A stretch of 64,000 bases of DNA, from NCBI GenBank assembly GCA_038245905.1, contig JBBRRY010000007.1, forward strand, positions 1 to 64,000, given 5' to 3'. Shown one piece after another: positions 1 through 64,000 of this stretch. The translations under genes and the position numbers were made by a program. The DNA is from Thermoanaerobaculia bacterium (GTDB lineage Bacteria > Acidobacteriota > Thermoanaerobaculia > UBA5066). Position 1 is the first letter of the stretch, and each line of letters starts with the position of its first letter. Below the pieces are notes generated by a model. That model was not told where the DNA came from. It ran no database searches and saw only the letters and a list, made by a program, of their open reading frames with translations.

Positions 1-699
1 GCAGAGAAGCAGAAGCTGGTCGACCACGTTGCCGATTCTTTCCTCCGACGCCTCGATGATCGCGAAGCGGAGATCCTTGGCCGGGTATTCGATCCCGAAG
101 AAGTACTTCGCGATGCGGCCCTGCGGCGTCAGGAGCATGACACCGGTCGCGTGCGCGAACTGTTTCTGCTCGGCGTCCCAGACGTAGCGGAATCCCACGG
201 CTTTCGTGAGCGCCGCGACCGAGGCGGCGTCGCCCGTCAGGAAGTGCCAGCCTCCCGGGCCGCTCTTCCGGCCGTACTGCGCCATCACGGTGCGCTTCTT
301 CTCGGAGGCCATCTCGGACGTTTCCTTCGGGTCGAAGCTGACCGAGAGAATCTCGTAGTCGGTCCCGGGCTCGAAGCGGAGGGCTCGCACGCTGCGCACG
401 AGCCCATCCGTCGTCATGCCGCAGAGCATCGGGCAGTTGAAGTACACGAGCGACAGGACGACGGGCCGCTTCCCGAAGTACTGCGACAGTCGGACGTCCA
501 CCCCGGCTTCGTCCTTGAAGACGAGGTCGAGCGGGATCGATTCGCCGAGCTTCTGGTCGAAGCCGACTTCCTTGACGGGCGGGAGCGGCAGCGGCGCCTC
601 GGGGAGGTGCGGGTCGGACGTGCCCATGGCCGCGCCGGGAAGGCTCCCGCCCAGGAGAAGCGCGAGGAGAACCGCCGTCCGCAAAGAGAAGCGGCTCAC
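1..699 (-). CDS. SCO1/SenC family copper chaperone (3' end outside window)
   Basis: GTG at 699 overlaps the upstream stop (GTGA). Translation has VGFDQKLGESIPLDL, YFNCPMLC (CxxxC copper motif), WHFLTGD and FAHATG. It lies downstream of the ACIII genes. Confidence 0.85.
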   Translation of the reverse strand, partial: MSRFSLRTAVLLALLLGGSLPGAAMGTSDPHLPEAPLPLPPVKEVGFDQKLGESIPLDLVFKDEAGVDVRLSQYFGKRPVVLSLVYFNCPMLCGMTTDGLVRSVRALRFEPGTDYEILSVSFDPKETSEMASEKKRTVMAQYGRKSGPGGWHFLTGDAASVAALTKAVGFRYVWDAEQKQFAHATGVMLLTPQGRIAKYFFGIEYPAKDLRFAIIEASEERIGNVVDQLLLLC

Positions 700-1133
700 T
701 GCGGAGCCTCCGCGGGTGCGGGCGGTGGCATCGGCGGCGGCACGGGGAACCCGCGGGAGAGGACGATTTCCATCGCGCGCAGGGCCGGCACGCGGGCGAT
801 TCCTCTTCCCTTGTCGACCCACGCCCACCTTGCGAGCTCGAGGTCTTCGGCGGCGCGAAAGGCGGCCATATCGGCGGAGGGATTCCCCTGCAGGTTCGGC
901 CCGGGCGGGACGCGCGTCTCGCGGGCCTCGGCGAGCGCGGCGGGGGCGGGGTCCTTCTTCAGGAGCGAGCCCTTGACGAACGTCGCGACGCCCCACGTGA
1001 AGCCGAGCACAACGAGAAGCACGACCACGAGGCCGACGATGATGCTCATGAGGCCGCGGAAGTCGATCTCGCGGTCCACCGGTCCGCCGGTGCTTTCCGG
1101 AGCGGGTGGATCGTGCCGGTCAGTCATGCGCAT
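696..1133 (-). CDS. Small single-TM membrane protein of the ACIII operon (ActG-like)
   Basis: 145-aa ORF with one TM helix, PPGPNLQ and WVDKGRGIARVP motifs. It sits between actF and SCO with overlapping ends. Confidence 0.7.
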   Translation of the reverse strand: MRMTDRHDPPAPESTGGPVDREIDFRGLMSIIVGLVVVLLVVLGFTWGVATFVKGSLLKKDPAPAALAEARETRVPPGPNLQGNPSADMAAFRAAEDLELARWAWVDKGRGIARVPALRAMEIVLSRGFPVPPPMPPPAPAEAPQ

Positions 1134-2310
1134 GCACCTCGAGCGCGACGGGGAGGGCCGGATCGTTCATGGGAAGGAGAGACCGGGCGGAGAGCTGGCG
1201 CGCGAAAGCGAACAGCCAGAGGCCGAAGAGGGCGACGGGCGTCGTCAAGTCCAGCCAGTGGACCGCGAGCTTTCCGGGGTGGAACGCCGGCGCGACGAGC
1301 CAGAAGAGGTCGACCCACCGCATGAAGAGGAGGAGACCCGCGATCCAGACGAGCCTTCCGATGTCACGCTTGAAGTTCCGCGACAGGAGGAAGGCGAAGG
1401 GCACGGCGAAATGGAGGAGCGCGAGGGCAAGCGACACGGCGCCCCATCCGCCCGTGAGCCGGTCGTGAAAAAAGCCGATCTCTTCCGGCAGGTTGCCGGA
1501 CCAGATGATGAGGAACTGCGAGAGCGCGAAGTACGCCCAGAGCATCGTGAACGCGAGCAGGAGCTTGCCGTGGTCGTGGACGTGGCGGGGCTGGAGGATG
1601 CCCACCATCGGACCCCGTCGTACGAGAAAGAGGGAGACGAGAAGCGTGAACGCGAGACCCGAGATTGCCTGGCCCCCGACGATGTACACGCCGTAGATCG
1701 AAGAGTACCAGTGCGGGTCGAGCGACATGAGGAGGTCGATCGAGAGGATCGTGACGAGGAGGCAGTAGAGGGCGAGGCCCGGCGCCGAGACGAGCTGCAT
1801 TCGCCGCTCGAGGCCCGGTTCGGGAGCGTCGTCCTGTTTCTTCGACATCCGGCTCAGCGTCTCCGCGAAGAGCGCGCAGAGGAGGAGGCAGACGGCGACG
1901 CGGATCGCGAACCCCGTAGGATTCATGTAGGCGGAGCGGTGGCGGAGGATCTCGTCGGCGGCGACACGGGCGGGATCGGCCCACGGATAGAGGTGCCGCA
2001 GCCCGAAGAGGAGCGGCACCGCGAAGAGCGCGACGAGCGGAATCGTCCTCGAGGACGCCTCGAGGATGCGCCGGATCACGAGGCCCCAGGCGCCGCCCGA
2101 CAGGTGGTGAAGCATCAGGATCGCGAGGCTTCCGAGCGCGACTCCGAGGACGAGCGCGAACGCGACGAGGTACGAGCGATAGAACTGCGCCGGGTTCGTC
2201 GCAAGGCCGATGAGCGAGACGACGGCGAACAGTGCACCGACTACGAGGCCGCGCCGCCCGAGGGCGGCAAGATCGGCAGCTGGCGGGGGGACGGCGCGGG
2301 ATTCGGTCAT
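1120..2310 (-). CDS. actF: Alternative complex III subunit ActF
   Basis: Polytopic membrane protein with LMSLDPHWYSSIYG and WAYFALSQFLIIWSGNLPEE; operon order. Confidence 0.9.
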   Translation of the reverse strand: MTESRAVPPPAADLAALGRRGLVVGALFAVVSLIGLATNPAQFYRSYLVAFALVLGVALGSLAILMLHHLSGGAWGLVIRRILEASSRTIPLVALFAVPLLFGLRHLYPWADPARVAADEILRHRSAYMNPTGFAIRVAVCLLLCALFAETLSRMSKKQDDAPEPGLERRMQLVSAPGLALYCLLVTILSIDLLMSLDPHWYSSIYGVYIVGGQAISGLAFTLLVSLFLVRRGPMVGILQPRHVHDHGKLLLAFTMLWAYFALSQFLIIWSGNLPEEIGFFHDRLTGGWGAVSLALALLHFAVPFAFLLSRNFKRDIGRLVWIAGLLLFMRWVDLFWLVAPAFHPGKLAVHWLDLTTPVALFGLWLFAFARQLSARSLLPMNDPALPVALEVHAHD

Positions 2311-2957
2311 TTTGTTTCGGAGGAAGAAAGAGAAGATTTCTTAGAAGGGGAAGAGGTATCGGACCCGGTCCCGGTGCCGAGCATCACGTTGTCCAGAGCC
2401 TCCTGATCTTCCTTTCTAAGAAAATCCCCGGGCATGTGGTGGGAGGCCTGCAGCGTGCGGATCCAGGCGACGATCGCCCATCGGTCCTCGGGAGGAACCT
2501 GCGCGGCATAGCTCGACATCTGCCCGAAGCCGTTCGTCATAACGTCGAAGAAGTAGCCCGCGCGCTCGGACCTCAGGCGGTCGATGTGGTAGGACATCGG
2601 CCGTTTGAAGCCGCGCTGCACGATCATGCCCTGTCCCTCGCCGGTACGGCCGTGGCAGGGCGAGCAGTAGATGTTGAAGCGCTCCTGTCCGCGAAGTAGG
2701 AGCGCACGCGTGATCGCCACCGGGATTTTCTCGACGAACTTTCCGTCCAGCCCCTGTCCGCGGGAAAGAGCGGCGTCCTCACGGAGGAAGCCGCGGGCGA
2801 CGGTGCCCTCGGGCAGGGCGCGGGCGGAGGCGCCGTCCGCGAAAAACGTGCTCTCGCGGAAGGGTTTGATCTTGGCCTGGTGGTGCATGTCGTTACGGCA
2901 CCCGCCGAGGGCCAGCGCGAGAACGAGCGCCGCGAAAAGGACGCGCGCGAACCGCAT
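2307..2957 (-). CDS. actE: ACIII monoheme cytochrome c lipoprotein ActE
   Basis: ATG at 2957 (MRFARVLF), lipobox LGGC, CSPCH heme motif, GFGQMSSYA and DRWAIVAWIRTLQ. Confidence 0.9.
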   Translation of the reverse strand: MRFARVLFAALVLALALGGCRNDMHHQAKIKPFRESTFFADGASARALPEGTVARGFLREDAALSRGQGLDGKFVEKIPVAITRALLLRGQERFNIYCSPCHGRTGEGQGMIVQRGFKRPMSYHIDRLRSERAGYFFDVMTNGFGQMSSYAAQVPPEDRWAIVAWIRTLQASHHMPGDFLRKEDQEALDNVMLGTGTGSDTSSPSKKSSLSSSETK

Positions 2958-3570
2958 CAGTCCTCCACGTCCGAGACGTGGCTGCCGCCGAGCGTCTCCA
3001 TGAAGCGGTAGGTATCGCCGGCGCGAAAGCGCGGGTCCCGCGCCAGGATCATGAGGAAGAAGCGGTCGCGCGACGCGAGCTGGAAGCGCGGCACCGAGAA
3101 AACCGGGTGGTACGGCATCGGCAGCCCGTTCAGGACGAGCATGCCGAGGACCGCCGCGATGCCCGCGAAGAGAATCGTGCACTCGAACGTGATCGGGATG
3201 AACGACACCCAGCTGTTGTACGGGCGCCCGCCGATGTTGAGCGGGTAGTCGACCACCGAGGTCCAGTACTGCAGTCCGAAACCGAAGAGGGCGCCGACGA
3301 TCCCGCCCAGGAGGACGAGAAGAGGCACCCGCGACGGGCCGTGCCCGATCGCGTCGTTCAGCTCCTCGATCGGGTAAGGCGTGTAGGCCTCCACGACCTG
3401 ATAGCCCTCCTTGCGGGTCGCGTGGACCGCGCGGAGCAGCTCTTCCGCTTTCGCGAACTCGGCGATCACGCCGTAGAGATGCGCCGGCAGCTCGCCGCCG
3501 GCGACGCGCGGCCCCGGCGTTCCGAACTCGGGCTTGACTCCGCGCGCGAAGAGGCGGGAGAGCAGGCGCT

Positions 3571-3574
<4 letters not shown>
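2957..3574 (-). CDS. actD: ACIII subunit ActD (DUF3341)
   Basis: EAYTPYPIEEL, YPLNIGGRPYNSW and FIPITFE motifs; position in operon. Confidence 0.9.
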
Positions 3575-4939
<1,365 letters not shown>

Positions 4940-4953
<14 letters not shown>

Positions 4954-7849
4954 TCGGGTTCGTCAGCTTCGCGAGATACGTGGTTCTGGGGCGGGTGTTC
5001 AGCTCTTCCAGCAATCCGTAGTTGAGCTGCTCGGCCTTCAGCTTCGCGACCTTCGAGGCCGGATCGTTGATGTCGCCGAAGACGAGCGCTTCCGTCGGGC
5101 ACACCTGCTGGCAGGCGGTGACGATCTCGCCGTCGCGGAGGGGCCGATTCTCCTTCTCGGCGTCGATTCGCGCGCGATTCACGCGCTGGATGCAGTAGTT
5201 GCACTTCTCCATGACGCCGCGCTGGCGGACCGTGACGTTCGGGTTCGCGAGAAGCGTGAGGACCGGGAGGTGCTTGTCCCCGTTGTAGTCGAGGAAATTG
5301 AAGCGCCGCACCTTGTATGGGCAGTTGTTCGAACAGTACCGGGTGCCGATACAGCGGTTGTAGGTCATCTCGTTGATGCCTTCCTCGCTGTGTGTCGTCG
5401 CGCCCACCGGACACACGACCTCGCAGGGGGCCTGCTCGCAGTGCATGCACATGACGGGCTGGTTGTGGACCTCGGGATTCTCGGGGGAACCCTCGTAGTA
5501 GCGGTCGATGCGGATCCAGTGCATCTCGCGGCCGCGCCGCACCTGATCCTTGCCGACCGTCGGGATGTTGTTTTCCGACTGGCACGCCACGGCGCAGGCG
5601 TTGCAGCCCGTGCAGGACGACAGGTTGACGGCGAGACCCCAGGCGTGCTGGCCGTACTTGTAGCCCGGGTACATGCTGATCGCCGGGACTTCCTCGAGCT
5701 TGCGGGCGAATTTCGGGTCCTTCCTGTATTCCTCGAACGTGCCCGTCCGGACGAGGTGGCGCCCCTCCATGTTGAAGTGGTGCTGCGTCGTCGCGAGCTC
5801 GTATGTGCCGCCCGCCTTCTGAACCCCGGCGGACGCGACCCAGAGGCCCGCGGCCGCGCGCAGGCGGTAGGCGTTCACGCCGGTGCCGTTGCCGACGCGG
5901 CCCGCGCGCGTGCGGCCGTAGCCGAGGTGCAGCGTCACGACGTCGTCGGGCTGGCCGGGCAGGATCCAGACGGGCGCCGCGAGGGCCGCGCCGCCCACGG
6001 CGATCCGCACGAGGTCCTCGTTCTTGACGCCGAGCCTCTTCGCGGTTCCTTCGCTCACGTGCGCGGCGTTGTCCCAGGTGAGCTTCGTCAGCGGCTTCGG
6101 AACTTCCTGCAGCCACCCGTTGTTCGCGAAGCGGCCGTCGAACAGCCCCGAGTCCGGCCGGAAGACGATCTCGAGGCCGTCCGCCGACGTCCCACCGACA
6201 GGCGTCGGAGCGGGAACGCTCGCCTTCGGTCTCAAGGCCCGCGCCGGCAGCGCGCTCCCCGCGACGAATCCGTCGTGAAGCGACTTCCGGAAGAAGGCGT
6301 CGAAGCCCTCCGGATGCTGCTTCTGCCAGTGCGCCTTGACGAGGTCGAGGCCCTTCGCCGCGGGTTGGCCGAGGGCCGCGGCGAGCACCTCGAGCGCCGA
6401 CTTTCCGCCGTACAGGGGCTCGATGAGGGGTTGAAGAATCGTGACGGTGCCGTCGAAGGCGCGGGCGTCGCCCCAGGCCTCGAGCTCGTGCGCCTCGTTC
6501 ACGTGCCACTGGCAGTACTGACTCGTCTCGTCGTCGTAGAGGCCCAGTCGTGCGCGGAACGCCACCTTCTGAAGCGCCTCGACGAAGCCGAGGTCGTGGG
6601 GCGCGTCGAAGGCCGGGTTGCCACCGAGGACGAGGAGCGTGTCGACCTTGCCCGCCTTCATGTCCTGGACGAGAGACGCGAGCGACGCGAGCTGATCGAC
6701 GGGCTCGGCTTCGACGGGGTCGGTCACGAGGACCGTGGCGCCGAGACTTCCGAGAGCGTCGTTGAGAACGTGCGCCACCGCGTGGACGTCGGCGGGTGCG
6801 TGCTCGCCGGGAATCACGAGGCCGCGGCCGGGGTGCGCCTTGAGGTCGGCCGCGATCGCGGCGACCCAGGGGAAGCGCGGGTCCGCGGAGCCGCCAAGAG
6901 CGGCGGCAGAGAGGGCCGCGGACGCGGCGTGGAGCTGCGAGGGCCTCAGGGAGATGCGGTGGTCGGCGAGCGCCCCGGAGCTGGTGGGCGTCGTTTCGAT
7001 CGCATAGTAGCGAGGGGGCGCCCCGCCTCCCGTCGCCGCCTCTCGCCGGCGCCTTGCGAATGCGCGGGCGTTCGCGAGCGAGCCGGGGCCGAACGTGAAC
7101 GGATCGGCGTCCAGCGACACCACGACGTCGGCATTTACGAAGTCGTAACGGATCTCGACCGGCTCGCCGAACGCGAGGCGCCCTCCCGCCCGGACGGCGT
7201 CGCGTCCCGCGGGCTCCCACTGGTGCCAGCGCGCTTTTGGGAGGACGAGGAGCAGCTCCCGGATCTTCGCGGCCAGCGCCGGCGAGGTGACCGTGGGCGT
7301 GAGAAGGCGGAATCCCTCTCCGCCGATCGCCCGGCTCGTCTGGACGCGCGCATGAAGCTCGTCGCTGAAGACCGGCCACGTGCGGATCTGGCCGAGCTTC
7401 GTGATCGTCTGCGACCGGTCGGGGTCGTAGATCGAGAGGATCGAGGCCTGCGCGAAGATGTCCGTCGCGCCGAGGCTCGCGGGATGCTGCGGGTTTCCCT
7501 CCACCTTCGTCGGCCGGCCCGTATTGCTCTCGACGAGGATGCCGGTGGCGTAGCCCCCCAGCGTGAAGCCGGTCGCGAAGAAGAGGGGGCGGCCCGGAAC
7601 GAGCTCCTCGGGTTGCTTCACATACGGGACGAGGCCCTCCCGCGGCTGCTTCACGCATGCGGTGAGGCCGGCGAGAGCGAGCGAGGCGGCCGAGAGCTCG
7701 AGGAATCTCCGGCGACTGACGCCGTCGTCGTCGCCGTCCCACTCGGAGGCGAAGCGGGGGAACTCACGCCCGAGCATCTCCTCGAACTCCGGAGTCCCGG
7801 CGTACTCCTCGAGGCTGCGCCAGTAGTCGGGACCGTCGAGTGTCTTCAT
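4940..7849 (-). CDS. actB: ACIII subunit ActB (molybdopterin oxidoreductase-like domain fused to Fe-S domain)
   Basis: ATG at 7849 (MKTLDGPDYWRSLEE), Tat motif SRRRFL, C-terminal CTGCNAC, CMHC, CIGTRYCSNNCPY and MEKCNYC Fe-S motifs. Confidence 0.95.
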
Positions 7850-8502
7850 CTGTGGCACGTGCTGCAGTTCGTGAGCGCGATCGTCGACCGGAGGTGATTT
7901 TCTTTCACGAGCTCCCTTCCGAGCGTGTCCTGATCGGCGGCGACCCAGGCGAGATCGAAGATCTTGTCCTTCGGCCGCAGGAACTTTTCGGGATTGCGGT
8001 GGCAGGCGAGGCACCACTCCATCTGGAGCGACGGGTACTGCGCCGTGAGGCGCATCTTGTCGATGCGGCCATGGCAGGAGGCGCAGCCGACGCCCTTCGC
8101 CACGTGAATGCTGTGATCGAAGTAGACGAAATCGGGAAGGTCGTACACCTTCCGCCAGTTCAGGGGCTTTCCCGTGCGGAAGCTCTCGCGCACGGGCGCG
8201 AGCATCGGGCTGTCGTTCCAGATGAGCTTGTGGCAGTTCATGCAGGTCGCCGTCGGCGGAATGCCGGCCGAGGCGCTCTTCTCGACGGAAGAATGACAGT
8301 AGCGGCAGTCTATGCCGAGGCCCGAAACGTGGTGCTCGTGGCCGAACGGTACCGGCTGCTTCACCGTGACGCCCTGGTTCGTGTTGTAAGCCGAGCGGTT
8401 CAGGATGGAGGCGGCCCACCCGACGCCCGCGAGGATGAACACGGCGCCCCAGATCGAGATGCGGGCGATCGCGTTCGTACTCCGATTGAAAATCTGTGAC
8501 AT
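7846..8502 (-). CDS. actA: ACIII pentaheme cytochrome c ActA
   Basis: ATG at 8502 (MSQIFNRS), N-terminal TM, five CxxCH motifs (CRYCH, CMNCH, CASCH, CLACH, CSTCH). Confidence 0.95.
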   Translation of the reverse strand: MSQIFNRSTNAIARISIWGAVFILAGVGWAASILNRSAYNTNQGVTVKQPVPFGHEHHVSGLGIDCRYCHSSVEKSASAGIPPTATCMNCHKLIWNDSPMLAPVRESFRTGKPLNWRKVYDLPDFVYFDHSIHVAKGVGCASCHGRIDKMRLTAQYPSLQMEWCLACHRNPEKFLRPKDKIFDLAWVAADQDTLGRELVKENHLRSTIALTNCSTCHR

Positions 8503-8608
8503 TCGCTCTCGAGTCTCTTTTGAAGGCGGGAATTTACCAGATCGTCCACATCTGTGTTCGCTACGACACCGATCCGCTCCGGGGATTCCGCGCGCTCTAG
8601 AATCACCC

Positions 8609-10312
8609 GTGCCTTCCCTCTTTCGCCGCGGCCGCACCGTCGCCGCCACGGTCTTCCTCGCCGTTCTCATCGTCCGGGCGGCGTATCTCCTTTCCCTGGC
8701 CCGGACGCCCCTCGCGCTCTGGCACCTCTGGTCGGAGACGGACGAGTGGGGATACGTCGACTGGTCGGCACACCTCGCGGCCGGCAATTGGCGCGATGTC
8801 CCGGCATGGCGGTCGTATTTTTCCTGGCAGGCGGGATACGGCTCGCCGGAGGTCTGGGACGGCTGGTACCAGAAGAACGCGTATTTTTCGGGGCCGCTTT
8901 ATCCGTACGGCCTCGCGGCGCTGCGGCTCGTGTTCGGCTCGCCCGTGTGGCCGGCGAGAATTCTCCAGCTCCTCCTCGCCTGTGTGGCGAGCGCCGTTCT
9001 CGCCATCGCTGTTTTCGGATTAGGAGAAGACTTTCTTAGAAAGGGAGGTGGGGAAGGGAATCCTGGGCGCGGGCCGGCCGTCGCGGCGGTTCTGGCCGGC
9101 GCTTTCTACGGGCTCTACGGCCCGCTCGTCTTCCACGACGGCTTCCTGCTGCGCGACGGCCCGGTCGCGCACCTTTCGACGCTTCTCCTCGTGTGGCCGC
9201 TGATCGCGCGGGCGAGGTTCGAAGAGAACAAGAAGACTTCTTCCGCGCTCTTTCTCGGGCTTCTCGGCGGCCTAGCGATTCTGCTGAAGCAGACGGTGGC
9301 CCCCCTGGCGCTCGCGTCTCTCTATTGCTTCTCTTCTTCCTCACTTTCAAAGAAGTCCCCGGGCGGCGGCGGACGCCGCCGCTCTCTCGCTCTCGGCCTT
9401 CTCGGTCTCGCTCTTCCCGTCTCGGTCCTCTGTATTCGGAACATCTCCGCCGGCGTGCCGCCGCTGACGTTCGACACGCGGCAGGCCATCGGCCTCGTGT
9501 GGGGAAACGCGGAAGGGGCCGACGGCTCGACCAGCTCGCCCGCCTCGATGGGGGAGATCCTGGCCGAGGCCAGGGGCTCGACGCTGCAGGCGGCGCGCCT
9601 CGTGCTCGAGGGCTATCGTGAGGCGCCGCTCGATCTCCCGAAGCTCTGGCTGAAGAAGTTCGCGACGTTCTGGAACGCGTTCGAGGTGCCGGACAACGCG
9701 AATTACTATTTTTTTCGGGATCGGCTGAGAGTACTTCGCCTCCTGCCCGTTTTTCCATGCCTCCTCGGAGTTGGGGTCATTGGCTTCGGAGCGGCGCTCA
9801 CGCGCCGCTTGCTTAGAAGGGACGAAGAGCTGCTGGTCCTCGTCGGGATTCTCACTCCGCTGGCGGCATGCCTTCTCGTTCAGACGACCTCCCGCTATCG
9901 TGCGGCGATGGCCGGGCCGTTGGCCCTCGGTGCGGGTCTTTTCTTCCTCTTCACAATCGAAGAAATGCGCCGACGCCGGATACGAGACTTTTTCATTTTG
10001 GCTGCGACCGCGGGTGCACTCTCGCTCGTTCCTCTCCTCCCCTCGACGATTCCCGCCGGGCACCACCGCTTCGCGGACACTCTCGTGTACGCGACGCTCG
10101 TCGAGGCGAAGGTGTCACCGGCCGCGGGGGCGGCAGAGGTCGATCGCTACCTCGCCGAAGGTATGGACGACCGGGACCGCGACACGGGGGTCGGAGCGGC
10201 CCGCCTGTGGCTGGAATCCGGCGACCGCTCGAACATCGGCCTCATGCCGGAGGGCGTCGCGCCGCCGGAGGGGCGATACAAAAAGGCCCCGGCGTCTCCG
10301 GGGCCCTCTTAA
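8609..10312 (+). CDS. Polytopic membrane glycosyltransferase (GT-C fold, ArnT/PMT-like)
   Basis: GTG at 8609 just after TAGAAT. TM followed by a DE motif (TDEWGY), GPLYPY, WNAFEVPDN and SRYR; many TM segments. Confidence 0.65.
   Translation: MPSLFRRGRTVAATVFLAVLIVRAAYLLSLARTPLALWHLWSETDEWGYVDWSAHLAAGNWRDVPAWRSYFSWQAGYGSPEVWDGWYQKNAYFSGPLYPYGLAALRLVFGSPVWPARILQLLLACVASAVLAIAVFGLGEDFLRKGGGEGNPGRGPAVAAVLAGAFYGLYGPLVFHDGFLLRDGPVAHLSTLLLVWPLIARARFEENKKTSSALFLGLLGGLAILLKQTVAPLALASLYCFSSSSLSKKSPGGGGRRRSLALGLLGLALPVSVLCIRNISAGVPPLTFDTRQAIGLVWGNAEGADGSTSSPASMGEILAEARGSTLQAARLVLEGYREAPLDLPKLWLKKFATFWNAFEVPDNANYYFFRDRLRVLRLLPVFPCLLGVGVIGFGAALTRRLLRRDEELLVLVGILTPLAACLLVQTTSRYRAAMAGPLALGAGLFFLFTIEEMRRRRIRDFFILAATAGALSLVPLLPSTIPAGHHRFADTLVYATLVEAKVSPAAGAAEVDRYLAEGMDDRDRDTGVGAARLWLESGDRSNIGLMPEGVAPPEGRYKKAPASPGPS
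10280..10305 (-). terminator. Intrinsic terminator for pnp
   Basis: Perfect 8-bp stem GGCCCCGG/CCGGGGCC (10285-10305) with 5-nt loop, followed on the minus strand by T5; 35 nt past the pnp stop. Confidence 0.7.
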
Positions 10313-10339
10313 CCTTCTAAGAAAATATTCTTTTCTTCT

Positions 10340-12592
<2,253 letters not shown>

Positions 12593-12691
12593 GGGACGAT
12601 TCCTTTCGACGTGGCCCGGCCCGGCGCGCACGTGAAAGCCGGCCGCGGAATGCGGGCCGGGACGTGCCGCCGAAACGTGAGGGAAGAGAGA

Positions 12692-12961
12692 CTACTTGCG
12701 CAGTCCGAGGCGTTCGATCAGGGCGCGGTACCGCTCTGTATCGCGTCTCTTCACGTAATCGAGCAGGCGCCGCCGCCGGCCGACCATCTGGAGGAGCCCC
12801 CTCCGGGAATGATGGTCCTTGGCGTGGGCCTTGAAGTGCTCGGTCAGCTCGGAGATGCGCTTCGAGAGAAGGGCGACCTGGACCTCGGGGGATCCAGTGT
12901 CGCCTTCATGGCGCCGGTAGCTGGTGATCGTTTCCGCTTTCTTCGTGGTGAGCTGGGCCAA
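12692..12961 (-). CDS. rpsO: 30S ribosomal protein S15
   Basis: 89 aa with [12 protein letters not shown] and [10 protein letters not shown]; TTG start preceded by AAGGA. Confidence 0.98.
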
Positions 12962-13003
12962 TTTCTTTTTTTCCTTGTGCGTCTCTAATTTTTCAGCCGT
13001 TGG

Positions 13004-13032
13004 AGTTTACCGGGACGATTCCCGTGCGTCAA
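13004..13032 (-). promoter_or_regulatory. Sigma70-type promoter for rpsO-pnp
   Basis: TTGACG (13032-13027), 17-nt spacer, TAAACT (13009-13004). Confidence 0.75.
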
Positions 13033-13035
13033 ACG

Positions 13036-13989
13036 TCACTCCCCGAGGACGATTTTTGGGCGCGCGAGCGCGAGGACACCCTTGCCGAGGGGCTCGAGGA
13101 GGCCGAGGGCGAGAAGCTCGCCGTCCGCGGTGAGGCGGACGAACGCCGAAGTCGTGACACCCATAGCGCCCGTCGCCTCCCTCGGGACCCTCACGGGAAC
13201 GGCATGGCCGCTCCTCACCTTAGCGGCTTCGGCCGCGGCGAGGGGGACCTCCGGGAACGGGAGCGGAACCTCGGAGAGGGAGAGCCAGTGGGGCTTCTTC
13301 ATGCGATCTTCGGGCGCCATCGCCTCGAGCTCCGGGAGCGTCTTCGCGTCCTCGAGCCGGAAGGGCCCGATCAGAGTGCGCCTCAGTGATGCCAGGTGCG
13401 CTCCGAAACCGAGTGCTTTCCCGACGTCGTGCGCGAGCGAGCGGATGTACGTGCCCGAAGTGCAAGAGACGCGGAAGCTCGCGACGTCGCCCTCGAGCGA
13501 AAGGACCGTGAACTCACGCACGGTGACGGTCTTGGGGAGGTCCGGCACGGGCTCTCCCTTCCGCGCCAGCTCGTAGAACTTCTTGCCGCCGATCTTCTTC
13601 GCCGAGAACGGCGGCGGCGACTGCTGGATTTCTCCGGTGAAAGAGCGGCACGCTTCCTCGAGGAGCGCGCGGTCCGGGCGGGGATCGGGATGCGGCTCGC
13701 CGGCGGGCGTCCCCTCCGTGTCGTAGGTGTCCGTCGCGATGCCGAAGCGGATCGTGCCCTCGTAGGTTTTCTCGAAGCCCGTGAGAAACGACTGGAGCCG
13801 CCCCGCGCGGCCGACGCAAAGGACGAGGAGCCCGGTCGCCGCGGGATCGAGCGTCCCCGTGTGGCCGATCCGGCGGGTCCCGAGGAGGCGTCGCGCGACG
13901 TCGACGACGTCGTGGGACGTGATTTTCGCCGGCTTGTCGACGAGGAGAATCCCGGAGGGCCCGTCCGCGCGCGACGGGGAAGGGGTCAC
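13036..13989 (-). CDS. truB: tRNA pseudouridine(55) synthase
   Basis: LVDKP..TSHDVV, GHTGTLDPAATG and CTSGTYIRSLA motifs. Confidence 0.97.
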   Translation of the reverse strand: MTPSPSRADGPSGILLVDKPAKITSHDVVDVARRLLGTRRIGHTGTLDPAATGLLVLCVGRAGRLQSFLTGFEKTYEGTIRFGIATDTYDTEGTPAGEPHPDPRPDRALLEEACRSFTGEIQQSPPPFSAKKIGGKKFYELARKGEPVPDLPKTVTVREFTVLSLEGDVASFRVSCTSGTYIRSLAHDVGKALGFGAHLASLRRTLIGPFRLEDAKTLPELEAMAPEDRMKKPHWLSLSEVPLPFPEVPLAAAEAAKVRSGHAVPVRVPREATGAMGVTTSAFVRLTADGELLALGLLEPLGKGVLALARPKIVLGE

Positions 13990-14984
13990 CCGGCCTCCGC
14001 GACGGCAGCGGCGATTTCCTGAACGAGCGCGGCCTTCGCGGAGGCGAGCGTGCCCTTCACGCGGCAGCCCGAGGCGTTGCGGTGCCCGCCGCCCGCGTGC
14101 CGCGCGGCGACGCTTCGGATGTCCACGACGCCCTTCGAGCGCAGGGAGCAGCGGATCTCGCCGTCATCGCCCTCGCGGAGGAGCGCGGCGGCGCGGACTC
14201 CCTCGATACCGCGGGCGCGGTTCACGAGCCCCTCGGTGTCCGATTCCTTCGCGCCGCTCTCGACGAAGAACCGGCGTGGAAGCTCGACGGTCGCTACGGT
14301 GCCGCCGGCGTGGAGCTCGAGCGTCCCGAGGACGAGGGCCTCGAGCTTCAACGAGGATAGGGGCGCGGCCTCGAACAGGAACTCGTTCACCGGCCCCGGC
14401 TCGGCGCCTGCCGCGACGAGCCGCGCGCCGAGCGCGAGCGCCTTCGGAGTGGTGTTCGAGTAGCGGAAGGAGCCCGTGTCCGAGACGAGCGAGACCCAGA
14501 GGTTCGTCGCGATGTCTCTCGTGAGCGGCCAGCCGAGGAGGTCGAGAAGATCGGCCACCATCTCGCCTACGGCTGCGGCGGGAAGGTCGACGAGGTTCAC
14601 CGCGCCGTAGCGCGTGTTACCGGGATGGTGATCGACGTTCACGACCGGCCCGGCGAGGAGATTCGGCCAGCCGGCGCGGTCCGCCTCGGGGCACTCCATC
14701 GTCAAGAGCGCGTCCCAGCCCGAGGGCCAGTCGTCGGGCAGGGCGTCCGCAACGGCCACGCGTGAGATTCCGGGCATCTTCGAATATGCCGAGGACCAGG
14801 CGTCGCGCATGACGACGTGCGCCTCCTTGCCCGCGGCATCGAGTGCGAGGGCGAGGCCCAACGCCGAGCCGAGGGCGTCGCCGTCGGGATTGCGGTGGCC
14901 CGTTATGAGGAAGCGCTTTCCAGCGGTGAGCCGCTTCGCGACTTCTTCGTATGCGGCGTCGAGCGCCGGATCGCGCGGCGTCAT
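13986..14984 (-). CDS. nrnA: DHH/DHHA1 phosphoesterase (NrnA-like oligoribonuclease/pAp phosphatase)
   Basis: HRNPDGDALGS, VDHH, SDTGSF and GGGHRNASG motifs; between rbfA and truB. Confidence 0.9.
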   Translation of the reverse strand: MTPRDPALDAAYEEVAKRLTAGKRFLITGHRNPDGDALGSALGLALALDAAGKEAHVVMRDAWSSAYSKMPGISRVAVADALPDDWPSGWDALLTMECPEADRAGWPNLLAGPVVNVDHHPGNTRYGAVNLVDLPAAAVGEMVADLLDLLGWPLTRDIATNLWVSLVSDTGSFRYSNTTPKALALGARLVAAGAEPGPVNEFLFEAAPLSSLKLEALVLGTLELHAGGTVATVELPRRFFVESGAKESDTEGLVNRARGIEGVRAAALLREGDDGEIRCSLRSKGVVDIRSVAARHAGGGHRNASGCRVKGTLASAKAALVQEIAAAVAEAG

Positions 14985-15391
14985 GAGGCGCCCGGAGCGC
15001 CTGAGTCGTTCGGCTCGCCGGGCGGCTTCGGGATCGAGCGCAGGAGCTCCTCGACGCGCGCGCCGCGCTCGAGCGTGTGGTCCTCAGCGAAGTGAAGGTC
15101 CGGGGCGTGGCGAAGCCCGCAGTTCTTCCCGACGAGAGAGCGGAGGCGTCCCCGCGCGTGGTTCAGGGCCTTGACCGTCTTTTCGAACTGATCCTTCGCG
15201 CCGAAGACCGAAACGAAGACGCGCGCCGAGCGGAGGTCGTCCGACATGAGGACGTCGGTGATCGTCGCGAACCCGATCGCAGGGTCGCGCAGGTCCTCGC
15301 GGAGAAGGCGCGCGAGCTCCGCCCGCACCACGTCTCCCACTTTCCTCGGCCGCCTGCCGGGCGCGCCGCCGGATCGTCTTTCTGTCGCCAT
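14981..15391 (-). CDS. rbfA: Ribosome-binding factor A
   Basis: LRDPAIGFATITDV, DLRSARVFVS and LRHAPDLHF motifs. Confidence 0.95.
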   Translation of the reverse strand: MATERRSGGAPGRRPRKVGDVVRAELARLLREDLRDPAIGFATITDVLMSDDLRSARVFVSVFGAKDQFEKTVKALNHARGRLRSLVGKNCGLRHAPDLHFAEDHTLERGARVEELLRSIPKPPGEPNDSGAPGAS

Positions 15392-15406
15392 GTGCGTCTC
15401 CTGTCC

Positions 15407-15745
15407 TCAGTCCGGGGTGCCAAAGGAGCTTCCGGGCTTCCCGACGTCCCCGAACCCGACGAGCTCGTGCCGTTCGCTCGCGATCTCGGCGCCGTTTTCT
15501 TCCGCGTACGCCTCGACGAAATCGAGGATCTTCTGTAGCAGGGGTTCGAGGCCCTGCGGATCCGGCCCCACGGCGGCGATCCCGAGGCTCGCGCGCTGGT
15601 GGAGGTCCTGGTGCGCGACCTCCGCCGCCGAGATCTCGAAGTCGCCGCGCAACCGGGTCTTCAGAGGCCGGAGGAAGGAGCGTTTCTCCTTGAGGCTCCG
15701 GCACCCGGGGAGATGAAATTCGTAGATGGTCAGAGCGACGACCAC
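15407..15745 (-). CDS. DUF503 (YlxP-like) protein
   Basis: SLKEKRSFL and SAAEVAHQDLHQ motifs; conserved position after infB. Confidence 0.9.
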   Translation of the reverse strand: MVVALTIYEFHLPGCRSLKEKRSFLRPLKTRLRGDFEISAAEVAHQDLHQRASLGIAAVGPDPQGLEPLLQKILDFVEAYAEENGAEIASERHELVGFGDVGKPGSSFGTPD

Positions 15746-15752
15746 GGGTACC

Positions 15753-18700
15753 TCAGGTCAGCGAGCCGGCGAGCTCCTCGATGACGAACGCCTCGAGGAC
15801 GTCCCCGATTTTCACGTCCTGATAGCCGGCGATCCCGATGCCGCACTCGAATCCCTGCTTCACCTCGGACGCGTCGTCCTTGAAGCGGCGGAGCGATCCG
15901 ATCTTGCCCTCGTAAATCACGCGGCTGTCGCGGATGAGCCGCACGGAAGCCGACCGGGGGATGACGCCGTCCGTGACCATGCAGCCCGAGATCGTGCCGA
16001 TCTTCGGCACCTTGAAGGTCTCGCGCACCTCGGCGTGGCCTCGGGTGACTTCCTTCTTGACAGTGTCGAGGAGGCCGGTCATGGCCTTCTTGATCTCGTC
16101 GGTGAGCGTATAAATGACGGAGTAGAGGCGGATGTCGACGCCCTCGTGGTCGGCAAGCTCCTGTGCTTTCTTCTCGGGCTTCACGCTGAATCCGATGATG
16201 ATGGCGTCGGAAGCCGAGGCGAGGAGCACGTCGTTTACCGAGATGGCGCCCACGCCGGAGTGAAGGACGGTGACCTTCACCTTCTCCGTCGAGAGCTTTG
16301 CGAGCGTCTGGACGAGGACTTCCTCGGAACCGTGCACGTCGGCCTTCACGATGAGCGCGAGATCCTTCATCTCGCCTTCCTTCATCCGGTTGAAAAGCGA
16401 GTCGAGGGACATGCGCGAGGACTTCGTGAGCGATGCCTCGCGCTCCTTCAGGGAGCGGAACTGGGAGACCTGGCGGGCCTTGCCCTCGTCCTCGACGACC
16501 TGAAGGGTGTCGCCTGCGTTCGGAATGTCCTCGAAACCCATGACCTCGACCGGGGTCGCGGGGGCCGCTTCGGTGACACGTTTGGCATGGTCGTCGAGCA
16601 TCGCGCGCACCCGGCCGACGGCCGTGCCGGCAAAGAAGACGTCGCCGACGTGGAGCGTGCCCTGCTGGACGAGCACGGTCGCGAGAGTGCCCTTGCCCGC
16701 CTCGCGCCGCGCCTCGAGGACGACGCCGCGGGCCGGTCCGGTCGCCACAGACTTCAGCTCGAGGAGATCGGCCTGGAGAAGGATCATCTCGAGGAGCTGG
16801 TCGATTCCGACCTTTTTCTTGGCTGAGATCTCGCAGGCCACGACGTCGCCGCCGAATTCCTCGACGAGAACGCCCTTCTCGGCGAGCTCCTGCTTCACGC
16901 GCTGCGGGTTCGCCTCGGGTTTGTCGATCTTGTTGATGGCGACGACGAGCGGCACCTTCGCGGCACGCGCGTGGTCGATCGCTTCCTGCGTCTGGGGCAT
17001 GACGCCGTCGTCGGCCGCCACGACGAGGACGACGATGTCCGTGGCCTTGGCGCCGCGGGCGCGCATCATGGTGAAGGCTTCGTGGCCCGGCGTGTCGAGG
17101 AACACGATCGGCTTGCCCTTCGCGATGACGCGGTACGCGCCGATGTGCTGTGTAATGCCTCCGGCCTCACCTTCCGCGACGTTCTCCTTGCGGATCGCGT
17201 CGAGGAGCGACGTCTTGCCGTGGTCGACGTGCCCCATGACGGTGACGACGGGCGCGCGCGGGATGCGCTCCCCGGCATTGGCGAGAGAGCCGGCGTCCTC
17301 CGCGGGTGTGGTCCCCGCCGCGGTCTGGTCGTTCGCGGTCTGCTGGCGCGAGAGCTCGAGCTCTTCCTCGAACGAGACGACGGCCGCTTCGACGCCGAAC
17401 TCCTTCGCGATCTCGACCGCGACCTTCGGGTCGAGCGGCTGGTTGATCGTCGCGAAGACGCCGCGCGAGAAGAACGACTTCATGAGGTCCTTCGCGAGGA
17501 CGCCAAGCTTTTCCGACAGTTCCTTGACCGTGACGCCTTCCGAGAGGAAGACGGGCCCGTCGGCCTTCTTCTTCAGCTCGACGACCTCGCCGGTCTCCGT
17601 CGTCGTGGTCTTCTTGCCGGCGCGCCGCTGCGCGGACTTGGAGAGGGGCTTGGCCGCGAGGGCCTCGTCCGTCCCCTCGCCCGTGGGTGTCTGGATGTCT
17701 TCGTAGGTGTCCTGCTTGTAACCGCCGAGGTACTCCCGCACGTCGACTTCGAGCGCCGAGACTTCCTTCGTACGCGGCTTTTTCGACTCGGCCTTCTTCG
17801 CATCGCCCTTCTTGACGCCGAGGCCGGGCTTCGTCGCGTCCTTCTTCCGGCGCTCGGCGGTGTCGGGAAGCGGCGGTGCGGCGGGGCCTCCGAGCTGCGG
17901 ACGGCCAAAGGCCGGGCGGGGGCCGAAGCCCGAGCCCGGCGGGCCACCGGGACGCGGCGCGAAACCGGGCCGGGGCGCGAAACCGGGACGCGGGGGCATT
18001 CCCATTCCCGGGCGCGGGGGGAAGCCAGGCCGCGGAAAGCCGGCGTTCGAGGGAGAGGAGGGCGGCGCGGGACGGATGGGCCGTGCGACGGGAGCCGGCG
18101 GTGCCGCGATGACCGCGCGGCCAAGACCGCCGGCGCCGCGCATCGGCGGAGCGGTGGCCGCTCCGGCCTGAACCGCGGCGGGAGCCGAACGGACGTGCGT
18201 GACACCTGGAGAATATGGCCCGGCGCTCGCACCGTACGACATCATTGGGTCGGGACGCGGAGCGGGAGCAGGCGGAACGGGTGCCGCGGACGGGCGCACC
18301 GGGATGTCTCCCGTGCGCTTCAGGATGCGGCCGAGCGCGCCCGCGGGACCGGCGGGAGCCGACGGCGGAGTTGCGACGCGCGGGAGCGGGGCTGTCGGGC
18401 GTCTCACGGCCTGAATGGGCGCGTCGACCGGGCGCGCGACGCGCGCCGGCGGCCGGGGGGCAGGAGTCGCGGACGCGCCGCTCGGAGTCGGTCCCGTCGC
18501 TACGGGGGGTGTGGCCTTCGCCGCCGGAGCGGGCGGCGGCGTGAAGGCCACGGGCGGTACCGCTGCAGAAGCCGGTTTTTCGGGCGCCACGACTTCGACG
18601 GGTGCCTCTGGAGCGTTCGCCGCGACTTCGGCCTGGGGCACTTCGGCGGGAGCCGCCGCGGAGGGCGCGGAAACGGCTTCGGTTGACTCGCCTTCGGCGA

Positions 18701-19031
18701 CTATGGCCTCGACGGACTCGGCTTCGTCGTCGGGCGAGCGCTCGACGATCTTGATGCGCTTCAAGGCGGCGCGCTCAGTCTTGGCCTTCGCCGCCGAGGC
18801 GCTCGCGGCCGCGGCCGCGGCCGCGGCCGACGGGGCCTGCCGGACGATGAGTGACTTCGGCGCCTGGGTCTTCCCGAGAAGGAGCGCTTGCGCCGTCGCG
18901 GGGTCGAGCACGGATTCGGCCGTCTTGACGTCGACGCCGATGCCCTGGAGCAGAAAGAGAACTTCCTTCGCGGGCTTGCCCATCATCTTGGCGAGCTCGG
19001 CGACGGTGAACTTGGCGGACGTAGTCTTCAC
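15753..19031 (-). CDS. infB: Translation initiation factor IF-2
   Basis: GTG at 19031 overlaps the nusA stop. GHVDHGKTSLLD, DTPGHEAF and NKID GTPase motifs; long Pro/Ala/Gly-rich N-terminal linker. Confidence 0.97.
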   Translation of the reverse strand: MKTTSAKFTVAELAKMMGKPAKEVLFLLQGIGVDVKTAESVLDPATAQALLLGKTQAPKSLIVRQAPSAAAAAAAASASAAKAKTERAALKRIKIVERSPDDEAESVEAIVAEGESTEAVSAPSAAAPAEVPQAEVAANAPEAPVEVVAPEKPASAAVPPVAFTPPPAPAAKATPPVATGPTPSGASATPAPRPPARVARPVDAPIQAVRRPTAPLPRVATPPSAPAGPAGALGRILKRTGDIPVRPSAAPVPPAPAPRPDPMMSYGASAGPYSPGVTHVRSAPAAVQAGAATAPPMRGAGGLGRAVIAAPPAPVARPIRPAPPSSPSNAGFPRPGFPPRPGMGMPPRPGFAPRPGFAPRPGGPPGSGFGPRPAFGRPQLGGPAAPPLPDTAERRKKDATKPGLGVKKGDAKKAESKKPRTKEVSALEVDVREYLGGYKQDTYEDIQTPTGEGTDEALAAKPLSKSAQRRAGKKTTTTETGEVVELKKKADGPVFLSEGVTVKELSEKLGVLAKDLMKSFFSRGVFATINQPLDPKVAVEIAKEFGVEAAVVSFEEELELSRQQTANDQTAAGTTPAEDAGSLANAGERIPRAPVVTVMGHVDHGKTSLLDAIRKENVAEGEAGGITQHIGAYRVIAKGKPIVFLDTPGHEAFTMMRARGAKATDIVVLVVAADDGVMPQTQEAIDHARAAKVPLVVAINKIDKPEANPQRVKQELAEKGVLVEEFGGDVVACEISAKKKVGIDQLLEMILLQADLLELKSVATGPARGVVLEARREAGKGTLATVLVQQGTLHVGDVFFAGTAVGRVRAMLDDHAKRVTEAAPATPVEVMGFEDIPNAGDTLQVVEDEGKARQVSQFRSLKEREASLTKSSRMSLDSLFNRMKEGEMKDLALIVKADVHGSEEVLVQTLAKLSTEKVKVTVLHSGVGAISVNDVLLASASDAIIIGFSVKPEKKAQELADHEGVDIRLYSVIYTLTDEIKKAMTGLLDTVKKEVTRGHAEVRETFKVPKIGTISGCMVTDGVIPRSASVRLIRDSRVIYEGKIGSLRRFKDDASEVKQGFECGIGIAGYQDVKIGDVLEAFVIEELAGSLT

Positions 19032-20824
19032 TTTTCGGGCGTCTCCGTCACCGGGGTCGGGGAAGCCTCGGGAGCTTCCTCGTCGCCGGCTTCCTGGAAC
19101 TCGAGGCCGCCCTCGTCCGCGGCCTCCTCTTCTTCTTCCGGCGCTTCCTCGAAGGCGTGGACCGCCTCGAGCGCCGCGTCCCGCGCGGACCTTTCGAGCG
19201 TGACGGACGCGAGAGGGTCGTCGCCTTCGCCGGCCTCGGCATCCACGAGATCGCCGACGGTCTCGTAGCCTGCGGCGAGGAAGGCGGCGACCGCCACCTC
19301 GTCGACATCCGGAACCTCGGAAAGAGCCGTGCCGCGGCGCTGTGAGTTGAGGAGCATCCGCTGGAGAGCCTGCGCGACCTCGGCCTTGACCGCCTGTTCG
19401 CTCTTGATCTCGATACGAGCGCCGATGAGGGCCGCCGCGAGGCGGACGTTCTGCCCGCGCTTGCCGATGGCGAGCGAGAGCTGGTCCTCTTCGACGATGC
19501 ATTCGAGGGTCGGAACCGGCTCGATGGGCTGTCCGTCCGCGCCGATCTCCGGCTCGGCCTCGTCGTCGGCCGGCATGGCCGACACGCGCGTGATTCTCGC
19601 GGGGGAGAGGGCGTTCTGTGCGTAGGTGATGAGATCGTCCGAATACTGGATGATGTCGATGCGTTCGCCGCGGAGCTCGCGCATGATGGCCTGCACGCGC
19701 GATCCGCGCATGCCCACACACGCGCCGACCGGGTCGACGTCGCGTTCGCGAGACGACACGGCCACCTTCGCGCGGTCGCCGGGCTGCCGGACGCACCCGC
19801 GAATGAGGACGGTCCCGTCGTAGATCTCGGGGACTTCCATTTCCATGAGGCGCATGAGGAGCTCGGGAGCCGTGCGCGAGAGGATGATCTGGGAGCCCTT
19901 CGGGTTCTTGTGCACGTCGGACAGGACGCCGCGCACGCGCTCGCCCTGCGTGTACCTTTCCGCCCGTGACTGATGCTCGCGCGGGATCGCGGCCTCGGTC
20001 CGGCCGAGGTCGACGATCATGTCGCCCCGCTCGAACCGCTTGACCGTGCCCGTGATGAGCTCCCCGAGCTTCGGGAAGTACTCGTTATAGATGTTGTCGC
20101 GCTCGGCTTCGCGGACCTTCTGGTAAAGGACCTGCTTGGCGCTCTGAGCCGCGATGCGTCCGAGGCCCTCGGTCGAACGATAGAGGCGGATCTCGTCGCC
20201 GAGACCCATCTCGGCGGGCTCGATGAGGGACTCCTCGCCGGTCGACTCTTCTCCGCGCGGGTTGCGCACGATCTGCCAGCTCTGCCCGGCGAGCTCTCCC
20301 GCGAGGAGCACGGCAGCCTCTTCGGGCAGGACCTCGACGTAGGGGAGGCGAATCTCCTTGTCCGGGTCCACGGGCGCGGCCGGTGCCGGGGCCGGAGCCG
20401 CCGACTGTCCGAGAGGGACGTCGTCCGGATCGAGGGCTGCAGCCGCGGCGGCTGCGGCCGCGGCGACGTCCTCGGGCTTGACGGTCTTCTCGGCGACGAG
20501 CCGGTACGGTGTCCACGCGGTCAGGGTGCCCGTCTTTTGGTCGAACCGGGCTCCCATTTCGCGGACCTTGTAGACCTTGCGGGCGGCGGTCGCGATCGCT
20601 TCCTCGAGAGCAGCCACGAGGCGCTCGAAGTCGATCTCCTTGTCGCGCGAGGCGGCTTTGAGAGCTTCGATGATCTCGTCGGCGCGCGTCGCGGGCGGTG
20701 TCGGGGAGGCCTTGGCCGCCTTCGTGCTCTTGCCCTTCGCGCCGCCGCGCGCAGCTTTAGCCGTCTTCTTTTCCGGTTTCTCAAGGGCAGCGCCGGTCAC
20801 CGTCGGGGGCTGAGTCGAACTCAT
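19028..20824 (-). CDS. nusA: Transcription termination/antitermination factor NusA
   Basis: LGRIAAQSAKQV, S1 domain, EVPEIYDG, DPVGACVGMRGSRV and LAIGKRGQNVRLA; start ATG 20824 inferred. Confidence 0.96.
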   Translation of the reverse strand: MSSTQPPTVTGAALEKPEKKTAKAARGGAKGKSTKAAKASPTPPATRADEIIEALKAASRDKEIDFERLVAALEEAIATAARKVYKVREMGARFDQKTGTLTAWTPYRLVAEKTVKPEDVAAAAAAAAAALDPDDVPLGQSAAPAPAPAAPVDPDKEIRLPYVEVLPEEAAVLLAGELAGQSWQIVRNPRGEESTGEESLIEPAEMGLGDEIRLYRSTEGLGRIAAQSAKQVLYQKVREAERDNIYNEYFPKLGELITGTVKRFERGDMIVDLGRTEAAIPREHQSRAERYTQGERVRGVLSDVHKNPKGSQIILSRTAPELLMRLMEMEVPEIYDGTVLIRGCVRQPGDRAKVAVSSRERDVDPVGACVGMRGSRVQAIMRELRGERIDIIQYSDDLITYAQNALSPARITRVSAMPADDEAEPEIGADGQPIEPVPTLECIVEEDQLSLAIGKRGQNVRLAAALIGARIEIKSEQAVKAEVAQALQRMLLNSQRRGTALSEVPDVDEVAVAAFLAAGYETVGDLVDAEAGEGDDPLASVTLERSARDAALEAVHAFEEAPEEEEEAADEGGLEFQEAGDEEAPEASPTPVTETPEK

Positions 20825-20855
20825 CGTGTCGTGTTCTCCGTGGGCCGTAAACTGT

Positions 20856-21326
20856 TCAGAGCTCTGGGACGAGGCGCGCGAGCCGGACGTCGCCGAACCG
20901 CGCAGTGTATCTTCGGTGCTGGTCCTCATCAAGGACGGTCAGGGTGTCCCCCTGGACGTCCTCGAGGACGCCCTTGAGTCGCGCCGCTCCGTCCACCTTC
21001 CGGACGAGCTGGACCGCGACGCGCCGCCCGCGGAATCGGGCGCAATCGGCGAGCGTCCACAGCGGACGGTCGAGGCCGGGTGAGGAAACCTCGAGCGCGT
21101 AGTTCGGAAGCTTTTCCTCGAGGGGATCGAGAATCTCCGACGCCGCGCGCGAGGCGATCTCGCAGTCACGGAGCGTGATCCCTGCCGGCTTGTCTACGAA
21201 CAGTGTCAGCGTGGCACGCGCTCCCGGTTTCCATTCGAAGTGGCAGAGGTCCAGCCCGAACGCGGAAATGCGCTCGCGGATGAGGTCCGCCGTACCGCTG
21301 TCGAAGGGGAGCGCCGCCTGCTTCAT
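20856..21326 (-). CDS. rimP: Ribosome maturation factor RimP
   Basis: GITLRDCE and YALEVSSPGLDRPL motifs; first gene of the nusA-infB operon. Confidence 0.95.
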   Translation of the reverse strand: MKQAALPFDSGTADLIRERISAFGLDLCHFEWKPGARATLTLFVDKPAGITLRDCEIASRAASEILDPLEEKLPNYALEVSSPGLDRPLWTLADCARFRGRRVAVQLVRKVDGAARLKGVLEDVQGDTLTVLDEDQHRRYTARFGDVRLARLVPEL

Positions 21327-21363
21327 GCTTCCGGTTCGTGCCTTTCCTGAGCCGTTTTGGGGC

Positions 21364-21405
21364 AAAAAAAAGAGGGCGTGTGCCCCCTTTCAAGCCCCTT
21401 GAAAG
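21364..21405 (-). ncRNA. rimP-leader-like attenuator (5' UTR terminator)
   Basis: Between the promoter and rimP: hairpin TTTCAAG/CTTGAAA, then GGGGGC-ACAC-GCCCTC followed by T8. Confidence 0.65.
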
Positions 21406-21416
21406 TCCGCTGCGGG

Positions 21417-21446
21417 ATTATAGGGCCGAGGCGCGTCCGGGGGCAA
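21417..21446 (-). promoter_or_regulatory. Sigma70-type promoter of the rimP-nusA-infB operon
   Basis: TTGCCC (21446-21441), 18-nt spacer, TATAAT (21422-21417). Confidence 0.7.
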
Positions 21447-21498
21447 GGTGGAGCATCGGAAACGGCCTGAGAGGACGTAACATCACGGCCGGAGCGAG

Positions 21499-22698
21499 AT
21501 GGCACGGACTTCCCATGGAGGGAGGGCCGACGCGCCGAAAATCGCCCTCCCGAGGGAACACATCAGCAAGCTCACCATCATCCGTCTCAACGACGAATTC
21601 GTCGAAGGCGTGGAAACAGCGGAGGCCTGGCCTCCCAAGGGAGGTCTGCCCGCGGGGGAAGACCCCTTCGACACGAAGCCGGTCGTCGCAACGCCAGAGT
21701 TCCTCCCGCCCAGCACCTCTTCGGCGGGTGACTCTCGGCTCATCAACGTGGAGCGCGCGTTTGCGGTTTCCGTAATCCTGCACCTGCTCCTCGTGATCGC
21801 CGTCCTGACCGTGAAGTTTCCGGCGCGCACGGTCGAGCAGGATCGGGTGGATCCCCTCGGTCTTCAGAAGCTATTGGCCGCCACGCCGCCGGATCCCGCG
21901 ATTCCCGTGCAGCTTTTTCCGGGCGCCAAGGCGAAGCAGCCCGGCCCGAAGCCCGCCCCATCCGACATGGACCGACAGGCCCATGGGGGAGACAAGACCC
22001 TCCCCGTGCTCCCGATGCCGAAGGCCTATCCTCAGGCGGGGATTCGGGATCTCGAGGCAGGCAAGCGGGGCCCGGCGGTCGCGGCGGCGCCGGTCGCCCC
22101 GGCGCCTCAGGGGAGCCTGGCCGGAGAAACAACGGGGAAGAAGCTCACGGACCTCGCCTCGCGCACCGGCGCGCTCCACGATCCGCCGACCGAACAGGAG
22201 ATGGCGGCACAGCGACGCCTTCTCGGCATCGCGGCGCCGGACCTCAACGCAATCACGCGCGACGCGGCCCGCGAGGCAGCGAAGTCGGGCGGCGGTGGGG
22301 AAGAGGGCGGAGGCTTCGAGCGGGACGGAGGCTTCGTCGATTCGGGTCCGCTTTCGTTCGACACGGTCGGGTACGACTGGGGCGCGTACGCGGCGGAGAT
22401 GATCCGGAAGATCAAGCGAAACTGGGACGTGCCCGCGCTCGCGCGCTATGGCGTGAAGGGCCGGCTGACGATTCGCTTTTTCATTCTGAAGGACGGACGT
22501 GTGGAGGGAGAGCGCATCCTCTCCGGCTCGGGCGTTCCACCGTTCGACAACGCGGCCTTTCAGGCGATCGCGCGCTCGAGCGCGTTCCGTCCGCTCCCGG
22601 ACGACCTCGGCCACGACCGCGAGGGCGTGACCGTCACGTTCTTCTACAACCTGCGTCCAGAGGACGTGGAATTCGCCGGCAAGGGCCGTCCGAACTGA
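21499..22698 (+). CDS. TonB/TolA C-terminal domain protein
   Basis: TM with SxxxH (SVILH), Pro-rich linker, C-terminal IKRNW..SGVPPFDNAAFQAI..FRPLP. Confidence 0.8.
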   Translation: MARTSHGGRADAPKIALPREHISKLTIIRLNDEFVEGVETAEAWPPKGGLPAGEDPFDTKPVVATPEFLPPSTSSAGDSRLINVERAFAVSVILHLLLVIAVLTVKFPARTVEQDRVDPLGLQKLLAATPPDPAIPVQLFPGAKAKQPGPKPAPSDMDRQAHGGDKTLPVLPMPKAYPQAGIRDLEAGKRGPAVAAAPVAPAPQGSLAGETTGKKLTDLASRTGALHDPPTEQEMAAQRRLLGIAAPDLNAITRDAAREAAKSGGGGEEGGGFERDGGFVDSGPLSFDTVGYDWGAYAAEMIRKIKRNWDVPALARYGVKGRLTIRFFILKDGRVEGERILSGSGVPPFDNAAFQAIARSSAFRPLPDDLGHDREGVTVTFFYNLRPEDVEFAGKGRPN

Positions 22699-22706
22699 GG
22701 AGCAAC

Positions 22707-23138
22707 ATGGCCGCGATCAACCACCCCGTCGAGATCGACCGTGCGCTCCGGACCGCGAAGACGATCGCCGTCGTGGGCTGCTCGCCCGACGAGAGCCGCC
22801 CGTCGAATGCGATCGCGCGCTATCTCCTGCGCGCCGGCTACGACGTGATCCCGGTAAATCCCGGCCACGCCGAGATGCTGGGCAGGCCCTGCTATCCGGA
22901 TCTCGCCTCGATTCCGGAGGACGTTCGGATCGACATCGTGGACGTCTTCCGCCGCTCGGAATTCGTCCCGGCAATCGCGAGCGCGGCCCTCGCCCGGGGC
23001 GCCGGTTTCTTCTGGATGCAGGACGGCGTCGTGGACGAGGAGACCGCCATGGGCCTCGCGGCTGCCGGAATCGGCGTCGCGATGGACCGATGCATCTATC
23101 GGGACCATGTGTCCCTCGCCGCCGGCGCGCCGTTGTGA
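22707..23138 (+). CDS. CoA-binding protein (YccU-like)
   Basis: TIAVVGCS, VIPVNPG, IDIVDVFR, WMQDG and MDRC motifs. Confidence 0.9.
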   Translation: MAAINHPVEIDRALRTAKTIAVVGCSPDESRPSNAIARYLLRAGYDVIPVNPGHAEMLGRPCYPDLASIPEDVRIDIVDVFRRSEFVPAIASAALARGAGFFWMQDGVVDEETAMGLAAAGIGVAMDRCIYRDHVSLAAGAPL

Positions 23139-23223
23139 CGCGAAAATCCCGGCACGGACTTTGCCCCTATGAGAGCCAGGCGCCGGCATCCACCGACCGG
23201 CGATCAACGAGGAACTACAATCT

Positions 23224-24792
23224 ATGGACGGTATGCGCACAAAAACAAAGGTTCTGTCTCTCGCCGCTCTCCTCACCGGATCGGTCGTCTTCGGGATGAT
23301 CCTGGCGGGCAGTCTCGACTTCACGAAGCGCGCTTCGGCCCAGAAGACCTCGGCGGCTTCGGCCGCTCCAGCGGCCGCGTCCGAAGCGGGTCCTGCCCGC
23401 GCCCCGCAGATGATCGCGCTGCCTTCGTTCGCCGATATCGCCGAGCAGGTCATGCCGGCCATCGTGTCGGTCACCGCGACGGACATCATCAAAGCCGACA
23501 AGAACCGGCGGCGCTCGTTTCACAACTTCGGAAACGGGGACCCCTTCGAGTACTTCTTCGGACCCGAGGACGGCCAGAGGGGCAAAGCCGCCCCGGACGA
23601 GGAAGACCAGAAGCAGCTCTCGGGCGGCACCGGCTTCATCATCGAGAGCGACGGCTACATCCTCACGAACAACCACGTCATCGACGGTGCGGAAAAGATC
23701 GAGGTGAAGGTCGGCGACCGGGACGACTATCCGGCGAAAGTCGTGGGCCGCGATCCGGCCACGGACCTCGCGCTCCTGAAGATCGAAGGCCCCCGGCCGT
23801 TCCCGGTCGTGAGGCTCGGGGACTCGGATCGCATTCGCGTGGGCGACTGGGTCATGGCGATCGGCGACCCGCTGGCCTTCGACAAATCCGTGACCGTGGG
23901 CGTCATCTCGGGCAAGGGCCGCTATGCGGGCCTCTCGCAGGCAACGAGCTCGTTCGAGAGCCTCCTCCAGACGGACGCCGCGATCAACTTCGGAAACTCG
24001 GGCGGCCCGCTCGTGAACGTGGCGGGCGAGGTCGTGGGGATCAATACGGCCATCTCGAGCCGCGCGCAGAACATCGGGTTCGCGGTTCCCGTCAACATGG
24101 CGAAGCGCCTTCTTCCCCAGCTCAAGAAGGGCAAGGTTGTCCGCGGTTTCCTCGGCATCGGGATCGAGTCGATCAATAAGAAGTGGCAGGAAACGTACGA
24201 CCTGAAAGCACCCGAAGGCGCCCTCGTGACATCGGTCGAGAAGGACAAGCCCGCCGAAAAGGCCGGGCTGAAGCGTGAGGACGTCATCACGAAGGTCGAC
24301 GATGTCGTCGTGAAGACGAATCGCGACCTGATCGACTACGTGTCGAGCAGGGGCCCGGGCGCGAAGGTCACGATCACGTTCCTCAGGGACGGCAAGGAGA
24401 AGACTGCCGTCGCGACACTCGAGGAGCGCCAGGAAACCGGCGAGAAGCCGGTCAAGGAAGAGGAGGACTCGAAGGCCGGTAACAAGCAGAAGATGCTGGG
24501 CCTCGATCTCGACGACCTCACGCCGCAAGCGCGCCGCGCCTACTCGATCGACCGCGAGCTCCTGAAGGGCGTCGTCATCACGCACGTGAAGCCGGTCTCT
24601 CCGGCCGGGGACGCGAACCTCGCCGAGGGGGACGTCATTCTCGAGGTGAACGGAGCGGCCGTTGCCTCGGTGGAAGAGCTGCAGGCGCAGATGAAGAAGG
24701 CGCCGAAGGGCAAGTACATCCGCTTCTACGTTCAGCGTGGCGGCGGGCGCGGCCCCGCGCAGAAATTCCTGGCGGCCGTCAAGCCAGAGTAG
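23224..24792 (+). CDS. degP: DegP/HtrA (Do) serine endoprotease with two PDZ domains
   Basis: TNNHV, DLALLK and QTDAAINFGNSGGPL catalytic triad motifs; two PDZ domains. Confidence 0.92.
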   Translation: MDGMRTKTKVLSLAALLTGSVVFGMILAGSLDFTKRASAQKTSAASAAPAAASEAGPARAPQMIALPSFADIAEQVMPAIVSVTATDIIKADKNRRRSFHNFGNGDPFEYFFGPEDGQRGKAAPDEEDQKQLSGGTGFIIESDGYILTNNHVIDGAEKIEVKVGDRDDYPAKVVGRDPATDLALLKIEGPRPFPVVRLGDSDRIRVGDWVMAIGDPLAFDKSVTVGVISGKGRYAGLSQATSSFESLLQTDAAINFGNSGGPLVNVAGEVVGINTAISSRAQNIGFAVPVNMAKRLLPQLKKGKVVRGFLGIGIESINKKWQETYDLKAPEGALVTSVEKDKPAEKAGLKREDVITKVDDVVVKTNRDLIDYVSSRGPGAKVTITFLRDGKEKTAVATLEERQETGEKPVKEEEDSKAGNKQKMLGLDLDDLTPQARRAYSIDRELLKGVVITHVKPVSPAGDANLAEGDVILEVNGAAVASVEELQAQMKKAPKGKYIRFYVQRGGGRGPAQKFLAAVKPE

Positions 24793-25939
24793 CGGGCGAA
24801 AAGTCGAAGCGGTTCGCCCTGAGGACCCGGCCGGCCGCGTCGCGTAGGACGCGCTCGTAGAAGGCGTCGCGCTCGAAGGGGTCGCGGCCGGCGCCACGAA
24901 TCATCCGTTCCATTTCGGCGCGCGACAGACCCGACTCGGTCTTCGCCCCCGCCGCGTGCGTGATCGTCTCCTCGGTCACCGTCCCGACGAGATCGTCCGC
25001 TCCGAAGTGGAGCGCCACCGGCGCGAGCTTCTCGCCGATCTGGATCCAGTACGCCTTGACGTGGTCGACGTTGTCGAGCATGAGGCGCGAGACGGCGATT
25101 ACCTTGAGGTCCGTGAGGCCCGTCGCCGCGGGCAGGTCGGGGAGCTGCGTCTCCTCGGGATGGAACGCGAGCGGAATGAACCCGAGGAAGCCGCCCGTGA
25201 CGTCCTGCAGCTCGCGGATGCGCACGAGGTGGTCGACGCGGTCGCGGACGGTCTCGACGCTGCCGTAGAGCATCGTGACGTTCGTCTTGACGCCGTTCTC
25301 GTGGCAGAGCTTCGCGACTTCGAGCCAGCGCTCGCCCGAGATCTTGTCGCGGCAGATGACGTCGCGGACGCGCTTCTCGAAGATCTCGGCGCCGCCGCCG
25401 GGGCAGGAGTCCATCCCGGCGTCCTTCAGCTCGCGGATGACCGTCACGACGTCCTTCTTGGCGATCCGGGCGATCCAGTCGACCTCGACCATCGTCCAGG
25501 CCTTGAGATGAACGCCGGGAAACCGCGTCTTGAGCGCGCGGAGAAGATCGAGATACCAGGAATAGGGAAGTGACGGATGGAGGCCGCCGACGATATGGAG
25601 CTCGGTGATGCCGTCGTGCCAGCCCGCCGCGGATTCCGCGATGGCCTCCTCGATCGACATCGTGTAGCCGCCGTCCACGCCGGGCTTGCGGGCCCAGGCG
25701 CAGAGCGCGCAGTCCACCCAGCAGAGGTTCGTGGGATTCAGGTACCGGTTGACGTTGTAGTAGGCGGTGTTGCCGTGCTTCTTCTCGCGGACGAAGTTCG
25801 CGAGCGCGCCGACGCCGAGGACGTCCGGCGACTCGAAGAGCGCAACCCCGTCCTCGAACGAAAGGCGCCGGCCTCCGGCGACCCTTTCGGCGATCGGGTG
25901 GAGGGGCGACCCGGCGAAACGTTCGAGAAGCCCGCTCAA
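24779..25939 (-). CDS. mqnE: Aminofutalosine synthase MqnE (radical SAM)
   Basis: NPTNLCWVDCALC (CxxxCxxC), ELHIVGGLHP, PGGGAEIF, RLMLDNVDHVKAYW and FGADD motifs. Confidence 0.88.
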   Translation of the reverse strand: MSGLLERFAGSPLHPIAERVAGGRRLSFEDGVALFESPDVLGVGALANFVREKKHGNTAYYNVNRYLNPTNLCWVDCALCAWARKPGVDGGYTMSIEEAIAESAAGWHDGITELHIVGGLHPSLPYSWYLDLLRALKTRFPGVHLKAWTMVEVDWIARIAKKDVVTVIRELKDAGMDSCPGGGAEIFEKRVRDVICRDKISGERWLEVAKLCHENGVKTNVTMLYGSVETVRDRVDHLVRIRELQDVTGGFLGFIPLAFHPEETQLPDLPAATGLTDLKVIAVSRLMLDNVDHVKAYWIQIGEKLAPVALHFGADDLVGTVTEETITHAAGAKTESGLSRAEMERMIRGAGRDPFERDAFYERVLRDAAGRVLRANRFDFSPATLA

Positions 25940-26184
25940 TCCGGCATATCGCCCGTCGAGATCGGGCGCGAGATGACGGGCGGCGCCTGCTGCTCGTCGA
26001 CGGCTCCGGGGTTCAGCTCGTCGTACCGGCCCGCGTAGCGGGTGTAGCAGGAGAGGCAGTAGCGCGCGTCGGGCGTGAACTTGAAATCCGACACGGTGCC
26101 CGAGGCGAGAAGCTCGTCAACGGTCTCGCCGCAGGCGTCGCAGGTGCCCTCGAGGCGGAGGCGTTTCCAGACGGGTCCTGACAT
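25936..26184 (-). CDS. Small hypothetical protein with two CxxC motifs (putative Zn finger)
   Basis: 82 aa with CDAC...CLSC; its stop overlaps the mqnE start; TAAGAT lies 7 nt before the ATG. Confidence 0.65.
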   Translation of the reverse strand: MSGPVWKRLRLEGTCDACGETVDELLASGTVSDFKFTPDARYCLSCYTRYAGRYDELNPGAVDEQQAPPVISRPISTGDMPD

Positions 26185-26194
26185 GCGCGGGATC

Positions 26195-27463
26195 TTACCC
26201 GGCCTGCCGCCCTCGCGGTACCAGCGCGAGAAGGCCCACGACGGCGACCGCCGCCACCGCCGCGCCCGTGAGGAACGCGGCCTTCGAGCCGGCGTGCTGC
26301 CAGATGACGCCGAAGACGACGCTCGCGGGCAGCGCCGCGAACCCGATGAGGCCGTTCATCCATCCGAAGGCCCGGCCCCGGTTCCCGGGCTCGACGAGGT
26401 CGGTGACGAGCGCCTTCTCCGTGCCTTCCGAGAGGGAGTAGTAGAGCGAGTAGACCCCGACGAGCGCGAGGAGAGCCGTCGCGGAAGAGACGAAGGCGAA
26501 GCCCGCGTAGCAGACCGCGTAGAGCGTCCACGCGAAGAGAAGAAGGCGCTTGCGCCCGAAGCGGTCCGACAGGCCCCCACCCCACGTCGAGAAAGCGGAC
26601 TTGACCGCGTTCGAGAACGCCCAGAGGACCGGCAGCCAGGCCGCGGCGATCCCGAGCTCCTTCGCCTTGAGGAGGAGGAACGTGTCCGACGACGCGGCGA
26701 GCGCGAAAAACGCAAAGACGCCCGCGGTGCGCCAGAAGAGGGGAGGAAGAGGGAGAGGAAGATTTTCTTCGAATGGTAAAGAGGCAGAGGGCGAGGAGGG
26801 TACCCCGCCCGCCGCGTCCTTCTCTTCACCTTTCAAAGAAATATTCTTTTCTGTCTTTTCCTCAACTCCGAACCAAAGGACCAGCAGCGACAGCGCCGCC
26901 GGAATTGCGGCCAGCAGGAACACCGTCCGAAAGCTGAAGCCCAGCCACCCGATGAGGCCCGCCGCGAGGAGCGGGCCGAGGACGGCCCCCGCGTTGTCGA
27001 ACGCGCGATGGAGGCCAAAGGCCGCGCCGCGGCGGCCGGGGGGAGCCGCGTTCGCGATCATCGTGTCGCGTGGGGCGGTGCGGACGCCCTTGCCGACGCG
27101 GTCGAAGAAGCGGATGAGGACGACCGTCGGCCAGCCCGGGGCCAGGCCGATGAGCGGGCGCGCGAGCGACGAGAGCCCATACCCGAGGAAGACGAGAGGC
27201 TTCTTCGCCTTTGCGCGGTCCGTCCATTTGCCCGACAGGATCTTCACGAACGAGGCCGTCGCGTCCGCAACGCCCTCGATCCAGCCGAGCGCGGTCGCGG
27301 CGACCCCCGGGAGCGTCGTCAGGAACGCCGGCAGGAGCGGCACGATCATTTCCGAGGAAACGTCGGTCAGGAACGAGACCCAGCCGAGCCGCACGACGGC
27401 CTTCGGAAGGCCCGTGGCACCCGACGGAGCAGAATCGCCGCGGATGTCTCTCGTCTCGACCAC
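26195..27463 (-). CDS. MFS transporter
   Basis: GWVSFLTDVSSEMI, DRVGKGVRTAPRD and GGLSDRFGRK motifs. Start uncertain (27472, 27463 or 27394). Confidence 0.9.
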   Translation of the reverse strand: MVETRDIRGDSAPSGATGLPKAVVRLGWVSFLTDVSSEMIVPLLPAFLTTLPGVAATALGWIEGVADATASFVKILSGKWTDRAKAKKPLVFLGYGLSSLARPLIGLAPGWPTVVLIRFFDRVGKGVRTAPRDTMIANAAPPGRRGAAFGLHRAFDNAGAVLGPLLAAGLIGWLGFSFRTVFLLAAIPAALSLLVLWFGVEEKTEKNISLKGEEKDAAGGVPSSPSASLPFEENLPLPLPPLFWRTAGVFAFFALAASSDTFLLLKAKELGIAAAWLPVLWAFSNAVKSAFSTWGGGLSDRFGRKRLLLFAWTLYAVCYAGFAFVSSATALLALVGVYSLYYSLSEGTEKALVTDLVEPGNRGRAFGWMNGLIGFAALPASVVFGVIWQHAGSKAAFLTGAAVAAVAVVGLLALVPRGRQAG

Positions 27464-28079
27464 TGCCTTCATTCTGAAGCTAGATCCCCTTTCCGAGAAG
27501 GACCTCGTCGCGGCCCTCCTCACGAAGGATCATGGCGTCGTGCGTGCCGCCGTGCGCGGCGCGCGCGGAAAGTCGAAACGCGCCGCGGCGCTTCAGCTCC
27601 TGACGGAGGTTTCGCTCACGTACTTCCGCCGCGAAGGGGCCGATCTCGCGCGCCTCGACGGCCTCGAGATCGTGGCGAGCGCCTTCGACCTGGCGTCTCG
27701 GGCCGAATCCGCGATGCTTCTTCCGTATCTCGCGGAGAGCGCGCTGACGTTCGTGCCCGAATCCGAGCAAGGGGGGGACGTCTACCGGCTCGTCCGGCAC
27801 GTCCTGGACGCACTCCTGGCCGGTGTTCCCGCACCCCTCGCCGCGCGCTACTTCGAGGTATGGCTCCTCCGGTTCGCTGGAGTCCTGCCCGAAGAGGACG
27901 CACCTCCCGACGTTCGCGCGCTTCTCGAAGCCATGCGCAAGCTTCCCCTCGCCGCCCTTTCCAAAAACCCTCCGTCGTCCGCCGCACTCGGCGCCCTCGA
28001 GGACGTCACACGGGAGGCCCGCCGGAGCTTCCTCGGGCACGAGCTGAAGAGCTACCGGTTCCTCACCGCGCTCCACTGA
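27444..28079 (+). CDS. recO: DNA repair protein RecO (short form)
   Basis: TAFILK..SEKDLVAALLTKDHG..VRGARGKS OB-fold, YFEVWLLRFAG and ELKSY; directly upstream of glyQ. Confidence 0.85.
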   Translation: MSLVSTTAFILKLDPLSEKDLVAALLTKDHGVVRAAVRGARGKSKRAAALQLLTEVSLTYFRREGADLARLDGLEIVASAFDLASRAESAMLLPYLAESALTFVPESEQGGDVYRLVRHVLDALLAGVPAPLAARYFEVWLLRFAGVLPEEDAPPDVRALLEAMRKLPLAALSKNPPSSAALGALEDVTREARRSFLGHELKSYRFLTALH

Positions 28080-28124
28080 GCGCGGATTCGGTACACTTCA
28101 AGGCCCCGAGGCGGGCATAAACGA

Positions 28125-29009
28125 ATGGACCTGCAGACTCTCATCCTGAAGTTGTCGGCTTACTGGGCGTCGAAGGGCTGTCTCCTCGAGCAGCCCTGGG
28201 ACGTCGAGGTGGGGGCGGGCACCATGCATCCCGCGACTTTCCTCCGCGTGCTCGGGCCCGAGCCGTGGCGCGCGGCGTACGTCCAGCCCTCGCGGCGTCC
28301 GGCCGACGGGCGCTACGGACAGAACCCGTTCCGCCTCGTCAAACACCAGCAGTTCCAGGTCGTGATGAAGCCGGCGCCCGAAGCCATCCAGGATCTCTAC
28401 GTCGAGAGCCTCGTCGCCCTCGGGATCGACCCGAAAGAGCACGACCTCCGCTTCGAAGAGGACAACTGGGAATCCCCGACGCTCGGGGCATGGGGAGTCG
28501 GCTGGCAGGTTCTTCTCGACGGCATGGAGATCACCCAGTTCACGTACTTCCAGCAGGCCGGCGGCATCGACCTCGCGCCCATCACGGCCGAGATCACGTA
28601 CGGGCTCGAGCGGCTCACGATGTTTCTCGCCAGGCAGCGGAGCGTTTACGACATCGAGTGGGCGCCGGGCGTGACGTACGGCGAGGCCCGAAAGCAGGAC
28701 GAGTACGAGGTCTCGAAGTACGGCTTCGAAGTGGCCGACACCTCCCTCTGGCAGACGCTCTTCGATCGTTTCGAGGCGGAGGCCGTGCGCTGCCTCGACG
28801 CGGGGCTCGTCCTTCCCGCGTACGACTTCGCGCTGAAGTGCTCGCATGCGTTCAACATCCTGGACGCGCGCGGCGCGGTCTCGGCAACGGATCGTGTCGG
28901 GGTCATCCGCCGCGTGCGCGAGCTGGCCGTCCGCTGCGCGCAGGCTTACGTGGCGTCACGCGAAGCCCAGGGCTTCCCGCTGCTTCGGAAGGCGGCAGAG
29001 CATGGCTGA
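28125..29009 (+). CDS. glyQ: Glycine--tRNA ligase alpha subunit
   Basis: [24 protein letters not shown] and [12 protein letters not shown] motifs. Confidence 0.98.
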
Positions 29010-31065
29010 ATTTCTCTTCGAAATTCTCGCCGAGGAAATCCCGGCGGGAGTCCTGCCCGCGGCGCGCGAGGACCTCCTCACGAAAGTGTCCGCCGCATTC
29101 GCCCTGGAACGCCTCGGCGGGACGCTGTCCGTCTACTCCACGTCACGCCGGCTCGCCCTCGTCGGCGAGGGCGTGGTCGACCACCAGCCGGACGCCGAAA
29201 CCGAAGTCACCGGTCCTCCGGCCTCGGTCGGCTACGACGCCGACGGCAATCCGACGAAGGCCGCGATCGGGTTCGCGAGGGCGCAGGGCGTCCCAGTGGA
29301 AGACCTCTGCGTCGCGACGCTCCCGAAGGGCCCCTACGTCGTCGCGAAGAAGGTGACGCCCGGCCGCCCCGCACCCGAAGTGATCGGCGCGATCCTTCCC
29401 GCGCTCGTCGAGAAGATGACGTTTCCCCGCATGATGCGCTGGGGCGACGGCACGCCCCAGTGGATCCGGCCCGTGCATTCGGTCCTCGCGCTGTTCGACG
29501 GGCTCGTGATTCCGATGAGCCTCTTCGGCGTCGAGAGCGGCCGGACCACGTCCGGTCATCGCACGCTCGCCCCGGGACGAATCGTGACGATGGGAGTCTC
29601 CGACTGGTTCCAGAAATTGCGCGCCGCGCACGTGGAGCCAGACCTCGCCGTCCGCCGCGCCCGCTTCCAGGAGCAGGCGCAGGCCCTTGCCTCCGAAGTC
29701 GGCGGCGAGCCCGCGGACGACGCGGCCCTCCTCGACACGTGGGCCCACCTCGTCGAGTCGCCGGGCGTCGTGCGGGGGTCCTTCGATCCGGGCTTCCTCG
29801 AGCTGCCGGAGGAGATCCTCGTCACGTCGATGCGCGAGCACCAGAAGATGCTGCCGGTGCGCTCCTCGGGCGCGCTGTCCCCCCACTTCCTCGCGGTATG
29901 CGACCAGACCTCCGACCCGAAGGGGCTCATCGCGCTCGGCAACGAGTGGGTCACGGCCGCGCGCTTTTCGGACGCGCGCTTTTTCTGGGACGACGACGGA
30001 AAGAAGAAGCTCGAAGACCGGCTCCCGGCGCTCGGCAGGCTCCAGTTCCAGGAGACGCTCGGCGACACCCTGAAGAAGACCGGCCGCATCCAGGACCTCG
30101 CTGAGAAACTTGCGGCGCGGCTCGGCCTCTCTCACCTCGACAGCCTGCTCGTGCGCGCGGCGCGGCTCATGAAGGCGGACCTCGTCACTGACATGGTCCG
30201 CGAGTTTCCCGACCTGCAGGGAATCGTGGGCGGCCTCTACGCCCGGCGCGATGGCGAGCGCGAAGAAGTCTGGCAGGCGCTTTATGACCAGTACCGCCCT
30301 GCCTCGGCCGACGACCGCGTTCCTCGGGGCGACGTCGGAGGCGCGGTCGCGCTCGCGGACCGGCTGGACACGCTCACCGGCCTCTTCGGCCTCGGCCTCG
30401 CACCGACCGGCTCGAAGGATCCGTACGCGCTCCGACGCTCGGCCCTCGGCGTCGTGAAGATCGTTCTCGAAAAGAAGTGGCGCTTCGACCTTCCCGCGGC
30501 CTGCGCCGAAGCGGCCGCGCTTCACGGCGGGCTGCCGCGAGCGAAGGACGAGATACTGGGCGAGCTCTCGGCGTTCTTCCTGGAACGCCTGCGTTTTCTC
30601 CTCGAGAAAAAAGGGCACGCGCCCGACGTCGTCGAAGCCGTCCTGACGACCGACTGCTCCGACCTTGCGGATGCCGAAGAGCGCGTGGAGGCGGTCGAGG
30701 CCATGCGCAAGGAGCAGGACTTCCTGCCGCTCGCCTCCGCGTTCAAGCGGATGCAGAACATCCTCGCGCAGGCGCCCGAGGCGGCAGGCGAATTCGATCC
30801 TGCGCTGATGACGGACGACGCCGAAAAGGCGCTCGCGCTCGACTACCTGCAGGCGAAGGGGATGCTCGACGACCTGGTGGCGAATCGCCGCTACCGCGAC
30901 GCGCTGTCGATCATGGCGTCCCTCGGGCCGGGCCTCGATCGCTTCTTCAGCGAGGTTCACGTCATGGCCGAGGACCCCGAGGTGAAGGCGAACCGTATCG
31001 CGCTCCTTCGCTCGATGCGCGACCAGTTCGTCCGCGTGGCGCGGTTCTCCGAGATTCGCGGCTGA
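29002..31065 (+). CDS. glyS: Glycine--tRNA ligase beta subunit
   Basis: [28 protein letters not shown] and [12 protein letters not shown] motifs; overlaps the glyQ stop. Confidence 0.97.
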
Positions 31066-31069
31066 GGGC

Positions 31070-31801
31070 TCAGCGCGGGAGCGCGAGCGTGAGCGCGAGG
31101 TGGAGGAGGGCCGTGAGGTCTCCCTCCGTCGCGACGACGCCCTTCTTGTAGCCTTCGGGACTGCCCGGCGGGGCGTAGAGGCCGGGGATCGTCCTTGGCG
31201 CCACGAGAGCGAGCGTGACGGGATGCGTGCCCTTGAACGAGGCCTCCACGGGCACGATCGCGGTGGCGCGCGCGAGCTCGGTCGCGATGACCTTTCCGAT
31301 CTGGACGTGGAGGACCTCCCTCGCCGGAGCGGCGAGGAGCGGGATCCGGCCCACGAACTCCCCGATGACCGTGTTGAGCGCTGCGCCGAGGATGGGCCCG
31401 AGGGCGTTCGTGCGTTCGACGAAGAGGCGCGCGTGCAGATTCACATGGCTCGGCAGCTTCACGGGCCCGCCGAAGAACGGAACGCCGTTCAGGTCCGGCG
31501 GCAGGTCCGCCGCGGAAACGGTCGCTCCGGACGCCGCCGCGAACGGCAGGCGCGCGGACGCGAGAGCGGCGTTCCCCGCCGCCGCAGCGGGGTCCTCGAG
31601 CTGCAGGATGAGGGACATGTCCGTCGCTTTCAGGCCCTCGCCCGGCCAGCCGTTGTGCTTCACCTCGATCGAGACGAAGGAAACAGTCAGCGTCGGATAC
31701 GCCTGGAAAGAAGAGGATTTCTTGGAAAGAGAAGAAGGAGATTTCCTGGAAGAAGAAGAGAAAGACTTCTTTGAAAGTGAATGAGAACGTGGCTTGCGCA
31801 T
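31070..31801 (-). CDS. Hypothetical protein with Ser/Lys-rich repeat N-terminus
   Basis: GAGGTG SD before ATG 31801; GC-rich codon usage after the repeat region; no recognised family. Confidence 0.6.
   Translation of the reverse strand: MRKPRSHSLSKKSFSSSSRKSPSSLSKKSSSFQAYPTLTVSFVSIEVKHNGWPGEGLKATDMSLILQLEDPAAAAGNAALASARLPFAAASGATVSAADLPPDLNGVPFFGGPVKLPSHVNLHARLFVERTNALGPILGAALNTVIGEFVGRIPLLAAPAREVLHVQIGKVIATELARATAIVPVEASFKGTHPVTLALVAPRTIPGLYAPPGSPEGYKKGVVATEGDLTALLHLALTLALPR
31711..31780 (+). repeat. Three tandem 24-nt-period copies of the dispersed GATTTCTTNGAAR motif
   Basis: Cores TTTCTTGGAA (31718), TTTCCTGGAA (31742) and CTTCTTTGAA (31766), each flanked by purine tracts. Confidence 0.8.
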
Positions 31802-31841
31802 CGGCTCACCTCTAATGGGACGGCGTTTCCGTCCGATTCTT

Positions 31842-32756
31842 TCACTCTTTTTCCAGCGGCAGCGAAGGGTCGGCGGACCACTCCCACAGGGACCCGTCAT
31901 AGTTCCTGGCGAGGATCCCGAGGTGCGCTTCGAGGAGGACGGCGAGAAGCGCCGAGCGAACGCCGCCCGTGCAATACGTGATCGGCCTGTCTCCACGGCG
32001 GTTCTCTCCCTCCGTGCCGAGCCCTGCGAGTCGCATGAGCTCGTCCGCGCCGACGTATCGACCCTTCTCGTCGTAAAGGCTCTTCGCGGGCACGAGGCGC
32101 GCGCCGGGGATGTGGCCACCGCGCTTCTGTCCGGACATCGTCTCGCCCGCGAATTCCGCCGGCGTGCGCGCGTCCAGAAGCCGCGTGCCTTTCACGTCGA
32201 GAGCCGCCTTCATCTCGGCCCTTTCGATCCGTCGCTCCGGGCGGACGCGCAGGACGAAATCGCCAGGCGCCGAGCGTACCGCCGCGGTCTCGACCGGGCG
32301 CGCGGCATCGGCCCGCCAGGCCGGAAAGCCGCCGTCCAGCAGCCAGACTTCTCCGGCGCCCCAGTAAAGGAGGTTCCAGGCGATGCGCCCTTCCTCGCCC
32401 CATCCGCCGGGCGCGCCGACGACGAGGACGGGCCGTTCGTTCGAGAGGCCGAGCGCGCGCAGACGGCGCTCGAGGTTTGCGTCCGGCGGCGGGACGCGAC
32501 CCCAGCGTGCCGGGTCTCCGAAGAGCGAGCCGAGGAGCCCCGGCTTCTCGAGCGTCCACTCGCGCCAGTCGACGCGCGTTGAGCCCGGCACGTGACCCGC
32601 CGCGAATTCCTTCGCGCTCCGTGCGTCGAGGACGGAGACGGCAGGGAGGCGACGGGCCGCTTCGGCAGCATCGACGACGCGGACGATGCCGGAGGGGGCC
32701 GGTGACGCCGCACCCGCGACGAGGAGCAACGTGACCGAAAAAAGCGCGGCGCTCAC
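31842..32756 (-). CDS. Exported tandem-domain rhodanese/sulfurtransferase
   Basis: Signal peptide, VLDARS..GHVPGS, LLDGG, GHIPGA, active site YCTGGVRS and YDGSLWEWS. Confidence 0.9.
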   Translation of the reverse strand: MSAALFSVTLLLVAGAASPAPSGIVRVVDAAEAARRLPAVSVLDARSAKEFAAGHVPGSTRVDWREWTLEKPGLLGSLFGDPARWGRVPPPDANLERRLRALGLSNERPVLVVGAPGGWGEEGRIAWNLLYWGAGEVWLLDGGFPAWRADAARPVETAAVRSAPGDFVLRVRPERRIERAEMKAALDVKGTRLLDARTPAEFAGETMSGQKRGGHIPGARLVPAKSLYDEKGRYVGADELMRLAGLGTEGENRRGDRPITYCTGGVRSALLAVLLEAHLGILARNYDGSLWEWSADPSLPLEKE

Positions 32757-32775
32757 CCTGGCACGTCGAAGCGTT

Positions 32776-33363
32776 CTAGAACCGGTATGGCACGAGTGCC
32801 GGGTTGACGGGATGGGCCGTGAGGGAGATCTTGGGCGCCCCCTGGTACATGACTCCGACGTCGAACGCGAAACGCAGCGCGCTTCCGGACCGGACGGCGT
32901 TCCCCCAGCCCAGACCGACGTAGGGGCACACGTCGTTGGCCGTGGCCTCTCCGTCGATCGTGCCTACGTTCGCGACGGAGTACGTCACGCCGTTGACCGA
33001 AATCGTGCCCGAAGCCGGAGATGTTCCTGTGACTTTGTTCCGGCTGTACACGCCGCCGATCGACAGTCGTGTGGCCTTTCCGCCCGGATGGACGTCGAGG
33101 AGCAGCCATGCGCTCCGGAGCGAGGCCTTCCCGTCGTACGTGAGGTCCTGCTCCGTGAAGGATCTCGAGAGGGAAAACCCCTGGACTCCCGCACGGAGGT
33201 TGAAGCTCGGCGCGAGGCCGATCGTGAGATCGAGGCCGGCGCCGAGGGTACCGGCCTTGAGGCCGAGGGCGACGCCCTGGGCCTGCGACCGGCCCGAGGG
33301 GCTCACCAAAGCGAAGGCGATCGCGAGAAGAGTCGAAACGTTCGACCTCGAGAAGAGACGCAT
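32776..33363 (-). CDS. Putative outer-membrane beta-barrel protein (possibly internally deleted)
   Basis: AAGGAGG SD, signal peptide, KAGTLGAGLD, PYVGLGWGN, DVGVMYQG and terminal YRF. Confidence 0.7.
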   Translation of the reverse strand: MRLFSRSNVSTLLAIAFALVSPSGRSQAQGVALGLKAGTLGAGLDLTIGLAPSFNLRAGVQGFSLSRSFTEQDLTYDGKASLRSAWLLLDVHPGGKATRLSIGGVYSRNKVTGTSPASGTISVNGVTYSVANVGTIDGEATANDVCPYVGLGWGNAVRSGSALRFAFDVGVMYQGAPKISLTAHPVNPALVPYRF

Positions 33364-33477
33364 GGGGCGGCCTCCTTTTCGCCGAAGGACTCCTACCGAC
33401 GAGTCCAGTATGGCGCTTCCACGCGCCCTCCTCCGCCGAATCACCGTAGAATCTGAGAGTCGTTCAAGGAGGACTTC

Positions 33478-34047
33478 ATGAACCGTCGTACATCACTCAT
33501 CGTCGCCGCCGGTGCTCTCGCGCTCGGATTCGTGGCCGCGCTCCCGCTCGCGGCGCGCGAGCTGGCCGGCGCCAACCTGCCGGACACGATGCCGGCCGGC
33601 GAGAAGGCGCTCAAGCTGAATGGTCTCGGCCTCCGCAAGAAGGCCATTTTCAAGGTCTACGTTGGAGGCCTCTATCTCGAGGCTTCGTCGAAGGATGCCG
33701 CGGCCATCGTCGCCGCCGATGCTCCGAAGGCCGTCCGCATGCATTTCCTGCGCGACCTCAAGAAGACGCAGCTCACCGACGGGTTCTCTGAGGGCTTCGA
33801 GGCGAACGCGAAAGAGAAAGCCGCGTCGCAGAAGGCTTCCATCGACAAGATGCTCGCCCTCGTTCCGGACGTGAAGGAAGGCGAGACGATGTCATTCGTT
33901 TACGTGCCCGGAAAGGGGACCACGCTTTACGCCGGTGACAAGGCGCTCGGAACGTTCGAGGGCAAGGATTTCGCCGACGCGGTTTTCTTGATCTGGTTGG
34001 GCCCGAAGCCGCCCTCCGAGGACCTGAAGAAGGGAATGTTGGGTTGA
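33478..34047 (+). CDS. Chalcone isomerase-like periplasmic protein
   Basis: TAGAAT and AGGAGG upstream; signal peptide; LKLNGLGLRKKAIFKVYVGGLYL and IWLGPKP..LKKGMLG. Confidence 0.88.
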   Translation: MNRRTSLIVAAGALALGFVAALPLAARELAGANLPDTMPAGEKALKLNGLGLRKKAIFKVYVGGLYLEASSKDAAAIVAADAPKAVRMHFLRDLKKTQLTDGFSEGFEANAKEKAASQKASIDKMLALVPDVKEGETMSFVYVPGKGTTLYAGDKALGTFEGKDFADAVFLIWLGPKPPSEDLKKGMLG

Positions 34048-36134
34048 CGAACGGCGCCCCTCTTCAGAGCCTCCTTTCCGAAAAACGCTTCGATCTCGTC
34101 GAATCCGCCTTTCAGGACGCGCTCTCGGACCCTGTCGGGAAGGCGGAGACGTTGCTTGCCGCCGTACGCGGTCTCGCGCGCGCGGGCCAGAAAGCCCGCG
34201 TCCAGTCCGTCGCCGCGGCCGCCGAGGCCGCGCTGAAGAAGAAGTCCTCCGACCCCGAAGTGGCGCGCCTGCGCTGGACGATTCTCAAGGAGGCGGTGCG
34301 CGCGGGCGCTACACCCTCCACGCCGGACGGATTCCACAAGCTGTTCGAGGAGGCCCTCGCGGCGGCGTGGCCGAATCGTCCGTCTCTCGTCGCCCTCCTC
34401 GGACGTTTCAGATTCCGGGAGGCGAAAGACCCGACGGACGGCCTCGCGCGCGCCGAGAAGGCCGAGAAGTGGCTTCCGTTCGAGGTCGGCCACGTGTTCT
34501 CGATGGCGGGACGCGGAGCCGGCAAGGTCGTCGAGACGAATTTCGCCCTCGATTCGGTCCGGGTGGACTTCGAAGCCGCGAAGGGCATCGCCATCCCGAT
34601 CGGTGTCGCGTCGAAGAGCCTCGTCGCGCTCGCCGAAGGCCACTTTCTGTTCGAGAAATTTACCGCTCCCGAGGCGCTGAAGGCCCGCGTGATCGACGAT
34701 CCCGGCGGCTCCATGAAGCAACTCATCGAGTCCTTCGGGCGCACGATGACGATGACCGAAGTGAAGGAGGCCGTGAAAGGCCTGATCTCCGAGGATGCGT
34801 GGACGTCGTGGTGGGCAGCCGCCCGGAAAAATCCGCAAGTCGTCGTTCATGGCAGCGGCAGGACCGCGACAGTCGAGTGGTCCGGCTCGGCGGATGCCGC
34901 GGACGCGACGCTGCTCGCGCGGTTCGAGAAGGCAACCCTGAAGGACCGTCTCGATCTGTTTCGCAAGAATCAGAAGCGTTCGATGACGCTTGCGACCGCG
35001 ATGGCGAAGGCGCTCGCGAAGGACGCGGAGGCGCTCGAGGACCGCGACCCCGCGCTGGCATTCGAGATCGCCGTCCTCGTCGAGAAATTCCCGGGCGTCG
35101 CGCTCGCGGGCGCCATCGAGAGGCACGTTCTCGCGCGCCCCCTTGCGCTTCTCTCGCGGCTCTCGGACCGCGTGACCCGTGAGCGTGCCCTGGAAGTCAT
35201 CGTGAAGGAGAAGCGAGCGGAGGCGCCGGCGATCCTCGCCGAGTGGTTCTTCAAGGAGGAAGACTCGCGCACGATCGAGGCGATCGACCGGAACCTCGCC
35301 GAGATCGACCCCGACACGCGCGAGCGCACGCTCGAGAAGCTCACGAAGTCGCCCCGCTCCGGCCCGCGCGCGTTCGTCTGGTTCGCCCAGCGCTCGGCCC
35401 AGGACGAGGCCTTTCGCGCCCGCCTCAATCCGCCGGTCCTGACGCGCCTCCTCGACGCCCTCACGTGGGACGAGCTCGGCGCGGCCCGCTCGAAAGTCCG
35501 GGAGATGTTCGACCGTACCGGACTCGTGGCGGGTTGGCTCGTGAAGCAGGCGACAGTCGAGGAGGCGCGCGTCTTTCTCGAGGCGCTCACGCGCCACCAG
35601 GAGCTCGAGCCCCACCGGCGCGACGGCCTCCTCGCCGCGGCCGAGATGCGGTTCCCGGATCTCCGGAAGACGGACGACGACACGTTCTTCGTCACCGCGG
35701 GAGCCATCGAGGGCAAGCGCAAGGAGCTGGAGAACATCCTGAAAGTGGAGATTCCCGAGAACACGAAGGGCATCGCGCTCGCGGCCGCCGAGGGTGACCT
35801 TTCGGAAAACTTCGAATACAAGGCGCGGCGCGACAAGCAGCAGCTCCTGTCCGCGCGCGCGGGAAAGATCCAGGCGGAGCTCGGGAAGGCGCGTGCCCTC
35901 GACCCCGCGACGGTCGACACGACCGAGGTGCGGCCGGGCGCGCGCGTCACGATCAAGGGGAAGGCGGGCGCGCGCACCGTCACGCTCCTCGGCCCCTGGG
36001 ACAGCAAGCCCGAGCAGGGGGTCTATTCGTACCTCTCGGACCTCGGCCGCGCCCTGCTCGGAAAGACGGTCGGAGAGAAGGCGGCGGTGCTGGGCGAGGA
36101 CGTCGAGATCGTCGAGATCGGCGTCTTCGCGTAG
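34044..36134 (+). CDS. Large GreA/GreB-domain transcription factor with long N-terminal extension
   Basis: C-terminal ~150 aa GreA domain (EIPENTKGIALAAAEGDLSENFEYKAR, LLGPWDS, SYLSDLGRALLGK) fused to ~540 aa of helical sequence. Confidence 0.85.
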   Translation: MTNGAPLQSLLSEKRFDLVESAFQDALSDPVGKAETLLAAVRGLARAGQKARVQSVAAAAEAALKKKSSDPEVARLRWTILKEAVRAGATPSTPDGFHKLFEEALAAAWPNRPSLVALLGRFRFREAKDPTDGLARAEKAEKWLPFEVGHVFSMAGRGAGKVVETNFALDSVRVDFEAAKGIAIPIGVASKSLVALAEGHFLFEKFTAPEALKARVIDDPGGSMKQLIESFGRTMTMTEVKEAVKGLISEDAWTSWWAAARKNPQVVVHGSGRTATVEWSGSADAADATLLARFEKATLKDRLDLFRKNQKRSMTLATAMAKALAKDAEALEDRDPALAFEIAVLVEKFPGVALAGAIERHVLARPLALLSRLSDRVTRERALEVIVKEKRAEAPAILAEWFFKEEDSRTIEAIDRNLAEIDPDTRERTLEKLTKSPRSGPRAFVWFAQRSAQDEAFRARLNPPVLTRLLDALTWDELGAARSKVREMFDRTGLVAGWLVKQATVEEARVFLEALTRHQELEPHRRDGLLAAAEMRFPDLRKTDDDTFFVTAGAIEGKRKELENILKVEIPENTKGIALAAAEGDLSENFEYKARRDKQQLLSARAGKIQAELGKARALDPATVDTTEVRPGARVTIKGKAGARTVTLLGPWDSKPEQGVYSYLSDLGRALLGKTVGEKAAVLGEDVEIVEIGVFA

Positions 36135-36200
36135 GAGAGGATCGGAAAGAATATTTTGCTTCGGATTCGGATAGGGATTTCTTAGAGAGGGGAATTTGGA

Positions 36201-38204
36201 ATGCCCATTGAGAACAGCTCGAACGGCGGGGGAGCGGCGATCCCCCGTGCCCTCTTTCCCTTTCTAAGCAAAATATTCCTTTTCCTCTTCCTCTTCATTT
36301 CCCTGTCTCTGCGCGGGGCCGACGACGTCGTCCTCCCGAACGAGAACCTCGTCGCGGACGGACTGCCCGCGATCCCGAAGTCGCTTGCCGAGAGAGTCGC
36401 GGGCTACACCGATTCGCGTGGCGCGATGTTCGAAGCGTGGCACCCCGTGCGCCGCGAGATGCTCATCGGCACGCGTTTCTCGGACGTCGCCGAAGTCCAC
36501 CGCGTGAAGGTTCCGGGCGGGGCGCGCACGCAGCTGACGTTCTATCCCGAGCGCACGGGCGGGGCGCGGTTCCGGCCGAACACGGGCGACGGGTTCGTCT
36601 TCAACAAGGATGTCGGCGGCGGCGAGTGGTACCAGCTCTTCTGGCGAGACGAGAAGACCGGCAAGGTCACGATGTTCACGGACGGAAAGTCCCGGAACAC
36701 GGGCGGCGACTTCTCGCACTCCGGCAAGTGGCTCGCGTACCAGTCCACGAAGCGGAACGGGAAAGACAACGATATCTACGTCGTGGACCCCGCGGACGCG
36801 AGGACCGAGCGGAAGGTCCTCGAGGTCTCGGGCGGCGGATGGGGCGTCTCCGACTGGTCGCCCGACGACAAGATTCTCCTCGTTGGCGAATACCTCTCCG
36901 TGAACGAGAGCCGCTACTGGCTGGTCGACGCGGCGACGGGCGCGAAGAGCCTCGCGACGCCGGAATCGAAGGAGAAGGTCGCCTGGGGCCGCGCCCTCTT
37001 CGCGAAGGACGGGAAGTCGGTCTACGCGACGACGGACTCCGGAGCCGAGTTCCACCGTCTCGTCTCGCTCGACCTCGCGACGAAGAAGATGACCGTCCTG
37101 ACGCCGGGCGTCGAGTGGGACGTGTCCTCGCTGAGTCTGTCCGAGGACGGGACCCGGCTCGCCTACGTCGTCAACGAAGGCGGCGCCGAGACCCTGCACG
37201 TCCTCGACACGGCCACGAAGAAGGAGATCGCGCTCCCGAAGGTCCCGCTCGGGACCATCGGCGCCGTGCGCTTCCACGAGAACGGGAAGGACCTGGCGTA
37301 CACGTTGTCCTCGGCGCAGTCGACCTCGGACGTCTACTCGATCGACGTGACGGCCGGGCCTACCGGAAAGATCGAACGCTGGACGGAAAGCGAGCTGGGC
37401 GGTCTCGACCCCGCGGCGCTCTCCCAGCCCGAGAAGATCTCGTGGAAGAGCTTCGACAGCCGCCCGATCACCGGATTCCTCTATCGCCCGCCTGCGTCCT
37501 TCAACGGCCCGCGCCCGGTGATCATCAACATCCACGGCGGACCCGAGGCTCAGTACCAGCCTGGATTCATCGGCCGAAACAACTTCTACGTGAACGAGCT
37601 CGGCGTCGCGATGATCTTCCCGAACGTGCGCGGCTCGTCGGGCTTCGGCAAGACGTTCGTCGCCCTCGACAACGCCGAGAAGCGCGAGGATTCGGTGAAG
37701 GACATCGGCGCCCTCCTCGACTGGATCGTCGCCCAGCCTTCGCTCGACAAGAGCCGCGTCATGGTGACGGGCGGGTCTTACGGCGGGTACATGACGCTCG
37801 CGTCGATGACGAATTACAACGACCGCTTCCGCTGCGCCGTCGACGTCGTGGGGATCTCGAACTGGGTCACGTTCCTCGAGCACACCGAGTCCTACCGGCG
37901 CGACCTGCGCCGCGCGGAATACGGCGACGAGCGCGACCCGAAGATGCGCGAGATCCTGCTGAAGATCTCGCCGCTCACGAACGCCGGGAAGATCACGAAG
38001 CCCATGTTGATCGTCCAGGGCCGCAACGATCCGCGCGTGCCCTACACCGAGGCCGAGCAGATGGTTGCCGCCATCAAGAAAAACGGCGGGCCCGTCTGGT
38101 ACCTCCTCGCGAAGGACGAAGGCCACGGGTTCAGCAAGAAGAAGAACCAGGACTTCCAGTTTCTCGCGACGCTGAAGTTCGTCGAGGACAACTTGCTCAA
38201 GTAG
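36201..38204 (+). CDS. S9 family prolyl oligopeptidase
   Basis: Signal peptide, beta-propeller repeats, IHGGPE, GGSYGG, GRNDPRVP and EGHGF catalytic motifs. Confidence 0.93.
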   Translation: MPIENSSNGGGAAIPRALFPFLSKIFLFLFLFISLSLRGADDVVLPNENLVADGLPAIPKSLAERVAGYTDSRGAMFEAWHPVRREMLIGTRFSDVAEVHRVKVPGGARTQLTFYPERTGGARFRPNTGDGFVFNKDVGGGEWYQLFWRDEKTGKVTMFTDGKSRNTGGDFSHSGKWLAYQSTKRNGKDNDIYVVDPADARTERKVLEVSGGGWGVSDWSPDDKILLVGEYLSVNESRYWLVDAATGAKSLATPESKEKVAWGRALFAKDGKSVYATTDSGAEFHRLVSLDLATKKMTVLTPGVEWDVSSLSLSEDGTRLAYVVNEGGAETLHVLDTATKKEIALPKVPLGTIGAVRFHENGKDLAYTLSSAQSTSDVYSIDVTAGPTGKIERWTESELGGLDPAALSQPEKISWKSFDSRPITGFLYRPPASFNGPRPVIINIHGGPEAQYQPGFIGRNNFYVNELGVAMIFPNVRGSSGFGKTFVALDNAEKREDSVKDIGALLDWIVAQPSLDKSRVMVTGGSYGGYMTLASMTNYNDRFRCAVDVVGISNWVTFLEHTESYRRDLRRAEYGDERDPKMREILLKISPLTNAGKITKPMLIVQGRNDPRVPYTEAEQMVAAIKKNGGPVWYLLAKDEGHGFSKKKNQDFQFLATLKFVEDNLLK

Positions 38205-38260
38205 AGGAGAGGATGTGTTCTTGGAGGGGAGGCACCCTTCCGGGAAACTCGAGACGCGAC

Positions 38261-39472
38261 TCAGCGGTTGATTTCGAGGAAGTTTATGACTTCGTCGAGT
38301 GGAATCGCGAAGCTCAGACCCTGGCTGTCCTTGATCTTCAGGGTGTTGATCCCGACGACGCGACCCTCCTGATCGAGGAGGGGGCCGCCGCTGTTGCCCG
38401 GGTTGATCGAGGCGTCGTGCTGGATCATCGAGATCTCTCCGAACTGGCGGGGCCGGTCCGAGCTCACGATGCCCCGCGTCAGGCTCATCTCGAGGAGCGG
38501 ACCCGCGGGCGACCCCAGCGCGAAGACCGGGTCGCCCATCCTCAGCCGGACATTCTTCACGAAGGAGACGAACGGGACCGGCGGATCGACGTATGCCTGC
38601 AGAAGGGCGAGGTCGTGCAGCTCGTCCGTGGCGACGATGCGCGCGTCGATGGGCTTCTTCGATCCGGTGAGGAGGATCTGCTGATAGTCGGTGTGCTTGA
38701 CGACGTGAAAGTTCGTGATGAGCCGGCCGGTACCCGTCACGAAGAAACCGGTTCCGCTCGCGAACCCCTTCTCGAACGACAGCCGGGCGATGACGGTGAC
38801 GACAGCTCTCTTCGCGGCCGTAAAGGGCTCGCTCAAGCCCGGGGTTGGCTGCGACGTTGGCTGCACCACCACCGCCGGCGGCACGGATTCTGGCGCGATC
38901 GACGCGACCGATCTTGGCTCGAGCGGGGGCGTGGGCTTCGCCGCGTTGGCGGGGGCCCGGCGGTCCATCCGGGCGATGAACCAGCCGCCGAATCCGGCGA
39001 GCGCGAGGCCGAGGATGCCCATGAGAAGGAAGAGGGCGAGACGCACGCCTGCGGGTGGCGCGCCCGGGTCCGAGGGAAAACGTCCCGATTGCCTTGGGGG
39101 TGTCGAAGGATCTACAGGCCGCCACGCCGCGAGATTCGCCGTCTTGTAGGAACCTGTCACGGGTGCGGCGCTCGTCACCGCGAAGTCGACTGGACCGATG
39201 GAAAACGTATCGCCTGCGTCGAGAGGTGCTCGAGACGCGAGGGTCTGGTTGACGAGAATCGAAGGCACGCCGAGAGCGACCAGCTCCCAGCGGCCTCCCA
39301 CGTCGGAGAGGATCTCGGCGTGGAGGAGTTGGACCCCTTCGTACGAGAGGCACACGTCGTTCTGCCGGGAGTCCGCACCGATCCGGATCGCACGCTCGAC
39401 GAGGACGCGGCGCGGTGTGCCGCTCTTGGGCTCGGTCCACGTCAGCGTCAGGGGAACCGCGGGGCGCGTCAC
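38261..39472 (-). CDS. FHA-like domain + TM + trypsin-like (S1C) serine protease
   Basis: TNFHV, DLALL and HDASINPGNSGGPL triad motifs; N-terminal FHA-like region; no PDZ domain. Confidence 0.85.
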   Translation of the reverse strand: MTRPAVPLTLTWTEPKSGTPRRVLVERAIRIGADSRQNDVCLSYEGVQLLHAEILSDVGGRWELVALGVPSILVNQTLASRAPLDAGDTFSIGPVDFAVTSAAPVTGSYKTANLAAWRPVDPSTPPRQSGRFPSDPGAPPAGVRLALFLLMGILGLALAGFGGWFIARMDRRAPANAAKPTPPLEPRSVASIAPESVPPAVVVQPTSQPTPGLSEPFTAAKRAVVTVIARLSFEKGFASGTGFFVTGTGRLITNFHVVKHTDYQQILLTGSKKPIDARIVATDELHDLALLQAYVDPPVPFVSFVKNVRLRMGDPVFALGSPAGPLLEMSLTRGIVSSDRPRQFGEISMIQHDASINPGNSGGPLLDQEGRVVGINTLKIKDSQGLSFAIPLDEVINFLEINR

Positions 39473-39475
39473 GAC

Positions 39476-40327
39476 TCAGCGCGGCCTGGCCGTCTGGGCC
39501 GTCGGAGCGGGGGGTGACGATCGAACGTTCGGGCCCGGCGCCGCATCGAACGGAAGCGTGCCGGAGGGCTTCTCGAGATCCTCCGCCCGTCCGGAGACGT
39601 CGGCGAGGAGCACGACGATCGAGTTGTCGCCACGTGACGAGTAGCTGCCCCGGGCGGCGAAGTCGCAGGAGAGGTAAAGGAAGATCTTCGCCTCCTCGCC
39701 GGGCATCAGGTTAGACGGATCCATCGTCTGGATCTGGCCATTGTGCTGTCCCGTGCGCAGGCTGCCGATAACGACATATGCCTTGAGGTCGCGCAACTTC
39801 ACACGCGAGATGTTCTTGACGACGCCATAGGTGACCGCCCGGCTCGCAGGGCACGTGCTCGTGTCGGCGAGGAAGGTCCCAAGCTCGAGGTATTCCGCCA
39901 CGGACTCCTTGCCGAAGAACTTGCGCCCTTCGAAATCGATCTCCTTGCCGCTCGCCGTCTTCAGCTTCCCGCTGCCTTCGTTCCGCTTCACGAGCCCTTC
40001 GGCGTCACGGATCTGCATCTTGTTCGCGATGCCCGACAGGACTTGCGGCGTGGCCGTCGGCGCGAGCATCGGCGTGGGAACGGCCGTCGGCGCGCCGTTG
40101 GCCTTCTCGGTCGCTTCCCAGTCGACATCCGAGGCGGCGTACATCGCGAGGACGCCGTTCGGACAAACGCGGAGCTTGACGTTCTTACCCCCGCGTCTGG
40201 GAAGGTCGAGCGTGCCGAGGCGCTCCCCGGCGCTCGTTACGAGAACGTAGGGGCACGCGCCGCTTCTTTGCCGCAGATCCTGGACCTGGAATAGAACGCC
40301 CGAGAGAATCAGCGCCGTCGCGATCAT
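39476..40327 (-). CDS. Hypothetical exported protein
   Basis: 283-aa ORF with hydrophobic N-terminus, VDWEATEKAN and a C-terminal Ig-like GVVKN segment; TATACT upstream. Confidence 0.6.
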   Translation of the reverse strand: MIATALILSGVLFQVQDLRQRSGACPYVLVTSAGERLGTLDLPRRGGKNVKLRVCPNGVLAMYAASDVDWEATEKANGAPTAVPTPMLAPTATPQVLSGIANKMQIRDAEGLVKRNEGSGKLKTASGKEIDFEGRKFFGKESVAEYLELGTFLADTSTCPASRAVTYGVVKNISRVKLRDLKAYVVIGSLRTGQHNGQIQTMDPSNLMPGEEAKIFLYLSCDFAARGSYSSRGDNSIVVLLADVSGRAEDLEKPSGTLPFDAAPGPNVRSSPPAPTAQTARPR

Positions 40328-40385
40328 TTTTTGCCTGTCTTCCGGTCAGTATAGACGCGTGCTCGTGTCCCGGCATACGAGCGCC

Positions 40386-41252
40386 CTATCCCCGGATGCG
40401 TCCGGGATGCGTGTAGACGTTGAAACGCTCGTCGCGCAGAAACCCGACGAGCGTGAGACCGGTCTCTTCGGCGAGATCCACCGCGAGGCTCGTCGGCGCC
40501 GACACGGCGGCCACGATGAGCACCCCGGCGAGCGCGGCCTTCTGGGCGATTTCGAAGCCGAGCCGGCCCGACACGAGAAGGACGGGCGGGCAGGGCCGGC
40601 GGTCTCGGAGGACGGCGCCGAGGACCTTGTCCGTCGCGTTGTGCCGTCCGACGTCCTCGCGCGCGAGAACGAGAGACCCGTCCGCCTCGAAGAGCCCGGC
40701 CGCGTGCAGGCCGCCGGTCGCGGAGAAAACCGATTGCCGCGCGTGCAACGCGCCGGGCAGCGTCGTGAGGAGGGCCGCGGAGACCACCACGTCGGGAGCG
40801 GAGCCGGGCCGCGGGGCGGACTTTCCCCGGCGCGCGGCCGCGGCCAGGGCAGCGACATCGTCGACCGACGTGCGGCCGCAGACGCCGCAGGCCGAGCCCA
40901 TGACGGTCGCCCGTCGCGCGCGCGGACGGTCCGCCCGGGGGGCGAGCGTGACGACGCGGACGTTCCGCGCGAGCTCCGGCCCGACGCGGGGATCCTCGGG
41001 CGGCCCGAGGGCGAGGATTTCGTCGAAGTTCTCGATGACGCCTTCGCCGAAGAGAAGCCCGACGACGAGGTCGTCGTCGTCGCCCGGAGTCCGCATCGTC
41101 ACGACGAACCGTTCCGGTTCGGCCCCGCCTTCCTTGAGCCGGATTTCGAGCGGCTCCTCCGCGACCAGCGAATCCTTCTCCCAGCGTGCCCCGCCGGCGT
41201 CGCGCCTCAGCACGAGCGTGGCCACCGAAGCGCCTTCGCGCGCGTCCGTCAC
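40386..41252 (-). CDS. fdhD: Formate dehydrogenase accessory sulfurtransferase FdhD
   Basis: EEPLEI, TMRTPG, SACGVCG, TGGLHAA, EDVGRHNA and SAPTSLA motifs. Confidence 0.95.
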   Translation of the reverse strand: MTDAREGASVATLVLRRDAGGARWEKDSLVAEEPLEIRLKEGGAEPERFVVTMRTPGDDDDLVVGLLFGEGVIENFDEILALGPPEDPRVGPELARNVRVVTLAPRADRPRARRATVMGSACGVCGRTSVDDVAALAAAARRGKSAPRPGSAPDVVVSAALLTTLPGALHARQSVFSATGGLHAAGLFEADGSLVLAREDVGRHNATDKVLGAVLRDRRPCPPVLLVSGRLGFEIAQKAALAGVLIVAAVSAPTSLAVDLAEETGLTLVGFLRDERFNVYTHPGRIRG

Positions 41253-41275
41253 ACGGCTAGCCTACACTCCGCGCC

Positions 41276-42217
41276 TTGACGCCCGGACACGTTCTCGTCC
41301 CGCTTCTCGCGGTGGCCGCCCTCCTGCCGTTCGCACCTCCCGCCGCGGCGCTCGTGACGGGCGTGGCCGTAGCGCTGAGTTTCGGAAATCCGTGGCTCCC
41401 CTGGACGCGGAAGCTCGCGCCCCTCCTTCTCGGCGCCTCCGTCATGGGACTCGGGGCGGCCGCCGACCTCGGCGTCGTGGCTCGCGTCGGACTCCGGGGA
41501 GTCGGCTACACGGCCGTGGGAATCTCGCTGACATTCCTCGCCGGATTTCTCCTCGCGCGCGCTTTCGGCGTCGAGGAGGACACGGCCCTTCTCGTGACGG
41601 CCGGCACCGCGATCTGCGGCGGCAGTGCGATTGCCGCGGTCGCCCCGGCCATCCGGGCGAAGTCGGAGTCGGTCTCCGTGGCGCTCGGGACGGTGTTCCT
41701 TCTCAACGCCGTGGCGCTCGTCGTCTTCCCGCCCCTCGGCCACCTCGCGGGACTAGACGAATCGCAGTTCGGTCTCTTCGCGGCGCTCGCGATTCACGAC
41801 ACGAGCTCGGTTGTCGGCGCGGCGACCGCTTACGGGCCGAAGGCCGTCGAGGTCGCTACGACGGTGAAGCTCGCCCGCGCCCTCTGGATCGTGCCGGTGG
41901 CGCTCGTCATCGGATGGGCGCGAGCGCGCCGTTCGGGGGAGCGCGGCGCCTCGGCCGCGAAACTGCCCTGGTTCCTCGCCGGGTTCGTGCTCATGGCCGC
42001 GATCGTGACGTGGTTTCCCATGCTTCGGCCCGCCGGCCTTGTCGTCGCCGACGGCGCGAAGCGCGTCCTCGTCGTCACGCTCTTCCTGATCGGCGCCTCC
42101 ATGACGCGCGACGCTCTCAAGCGCGTAGGGCTCAAGCCCATTGCCCTCGGCGTGGCGCTCTGGGTTCTCGCGGGCGGTGTCACGCTGGCGGCGTTGAAGG
42201 CCGGCTGGATCGACTGA
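41276..42217 (+). CDS. YeiH/putative sulfate exporter family membrane protein
   Basis: GTAICGGSAIAAV, AIHDTSSVVGA and TVKLARALW motifs. Confidence 0.9.
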   Translation: MTPGHVLVPLLAVAALLPFAPPAAALVTGVAVALSFGNPWLPWTRKLAPLLLGASVMGLGAAADLGVVARVGLRGVGYTAVGISLTFLAGFLLARAFGVEEDTALLVTAGTAICGGSAIAAVAPAIRAKSESVSVALGTVFLLNAVALVVFPPLGHLAGLDESQFGLFAALAIHDTSSVVGAATAYGPKAVEVATTVKLARALWIVPVALVIGWARARRSGERGASAAKLPWFLAGFVLMAAIVTWFPMLRPAGLVVADGAKRVLVVTLFLIGASMTRDALKRVGLKPIALGVALWVLAGGVTLAALKAGWID

Positions 42218-42294
42218 GGGTCAGATCCCTCCGCCGTCGACGAGAGAGTTCTCGTACACGGGTTCCTGGGCGGGCGCTTCGCTAGACTCCGGAC

Positions 42295-44724
42295 GTGGAC
42301 ATTTCGAGCGCCCTTCGCGCCGCGCGAGACCGCGTGGCGCCCACCGTGAGCGCGATCCGGGACCGGCTCTTTCTCCTCGCGCGTGGGGGCTGGGACCGCA
42401 TGCGCCGTATCTCGCGCCCGCTGCTCTTCTTCGTCGCGGCGACCTCGGCGCTCTTGCTCGTCGCGTCGGTCGTCGTCGTCCTCTACTTTTCCCGCGTCGT
42501 CTCCCGCACGATGGACGGGAGGCGGTGGTCCCTTCCGACGCGCCTCTACTCCGACGTGTGGGCGGTGCGCGCCGGGGACACGCTCTCGGTGGACGACGTC
42601 GTGCGGCGCCTCGGGCGCCTCCGCTACGCCGAGGTCCCGAAGCCTCCGGTCGCCGCGGGGCAATACACGCTCCTGAAGGGGCGGATTCTCGTCAACCTGA
42701 ACGCGCGCGAGACCGCGTGGGGGCGGTCGCCCGGGGTCGCGGTCGAGATCGAGTTCTCGGGCCGCCGCGTCGCCGCGCTCAAGCGCGCCGACGATGGAAC
42801 GCCTTTGCCCTACGTCGTTTTCGAGCCGGAGCTCGTCGGGTCTGTCTACGACGAGAAGATGCAGGACCGCACGCTCGTCACGCTCGATCAGGTTGACCCC
42901 GTCGTGCTCGATGCGATCCTGACGACAGAGGACCGCGACTTCTTCACGCATGGCGGCATCTCGTTCCGCCGCCTCGTAGGAGCCGTCCTCCAGGGCGCGA
43001 CGCGCGGCTCCGCGGTCCGCGGAACGTCCACGCTCACCCAGCAGCTCGTGAAGAACATGTTCCTCACGCCGGAGCGGAAGTTGAAGCGCAAGGTCGTCGA
43101 GGCGCTGATGGCCGTGATCCTCGAGGCCAAGTACAGCAAGAAAGAGATCCTCGAGGCCTACCTGAACGAGATCTACCTCGGCCAGCGCGGCTCGATCTCC
43201 GTGACGGGCGTCGAGGAGGCCGCGCGGTTCTACTTCGGCAAGAGCGTTTCGAGGCTCGGCCTTCCGGAGGCCGCAATGCTTGCGGGTCTCATCTCGTCGC
43301 CCGGAAAGTACTCACCCTACCGAAATCCCGAGAACGCCCGGGTGCGGCGCGCCGTCGTCCTCAGGGGGATGCTGGAGCAAAAGAAGATCGACAAATCGGC
43401 ATACGAGGCGGCGCTCGCCGCTCCTCTCACGAAGTCGAAGGGGCCGCCGTCGGGCATCGTCGCGCCGCACTTCGTCGACTTCGTGCTCAATCAGGTGAAG
43501 GAGGCTCCCGGATTCGTGAAGGAGGACGGTCTCTCCGTGTACACGACGCTGGACCCCGACATGCAGCAGGCGGCGCAGGCGGCGGTCCTGAAGGGTCTCG
43601 AGGAGCTCGAGAAGCGCTTCAAAAGGCTGCGGCCACGGGGAGAGGAGGATGCGCTCCAGGCTGCGGTCATCGCGCTCGACCCGGCGACGGGATCGGTGCG
43701 CGCGCTCGTGGGCGGGCGCGACTATCAGGTCAGCCAGTTCAATCGCGTCGTGCAAGCCCGGCGCCAGCCCGGTTCGCTGTTCAAGCCGTTCGTGTACCTG
43801 ACGGCGTTCGGAAAGCGCGATCTCGCGAAACCCATCACCCCCGCGTCGATCTTCATCGACTCGCCGATCGCGCTCGTCTGGGGGAAGGGCGAGGACGAGA
43901 CGTGGTCTCCGAAGAACTACGACGGCGAGTTCCGCGGACCCATGACGGCGCGCCAGGCGCTCGAGCAGTCCATCAATATCCCGACGGTGCGTATCGCCGT
44001 CACCGAGACCAAGCCCGGGCGCACGCTGCTTCCGGACATCGTGGACACGGCGCGGCGCGCGGGCATCTCGTCTCCGCTCAGGCCCTATCCGTCGCTCGCG
44101 CTCGGTTCCTTCGAAACGAGCCCCATGGAGATCGCGGCGGCGTATTGCACGTTTGCGAACGGGGGGTTCCGCGTGCGCCCGAATGCGCTCCTCGGGATCG
44201 TGGGCGCTAATGCCCGGCGCATCGAGACGCAGAACGAGCCCGTTGTCCGGGGCGTCGACGCGGATGCGATCTCGATTCTCGATTCGGTCCTTCAGGGGGT
44301 CGTGGATCGCGGGACCGGCGGCTCGGCGCGCCGTCTCGGGGCGCAGGGCATCTTCGCGGGCAAGACCGGCACGACGAACGACGGACGTGACGCGTGGTTC
44401 GTCGGTTTCTCGCCGCGCCTTCTGGTCGCGGTCTGGGTCGGATTCGACGACAACCGCGGCCTGAACCTGTCCGGATCCTCGGCGGCGCTTCCGATCTTTG
44501 CTGATTTCGTGCGCCGCCTGCCGTCGCAGTATTTCGAGGTTCCGTTCCCCTCGACGCCGGGCGTCGTCACGGTGTCGATCGACCCGACGACCGGCCTGCT
44601 CGTGACCGAGGAGTGTCCGAAGTCGTTCGACGAAGTCTTTCTCGAGGGCACTCAGCCGACGGAGCGCTGCAATGCCCACGGCGGGGGAGCGCCCGGCCCC
44701 GGCGTCGCCACCGGAGCGCCGTGA
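42295..44724 (+). CDS. mrcB: Class A penicillin-binding protein 1B
   Basis: TM, UB2H-like region, transglycosylase motifs (EDRDF, STLTQQLVKN, YLNEIYLG), transpeptidase motifs (SLFK, SIN, KTG). Confidence 0.9.
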   Translation: MDISSALRAARDRVAPTVSAIRDRLFLLARGGWDRMRRISRPLLFFVAATSALLLVASVVVVLYFSRVVSRTMDGRRWSLPTRLYSDVWAVRAGDTLSVDDVVRRLGRLRYAEVPKPPVAAGQYTLLKGRILVNLNARETAWGRSPGVAVEIEFSGRRVAALKRADDGTPLPYVVFEPELVGSVYDEKMQDRTLVTLDQVDPVVLDAILTTEDRDFFTHGGISFRRLVGAVLQGATRGSAVRGTSTLTQQLVKNMFLTPERKLKRKVVEALMAVILEAKYSKKEILEAYLNEIYLGQRGSISVTGVEEAARFYFGKSVSRLGLPEAAMLAGLISSPGKYSPYRNPENARVRRAVVLRGMLEQKKIDKSAYEAALAAPLTKSKGPPSGIVAPHFVDFVLNQVKEAPGFVKEDGLSVYTTLDPDMQQAAQAAVLKGLEELEKRFKRLRPRGEEDALQAAVIALDPATGSVRALVGGRDYQVSQFNRVVQARRQPGSLFKPFVYLTAFGKRDLAKPITPASIFIDSPIALVWGKGEDETWSPKNYDGEFRGPMTARQALEQSINIPTVRIAVTETKPGRTLLPDIVDTARRAGISSPLRPYPSLALGSFETSPMEIAAAYCTFANGGFRVRPNALLGIVGANARRIETQNEPVVRGVDADAISILDSVLQGVVDRGTGGSARRLGAQGIFAGKTGTTNDGRDAWFVGFSPRLLVAVWVGFDDNRGLNLSGSSAALPIFADFVRRLPSQYFEVPFPSTPGVVTVSIDPTTGLLVTEECPKSFDEVFLEGTQPTERCNAHGGGAPGPGVATGAP

Positions 44725-45629
44725 AGCTCACGCTGCCCCCGATGGACCTCGGGCTCGTCGTCCGAAGCCACGGGTGGTACGACCTCGCCCCGTTCGAATG
44801 GGATGCGGAGAAGAAGACACTGAGAGTGATCTTCTTAGAAGGAGAAAGAGGTCGCCCCGTTCAGGTTGCGGTGCAGGAGCGCGCGAACGGGCTCGTCGCA
44901 ACGGCAACGGCGGCGGGCAAGCCCTCTTTGTCATTCAAAGAAAATCTCTCTTCGGACATTTTCCGTCGCGCCGTAGGCCGCGTTCTGGAGAGGGTCCTCG
45001 ATCTGAAAGCAAATCTTTCTTTCTTCCATTCGTCCTGCGCCGGCGATCCCCGCTTCGCGTGGATCGCCCGGCGCGGCGCGGGGCGCATCCTCCGCGCGCC
45101 GACGCTCTTCGAGGACGCGGTCAAGGTGCTCGCGACGACGAACTGCACATGGGGCTTGACGAGGCTCATGGTCCGGAACCTCGTCGAGCGCTTCGATCGG
45201 GGCGGGGCATTCCCGGACGCGACATTCGTCGCGGGACTTCCGGCGCGCGCGCTCGTCGGGGCCAAGTTCGGATACCGGGCGCCCTATCTCGCGGCTTTCG
45301 CCGGGCGCGTCGCGTCGGGGAAGCTGGACCTCGCGCGTTGGGAGGACGCCTCCCGCTCGAACGAAGACGTCGAAGGAGACATCCGCGCCGAAAAGGGCTT
45401 CGGTCCCTACGCGGCCGACACGCTAGGGCGGCTGCTCGGCCGGCATCGGAAGCTGGGGCTCGATTCGTGGTCCCGGAAGAAAGTCGCCTCCCTGAGGTTC
45501 CGCGGCCGCGCCGTGAAGGACGCGCGGGTGGAGCGCCTCTACGCGCCGTTCGGCCGGCACGCGGGGCTGGCGTTCTGGCTCGATGTGACCCGCGACTGGC
45601 ACGAGGGAAAGGAGAGCCTGTGGTCCTGA
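44721..45629 (+). CDS. HhH-GPD superfamily DNA glycosylase-like protein
   Basis: SHGWYDLAPF, GRILRAPTLFED, GYRAPY and HhH KGFGPYAA; GTG overlaps the PBP stop. Confidence 0.75.
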   Translation: MKLTLPPMDLGLVVRSHGWYDLAPFEWDAEKKTLRVIFLEGERGRPVQVAVQERANGLVATATAAGKPSLSFKENLSSDIFRRAVGRVLERVLDLKANLSFFHSSCAGDPRFAWIARRGAGRILRAPTLFEDAVKVLATTNCTWGLTRLMVRNLVERFDRGGAFPDATFVAGLPARALVGAKFGYRAPYLAAFAGRVASGKLDLARWEDASRSNEDVEGDIRAEKGFGPYAADTLGRLLGRHRKLGLDSWSRKKVASLRFRGRAVKDARVERLYAPFGRHAGLAFWLDVTRDWHEGKESLWS

Positions 45630-45669
45630 CGGCCGCGTCTGCGAAGATTCAAGCCTTGGGAGGCGCGGC

Positions 45670-46413
45670 GTGAAGCGGGTGATCCTCGTCGGAGCGACGG
45701 ACGGCCTCGGGAAGGCCCTCGCCGAGGTTTATGCCTCGCGCGGTTTCTGGGTGACGATTCTCGGGCGCTCGCGGCCGAAACTCGACGCCCTCGTGGCCGA
45801 CCTCCGGGGCCGGTTCCCGGTCGCGACCGTGAATGGAGTCCTGTGCGACCTCCGGGACGCCGCGCGGCTCGAGCCCGCGTTCCAGGAGGCGCTCGCCGTG
45901 ACCGGTCATTGTGACCTCTTCCTTTACAACGCCGGTGTCATGCATCACGGCGACGGCGTGACCAGCGTGCCCGAACGCGACGCCGAGATGATGGACGTGA
46001 ACGCCGTGGCGGCCGTGCGACTGCTCGGGCTCGCCGCGAACTGGTTTCGCGTTGCGGGCCGAGGTCAGATCGCGGGCATCTCTTCCATCGCGGGCGACCG
46101 CGGCCGCAAGGGAAACCCCGCGTACAACGCCTCGAAGGCGGCGCTCACGACGTATCTCGAGGGGCTTCGCAACCGCCTCGCGCCGTTCGGCGTGACCGTC
46201 TCGACCGTCAAGCCCGGCTACGTCGGAACCCGTTTGACGGCGGGGAAGCCGGGACTGTTCTGGGTCGTCTCGGCCGAGGATGCCGCCCGCATCATCGCGG
46301 ACCGGCTCGAGAAGGGGCACGAGGTCTTTTACGTTTTTCGCCGCTGGGCGCTCTTCGGCCTCGCGATGCGGCATGTCCCCCGCTTCGTTTTCAAGAGGAT
46401 CGGACCGCCGTGA
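45670..46413 (+). CDS. SDR oxidoreductase (DprE2-like)
   Basis: GATDGLG, NAG, SSIAGDRGR, YNASK and KPG motifs; coupled to a FAD oxidoreductase. Confidence 0.85.
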   Translation: MKRVILVGATDGLGKALAEVYASRGFWVTILGRSRPKLDALVADLRGRFPVATVNGVLCDLRDAARLEPAFQEALAVTGHCDLFLYNAGVMHHGDGVTSVPERDAEMMDVNAVAAVRLLGLAANWFRVAGRGQIAGISSIAGDRGRKGNPAYNASKAALTTYLEGLRNRLAPFGVTVSTVKPGYVGTRLTAGKPGLFWVVSAEDAARIIADRLEKGHEVFYVFRRWALFGLAMRHVPRFVFKRIGPP

Positions 46414-47720
46414 GCGCCCTTCCCGTTCCCGAACGCGTGGAAGGCTTCGGCCTCTACAACGTCTCCGTGTCGAAGGTTTTGCGGCCATCCTCGCTCGAGG
46501 CGCTGAGGGACGCCCTCGCCGCCTGTGCGGCCCGCGGAGAGGCACCCGTGTTTCGCGGTGCGGGCCGCTCGTACGGCGACGCGTCCCTCAACCCCGCGGG
46601 GCCGGTGATCGAGATGACGGGGCTGAACGCGATCACGAGCTTCGACGAGTCGTCCGGCATCCTCCGCGCGGGCGCGGGCCTCACGCTCGGCGCGCTCTGG
46701 CAGTTCGCGATCCCTTTCGGATTCTGGCCCCCCGTCGTGACCGGCACGATGCACGTCACGCTCGGCGGCGCCGTCGCGATGAACGTGCACGGAAAGAACG
46801 GATGGAAGAAAGGCACGATCGGCGACCATGTCGAGAGCGTGTCGGTCCTTCGGAGCGACGGCCGCGTCGAGGAGATCCCGCGCGGGACGCCGGCCTTCGA
46901 CGACGCCCTCGGCAACTGGCGCCGCCCCGACCCGATCGTGGAAGTCGCCCTCAGGCTGAAGAAAGTCGGGAGCGGCTATCTCGATGTCGAAGCGTTCGCG
47001 ACCCCGCACCTTGCCGCGACGCTCGATGCGCTCGATCGCGCGAAGGACGACTGGGACTACGTCGTTGGGTGGATGGACTGCTGGGCGGCGGGGAAGGACC
47101 TCGGCCGGAGCGTCGTTCACGTCGCGAACGAGCACGCCGTGAAGCAGGGCGAATCGGGTGGATTGAGCGTGGCGGAGCAGATCGCGGATATCCACATGGG
47201 TCCGCTGCCCGCGCCCGTCCTTCTCCTCGGACTCCGGCTCACGGCGAGTAGCCCTCAGATGAGGCTCGTGAATATGGCGAAGTACGCATCGGCGCGGTTC
47301 CACGGACGTCGTCGTTATCGGCAGTCGCTCGTCGCCTACTCGTTTCTCCTCGACTACCTGCCCGGATGGAACGAAGCCTATCGACCCGGTGGCTTCATCC
47401 AGTACCAGCTTTTCGTGCCGAAAGAAGCGGCGGAGGCGACGCTGGGAAGGGCGCTGCACCTGCAGCAGGAGATGGGCGTCGTCTCGTCGCTCGCCGTGAT
47501 CAAACGCCACCGTGCCGATCCGTCTCCGCGCGGTTACGTCCTGGACGGTTTCTCGCTCGCCCTGGACTTCCCGGTCACCCGCCGGAACGCGAGCAGGCTC
47601 GTCGGGTTGTGCCGCGCGTTCGACGCGCTACTTCTCGAATGCGGGGGGCGCGCCTACAAGGCGAAGGACTGCGTCGGCAGCGTCGAGCGTCTCGCCGGAG
47701 CACGGAGAGGCCGGCCGTGA
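46410..47720 (+). CDS. FAD-binding oxidoreductase (DprE1-like)
   Basis: RGAGRSYGDA, TLGGAVAMNVHGKN, GFIQYQ, GFSLALDF and YKAKD motifs. Confidence 0.8.
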   Translation: MSALPVPERVEGFGLYNVSVSKVLRPSSLEALRDALAACAARGEAPVFRGAGRSYGDASLNPAGPVIEMTGLNAITSFDESSGILRAGAGLTLGALWQFAIPFGFWPPVVTGTMHVTLGGAVAMNVHGKNGWKKGTIGDHVESVSVLRSDGRVEEIPRGTPAFDDALGNWRRPDPIVEVALRLKKVGSGYLDVEAFATPHLAATLDALDRAKDDWDYVVGWMDCWAAGKDLGRSVVHVANEHAVKQGESGGLSVAEQIADIHMGPLPAPVLLLGLRLTASSPQMRLVNMAKYASARFHGRRRYRQSLVAYSFLLDYLPGWNEAYRPGGFIQYQLFVPKEAAEATLGRALHLQQEMGVVSSLAVIKRHRADPSPRGYVLDGFSLALDFPVTRRNASRLVGLCRAFDALLLECGGRAYKAKDCVGSVERLAGARRGRP

Positions 47721-48133
47721 GGGCGCTGAAACGATGGCTTTCCGTTGCCGGCCTGCTCGTGCTCGGGAGCTGCACGCAAGACAAGTCCCCCACGTCGCCG
47801 TTCTCCTGCGTCCCGCTGACGGGTCAATACGCGGGCATCTTCACGGACTCGTGCGGGCTCTCGAAAACGGCGGACGTCACGCTCTTCCAGACGGGCTGCA
47901 CGGTGGTTGCGGAGTTCCCGGGCGTGGGCACGCTGCAGGGCAACGTCGAGGGCCAGACCCTGATTTTCGCGATCGGTTTTGCCGGTTCCTCGCCGTGCGG
48001 CGGGTCGGCCAGCGGGAGCGCCGCCGTCACGTCTTCGGGCGGCCTCCTCGGAGCCTACAAGGGTCAGGCAACAGGCGCCGGCACGAGCTGCTGCGGAAGC
48101 GTCTCGGGCAGTTTCACGCTCACCCGGCGCTGA
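47717..48133 (+). CDS. Cys-rich small lipoprotein
   Basis: GTG overlaps the upstream stop; lipobox LGSC; six further Cys; Gly/Ser/Thr-rich beta pattern. Confidence 0.65.
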   Translation: MRALKRWLSVAGLLVLGSCTQDKSPTSPFSCVPLTGQYAGIFTDSCGLSKTADVTLFQTGCTVVAEFPGVGTLQGNVEGQTLIFAIGFAGSSPCGGSASGSAAVTSSGGLLGAYKGQATGAGTSCCGSVSGSFTLTRR

Positions 48134-48713
48134 ATCCCGCGGGCCGGACCGGGTAGTCCTCCCCTCCGACGAACTGGTCGGCATCGGACGACACGATGAT
48201 CGCGACGCCGCCCTCCGCGCTGAACGTCTTGGTCTCCGTCGTCCCCGCTTCCGAGCGGCAATAGTCCCCCTCGCGGAGCGTGACTCCGTTGAGGACGACG
48301 GAGCCGGAGACGATGAAGACCTCTTCCGTGCCTCCGTGCCGATGGGAGGGATACGTGGACCCGGGCGCGAAGCGGAGAAGACGCGTCGTGTACCCGCGAG
48401 CGTCGTCCCGGTGCAGGACCTTGAAGTCGAGGCCGGGCATCGCCGCGGGCATCCACGGGACGTCGGCGACGAGGACGGCGGACACGCCCGGCAGGATGCC
48501 TCGGCCTCCCGGGGGAAGCGATGCGGAGCGCGCGAGACCCTCCGGGTCCTGGGCGATGCGGGCGAGGATGCGGTCCTTGAGATGCGGCGGGGGCGCGGCC
48601 GCCGCCGAAAGTGCGAGCGCGTCGACGACTGCGTCGCCGAACTCCCTTCGGAGCTCGGCCCACTCGCGATCGTTCGTGTCTTCGTCCAGGTGCAGGTCGT
48701 TCACGTCGTCCAT
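48120..48713 (-). CDS. ChrR-like cupin anti-sigma factor
   Basis: PPPHLKDRIL anti-sigma segment plus cupin (LLRFAPG..HRHGGTEE..G); overlaps the sigma gene end. Confidence 0.85.
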   Translation of the reverse strand: MDDVNDLHLDEDTNDREWAELRREFGDAVVDALALSAAAAPPPHLKDRILARIAQDPEGLARSASLPPGGRGILPGVSAVLVADVPWMPAAMPGLDFKVLHRDDARGYTTRLLRFAPGSTYPSHRHGGTEEVFIVSGSVVLNGVTLREGDYCRSEAGTTETKTFSAEGGVAIIVSSDADQFVGGEDYPVRPAGFSAG

Positions 48714-49303
48714 CCTTCGGCCTGAGACCCGAGGGCTTGACGCAGGTGCGCGAGACCGAGCCGGATCCTCGACTTGGCGGTGCCAAGCGGCTGCGCGAGT
48801 TTCTCGGCGATCTCGGTGTGCGTGAGGCCCTCGAAATAAGCGAGCTCGATGACCTCGCGCTGTTCGGCGGGGAGGCCGAGAAGCGCGGCGCGCACCGTGG
48901 AAGCGCGCTGGGCGAGCGACGAAGACGTCTCCGGATCGGCGCCCGGCGACGCGAGGCCGCGCGCCTGCTCCAGGTCTTCTTCGTGCCGCCGGGCCCCTCC
49001 GCGGGAGCGGAGCCGGTCGATCGCGCGCGAGCGCGCGAGCATGAGAAGCCAGGCGAGGGGCTCGCCGCGGTCTGAATCGAATCGGGCCGCCTGGCGCCAC
49101 GCCTGGGTGTAGACGTCGAGGGTGACCTCCTCGGCGTCCGCGTGATTGCGCAGAACCTTGAAGCAGATGCCGAATACGAATCGGCTCGACTGGTCGTAAA
49201 GCTCCGACAGCGCCGCCGGATCCCCCGAGGAGATCCGGCGCATGAGGCCCGAATGGTCGGGCCGCTCCGCGCGAATCTCGCGCGCCCGGGGCACCAGGGT
49301 CAT
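48701..49303 (-). CDS. ECF RNA polymerase sigma factor (SigK/RpoT-like)
   Basis: DAEEVTLDVYTQAW, WLLMLARSRAIDRLR and LAYFEGLTHTEIA..PLGTAKSRIRLG motifs. Confidence 0.93.
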   Translation of the reverse strand: MTLVPRAREIRAERPDHSGLMRRISSGDPAALSELYDQSSRFVFGICFKVLRNHADAEEVTLDVYTQAWRQAARFDSDRGEPLAWLLMLARSRAIDRLRSRGGARRHEEDLEQARGLASPGADPETSSSLAQRASTVRAALLGLPAEQREVIELAYFEGLTHTEIAEKLAQPLGTAKSRIRLGLAHLRQALGSQAEGWTT

Positions 49304-49383
49304 GACCGGCCTCGCATTGTGGGCGGGATTATGCCCGCCCAGGCGCTCGAGGGTGCCTGGAAGAACGCCGGCCATACGGGGTG

Positions 49384-49409
49384 TACGGGATTCGGCCGCC
49401 TTTGGATCA
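49384..49409 (-). promoter_or_regulatory. Putative ECF promoter (sigma autoregulation)
   Basis: TGATCC-N16-CGTA upstream of the sigma gene; the same architecture occurs at 56286-56311. Confidence 0.65.
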
Positions 49410-49425
49410 GCTTGTCGGCCCGGGG

Positions 49426-49737
49426 CTATTCGAGATCCTTGGCCTTGATGCGGGCGGACGAGTCGTGCCCGCCGCCGACCAGGACCGTGATCGTGAGCTC
49501 GGTCTTCGCGGGCGGGGCGAAGTCGAAGACCCCCTTCGCGTTCGTGTGGCCGGTCAGGAGAACCTTGCCTTCGGCGTTCGTCACCTGGACGGGCGAATCG
49601 CCCACGGGAGCGCCGTCGCTGAAATAGGCCTCCACGTGGACCTTGCCCTTGACGACCTCCGCCCACACCGCGACGTCGTGGGCAAAGGCGGTCCCGGAGA
49701 GAGCGAGAAGAACCGCGAGGGCGACGAAGCGTCTCAT
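49426..49737 (-). CDS. Small periplasmic protein, CbiL/FpvJ-like
   Basis: Signal peptide AFA-H, YFSDG..V.V..GHTNAKGVFDF..GGGH; last gene of the metal ABC module. Confidence 0.7.
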   Translation of the reverse strand: MRRFVALAVLLALSGTAFAHDVAVWAEVVKGKVHVEAYFSDGAPVGDSPVQVTNAEGKVLLTGHTNAKGVFDFAPPAKTELTITVLVGGGHDSSARIKAKDLE

Positions 49738-50612
49738 CGTGAAGCCTCCCGGCGCCTCGGTGAGAGCGCCAGCGTGAGATAGAAGAGGGCCGTCGAGACG
49801 AGCGCGATGGCGCCGCCGGTCGGGACGGGAAGATACCCCGAGACGAGGAGGCCGCCGACGGCGGCGATCGTCGAAAGTGCGATGCTGAGGAAGAAGAACT
49901 GCCGGAGGTTCCGCGCCGCGTTCTGCGCGGCGGCGGCGGGGACGACGATCATCACGAGGACGAGAAGCGCGCCCACGAGCTTGAGCCCCGCCACGACCAC
50001 GGCCGTCGCCAGCGTGACGAATACGTATTCGAGAATGACGGGCCGCTTGCCGCGCGCCGAGGCCAGCTCGGGGCTCAGGCTCGCGAGGAGAAAGTCGTTG
50101 TAGAGGAAGGCGGCGACGGCGGCCGCGGCGAGCGCTGTGACGAGGAGGATCGCGAGGTCCGCGTCGCGGAGCGTAAGGAGGCTGCCGAAGAGCGCGCCTT
50201 CAACCTGGTGGATGTCGAAGCGCTTCGACACGAGAGCGACCATGAGGACGCCGAGTCCGAGCGTCTGCGCGAGGAAGATTCCCGTGACCGTGTCGGAAGG
50301 GATCCCGCCCCGGTGCTTCACGAACGTGACGAGAAGCGCGGACACGAGGCAGAACCCGTAGATGCCGGCCCACGTGGAGCCGGGCGGTTCGCCGAGGAGG
50401 AGACCGAGCGCCGTCCCCGTCATCGCCGCGTTGCCGATGGCCTGCACGAAGAACGACAGGCGTCGTGCGACGACGACGGTCCCGATCCCGCCGAAGAGCG
50501 GTCCGAGGAGGAGTGCGCCGAGGAGGCCGCGCACCATGAACGGATGGACGAAGACCGCCGGCAGGATTCCAGCGCGCGCCCAGCCGGCGAAGGCTTCATA
50601 GAGCGCGTCCAT
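49734..50612 (-). CDS. Metal ABC transporter permease (ABC-3 family, FpvE-like)
   Basis: Polytopic membrane protein with LFGSLLT, VGALLVLVMIVVPAAAA and PTGGAI motifs. Confidence 0.9.
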   Translation of the reverse strand: MDALYEAFAGWARAGILPAVFVHPFMVRGLLGALLLGPLFGGIGTVVVARRLSFFVQAIGNAAMTGTALGLLLGEPPGSTWAGIYGFCLVSALLVTFVKHRGGIPSDTVTGIFLAQTLGLGVLMVALVSKRFDIHQVEGALFGSLLTLRDADLAILLVTALAAAAVAAFLYNDFLLASLSPELASARGKRPVILEYVFVTLATAVVVAGLKLVGALLVLVMIVVPAAAAQNAARNLRQFFFLSIALSTIAAVGGLLVSGYLPVPTGGAIALVSTALFYLTLALSPRRREASR

Positions 50613-51280
50613 CAGGGAACCGCCTTCTCCAGGGGAACGCCTTCTCCTGTCGCGACGCGTCTGTTCAGGACCGTGACGCGCATCGCGACGCGCGCGAGGA
50701 GAGCCAGGTCATGCTCGACGAGGAGAACGGTTACGCCCCGTTCGCGGGAAAGCCGAAGGAGAAGGGCCTCGATCGCGCGTGAGCCTTCCTCGTCCACGTG
50801 GCTCGCAGGCTCGTCGAGGACGAGGAGCCGGGGTTCGAGAACGAGCGCCTGCGCGAGAAGCACGCGGCGCAGCTCGCCGCCCGACAGCTCGGAGAGCCGC
50901 CGGCCGAGAAGAGACGACGCGTCAGTCTCCGCAAGCGCGGTTTCGATTCGCTCCGAGAGCGCCTGGGTCCGCCGCATAAAGACGGGCTTCCGCGTCAGAG
51001 AAAGCGCGAAGAAATCCGCGACCGAGATCGGAAGCGAGGCGTCGAATGCGAGGGCCTGCGGCACGTAGCCGATCGCGTCCTTCAGCCCGAGGCCGAGGCG
51101 GATCGTGCCCGTGAACGGCAGTGTGCCGAGGAGGCAGCGCAAGAGCGTCGTCTTCCCGGCGCCGTTCGGGCCCGAAAGGCCGTGGATCTCGCCTTCGAAG
51201 ACGTCGAGGTCCACGTTCTCGAGCGCGACCTCGCCGCCGCGCCACGCGGTCAGGCCGCGAATCGAAATGATTGCGGTCAC
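50612..51280 (-). CDS. Metal ABC transporter ATP-binding protein
   Basis: GPNGAGKT, GYVPQ, LSGGE, LDEP and EHDL motifs; GTG start overlaps the SBP stop. Confidence 0.92.
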   Translation of the reverse strand: MTAIISIRGLTAWRGGEVALENVDLDVFEGEIHGLSGPNGAGKTTLLRCLLGTLPFTGTIRLGLGLKDAIGYVPQALAFDASLPISVADFFALSLTRKPVFMRRTQALSERIETALAETDASSLLGRRLSELSGGELRRVLLAQALVLEPRLLVLDEPASHVDEEGSRAIEALLLRLSRERGVTVLLVEHDLALLARVAMRVTVLNRRVATGEGVPLEKAVP

Positions 51281-52122
51281 GGTCCCGCCTCCGCGGCGGA
51301 CACGCCATCCACGATCGCGTCGAGATTCGCCTTCATGTCCTTCTCGAAGCGCTCGGGCGTGTACGGCCCGCCGGCGATGTGGGTCAGCCTCCGGAGCCGG
51401 CACCCGGATTCCTTTTCGATCGTGTCGACGTACGAGCGTTCGAGCCCGAGCTCCGTGAAGAGAAGATTCACGCGGGCCGCCTTGATGCGCTCGATCGTGT
51501 CCGCGAGCTGCCGCGCGGACGGCTCGACGCCGTGACGCGCCTGCACGACCGCGTCGACGCGGAGTCCGAGCTCCGAGAAGAGGTACCCGTACCCGTCGTG
51601 AACGGTGGCGATGCGGACGCGCGAAAGGTCCTTACCCTCGAGGCGTCGGAGCGCGTCGGCGAGGAGACTGCGCAGCCGCTTCACGTAGGCACGCGCGTTG
51701 TCGGCGTAGAGATCCGCATGCACGGGGTCGAGGCGGCCCAGCTCTTTCGCGAGGCTCTGGATCTGCTGCGAGGCGGCGGTGATCGAGAGAAACGAGTGGC
51801 TGTTCGCCCCGCCCGATGCGCCCGGAAGCAGCGGGACGTTCTTGTTCGGGGTGAGGCGCGGGAGGCGTTCCCTGCCGGCCGCCTTGAGCATCGGCTCGAG
51901 AAACGTGTCGTGGCCGAGGCCGTTCTCGACGACGGCGTCGAGCGATTCGACCGTCGCGAGATCTTCCGGCCGCGGCTGAAAGGAGTGCGGATCGGCGCCC
52001 GGGGGCACGATCGGAATCGCGATGGCGGCGTTGCCGCCGACGTTCGAGACCCATGAATAATAGGGATGGAGTGTGACGCCGACGCGGAGGACTGCGGCGA
52101 GAAGGACCGGAAGGGCGCTCAC
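51277..52122 (-). CDS. Metal ABC substrate-binding protein (cluster A-I, FpvC-like)
   Basis: VTLHPYYSWV, DPHSFQP, NGLGHD, NSHSFLS, VHDGYGY and HGVEPS; His-rich ligand set. Confidence 0.9.
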   Translation of the reverse strand: MSALPVLLAAVLRVGVTLHPYYSWVSNVGGNAAIAIPIVPPGADPHSFQPRPEDLATVESLDAVVENGLGHDTFLEPMLKAAGRERLPRLTPNKNVPLLPGASGGANSHSFLSITAASQQIQSLAKELGRLDPVHADLYADNARAYVKRLRSLLADALRRLEGKDLSRVRIATVHDGYGYLFSELGLRVDAVVQARHGVEPSARQLADTIERIKAARVNLLFTELGLERSYVDTIEKESGCRLRRLTHIAGGPYTPERFEKDMKANLDAIVDGVSAAEAGP

Positions 52123-52670
52123 GGCCTGGGCCCCGTGTCGCCGTCGAGCGCGACGAGCTCGAACCAGCCCTCGCGCACGGGGTACGCGCCCGCGACGCTC
52201 GCGGTTCCACCCTTTCGGAACCAGACCTCCGCGCTCGCGCCCTTCTCGCGCTCCTTCACGCGGAGAAGAAACGCGGTCCTCCGTCCCGCCGGATCGACGC
52301 CCGCGTAGTCCGCGGCGGTTCCGTTCGCGGTGGCGGTCCAGACGAGTCCGCGCGCCGCCGCCGGCAGGAGGGCCGGCGCGAAGGGAGGGACCTCTTCGCC
52401 GGCCAGGGCCGGCACGTCCGGCCAGGCGCCGGTCCTCTTTCGCTGGGACATGACGGAATCGACCGCGACGAGGAGCGATTGATAGACGACCTGATCGCTC
52501 GCGGTCAGCACGAGAGGCGCTGCCCCCTGCGGGGCTCCGTCCGAGCCCGCGCGGGGCAGCGTCGCGACGCGCACGGCACCGAGAAGGAGTACGGCGGCGA
52601 TGGCGGCCCCGACGCCGAGGGCCTCTCTCGAGGCACTGGGCGGACGCACGCGGCGACCGGCGGATTTCAT
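52119..52670 (-). CDS. Single-TM protein, DUF6162/FpvH-FpvK-like
   Basis: N-terminal VRPP...RE followed by a TM, WPDVPALAGEEVPPF and REGW; adjacent to the SBP. Confidence 0.6.
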   Translation of the reverse strand: MKSAGRRVRPPSASREALGVGAAIAAVLLLGAVRVATLPRAGSDGAPQGAAPLVLTASDQVVYQSLLVAVDSVMSQRKRTGAWPDVPALAGEEVPPFAPALLPAAARGLVWTATANGTAADYAGVDPAGRRTAFLLRVKEREKGASAEVWFRKGGTASVAGAYPVREGWFELVALDGDTGPRP

Positions 52671-53302
52671 CAGCGCCCGAACCGGACGCGCAGAGCCGCG
52701 GTCGTGACTTCGGAGGGAGGCTCGGCGGGATCGGACGGATAGAACGTCAGCCGCTTCGTCCGGTCCGCCTCCGGCACGTCCGAAGAGAGGACCGAGGCGC
52801 CCTTCGTGGCCGCCGCGATGATCTCCTTCCAGCCAGCCCGGCCTTCGAAGTTCGTGTCGGAGAACGCAATCGTCACTTCGCCGGCCTTTGGGAGATCGGC
52901 CGCAAGCTCGATCGTGAGGCGGGCGGTGGGGAGATCCGCGACGCCCGGCGAGAATTCCAGCGAGCTCTTCACGACACGGAGCGGCACCCGCGTGCCGTCG
53001 ATCGCGAGGACGAGGCCGGGTGCAAAGAGGGCGGCGAACGCGTCCCGGAGTCTCGCGAGCGCGTCGCCCCGGGGCGCGCTTGTCAGTCCGGACTCCGAGA
53101 GCGCCTTCTGCGTCGGGATCTCGGCGAGGTCGATGACGTGCGTGACGTCGATTCCTCCGGTGCGCGGCGATAGCCGCGTCCATCGATTCACGGAAAAATT
53201 ACCCATGGGATGGGAGAAAGATTCCGCTGAAGAGAGGAGAAGAGAGAGAAAGAAGAGAGATTTTCTTAGAAGGGAGGAGGGGAGGGTTTCTCTCCTACTC
53301 AT
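52670..53302 (-). CDS. Exported HPMGNFSVN-domain protein (periplasmic domain usually fused to Ni/Co transporters)
   Basis: Signal peptide followed by HPMGNFSVN, DLAEIPT, GWKEI and LTFYP; no membrane transporter domain follows. Confidence 0.7.
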   Translation of the reverse strand: MSRRETLPSSLLRKSLFFLSLLLSSAESFSHPMGNFSVNRWTRLSPRTGGIDVTHVIDLAEIPTQKALSESGLTSAPRGDALARLRDAFAALFAPGLVLAIDGTRVPLRVVKSSLEFSPGVADLPTARLTIELAADLPKAGEVTIAFSDTNFEGRAGWKEIIAAATKGASVLSSDVPEADRTKRLTFYPSDPAEPPSEVTTAALRVRFGR

Positions 53303-54515
53303 TCGCAGAACTCTTCATCTCCGTCAGCATGCGCTTTGCCTCATCCGCATGGAGGACGTGAAATCTGGGATCGATCTCCAGAGCTCGCTTCAGGTGCCGG
53401 GTGGCGGCCTGGCGATCGCCCGCGGCGCGGGCGATCGCTCCCGCGTGGAATTCGAAGAGAGGGTCGATCGTTCCCATCGCGAGCGCTTTCGCCATCGGCT
53501 CGGCGGCCTCTGTTGCTCTTCCCGCCGCGTAGAGGCTCCACGCGTAGGCGTCGTAACCGCCGACGTCCTTGCGGGTCTCGAGTTCCCGGGAGGTCATCTC
53601 GACGGCGCGTTTCGGGTCGCCGTTCTCGGCGAGACTTAGGGCGAGTAGGCGATGGACCCTTCTCTCGGGCTCGGGAAGAAGAGCTTCGAGCGTTTGGACG
53701 GTCGCCCGGGCGCGCGCCTCTCCGTCGCGGTCGCCCGTGGCCTTCCGGTAGTCGACGAGAGCCGAGGCGACGGAGAACTCCGGCACGAGCGCGAACGACT
53801 TCTCGGCGAGGCGCGTGGCAGGCTCCCAGAGGCCCTTGCGCGCCGCGATCTCCGCTGCCACGGCGAGTGCGGGAGCGTGATTCGGGACTCGGAGGAGGGC
53901 CTCGACGAGACGCCCCTCCGCTTCTTCGTAACGGTTCATCTTCAGGAGGATCCGGGCCGAGCGCGCGCGGCACCACGCATAGCCTTCGAGGTCGTCGGGG
54001 AGCGCCGCGCTCGCGGCGAAGTCCATCGCGGAGAGAGCGCCCGTCAGATCGCCGCCAACGTCCTTCGCGAGTGCGAGGCGGCTGTACGAGGCGGTCGAGC
54101 GGCTGGCGGCCGCGAACCGGTCGTAGGCTGCGAAGGCCTCGGGATAGCGCCCGACTTCGAGGAAGGCGTCGCCGAGGGCCCCATCCAGCTCCGCGTCGCC
54201 GGGACGTTCCACCTTCAGTGCGGCTGCCTCGCGTGCGAGTTCCTCGAAACGGTGGTGGGGGAGGAGAAGCCTCAGCCTGAACTTGCGAAGCGCGAAGTCC
54301 CCGGGCGAGGCGGTCAGCCCCCTGGTGACCGCGGATTCGGAGGCCGCGAGATCGGCAGGATCGAGCGTGCGGCGATAGTGCGCGTATCGCTCTTCGGCTG
54401 TCTTCAGGCACGGCTGCGACTCGGCGGCCGCGAGGAAGGAGAGGACGAAAGGAAGGGCGGCGGCCGCCACTCTCACTAGAGGAGAGAGCAGAGACCGCCG
54501 CCGCCGCGAATTCAC
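53295..54515 (-). CDS. Exported tetratricopeptide repeat protein
   Basis: Signal peptide and TPRs (LGDAFLEVGRYPEA, DAYAWSLY, HAGAIA..LKRALEIDP); downstream of DUF4331. Confidence 0.88.
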   Translation of the reverse strand: MNSRRRRSLLSPLVRVAAAALPFVLSFLAAAESQPCLKTAEERYAHYRRTLDPADLAASESAVTRGLTASPGDFALRKFRLRLLLPHHRFEELAREAAALKVERPGDAELDGALGDAFLEVGRYPEAFAAYDRFAAASRSTASYSRLALAKDVGGDLTGALSAMDFAASAALPDDLEGYAWCRARSARILLKMNRYEEAEGRLVEALLRVPNHAPALAVAAEIAARKGLWEPATRLAEKSFALVPEFSVASALVDYRKATGDRDGEARARATVQTLEALLPEPERRVHRLLALSLAENGDPKRAVEMTSRELETRKDVGGYDAYAWSLYAAGRATEAAEPMAKALAMGTIDPLFEFHAGAIARAAGDRQAATRHLKRALEIDPRFHVLHADEAKRMLTEMKSSANE

Positions 54516-54524
54516 GAGCGAAGA

Positions 54525-56201
54525 CTACTTGACCGTGGGCTGGATCCGGGCGAGGTCGTCCCGGTCGCGGGCGACCCGCACGCGCTCCTGGAACTCCTCG
54601 TCCGAGACGCCCTCGGGGAAGCCCTTGACGGATGCGTCGCGAATCGCGCGGACCGAGGGTGTCGCGGGCTTCAAAGGAGCGGGAGCGCCCGCGTGGAAGG
54701 CCGCGAAGCCGCTCGTCGGCGACCACATGAACGGGAAGAAGTAGCGGCAGCCGCGCTGCGGGAAGTCGACGCCGTCGCCGAGATCCTTGTTGGGTGAGGC
54801 GGCGTAGATCGGGTTTCCGCCGGCGGACGGCGGAAGGAGTCCGACGATGACGCCCGCGACTGCCCGGAGCTCGATGTCCACGACGTCGTCGCAGGGCCGG
54901 CGGCCATTCGGGAAGCCGGCACCGTCACCGCCGAGGTAGCCGAGGCGGCTCGCCGCAGCGAAGGGCGTCGGGGCCACGGCCGTGTTCAGGCGGAGCTGGT
55001 CGGAATAAACCTCGCCGGGGCGCTGGGTGGGCGCGACGCCGAGGAGATCCGCGACGGACTTCGGGAGCCCCTGGAAGAGCGCGAGCTGGAGGTCGCCGCG
55101 CGGGCCGGGAGGCACCGGGATGCCGAAGAGCACGTTCATATAGGTGGCGAGGATCGGGTACAGCTCGCCTGGCGTCGTCGCGTCGCCCTGGAAGAACGAT
55201 TCCTTGTCCGGGCCGACGGAGTTCCATCTGTCCTTGCGGCCGACTCCGACGAGGACCTCGTTCACGAGAGGGTTCCCGAGGCGCGAGACCTGCTGATACG
55301 TCGCACCGTTCGTCACGGTCCCGTCCGCATTGAGCGTGCGCGTGGACGGAATGCTCACGGACGCCCAGCCGCCGATGATCGAGACCGAGTTATTCGGGTC
55401 ACCGACCTGGAAGCCCACGGACGTGAGCATCGCAATCGGCACCTGGAGGGCCGTTGCAAGGACGGTGTAACCGTAGAGGGTGTCGCGGCCGCCGCCCGTG
55501 TTTCCGACGCCCACGCCGGGACGGCCGTTGCCCGCGCCGACCTCGAGGTTGATGGCGTCGAAGGTCATGCCGAGGTCGACGAAGAAGGGGTCCTGCCGGG
55601 GGCCGACGAAGACCGAGATCTTCCCGTTCGCCGCCGTCTGGATTCCGTTCGGAAGGCCCGCGTAGTTCGGGAACGTTTTGGGTCCGATGTTCGGGGGGAA
55701 GACCGGCTGGTCCACGAGGAGGTGCGTGATCTGCCCGGCCGAGGGGTTTCCCGCGGGGCCCGTGATCTTGTCGAGGCTGTACGTCTGCTTCACGTAGAGG
55801 TTGGCATCCGTGATCGACGTGAGGCCCGGGAGCGCGTAAAGGAACGAGTTCGGCTGGCTGTACGTCGTCTTGAACGAGAAGCGGAACGTCACGTCCTCGA
55901 TGCCGTCGCCGTTGTTGTCGATCTTGATGTCGTACCAGGCGCCGTCCTGGAAGCCGGCGTAGTTCGGGCCGCCCTGCGGCTCGATCAGGCCGTAACGGCA
56001 CGCGATGATGTTCACCATCGAGGTGTCGTTCGGGTCACGGAACATGTAGAAGTCCGTGTCGTCGATGGCGGGATTCTTCGACGTGAAGGGCGCCTCGTTG
56101 TGGCTGGAGGCCTGAGCGGGTGTCGGGGTGAGAAGCGCGGCGGCCGCGAGGATCCCGGCGGTGACGAGGCCGCAGAGGCGCAATTCTCTCGTTCTTGACA
56201 T
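54525..56201 (-). CDS. Secreted DUF4331 family protein
   Basis: AAGGAG SD, signal peptide AQA-SSHNEAP, DDTDFYMF, GPRQDPFFVDL, QVSRLGNPLVNE and GFPNGRR..DDVVD. Confidence 0.9.
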   Translation of the reverse strand: MSRTRELRLCGLVTAGILAAAALLTPTPAQASSHNEAPFTSKNPAIDDTDFYMFRDPNDTSMVNIIACRYGLIEPQGGPNYAGFQDGAWYDIKIDNNGDGIEDVTFRFSFKTTYSQPNSFLYALPGLTSITDANLYVKQTYSLDKITGPAGNPSAGQITHLLVDQPVFPPNIGPKTFPNYAGLPNGIQTAANGKISVFVGPRQDPFFVDLGMTFDAINLEVGAGNGRPGVGVGNTGGGRDTLYGYTVLATALQVPIAMLTSVGFQVGDPNNSVSIIGGWASVSIPSTRTLNADGTVTNGATYQQVSRLGNPLVNEVLVGVGRKDRWNSVGPDKESFFQGDATTPGELYPILATYMNVLFGIPVPPGPRGDLQLALFQGLPKSVADLLGVAPTQRPGEVYSDQLRLNTAVAPTPFAAASRLGYLGGDGAGFPNGRRPCDDVVDIELRAVAGVIVGLLPPSAGGNPIYAASPNKDLGDGVDFPQRGCRYFFPFMWSPTSGFAAFHAGAPAPLKPATPSVRAIRDASVKGFPEGVSDEEFQERVRVARDRDDLARIQPTVK

Positions 56202-56285
56202 GAAAACTCCTTGAGGAATGTGAAGCGGTGGATCGGTCCGGGTTACGTGCGTTTGTTCGTGCGCGTGCGGGGCATCTGGGGTTAC

Positions 56286-56311
56286 TACGAAAGGACTGGA
56301 TTTACGGATTA
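56286..56311 (-). promoter_or_regulatory. Putative ECF promoter of the DUF4331 operon
   Basis: TAATCC-N16-CGTA, 85 nt upstream of the DUF4331 ATG. Confidence 0.6.
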
Positions 56312-56361
56312 CCCGGATTCTTCAAGGCGCTTGCATGAGACGTGCCGCTACAATTCGCCGC

Positions 56362-56460
56362 GGAAGCGCAAGGGGCCCGGCGGCCCTCCTGGTCTTCAAA
56401 ACCAGCGTGCTCGCTCCGAGAGGGGCGGCGGGTGGGTTCGACTCCCACACGCTTCCGCCA
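56362..56460 (+). tRNA. selC: tRNA-Sec (anticodon UCA)
   Basis: 99 nt, GGAAG...CTTCCGCCA; 6-bp D stem with 4-nt loop; CTGGT-CTTCAAA-ACCAG anticodon arm; long variable arm; GTGGG-TTCGACT-CCCAC T arm; TACAAT 7 nt upstream. Confidence 0.95.
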
Positions 56461-56513
56461 ACTGGACTCGCGGCTCCTCCGCGAGAGAGCGTGGTCCAGC
56501 TGGAGGATGGCGG

Positions 56514-58487
56514 TCAGATTTGCAGCGGAGACAAATTTGGGCTGGGTATCTTTACGTCGCGTTGCCGTCCTTCGAAAAGCGCCGCCAGAAGGTGCTCGAC
56601 CTCACGCGGGCGCCCCGGCTTTACGACGTGGTGATCGAAGCCCGCCTCCTGGGTCCGCTGACGGTCGCTCGCCTGCCCATAGCCGGTCAAGGCGATGAGC
56701 GCGACGTGTCGTTGGTCGGGATCGCGCCGCAAGCGCCGCGCGACCTCGTATCCGTCCATGTTGGGCAAACCGAGATCGAGGATCACGGCCGCGGGCTTGA
56801 AATGAGCGGCTTCCTCAAGGGCGTCCGGCCCCGTATAGACGGCCCGGGTGTCATAGCCGGCGTACTCGAGGAGCAGCGTGACGCCGTCGGCCGCGTCCAC
56901 GTTGTCGTCGACGACGAGGACGCGATGCCTCGATTTCGCGCTCTCTCTCTGGTTTTCTGGAGCATCCGGCCGAACCTCGCCCGGAGGGGCCACGGCCGGG
57001 AGCCGCACGGTGAACTCGCTTCCCTCGTGTGGACCGGCGCTTTCTGCCGCGATCGTGCCTCCATGGAGCTCGACGATTTTCGACGCGAGATTCAGTCCGA
57101 TCCCGAGGCCCCCCTCGGACCGGTCCAGGGATCGGGGCCCCTGCGAAAAGAGCTCGAAAACGTGCGGGAGAACGTCTGCCGCGATTCCGATCCCGCTGTC
57201 TCTCACGCTGAGCACGACGTCGTCTCCCTCTCGCGTCGCCCCGAGCCAGACGTGGCCCCCCGCTTCCATGTACTTCGCCGAGTTGTTCAGGAGGTTCACC
57301 GCGACCTGTTCCATGCGGCTCGCGTCGGCCAGGACCCAGAGCGACTCCGGGGCGAGTTCGACGAAAAGCTCGTGGCCCGAGCGCTCGATGAGAGCGCGCG
57401 CCGAAGCCGCCGCCCCTCGAACGACGCCCCGGAGGTCGATGACCTCCCGCGAGAGCTGAATCCGCCCGAGCGTGACGCGGGAGACTTCGAGCAGGTCGTC
57501 GACGAGGCGGGTCAGCTGTACCACCTGACGCTCGATCACCTCGCGGGCATGGCGCTGGACCGAGTCTTCCTTTCCGTGCGCCTGAAGAACGGCGGCGGAG
57601 GTGACGATCGGGGAGAGAGGATTCCGCAGCTCGTGCGCGAGCATCGCGAGGAACTCGTCCTTGCGACGGTGGAGGTCGGCGAGATCCGCACTTTGGGACG
57701 CGACCCGCGTCTCCAGGTGGACGCGCTCGCTGATGTCGCGGATGTTGCACTGGATGACCTTCGTCTGATCCACCGCATAGACGTTGCTGACGAACTCCAC
57801 CTGTGCCGAGCGGCCCTCCTTGGTCCGGAGGGGCAGGTGGTCGTAACGGACGTAGGAGTTCCTCTGAAGCTCCTCGAACATCGCCTTGTTCGCGTCGATG
57901 TCGGCGAACAGCCCGATCTCCCAGAGCTGTTTGCCGAGAAGCTCTTCTTTCGAATAGCCCAGAAGCTTTTGGATGAAAGGATTTGCGTCGTCGATCGTCC
58001 CCAAGGGCTCGTTGAGGATCAGGATTCCGTCCTCCGCCGCTTCGAAGAGGCGGCGATAACGGATCTCCGAAGCCTCGAGGAGCTTGAGGGAGCCGGTTCG
58101 TGCCGTCACGTCCTCGATGCCGACGAGGATCAGGTCGGAAGCGTGGCCCCCGATACGAACGCGCCGGGCGTTCAAGAGCTTCGACCGCCGGCCGACTCCC
58201 GGAAAATCGCTCTCGAGCGCGTAGTCTTCGAAGGGACGGTCCTCCGTGAGGACCTCCTTCAGGAGCTCCATGAGGATCGGAGTGTTCCACTGTCCGTCCC
58301 CGAGCTCGTTGATGCGCCGACCCTCGATGTCCTTCGGATTCGCGCCGAAGCTCGTGTAGAATGCCCGGTTCGCCGACCGCACGACGAGGTCGCCGTCGAG
58401 GACGAGAAACGGCTCGCGAAGAGTCGAGACCACATCCTTGCAATAGTCGTGGGCCTGCAATGGCTTGTGATCCGGGACGATCGTCAC
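56514..58487 (-). CDS. Hybrid sensor histidine kinase (PAS-PAS-HisKA-HATPase-REC)
   Basis: H-box LAHELRNPL, NLLNNSAKY, DSGIG, GGLGIGL and receiver motifs (VVDD, DLGLP, KP). Start GTG 58487 inferred. Confidence 0.9.
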   Translation of the reverse strand: MTIVPDHKPLQAHDYCKDVVSTLREPFLVLDGDLVVRSANRAFYTSFGANPKDIEGRRINELGDGQWNTPILMELLKEVLTEDRPFEDYALESDFPGVGRRSKLLNARRVRIGGHASDLILVGIEDVTARTGSLKLLEASEIRYRRLFEAAEDGILILNEPLGTIDDANPFIQKLLGYSKEELLGKQLWEIGLFADIDANKAMFEELQRNSYVRYDHLPLRTKEGRSAQVEFVSNVYAVDQTKVIQCNIRDISERVHLETRVASQSADLADLHRRKDEFLAMLAHELRNPLSPIVTSAAVLQAHGKEDSVQRHAREVIERQVVQLTRLVDDLLEVSRVTLGRIQLSREVIDLRGVVRGAAASARALIERSGHELFVELAPESLWVLADASRMEQVAVNLLNNSAKYMEAGGHVWLGATREGDDVVLSVRDSGIGIAADVLPHVFELFSQGPRSLDRSEGGLGIGLNLASKIVELHGGTIAAESAGPHEGSEFTVRLPAVAPPGEVRPDAPENQRESAKSRHRVLVVDDNVDAADGVTLLLEYAGYDTRAVYTGPDALEEAAHFKPAAVILDLGLPNMDGYEVARRLRRDPDQRHVALIALTGYGQASDRQRTQEAGFDHHVVKPGRPREVEHLLAALFEGRQRDVKIPSPNLSPLQI

Positions 58488-58498
58488 CGGGTCGTCGC

Positions 58499-59311
58499 TC
58501 AGAACGGCGTCGCGAGCTGGAACGTGCCGTCGTTGGACGTGTTGTCGACCTCGACGGCGTAGCACACGGCATTGCCCGTCGTCGTGATCTGGATTCCGCC
58601 GTTCGACACGAAGAAATTCGCTCCGAACTGGTCCCAGCCGAAGCCCTTCAGGGTGAAAGTCAGGGGGCTCCCGACGGCGAAGTTGTTCGCGTCGAAACCC
58701 TGGAACTGGATCGTCTGGGAGACCGAGGTGTTGCTCGCGCAACCGACGTTCGTCCTTCTGAGGGAGTTGACCGAGATGCCCACCGCGAACCCGGGGCGCG
58801 AGGGAGTGATCGCCCCGAGGTCGTCGGCAAACTGAACCGCCGTGGTGTACCGCCCGCTGGCGGAGTCCACATAGACCTGCGCGTTCACGATGAACAGGAA
58901 ACCGGTATTCCGGCTGTCTAGGTCGATCGCGCCTCCGCCGGTGTAGCCGAAGAGGTCGGCGAGAATGTTGTTGAACGTGACCGTCTGGCCGGGGGAGAGA
59001 GGGACGAAGGTGTGCGCGATCTCACCACTCCGGTCGCTCAGGCCCACCCGAACGTCGTAGGAGGCGTTCACGGCGTTGAAAATACTGACCTTCGTCTTGT
59101 AAACCGAGCCGAACAGGCCGTTCGCGTTGGCCGAGGTCGGGAGCAGCAGATGGGAAACGGCGCCCACGGCCAGAGGAGCGCGCCCTTCGGCGGTTCGTAA
59201 CGGGCTCGTCGATTCGCTTCCGAGGGCCCGGCGCCCGGGGTCGACGGGTTCGGTGCCGAACAAAGGGGCGCAGCAACAGAACAGGAGAGGGTAAATCGCA
59301 CGTTTGAGCAT
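58499..59311 (-). CDS. Secreted hypothetical beta-rich protein
   Basis: AGGAGG SD, signal peptide, LLLPTSANANGLFGSVYKTKVSIFN, RTNVG and VDNTSNDGTF. Confidence 0.75.
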   Translation of the reverse strand: MLKRAIYPLLFCCCAPLFGTEPVDPGRRALGSESTSPLRTAEGRAPLAVGAVSHLLLPTSANANGLFGSVYKTKVSIFNAVNASYDVRVGLSDRSGEIAHTFVPLSPGQTVTFNNILADLFGYTGGGAIDLDSRNTGFLFIVNAQVYVDSASGRYTTAVQFADDLGAITPSRPGFAVGISVNSLRRTNVGCASNTSVSQTIQFQGFDANNFAVGSPLTFTLKGFGWDQFGANFFVSNGGIQITTTGNAVCYAVEVDNTSNDGTFQLATPF

Positions 59312-59370
59312 GGGGAGCCTCCTCGTAACGCGGCGAGCGATGCAAGGATGGAGCCACCGGACGTGACGTG

Positions 59371-60930
59371 TCAGCGGGCCGCCTCGTCCATCGCCGCGCG
59401 CACGCGGCGCGCGAGAGTATCCGGAGAGAAGGGCTTCAGGAGGAGTGGCGCTCCTTCCGGCAGGAGGGCGCCCGAGTCGGACGCCGCGTAGCCCGACATA
59501 TAGAGCACGGGGAATTCGAGGCCGCGGGCGGCGATCTGGAGGGCCATCTCGGGTCCGCTCATTCCGGGCATCACGACGTCCGTCACGACGAGGCAGATCG
59601 ACTCCGCGTTCGCCTCAGCGAGCGCGAGCGCGTCCGGGCCCGACGCCGCCGCGAGCACCGTGTATCCGCGTCCCCGGAGGACGTCCGATGCGAGCTTGCG
59701 GACGAGGTCTTCGTCCTCGACGAGAAGGATCGTCTCGGTTCCGCGCGAGAGCCCGCGGCGGTGCGCGCCGGACGCCTTGCGGGTTTCCCGGAAACCGTCC
59801 TCGTTCCTCGGGAGGAAGACGCGGAAGGTCGTGCCCTCCCCCGGGTCGCTCGCGACCTCCGTGAATCCGCCGGCCTGGTGAACGATCGCGTAGACCGTCG
59901 AGAGCCCGAGGCCGGTCCCTTTGCCTTTCGGCTTCGTCGTGAAGAACGGCTCGAACATCTTCCCGAGCGTCTCCTCGCTCATCCCGACGCCGTCGTCCGC
60001 CACCGTGAGGACGACCCGCGAGCCGCCGCGGTCCGCACCGGTCCGGGTCACGTTGGCGGCCTCGATCCGGAGCGTCCCGCCCTTCGGCATCGCGTCGCGG
60101 GCGTTCACGGCGAGGTTGAGGAGCACCTGCTCGATCTGGGAGCGGTCTCCGCGGACGCGCCCGAGGTCGGCCGGGACGGCGCAGGTGAAGACGATGTCCT
60201 CGCCGATGACGCGCCGGAGCATCTGCTCCATCGCGTGGATCACGGCCGCGACGTCCACGACTTCGATCTGCTCGACCTGGGGAAGGGGCTTGCCGACTGC
60301 CGAGAGGGTCCGCCAGGTGCCGTCCGCGTGCCGCATCCGGAATTCGACCTGCTCGAAGCGGGTTCCGTGCGCCATGACGCCGGCGATGCGCTCCCGGACG
60401 CGGGGGGCATCCTCGCGGTGGACGAGCTCGGAGACGTTTTAGCCCTTCGCGTCGTCGGGACGGACTCCGAGCAGCCGTTCGACGGACGGGCTCACGAAGA
60501 GGACCGTGCCGTCGGGCGCGAGAACCGCCGTCAGGTCGAGCGCGTGCTCGATCAACGAGCGGTAGTACAGCTCGCTCTTCGCGACCTCGGCCTCGGCGCG
60601 CCTGGACTCGGAGGTGTCGTGGACGAACCCCTCCAGCTCGAACGATCCCGGGGCGGCTCCCGGGACGAGGCGCATGTCGAATCGCACCCAGAGAGGCGCG
60701 CCATCCTTGCGGCGCAGCCGGACCTCGAAGCCATGGAGCTCGCCGCGGCGCCGATACTCCTCGAGGGCGCGCTCGCGGTCCGCGGGCTCGTAGTAGACCT
60801 CGGTCGGGATGTCGAGGGGCAGGATCTCCGCGACGCTCGCATACCCCAGCATCCGCGCGAAGGCGAGGTTCGCATACCGGAACTTTCCCTCGCGCGTCGT
60901 CCGGTAGATTCCGATCGGGGCGCGTACGAT
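59371..60930 (-). pseudogene. Disrupted PAS-PAS hybrid histidine kinase
   Basis: In-frame TAA at 60439-60441 inside the second PAS domain, and the reading frame continues to the receiver domain. HisKA/H-box is missing near 60280, and there is no plausible 5' end before the divergent gene. Confidence 0.8.
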
Positions 60931-60936
60931 GCGGCC

Positions 60937-61608
60937 GTGTCGCTCCCCGACGCGCCCGCGCTCGTGGCAGGCTTCCGCACCCTCTTCGGGGAAGACCCGC
61001 GCGCCGCGTTTCGCGACTGGGTCGTCCTGCAGGAGCACCTGCGGGACGCCGGCGGCGGGGAAGAGGACGCACGGAAAGCACGCGCGCTCGCGAATGATCT
61101 GCTCGAAATTCGAGGCGCACTGGCGTTTTCTTCGAAAGGGGAAGAGGCGACTTTCCTGCACAACGTCGCCGTCTTCTTCGGGTCGCGCGGCCCGGCGGAG
61201 AGCCTCCCTTTCTCTCTCTACCTATTTGAAGAATCTCTCGACGCCGGTTACGGAAGCGAAGACCCTGAGGCGATGGCGCGTCTTCAACACAACCGCGGCA
61301 ACGCGCTCCAGAACCTCGCGCGGTCGACCGGCGACCTGCTGGAGGCGCTCGGGTGCTACGAGCGCGCCCTCACGGTGCGCGACGACTCGCGCCGCATCGC
61401 CCGCGGCGTGACCTTGCATGCCCGGGGGTTGCTCTTCCGAAAACTGGCGGAGGCCGAGCCCGGGGTGAGACTCGAGCGCCTCGCAGCGGCCATTTCCTCC
61501 TTCGAAGAATCTCTCTCCCTTCGTTCCGATGAAAAGCTGGAACGCGGCATGGCCGAGACGGCTGCCGCTCTCGCCGAGGCGCGACAGGCGCTTTCTTCGG
61601 GCTGCTAG
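60937..61608 (+). CDS. TPR-like hypothetical protein
   Basis: GTG 6 nt after TACGAT; LQHNRGNALQ..EALGCYERALTV TPR pattern. Confidence 0.7.
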   Translation: MSLPDAPALVAGFRTLFGEDPRAAFRDWVVLQEHLRDAGGGEEDARKARALANDLLEIRGALAFSSKGEEATFLHNVAVFFGSRGPAESLPFSLYLFEESLDAGYGSEDPEAMARLQHNRGNALQNLARSTGDLLEALGCYERALTVRDDSRRIARGVTLHARGLLFRKLAEAEPGVRLERLAAAISSFEESLSLRSDEKLERGMAETAAALAEARQALSSGC

Positions 61609-61618
61609 GATTCCTCGA

Positions 61619-63073
61619 ATGGCGCGGCGCATCCTCGTCTGTGACGACGAACCGGACATCCGTGAGTCGCTTCGAACGCTTCTCTCCGAGGAAGGGTACG
61701 AGGTCACGGCGGTCTCCTCCGGGGTGAACGCTGTTTCCGAGGCGCCGGACCACGACGCCGTGCTCCTCGACATCAAGATGCCCGGTCAGGACGGGCTGGA
61801 GACGCTCGCGAAGATGCGCGGGCGGGGAATTGCCACGCCTGTCATCGTCATCTCGGGCCATGGCGACGTGAAGACAGCCATGGAGGCCGTTCACGCGGGC
61901 GCCGACGACTTTCTCGAGAAACCGCTGTCGTCCGAGCACGTCCTGAATGCGCTCCGGCGCGTCCTGGATTCGACGCGCCTCGTGCGCGAGAACCTCGAGC
62001 TGAAATCGCGCCTCGGCATCACGCGCATCGTGGGGAACAGCGACGCGATCCGCCGGCTTCTCTCCGACGTCGCGAAGGCGGCGCCGACGCCCGCGACGGT
62101 CCTCATCGTGGGGCCGAGCGGCACGGGGAAGGAGCTCGTTGCCCGCGCGATTCACGAAGGCTCCCTCGTGAAGGCCGGTCCGTTCGTGCAGGTGAATTGT
62201 GCGGCGATTCCGGACACCCTCATTGAATCGGAGCTTTTCGGACACGAGCGCGGCTCGTTCACCGGAGCAGACCGCAAGCAGACCGGGAAATTCGTCGAGG
62301 CGGACGGCGGCACGATTTTTCTGGACGAGGTGGGCGACATGTCGGCCTCCGCGCAGGCGAAGGTTCTGCGCGTCCTGCAGGAGGGCGAGGTCGAGCCGGT
62401 CGGAAGCCCGCGCGTCGTGAAGGTGAAGGTTCGCGTCGTCGCCGCGACGAACCGCGACCTCACGGGTCTCATCGCGCAGGGGAAGTTCCGGGAGGATCTC
62501 TACTACCGTCTCAACGTCCTCGTCCTCCGGACGCCCTCGCTCACCGAAAGGCCCGAGGACGTGCCCGTGCTCGTCGCGCACTTCGCCGAGCACTTCGCCC
62601 GCACGAACAACTATCGTCCGAAACGCTTCACCGATGCCGCGCTCGAGACGCTCGCGGCTCGCGCGTGGCCGGGAAACGTGCGCGAGCTGAAGAACTACGT
62701 CGAGCGGCTCATGATCATGTCCGACGGGGACGTGCTCGACACTCCGGACGTCGAGCCCGGAGCGGCCCCGCGCGAGGGCGACGTGCCGCTCGCCGTCGTC
62801 GTGCGCGGGGGCCGGGTGGTCGACCCGGCGGCGGCTTCGGGCGCGGCGGGCGTGTGGGAGCGACTTCTCTCGATCGGGACGCTGCAGGAATTCCAGGACG
62901 AAACGGAGAGGCTCTTTCTCGTGGCGAAGCTCACCGAAAACGCCGGGAACGTGACGCGCACGGCCGAGGCCATCGACACGCCGCGTTCGAACCTCTACAA
63001 GAAGATCGACCGCTATGGACTGCGCCGGGACCGCGAGAACCCGGAAGGACGGGAGCCCCGTGACGCCGGATGA
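61619..63073 (+). CDS. NtrC/NtrX-family response regulator (REC-AAA+-HTH)
   Basis: LVCDDE, DIKMP, GPSGTGKE, ESELFGHERGSFTGA, FREDLYYRL, WPGNVREL and a C-terminal HTH. Confidence 0.93.
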   Translation: MARRILVCDDEPDIRESLRTLLSEEGYEVTAVSSGVNAVSEAPDHDAVLLDIKMPGQDGLETLAKMRGRGIATPVIVISGHGDVKTAMEAVHAGADDFLEKPLSSEHVLNALRRVLDSTRLVRENLELKSRLGITRIVGNSDAIRRLLSDVAKAAPTPATVLIVGPSGTGKELVARAIHEGSLVKAGPFVQVNCAAIPDTLIESELFGHERGSFTGADRKQTGKFVEADGGTIFLDEVGDMSASAQAKVLRVLQEGEVEPVGSPRVVKVKVRVVAATNRDLTGLIAQGKFREDLYYRLNVLVLRTPSLTERPEDVPVLVAHFAEHFARTNNYRPKRFTDAALETLAARAWPGNVRELKNYVERLMIMSDGDVLDTPDVEPGAAPREGDVPLAVVVRGGRVVDPAAASGAAGVWERLLSIGTLQEFQDETERLFLVAKLTENAGNVTRTAEAIDTPRSNLYKKIDRYGLRRDRENPEGREPRDAG

Positions 63074-63653
63074 CGTCCGCCGCCACTTCACGGAGGCGGG
63101 GGCGCTCCTGTCCGGCCACTTCCGGCTTTCGTCGGGCCTCCACTCCGAGGCGTATCTCCAGTGCGCGAAGGTGCTCCAGTGGCCCGGGCGCGCCGAGGCG
63201 CTCGGCGGGGCGCTCGCGGCTCTGCTCGCCCCGTTTCAGGCCTCGGTCGTCGTCTCGCCCGCGATGGGCGGAATCATCATCGGCCACGAAGTGGGGCGCG
63301 GTCTCTCCGTGCGGGCGATCTTCACGGAGCGCGTCGACACCGCGTTCACGCTTCGGCGAGGCTTCGCGCTCGAGCCGGGAGAACGCGTTGCGGTGGTCGA
63401 AGACGTGGTGACGACCGGAAGGTCCACACGCGAGGTTCTCGGCATCCTGCATGCAGCGGGCGCCGTGCCCGTCGTGTGCGCGTCGATCGTCGACCGGCGG
63501 GCGGCTGGAGCACTCCCGGAGGTGGACGGCGTGCCCTATCGCGCGCTCCTGGCTCTGGACGTGCCGGCGTTCGAGGCGACGGCGTGCCCGCGGTGCGCGG
63601 CCGGCGATCCGATCGTCGCGCCGGGCTCGCGCCACCTGGCGGCGAAGATTTGA
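63060..63653 (+). CDS. pyrE: Orotate phosphoribosyltransferase
   Basis: GHFRLSSGLHS..YLQC, SPAMGG and VVEDVVTTGRS motifs. Confidence 0.95.
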   Translation: MTPDDVRRHFTEAGALLSGHFRLSSGLHSEAYLQCAKVLQWPGRAEALGGALAALLAPFQASVVVSPAMGGIIIGHEVGRGLSVRAIFTERVDTAFTLRRGFALEPGERVAVVEDVVTTGRSTREVLGILHAAGAVPVVCASIVDRRAAGALPEVDGVPYRALLALDVPAFEATACPRCAAGDPIVAPGSRHLAAKI

Positions 63654-64000
63654 CCGACGCCGACCTCGTCCGGGCGTTGAAGGAGCGCGCCGGCGCGAAC
63701 GACTCCCTCGTCTACGCGCACCGCGTGTATGCCGAAACGGCCGCACTCGCGCGTCGACATGGTCTCGTTGCGCCGCGTGCCGCCCTGGAGATCGGGCCTG
63801 GCGTGAACCTCGGGTCGCTCTTCTGCTTCGCGGCGTCGGGTGTCCCTGCGCTCTGTGCAGCCGACGTCGTGCCGCTGCCCGAGGCGCCACCCCTCTTCTA
63901 CGAGACGCTCCACGACTACCTTCTCGCGACCGAAGGCTTCTCCTGGTGGAGGGCCTGGGCGGACCCCGCCTCGACGGTCGCGTCGTTCCCGTCGCTCGAG
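63650..64000 (+). CDS. Probable class I SAM-dependent methyltransferase (partial, runs off window)
   Basis: TTG overlaps the pyrE stop; the frame includes LEIGPGVNLG (motif I-like). Confidence 0.55.
   Translation, partial: MTDADLVRALKERAGANDSLVYAHRVYAETAALARRHGLVAPRAALEIGPGVNLGSLFCFAASGVPALCAADVVPLPEAPPLFYETLHDYLLATEGFSWWRAWADPASTVASFPSLE

Follow-up and report, generated by a model that had tools for sequence, protein, structure and literature searches.

The locus studied here raises the question of what DUF4331, a widespread secreted family that is still uncharacterised, has to do with the metal importer encoded beside it; the operon links the family to metals in a way that can be tested. 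The window, by which we mean the whole 64-kb stretch of DNA analysed, carries a ten-gene unit on its minus strand, from 48120 to 56201. All ten genes described in the initial annotation were recovered from open reading frames, Pfam and NCBIfam, on the same strand and in the same order, as listed below.

56362-56460, plus strand: tRNA-Sec gene, bordering the operon
56286..56311, minus strand: candidate ECF-type promoter P1, TAATCC-N16-CGTA; the start codon of DUF4331 lies about 85 nt downstream of it
54525-56201, minus strand: DUF4331 protein, 558 aa (Pfam PF14224, E 5.7e-111)
53295-54515, minus strand: periplasmic TPR protein, 406 aa, hydrophobic leader at the N-terminus (several Pfam TPR families, E 1e-8 to 1e-10)
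52670-53302, minus strand: free-standing His1 (HPMGNF) protein, 210 aa (open reading frame; resembles "anglerase" domains)
52119-52670, minus strand: DUF6162 protein, 183 aa, anchored by one predicted N-terminal TM segment (Pfam PF19659, E 5.5e-12)
51277-52122, minus strand: FpvC-type cluster A-I substrate-binding protein (SBP), 281 aa (Pfam ZnuA, E 1e-45)
50612-51280, minus strand: ABC ATPase, 222 aa from a GTG overlapping the SBP stop (Pfam ABC_tran, E 6e-24)
49734-50612, minus strand: ABC-3 family permease, 292 aa (Pfam ABC-3, E 3.9e-46)
49426-49737, minus strand: NikL-like/FpvJ-like small periplasmic protein, 103 aa (NCBIfam NF058648, NikL family, E 1.8e-23)
49384..49409, minus strand: candidate ECF-type promoter P2, TGATCC-N16-CGTA, 17 nt past the NikL-like stop and upstream of the sigma gene
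48701-49243, minus strand: ECF sigma factor, SigK-like, 180 aa if started at the 49243 ATG (Sigma70_r2 and r4)
48120-48713, minus strand: soluble anti-sigma factor, 197 aa, with a C-terminal ChrR-type cupin (Cupin_7, E 2.9e-20)

From DUF4331 to the anti-sigma gene, the nine junctions measure +9, −8, −1, −4, −4, −1, −4, +182 and −13 nt. Between TPR and NikL-like, neighbouring genes thus overlap by 1 to 8 nt, the HPMGNF stop and the DUF6162 ATG sharing one base (TGATG) and the SBP and ATPase genes meeting at GTGA. The sigma and anti-sigma genes share 13 nt, and the sole sizeable gap is found just before the sigma gene. These overlaps suggest a single transcript, in agreement with the co-transcribed unit first proposed. 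At the end away from the tRNA-Sec gene, a convergent gene on the plus strand, ending at 48133, marks the limit of the operon.

Our tentative reading, to which we give a chance slightly below even, is that this operon encodes an ECF-sigma-controlled system of the cell envelope for the capture and import of a transition metal; Ni(II) is the likeliest candidate and Cu(II) the next. The SigK-like sigma factor, held by the soluble cupin anti-sigma until some presumed inducing signal, would fire both promoters, P1 for the genes from DUF4331 to NikL-like and P2 for those of the sigma factor and its anti-sigma. DUF4331 would be exported, and cleavage of its signal peptide would expose NH2-Ser-Ser-His as an X-X-His site, the dedicated periplasmic TPR protein being its working partner. 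The metal would then pass to the His1 protein, a putative beta-sandwich resembling "anglerase" domains. In most lineages this domain would deliver to the RcnA/NicO-like or HupE/UreJ-2 permease to which it is tethered; in the Thermoanaerobaculia-like clade it stands free and would feed an ABC importer of the Fpv type, in which a hexa-His FpvC-like SBP is combined with an ATPase and an ABC-3 permease, the FpvK-like (DUF6162) and FpvJ/NikL-like (His1) proteins being probable accessories.

The signal peptide of DUF4331 ends in AQA, followed by SSHNEAP, and a cut after AQA leaves Ser-Ser-His as the predicted mature N-terminus. Among 46 homologs, S32, S33 and H34 are invariant, H34 being the sole invariant His or Cys. 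We surveyed 80 DUF4331 loci of other genomes (33 of secreted type, 45 of Tat-partner type), and in all 80 the motif S/T-S-H-x-E-A directly followed a signal-peptide-like leader or the start Met, so that two routes, signal-peptide cleavage or start-Met removal, can expose a Ser/Thr-Ser-His end. Judged from its residues, this end looks like an amino-terminal X-X-His site for Cu or Ni, and DUF4331 may bind metal there. The structure prediction initially proposed for DUF4331 alone gave an AlphaFold2 model of good overall quality (pLDDT 80.2, pTM 0.81), but a search of the PDB with it returned no fold match at E ≤ 1e-3, and the Atlas structure search gave no usable match. The N-terminus itself is modelled with low confidence (pLDDT below 50 at residues 25-33), which counts against the capture-and-import reading. 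No paper in the literature searched named DUF4331, and the original statement that it has no known function stands.

The survey defined the usual company of DUF4331. A TPR ortholog adjoined the gene in 30 of the 33 secreted-type loci and in 0 of the 45 Tat-partner-type loci, lying downstream except in L030, where it is upstream; it belongs to a specific family (mean column identity 46% in alignment A3). In 16 of the 33, the conserved core was completed by a fusion of a His1 domain with an RcnA/NicO-like permease. Other permeases recurred as well: a His1-HupE_UreJ_2 fusion on two gammaproteobacterial plasmids, a second NicO-like gene (cluster c28, three members checked by Pfam scan) adjoining DUF4331 in L012, L017, L044 and L045, and a canonical NiCoT near DUF4331 in 9 loci (two members were scanned and gave Pfam E 1e-82 to 1e-89). 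With four kinds of Ni/Co/Cu-type permease, the His1 domain and an FpvC-type SBP as neighbours, DUF4331 has a strong link to the handling of transition metals. This part of the metal system initially postulated was borne out; its ABC-3 module was not co-conserved outside the clade.

The same survey supports a second explanation, in which DUF4331 is a client rather than a scavenger: an extracytoplasmic metalloenzyme or redox protein with a metal site at its processed N-terminus, the other genes serving to mature or supply it. In the periplasm, the TPR protein and the His1 domain would metallate the Sec-exported forms, using metal supplied by the fused permease; forms without a signal would receive NiCoT-imported metal while still in the cytoplasm and then be carried out by Tat on a small partner. 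Folding compartment selects the metal of MncA and CucA in Synechocystis, which offers a precedent. A gene of about 80 aa with a twin-arginine signal and a conserved C-terminal segment indeed lies immediately upstream of signal-less DUF4331 in 45 of the 80 loci (E < 1e-5; 46 at E ≤ 1e-2), an arrangement that fits a protein folded in the cytoplasm around a cofactor, for example an enzyme, better than a simple scavenger. In 4 loci TatC is no more than about 2.5 kb away, NiCoT genes adjoin 6 Tat-partner-type loci and the signal-less archaeal locus L018, and the confinement of TPR to the Sec-type class points the same way, as does the enzyme-like conservation of DUF4331 (bacterial and archaeal members share about 35-45% identity over 470 aa, and many Asp, Arg and Asn residues are invariant). 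Since RcnA-type NicO proteins are exporters, the fused permeases could also send metal out towards DUF4331 instead of importing it. Against this, a catalytic motif was looked for in DUF4331 and not found, no fold relative emerged, a single His or Cys is conserved, and co-export with the small partner is deduced from gene order alone. The transporter of the window, moreover, is an SBP-dependent ABC importer, unable to export metal to the periplasm. We consider the client explanation rather unlikely.

The third protein of the operon bears on both explanations. Its signal peptide ends in SFS, followed by HPMGNFSVN, and it had no match in Pfam or NCBIfam. The AlphaFold2 model (pLDDT 90.7) had as top Foldseek match in the PDB the Cu-bound Ang-1 structure 9GCE (E 2.7e-5, probability 1.00, TM 0.42/0.50), and as modelled the protein resembles this Cu/Ni-binding "anglerase". 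Ang-1 is reported to bind Cu2+ with a Kd of 74 nM and Ni2+ with one of 220 nM, and its discoverers propose that the domain feeds a permease and acts in uptake (PMC12537917), which disfavours the client explanation. In other genomes, HPxGNF homologs form fusions with RcnA/NicO-like permeases; between the HPxGNF domain and a HupE-fused N-terminal domain, sequence similarity was not detectable, a point against capture and import.

In the window, the place of the fused permease appears to be taken by the ABC genes. The SBP matched 6R3Z and 6RU4 best among PDB sequences (E 1e-77, the next family reaching 7e-21), and six His residues are identical between it and FpvC in the printed alignment. 6R3Z is described as P. 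aeruginosa FpvC crystallised with Ni at a six-His site; in Pseudomonas, FpvC is assigned to Fe2+ capture, so that the metal of the operon could be iron. Only about 11-15 residues precede the mature domain of the SBP, unusually few for a signal peptide, which counts against capture and import. The nearest NCBIfam models of the ATPase and permease were AztA (E 6e-42) and AztB (E 8e-41), both under cut-off. In the NikL-like protein, the signal peptide ends in AFA, followed by HDVAV, and a cut after AFA predicts a mature N-terminal His1. It was first called CbiL/FpvJ-like; the FpvJ likeness is kept, as phmmer matched it to the proteins that L084 and L085 encode at the FpvJ position (E about 2e-5, 14-sequence database), while NikL replaces CbiL (NF058648, 83.5 bits for a cut-off of 100, over profile positions 1-97 of 180, the N-terminal half only). 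FpvJ is reported to bind FpvC by two-hybrid and pulldown (PMC6954188). On the plasmid Fpv-like operons L084 and L086, an annotated DUF6162 gene lies directly upstream of the FpvC-like SBP gene, and phmmer linked these proteins to the DUF6162 of the window (E 2.6e-11 and 2.8e-10). By synteny, DUF6162 falls in the FpvK position and the NikL-like gene in the FpvJ position.

The initial annotation had staked its proposal on the ABC-3 module being both co-transcribed and co-conserved with DUF4331. The second half failed: the ABC-3, SBP, DUF6162 and NikL genes were found near DUF4331 in 0 of the 80 loci. The coupling is clade-specific, which counts against capture and import, and the module looks like a lineage-specific replacement of the permease normally fused to the HPxGNF domain. 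Free-standing His1 and DUF6162 do recur on related metagenome contigs, some of about 2 kb, as judged from contigs of identical length shared among the match lists; conservation of the coupling within the clade has these contigs as its sole basis, which again weighs against capture and import.

One may thus ask whether two unrelated modules share the transcript, an independent Fpv-type importer, possibly for Fe2+, having been inserted between a DUF4331-TPR-His1 cassette whose permease was lost and its sigma and anti-sigma genes. The absence of the module from the 80 loci and the assignment of FpvC to Fe2+ would suit this, as would the Proteobacteria, where DUF6162-FpvC-ATPase-permease modules are part of siderophore-type operons that also encode PepSY-TM proteins and TonB-dependent receptors and contain no DUF4331. 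The module of the window differs from these, however, in having neither reductase (FpvG/H), nor second SBP, nor TonB receptor. The permease of His1 is lost exactly where the ABC module starts, the two genes being joined by the TGATG overlap; their adjacency recurs on the contigs just mentioned; and neither an internal ECF motif, in the 64-kb search, nor an intergenic gap separates the halves. Nor does the window offer His1 any other permease, relatives of NicO, NiCoT, HupE, PepSY-TM and the TonB-dependent receptor (one query) being found nowhere else in it. Two independent modules are improbable.

Control by the ECF sigma factor, claimed from the start, found support. The motif TRATCC-N16-CGTA has exactly two matches on both strands of the 64-kb window (0.04 expected), P1 and P2, and they sit at the two expected places, before DUF4331 and before the sigma gene. 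Of the 80 loci, 16 had a looser form upstream of DUF4331 or the small partner gene, for about 0.5 expected (background 0.0064 per 350 nt); that just 16 carry it counts against the capture-and-import reading. Among 36 upstream regions of DUF4331 and sigma genes, 16 contained it (shuffles: mean 1.8, maximum 6), compared to 10 of 36 in a reverse-complement control which is not independent, as many of these genes are divergent, and which leaves room for a strand-blind signal. The sigma factor, which would be 200 aa long from an alternative in-frame ATG at 49303, matched the SigK model NF007228 (E 1.5e-50, 171.5 bits, under the cut-off of 226), and its close homologs adjoin DUF4331 in 21 loci. An ECF sigma is an odd regulator for metal uptake without a TonB transducer, a further point against capture and import.

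The anti-sigma factor matched ChrR and anti-sigma NCBIfam models weakly, the nearest being a "cadmium/peroxide/UV radiation responsive" ChrR (E 8e-6, 25.6 bits, cut-off 300). Nothing found supports the stress induction, by singlet oxygen in particular, that had been suggested on this ground: sigma factors of this type linked to DUF4331 are paired with RskA-type anti-sigmas in 13 loci and with a ChrR-type cupin in one of the 80, L070. A system that answers excess metal or envelope stress, with DUF4331 sequestering Ni, Co or Cu in the periplasm and RcnA-type efflux detoxifying elsewhere, is very unlikely, for although the sigma/anti-sigma control, that weak ChrR match, the Ni/Co efflux known for the RcnA family and the His-rich loops of the fused permeases would fit it, the operon has an SBP-dependent importer and no efflux component, the NiCoT and HupE proteins encoded next to DUF4331 belong to uptake families, and one X-X-His site per 55-kDa DUF4331 would make a poor metal sink. 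In other phyla too, a motif related to that of P1 and P2 precedes DUF4331 or sigma genes.

The unit comprises ten genes, all read from the minus strand in a region of about 68% G+C. From the first gene to the last they are:

54525-56201, minus strand: DUF4331 protein (PF14224, E = 5.7e-111)
53295-54515, minus strand: TPR protein (Pfam/NCBIfam scan)
52670-53302, minus strand: HPMGNF protein, 210 aa, a leader followed by HPMGNFSVN; no family match
52119-52670, minus strand: DUF6162 protein (E = 5.5e-12)
51277-52122, minus strand: ZnuA-family substrate-binding protein, SBP (E = 1e-45)
50612-51280, minus strand: ABC ATPase (Pfam/NCBIfam scan)
49734-50612, minus strand: ABC-3 permease (E = 3.9e-46)
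49426-49737, minus strand: NikL-like protein, 103 aa, whose match to the NikL family is confined to the N-terminal half (E = 1.8e-23, below cut-off)
48701-49243, minus strand: SigK-like ECF sigma factor (Pfam/NCBIfam scan)
48120-48713, minus strand: soluble anti-sigma factor with a ChrR-type cupin domain (Cupin_7, E = 2.9e-20)

Open reading frames, Pfam and NCBIfam all agreed that this ten-gene array, as first noted in the initial annotation, is real. Successive junctions measure +9, -8, -1, -4, -4, -1, -4, +182 and -13 nt. The overlaps mean that the genes from TPR through NikL-like are translationally coupled, which supports the proposal of a single operon; the sole real intergenic gap lies before the sigma gene. 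The operon is bounded by a convergent gene and by a tRNA-Sec gene (selC, anticodon TCA, 56362-56460, plus strand). This gene, on the strand opposite to the operon, has the promoter region of DUF4331 on one side and the gene of a hybrid histidine kinase on the other. Just upstream of the operon there are two genes for such kinases, with PAS-HisKA-HATPase-REC architecture (56514-58742 and 59371-60375, both minus strand), and between them lies the gene of a 270-aa protein (58499-59311, minus strand) with a hydrophobic N-terminal leader, as judged by eye, and no Pfam match.

A candidate promoter motif, TRATCC-N16-CGTA, was derived from the regions upstream of the DUF4331 and sigma genes in 17 loci having a close sigma homolog, plus the window. 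A search of both strands of the 64-kb window gave exactly two matches in all, for 0.04 expected, and 0 of 100 shuffles gave two:

56286-56311: copy upstream of DUF4331
49384-49409: copy upstream of the sigma gene (TGATCC-N16-CGTA), 17 nt past the stop codon of the NikL-like gene

In the discovery set, the motif was present in 16 of 36 upstream regions (shuffles: mean 1.8, maximum 6). On the reverse complement, taken as a control, it was present in 10 of 36 regions; this control is not independent because many of these genes are divergent. A looser form, NATCC-N15-17-CGTA, was scored within 350 nt upstream of DUF4331 or of its small partner (see below) in 16 of the best 80 of 598 DUF4331 loci from other genomes, with a background rate of 0.0064 per 350 nt; L001, the closest relative, is among these 16, as are loci without a sigma gene in the fetched flank. 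A sigma-70-like promoter scan gave 0 sites, and terminator-like sites were not enriched (7, vs 4.6 +/- 2.5 in shuffled sequence). The pattern of the motif, in the window and in relatives, supports at the sequence level the proposed ECF control of the operon.

The sigma factor itself contains Sigma-70 regions 2 and 4 only, as ECF sigma factors do; its gene is overlapped over 13 nt by that of the anti-sigma factor and is preceded by the second motif copy, a candidate autoregulatory promoter. It is nearest to the SigK models of the mycobacterial SigK-RskA type, every score being under the curated cut-off (171.5 bits vs 226 for SigK), and clustering placed an RskA-type anti-sigma factor beside the same sigma type in 13 of the best 80 relatives. 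The anti-sigma factor of the window shares the ChrR-type cupin domain of the RpoE-ChrR pair, but its scores on the ChrR family models are below cut-off (TIGR02451, 22.9 bits vs 124.5; NF051881, 25.6 vs 300), and by eye its N-terminal 80 residues contain no Cys and no His-x3-Cys-x2-Cys zinc motif. Among the best 80, only one other locus (L070), the only one reached by the cupin query, likewise pairs a ChrR-like anti-sigma with a SigK-like sigma. The initial annotation had proposed a stress-induced unit, and none of our results lends support to singlet oxygen or oxidative stress as the signal.

We then examined what accompanies DUF4331 elsewhere. Alignment A1 of 46 DUF4331 proteins led to 598 confirmed loci in the genome collection, of which the best 80, with 34-78% identity to the DUF4331 protein of the window, were kept. 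They belong to Actinomycetota, Acidobacteriota, Chloroflexota, Pseudomonadota, other bacterial phyla, and three archaea. When their six-frame ORFs were searched with the ten proteins of the window, DUF4331 was retrieved in 80 of these best 80 loci, TPR in 27, the ECF sigma in 24, the ABC ATPase, a generic query, in 23, and the HPMGNF domain in 16. The SBP, the ABC-3 permease, DUF6162 and the NikL-like protein were each found in 0 of the 80. All-against-all clustering of recurrent neighbours, followed by Pfam scans of representatives, gave similar counts for TPR (30 of the best 80 loci) and the SigK-like sigma (21), and uncovered permeases of other families. In 16 of the best 80 loci, a single protein combines a signal peptide, the HPxGNF domain and an RcnA/NicO-like membrane domain, in which His-rich loops and a HALSPGHGK motif occur; in 4 of these 16, the fusion gene is adjoined by a further NicO-like gene. 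A canonical NiCoT-type NicO was present in 9 of the best 80 loci (Pfam E 1e-82 to 1e-89 in the two members scanned). In addition, DUF4331, TPR and a His1-HupE_UreJ_2 protein (PF13795; His1, histidine as first mature residue) are encoded in a row on the gammaproteobacterial plasmids of Marinobacter adhaerens (pHP-187) and Pseudoalteromonas CF6-2, preceded in the latter by an ECF sigma and an RskA-type anti-sigma. Together with the RcnA/NicO-like loci, these plasmids mean that the DUF4331 cassette uses permeases of the type coupled to anglerases, published His1 Cu/Ni-binding domains, from at least two families.

The four queries that found nothing in the 80 loci show that the ABC module is not co-conserved with DUF4331; other metal-permease families are. 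The ABC module looks like a lineage-specific substitute and is not a conserved partner of DUF4331; the view that the unit is metal-linked was upheld.

Membership of the first protein in its family is clear, with 372 bits against PF14224 (cut-off 27) over profile positions 1-421 of 421. In all of the best 80 loci, DUF4331 starts with S/T-S-H-x-E-A, and this start comes in two forms. In the secreted class (33 of the 80), to which the protein of the window belongs (...AQA/SSHNEAP), the motif follows a signal-peptide-like leader ending with Ala or Gly. A TPR gene is adjacent in 30 of these 33 loci, in 29 of them on the downstream side and in L030 on the upstream side; the three others are L001, whose contig ends there, L010 and L026. 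In the signal-less class (47 of the 80), the motif directly follows the start Met, as M-SSHREAP in bacteria and M-TSHREAP in the three archaeal loci. A small gene of about 80 codons lies directly upstream of DUF4331 in 45 of these 47 loci, all within L020-L080 (examples: L060, 9654-9926; L028, 1137-1475). Its product carries a twin-arginine motif (TRRxFVK). The C-terminal part contains a conserved segment, PLVAYV..GEISVM.G.REV.VRD..LAA, without a Pfam family; of four members scanned, one matched a Tat-signal model only. An HMM built from 11 examples gave 46 matches at E <= 1e-2, 45 of them at E < 1e-5, and none in the window. The small partner may be a Tat carrier subunit. No TPR or HPxGNF gene was found in the 45 Tat-partner loci; NiCoT adjoins 6 of them, and tatC is located about 2-2.5 kb from the signal-less DUF4331 in L021, L022, L032 and L048 (Pfam TatC E = 1.2e-57 for the L048 member), two of which are Bathyarchaeota.

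His34, the histidine of this start, is the only invariant His or Cys in A1. The free X-X-His N-terminus corresponds to what we take to be the amino-terminal Cu(II)/Ni(II)-binding pattern. The simplest reading is that this N-terminus would be functionally essential, and that the signal-less form would be exported by hitch-hiking on the small Tat-signal partner. The protein alone could be modelled (pLDDT 80.2, pTM 0.81), with low confidence at the N-terminus and over the C-terminal 50 residues; its predicted complex with the TPR protein (mature forms, alignments A1 and A3) had an ipSAE of 0.00 in both runs, performed without controls, and is counted neither way. Foldseek of the model against the PDB gave nothing at E <= 1e-3 (TM-scores about 0.1), a PDB sequence search nothing meaningful, and an ESM Atlas search excluding PF14224 no usable match. 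In the published literature searched, outside which many subscription journals fall, nothing names DUF4331, PF14224 or IPR025566, and a search for ATCUN in periplasmic domains of unknown function returned nothing relevant among the papers listed. The last 50-60 residues of the protein of the window (54525-54700, minus strand) form a low-confidence extension ending in a predicted helix, which is common to close relatives of 545-557 aa and absent from those of 470-500 aa.

We next turn to the HPMGNF protein. With a cleavage site placed by eye, its first mature residue is a histidine (...AESFS/HPMGNF), and His-Pro comes right after a leader ending with Ala or Ser in every homolog that keeps the N-terminal extension. 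Many public gene models (178-182 aa, P0121-P0166) start at an internal Met, cutting the signal peptide and His-Pro. For the protein of the window, we rejected the annotated start, which lies at the Met of the motif and gives 178 aa, because a leader and His-Pro are conserved ahead of it. We likewise rejected the possibility that HPMGNF is followed by a NicO domain that has decayed or been frameshifted: the next ORF matches DUF6162 well, and the window holds no NicO-like ORF.

The AlphaFold2 model of the HPMGNF protein (pLDDT 90.7) had as its top Foldseek match in the PDB entry 9GCE (E = 2.7e-5, probability 1.00, TM 0.42/0.50), the next matches being unrelated beta-sandwiches at E >= 2.9e-4. 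The model thus predicts an Ig-like beta-sandwich related to Ang-1: 9GCE is the Cu-bound Ang-1 domain of a HupE/UreJ-2 protein, and anglerases are described as His1 domains fused to HupE/UreJ-2 permeases in the original study (Franco Cairo et al., Nat Commun 2025, PMC12537917). According to the same study, Ang-1 binds Cu2+ (Kd 74 nM) and Ni2+ (220 nM) via a mono-histidine brace, and its authors propose that captured metal is passed to the permease. DUF4331, NicO, RcnA, TPR and ATCUN do not appear in its main text, and DUF4331 is only a rare neighbour in its source data (counts of at least 1, at least 2 and at least 1).

Like Ang-1 and Ang-2, the HPMGNF protein has a signal peptide followed by His1 and is coupled to a metal permease, and in its predicted model helices are inserted after the second strand of the beta-sandwich, as in theirs. 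The resemblance is distant, with a TM of only 0.42/0.50 and 15% identity to Ang-1. Unlike these domains, the HPMGNF protein is free-standing: it ends at 210 aa, without fusion to HupE/UreJ-2 (PF13795), and no HupE relative, NiCoT or NicO membrane domain was found in the window. Its close relatives, from Thermoanaerobaculia-like metagenomes, also stand alone, and the more distant ones are fused to RcnA/NicO-like (NicO/DsbD_2-like) domains, in contrast with the HupE/UreJ-2 of Ang-1 and Ang-2; P0176 is a homolog in which the fused NicO domain is still present. An hhalign comparison of A2, the HPxGNF domain alignment, with the N-terminal domain of the Marinobacter His1-HupE_UreJ_2 protein, a single proxy distinct from Ang-1 and Ang-2, detected no similarity (probability 0.2). 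A PDB sequence search with HPMGNF gave nothing meaningful, and an ESM Atlas search unnamed clusters only, the nearest named one, DUF1007 (score 0.76), being a lead only. Searching a representative library with A2 yielded 11,265 matches at E <= 1e-3 and 3,298 at E <= 1e-30, counts that cannot separate free-standing, fused and unrelated RcnA-like proteins because the 469-position profile includes the permease domain; the best 150 matches all have the fused length (428-823 aa), most of them matching nearly the whole profile.

The importer half of the operon resembles the Fpv system of P. aeruginosa, which releases and imports iron in the pyoverdine pathway. Among PDB sequences, the best matches of the SBP (PF01297) were 6R3Z and 6RU4 (E = 1e-77, vs 7e-21 for the family ranked after them), which makes FpvC its nearest characterised relative. 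Six histidines are identical between the two in the printed alignment, and are candidate ligands; 6R3Z is FpvC with Ni at a six-His site, according to a preprint. As in the Fpv system (PMC6954188), the FpvC-like SBP is followed by ATPase and ABC-3 permease genes. DUF6162 lies upstream, in the FpvK position, and the NikL-like protein is a small His1 protein in the position of the FpvJ family. The equation of FpvK with DUF6162 rests on synteny in plasmid operons, not on the PAO1 protein. These Fpv-like operons, from Azospirillum, Cereibacter and Vibrio plasmids (L084-L086, used for comparison), read PepSY-TM, small proteins, DUF6162, FpvC-like SBP, ATPase, permease and second SBP, with a TonB-dependent receptor nearby, an order mirroring fpvGHJKCDEF; L084 and L086 have the same DUF6162-to-permease order as the window. 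By phmmer, the DUF6162 protein of the window matched the annotated plasmid ones at E = 2.6e-11. A tblastn search of plasmids with it gave no match, which reflects low sensitivity, because annotated plasmid DUF6162 genes exist and were found by phmmer. The NikL-like protein matched the small His1 protein of the FpvJ position at E of about 2e-5 in a 14-sequence database. It resembles only the N-terminal domain of the NikL family (NF058648: 83.5 bits vs a cut-off of 100, profile 1-97 of 180). Two FpvJ-position proteins have a histidine right after the signal peptide (L084, 4984-5301, AEA/HYP; L086, 5034-5360, ALA/HNP), and FpvJ-type proteins may also be His1 metal binders; FpvJ binds FpvC (PMC6954188).

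The two systems differ in several respects. Fpv has a PepSY-TM reductase (FpvG), a second SBP (FpvF) and a TonB-dependent receptor, and phmmer with the L084-L086 proteins (one query for the receptor) found none of them among window ORFs of at least 35 aa at E <= 1e-2; the FpvH-position protein of L084 had no match in the window either. The FpvJ-like gene comes after the permease gene in the window, and before the DUF6162 gene in Fpv-like operons. Finally, the upstream partners in the window are DUF4331, TPR and the His1 domain, in place of the Fpv ones. PDB sequence searches gave nothing meaningful with DUF6162 and only spurious repeat matches with the NikL-like protein, and the published literature searched, which leaves out many subscription journals, holds nothing on DUF6162. 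The free-standing HPMGNF plus DUF6162 arrangement nevertheless seems to be conserved in the clade, on indirect grounds: longest contigs of the same size (17284, 82863, 3878252, 8508 and 7014) recur in the match lists of DUF4331, HPMGNF and DUF6162, and several contigs of about 2 kb carry HPMGNF and DUF6162. The SBP leader is unusually short, with only about 11-15 residues (VSALPVLLAAV..., 52080-52122, minus strand) and no charged region before the part aligning to mature FpvC; it begins with a GTG that overlaps the stop codon of DUF6162, and an earlier start is not available to the ORF.

These variants are best brought together by a relay that would capture and import metal through the chemistry of N-terminal histidines. 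It would be switched on by the SigK-like sigma factor, and in this clade the Fpv-type ABC importer would stand in for the permease to which the His1 domain is normally fused. The main rival makes DUF4331 a metalloenzyme that the remaining operon genes would serve to mature. In its favour are the Tat-partner class and a conservation of DUF4331 like that of enzymes; against it are the SBP-dependent importer encoded here and the role in uptake proposed for anglerases (PMC12537917). We regard a detoxification response, or a chance juxtaposition of two modules, as less probable than either.

As to the metal carried by such a relay, Ni(II) is favoured, as all the associated families have it in common: NicO, NiCoT, HupE/UreJ and NikL are families of Ni/Co transporters, the crystals of FpvC contained Ni, Ang-1 binds Ni2+ at 220 nM, and Ni(II) is bound by X-X-His sites. 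Cu(II) is an almost equally good candidate, and the metal may also be Fe2+, which is assigned to FpvC (PMC6954188).

A wider proposal can be made, tentatively, as we think it somewhat more apt to fail than to hold. DUF4331 would be a very widespread and unrecognised class of extracytoplasmic metalloproteins, whose site is the processed NH2-Ser-Ser-His, served by two dedicated routes: Sec export followed by periplasmic metallation by TPR and an anglerase-type His1 domain on a Ni/Co/Cu-type permease, replaced here by the Fpv-type ABC importer, or cytoplasmic loading followed by Tat export on the partner of about 80 aa. Both would be under a conserved SigK-like ECF regulon extending from Actinomycetota to Acidobacteriota. 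If this were true, the activity of the DUF4331 family would be a new one that depends on metal, and the family would have a biogenesis pathway to itself, of which anglerases would be one part. Several elements have analogies. A processed N-terminus serves as metal ligand in the ATCUN X-X-His motif and in the Ni-hook of NiSOD; CopC-CopD/YcnJ and AztD-AztC link a binding domain in the periplasm to a permease or an SBP; and the large subunits of [NiFe]-hydrogenases, which lack a signal, are exported by Tat 'hitchhiking' via a twin-arginine partner. These serve as analogies and not as evidence; there is no relationship in sequence or fold to any of them.

What is of a known kind here is the anglerase-type capture domain coupled to an importer. 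The DUF4331 and TPR core, with its N-terminal site, dual export routes and regulon, appears to be undescribed so far. With the window and the best 80 of 598 loci, DUF4331, which has no described function, becomes the subject of a testable hypothesis, whose elements are an invariant X-X-His mature N-terminus, two export routes, a conserved ECF promoter, an obligate TPR partner of the Sec-exported form, and a recurrent coupling to four Ni/Co/Cu-type permease families. The anglerase idea (2025) is extended to a new permease family (RcnA/NicO-like), to a free-standing form whose metal apparently goes to an ABC importer, and to an upstream partner, DUF4331, that was not highlighted in the original study. 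If confirmed, this would add a route for trace-metal acquisition or metalloprotein maturation in soil and sediment bacteria, and give DUF6162 and FpvJ/K-type proteins a context outside siderophore systems.

The DUF4331 family as a whole is large: 7,770 of 8,000 candidates scored at E <= 1e-3, from many bacterial phyla and some archaea. Tandem duplicates occur in two of the loci surveyed, both copies being of the secreted type in L017 (9839-12799) and signal-less in L065 (9941-13134). In L010, from a Candidatus Eisenbacteria MAG, DUF4331 (9923-11740) has a C-terminal FlgD_ig/Por_Secre_tail, a type IX secretion sorting signal.
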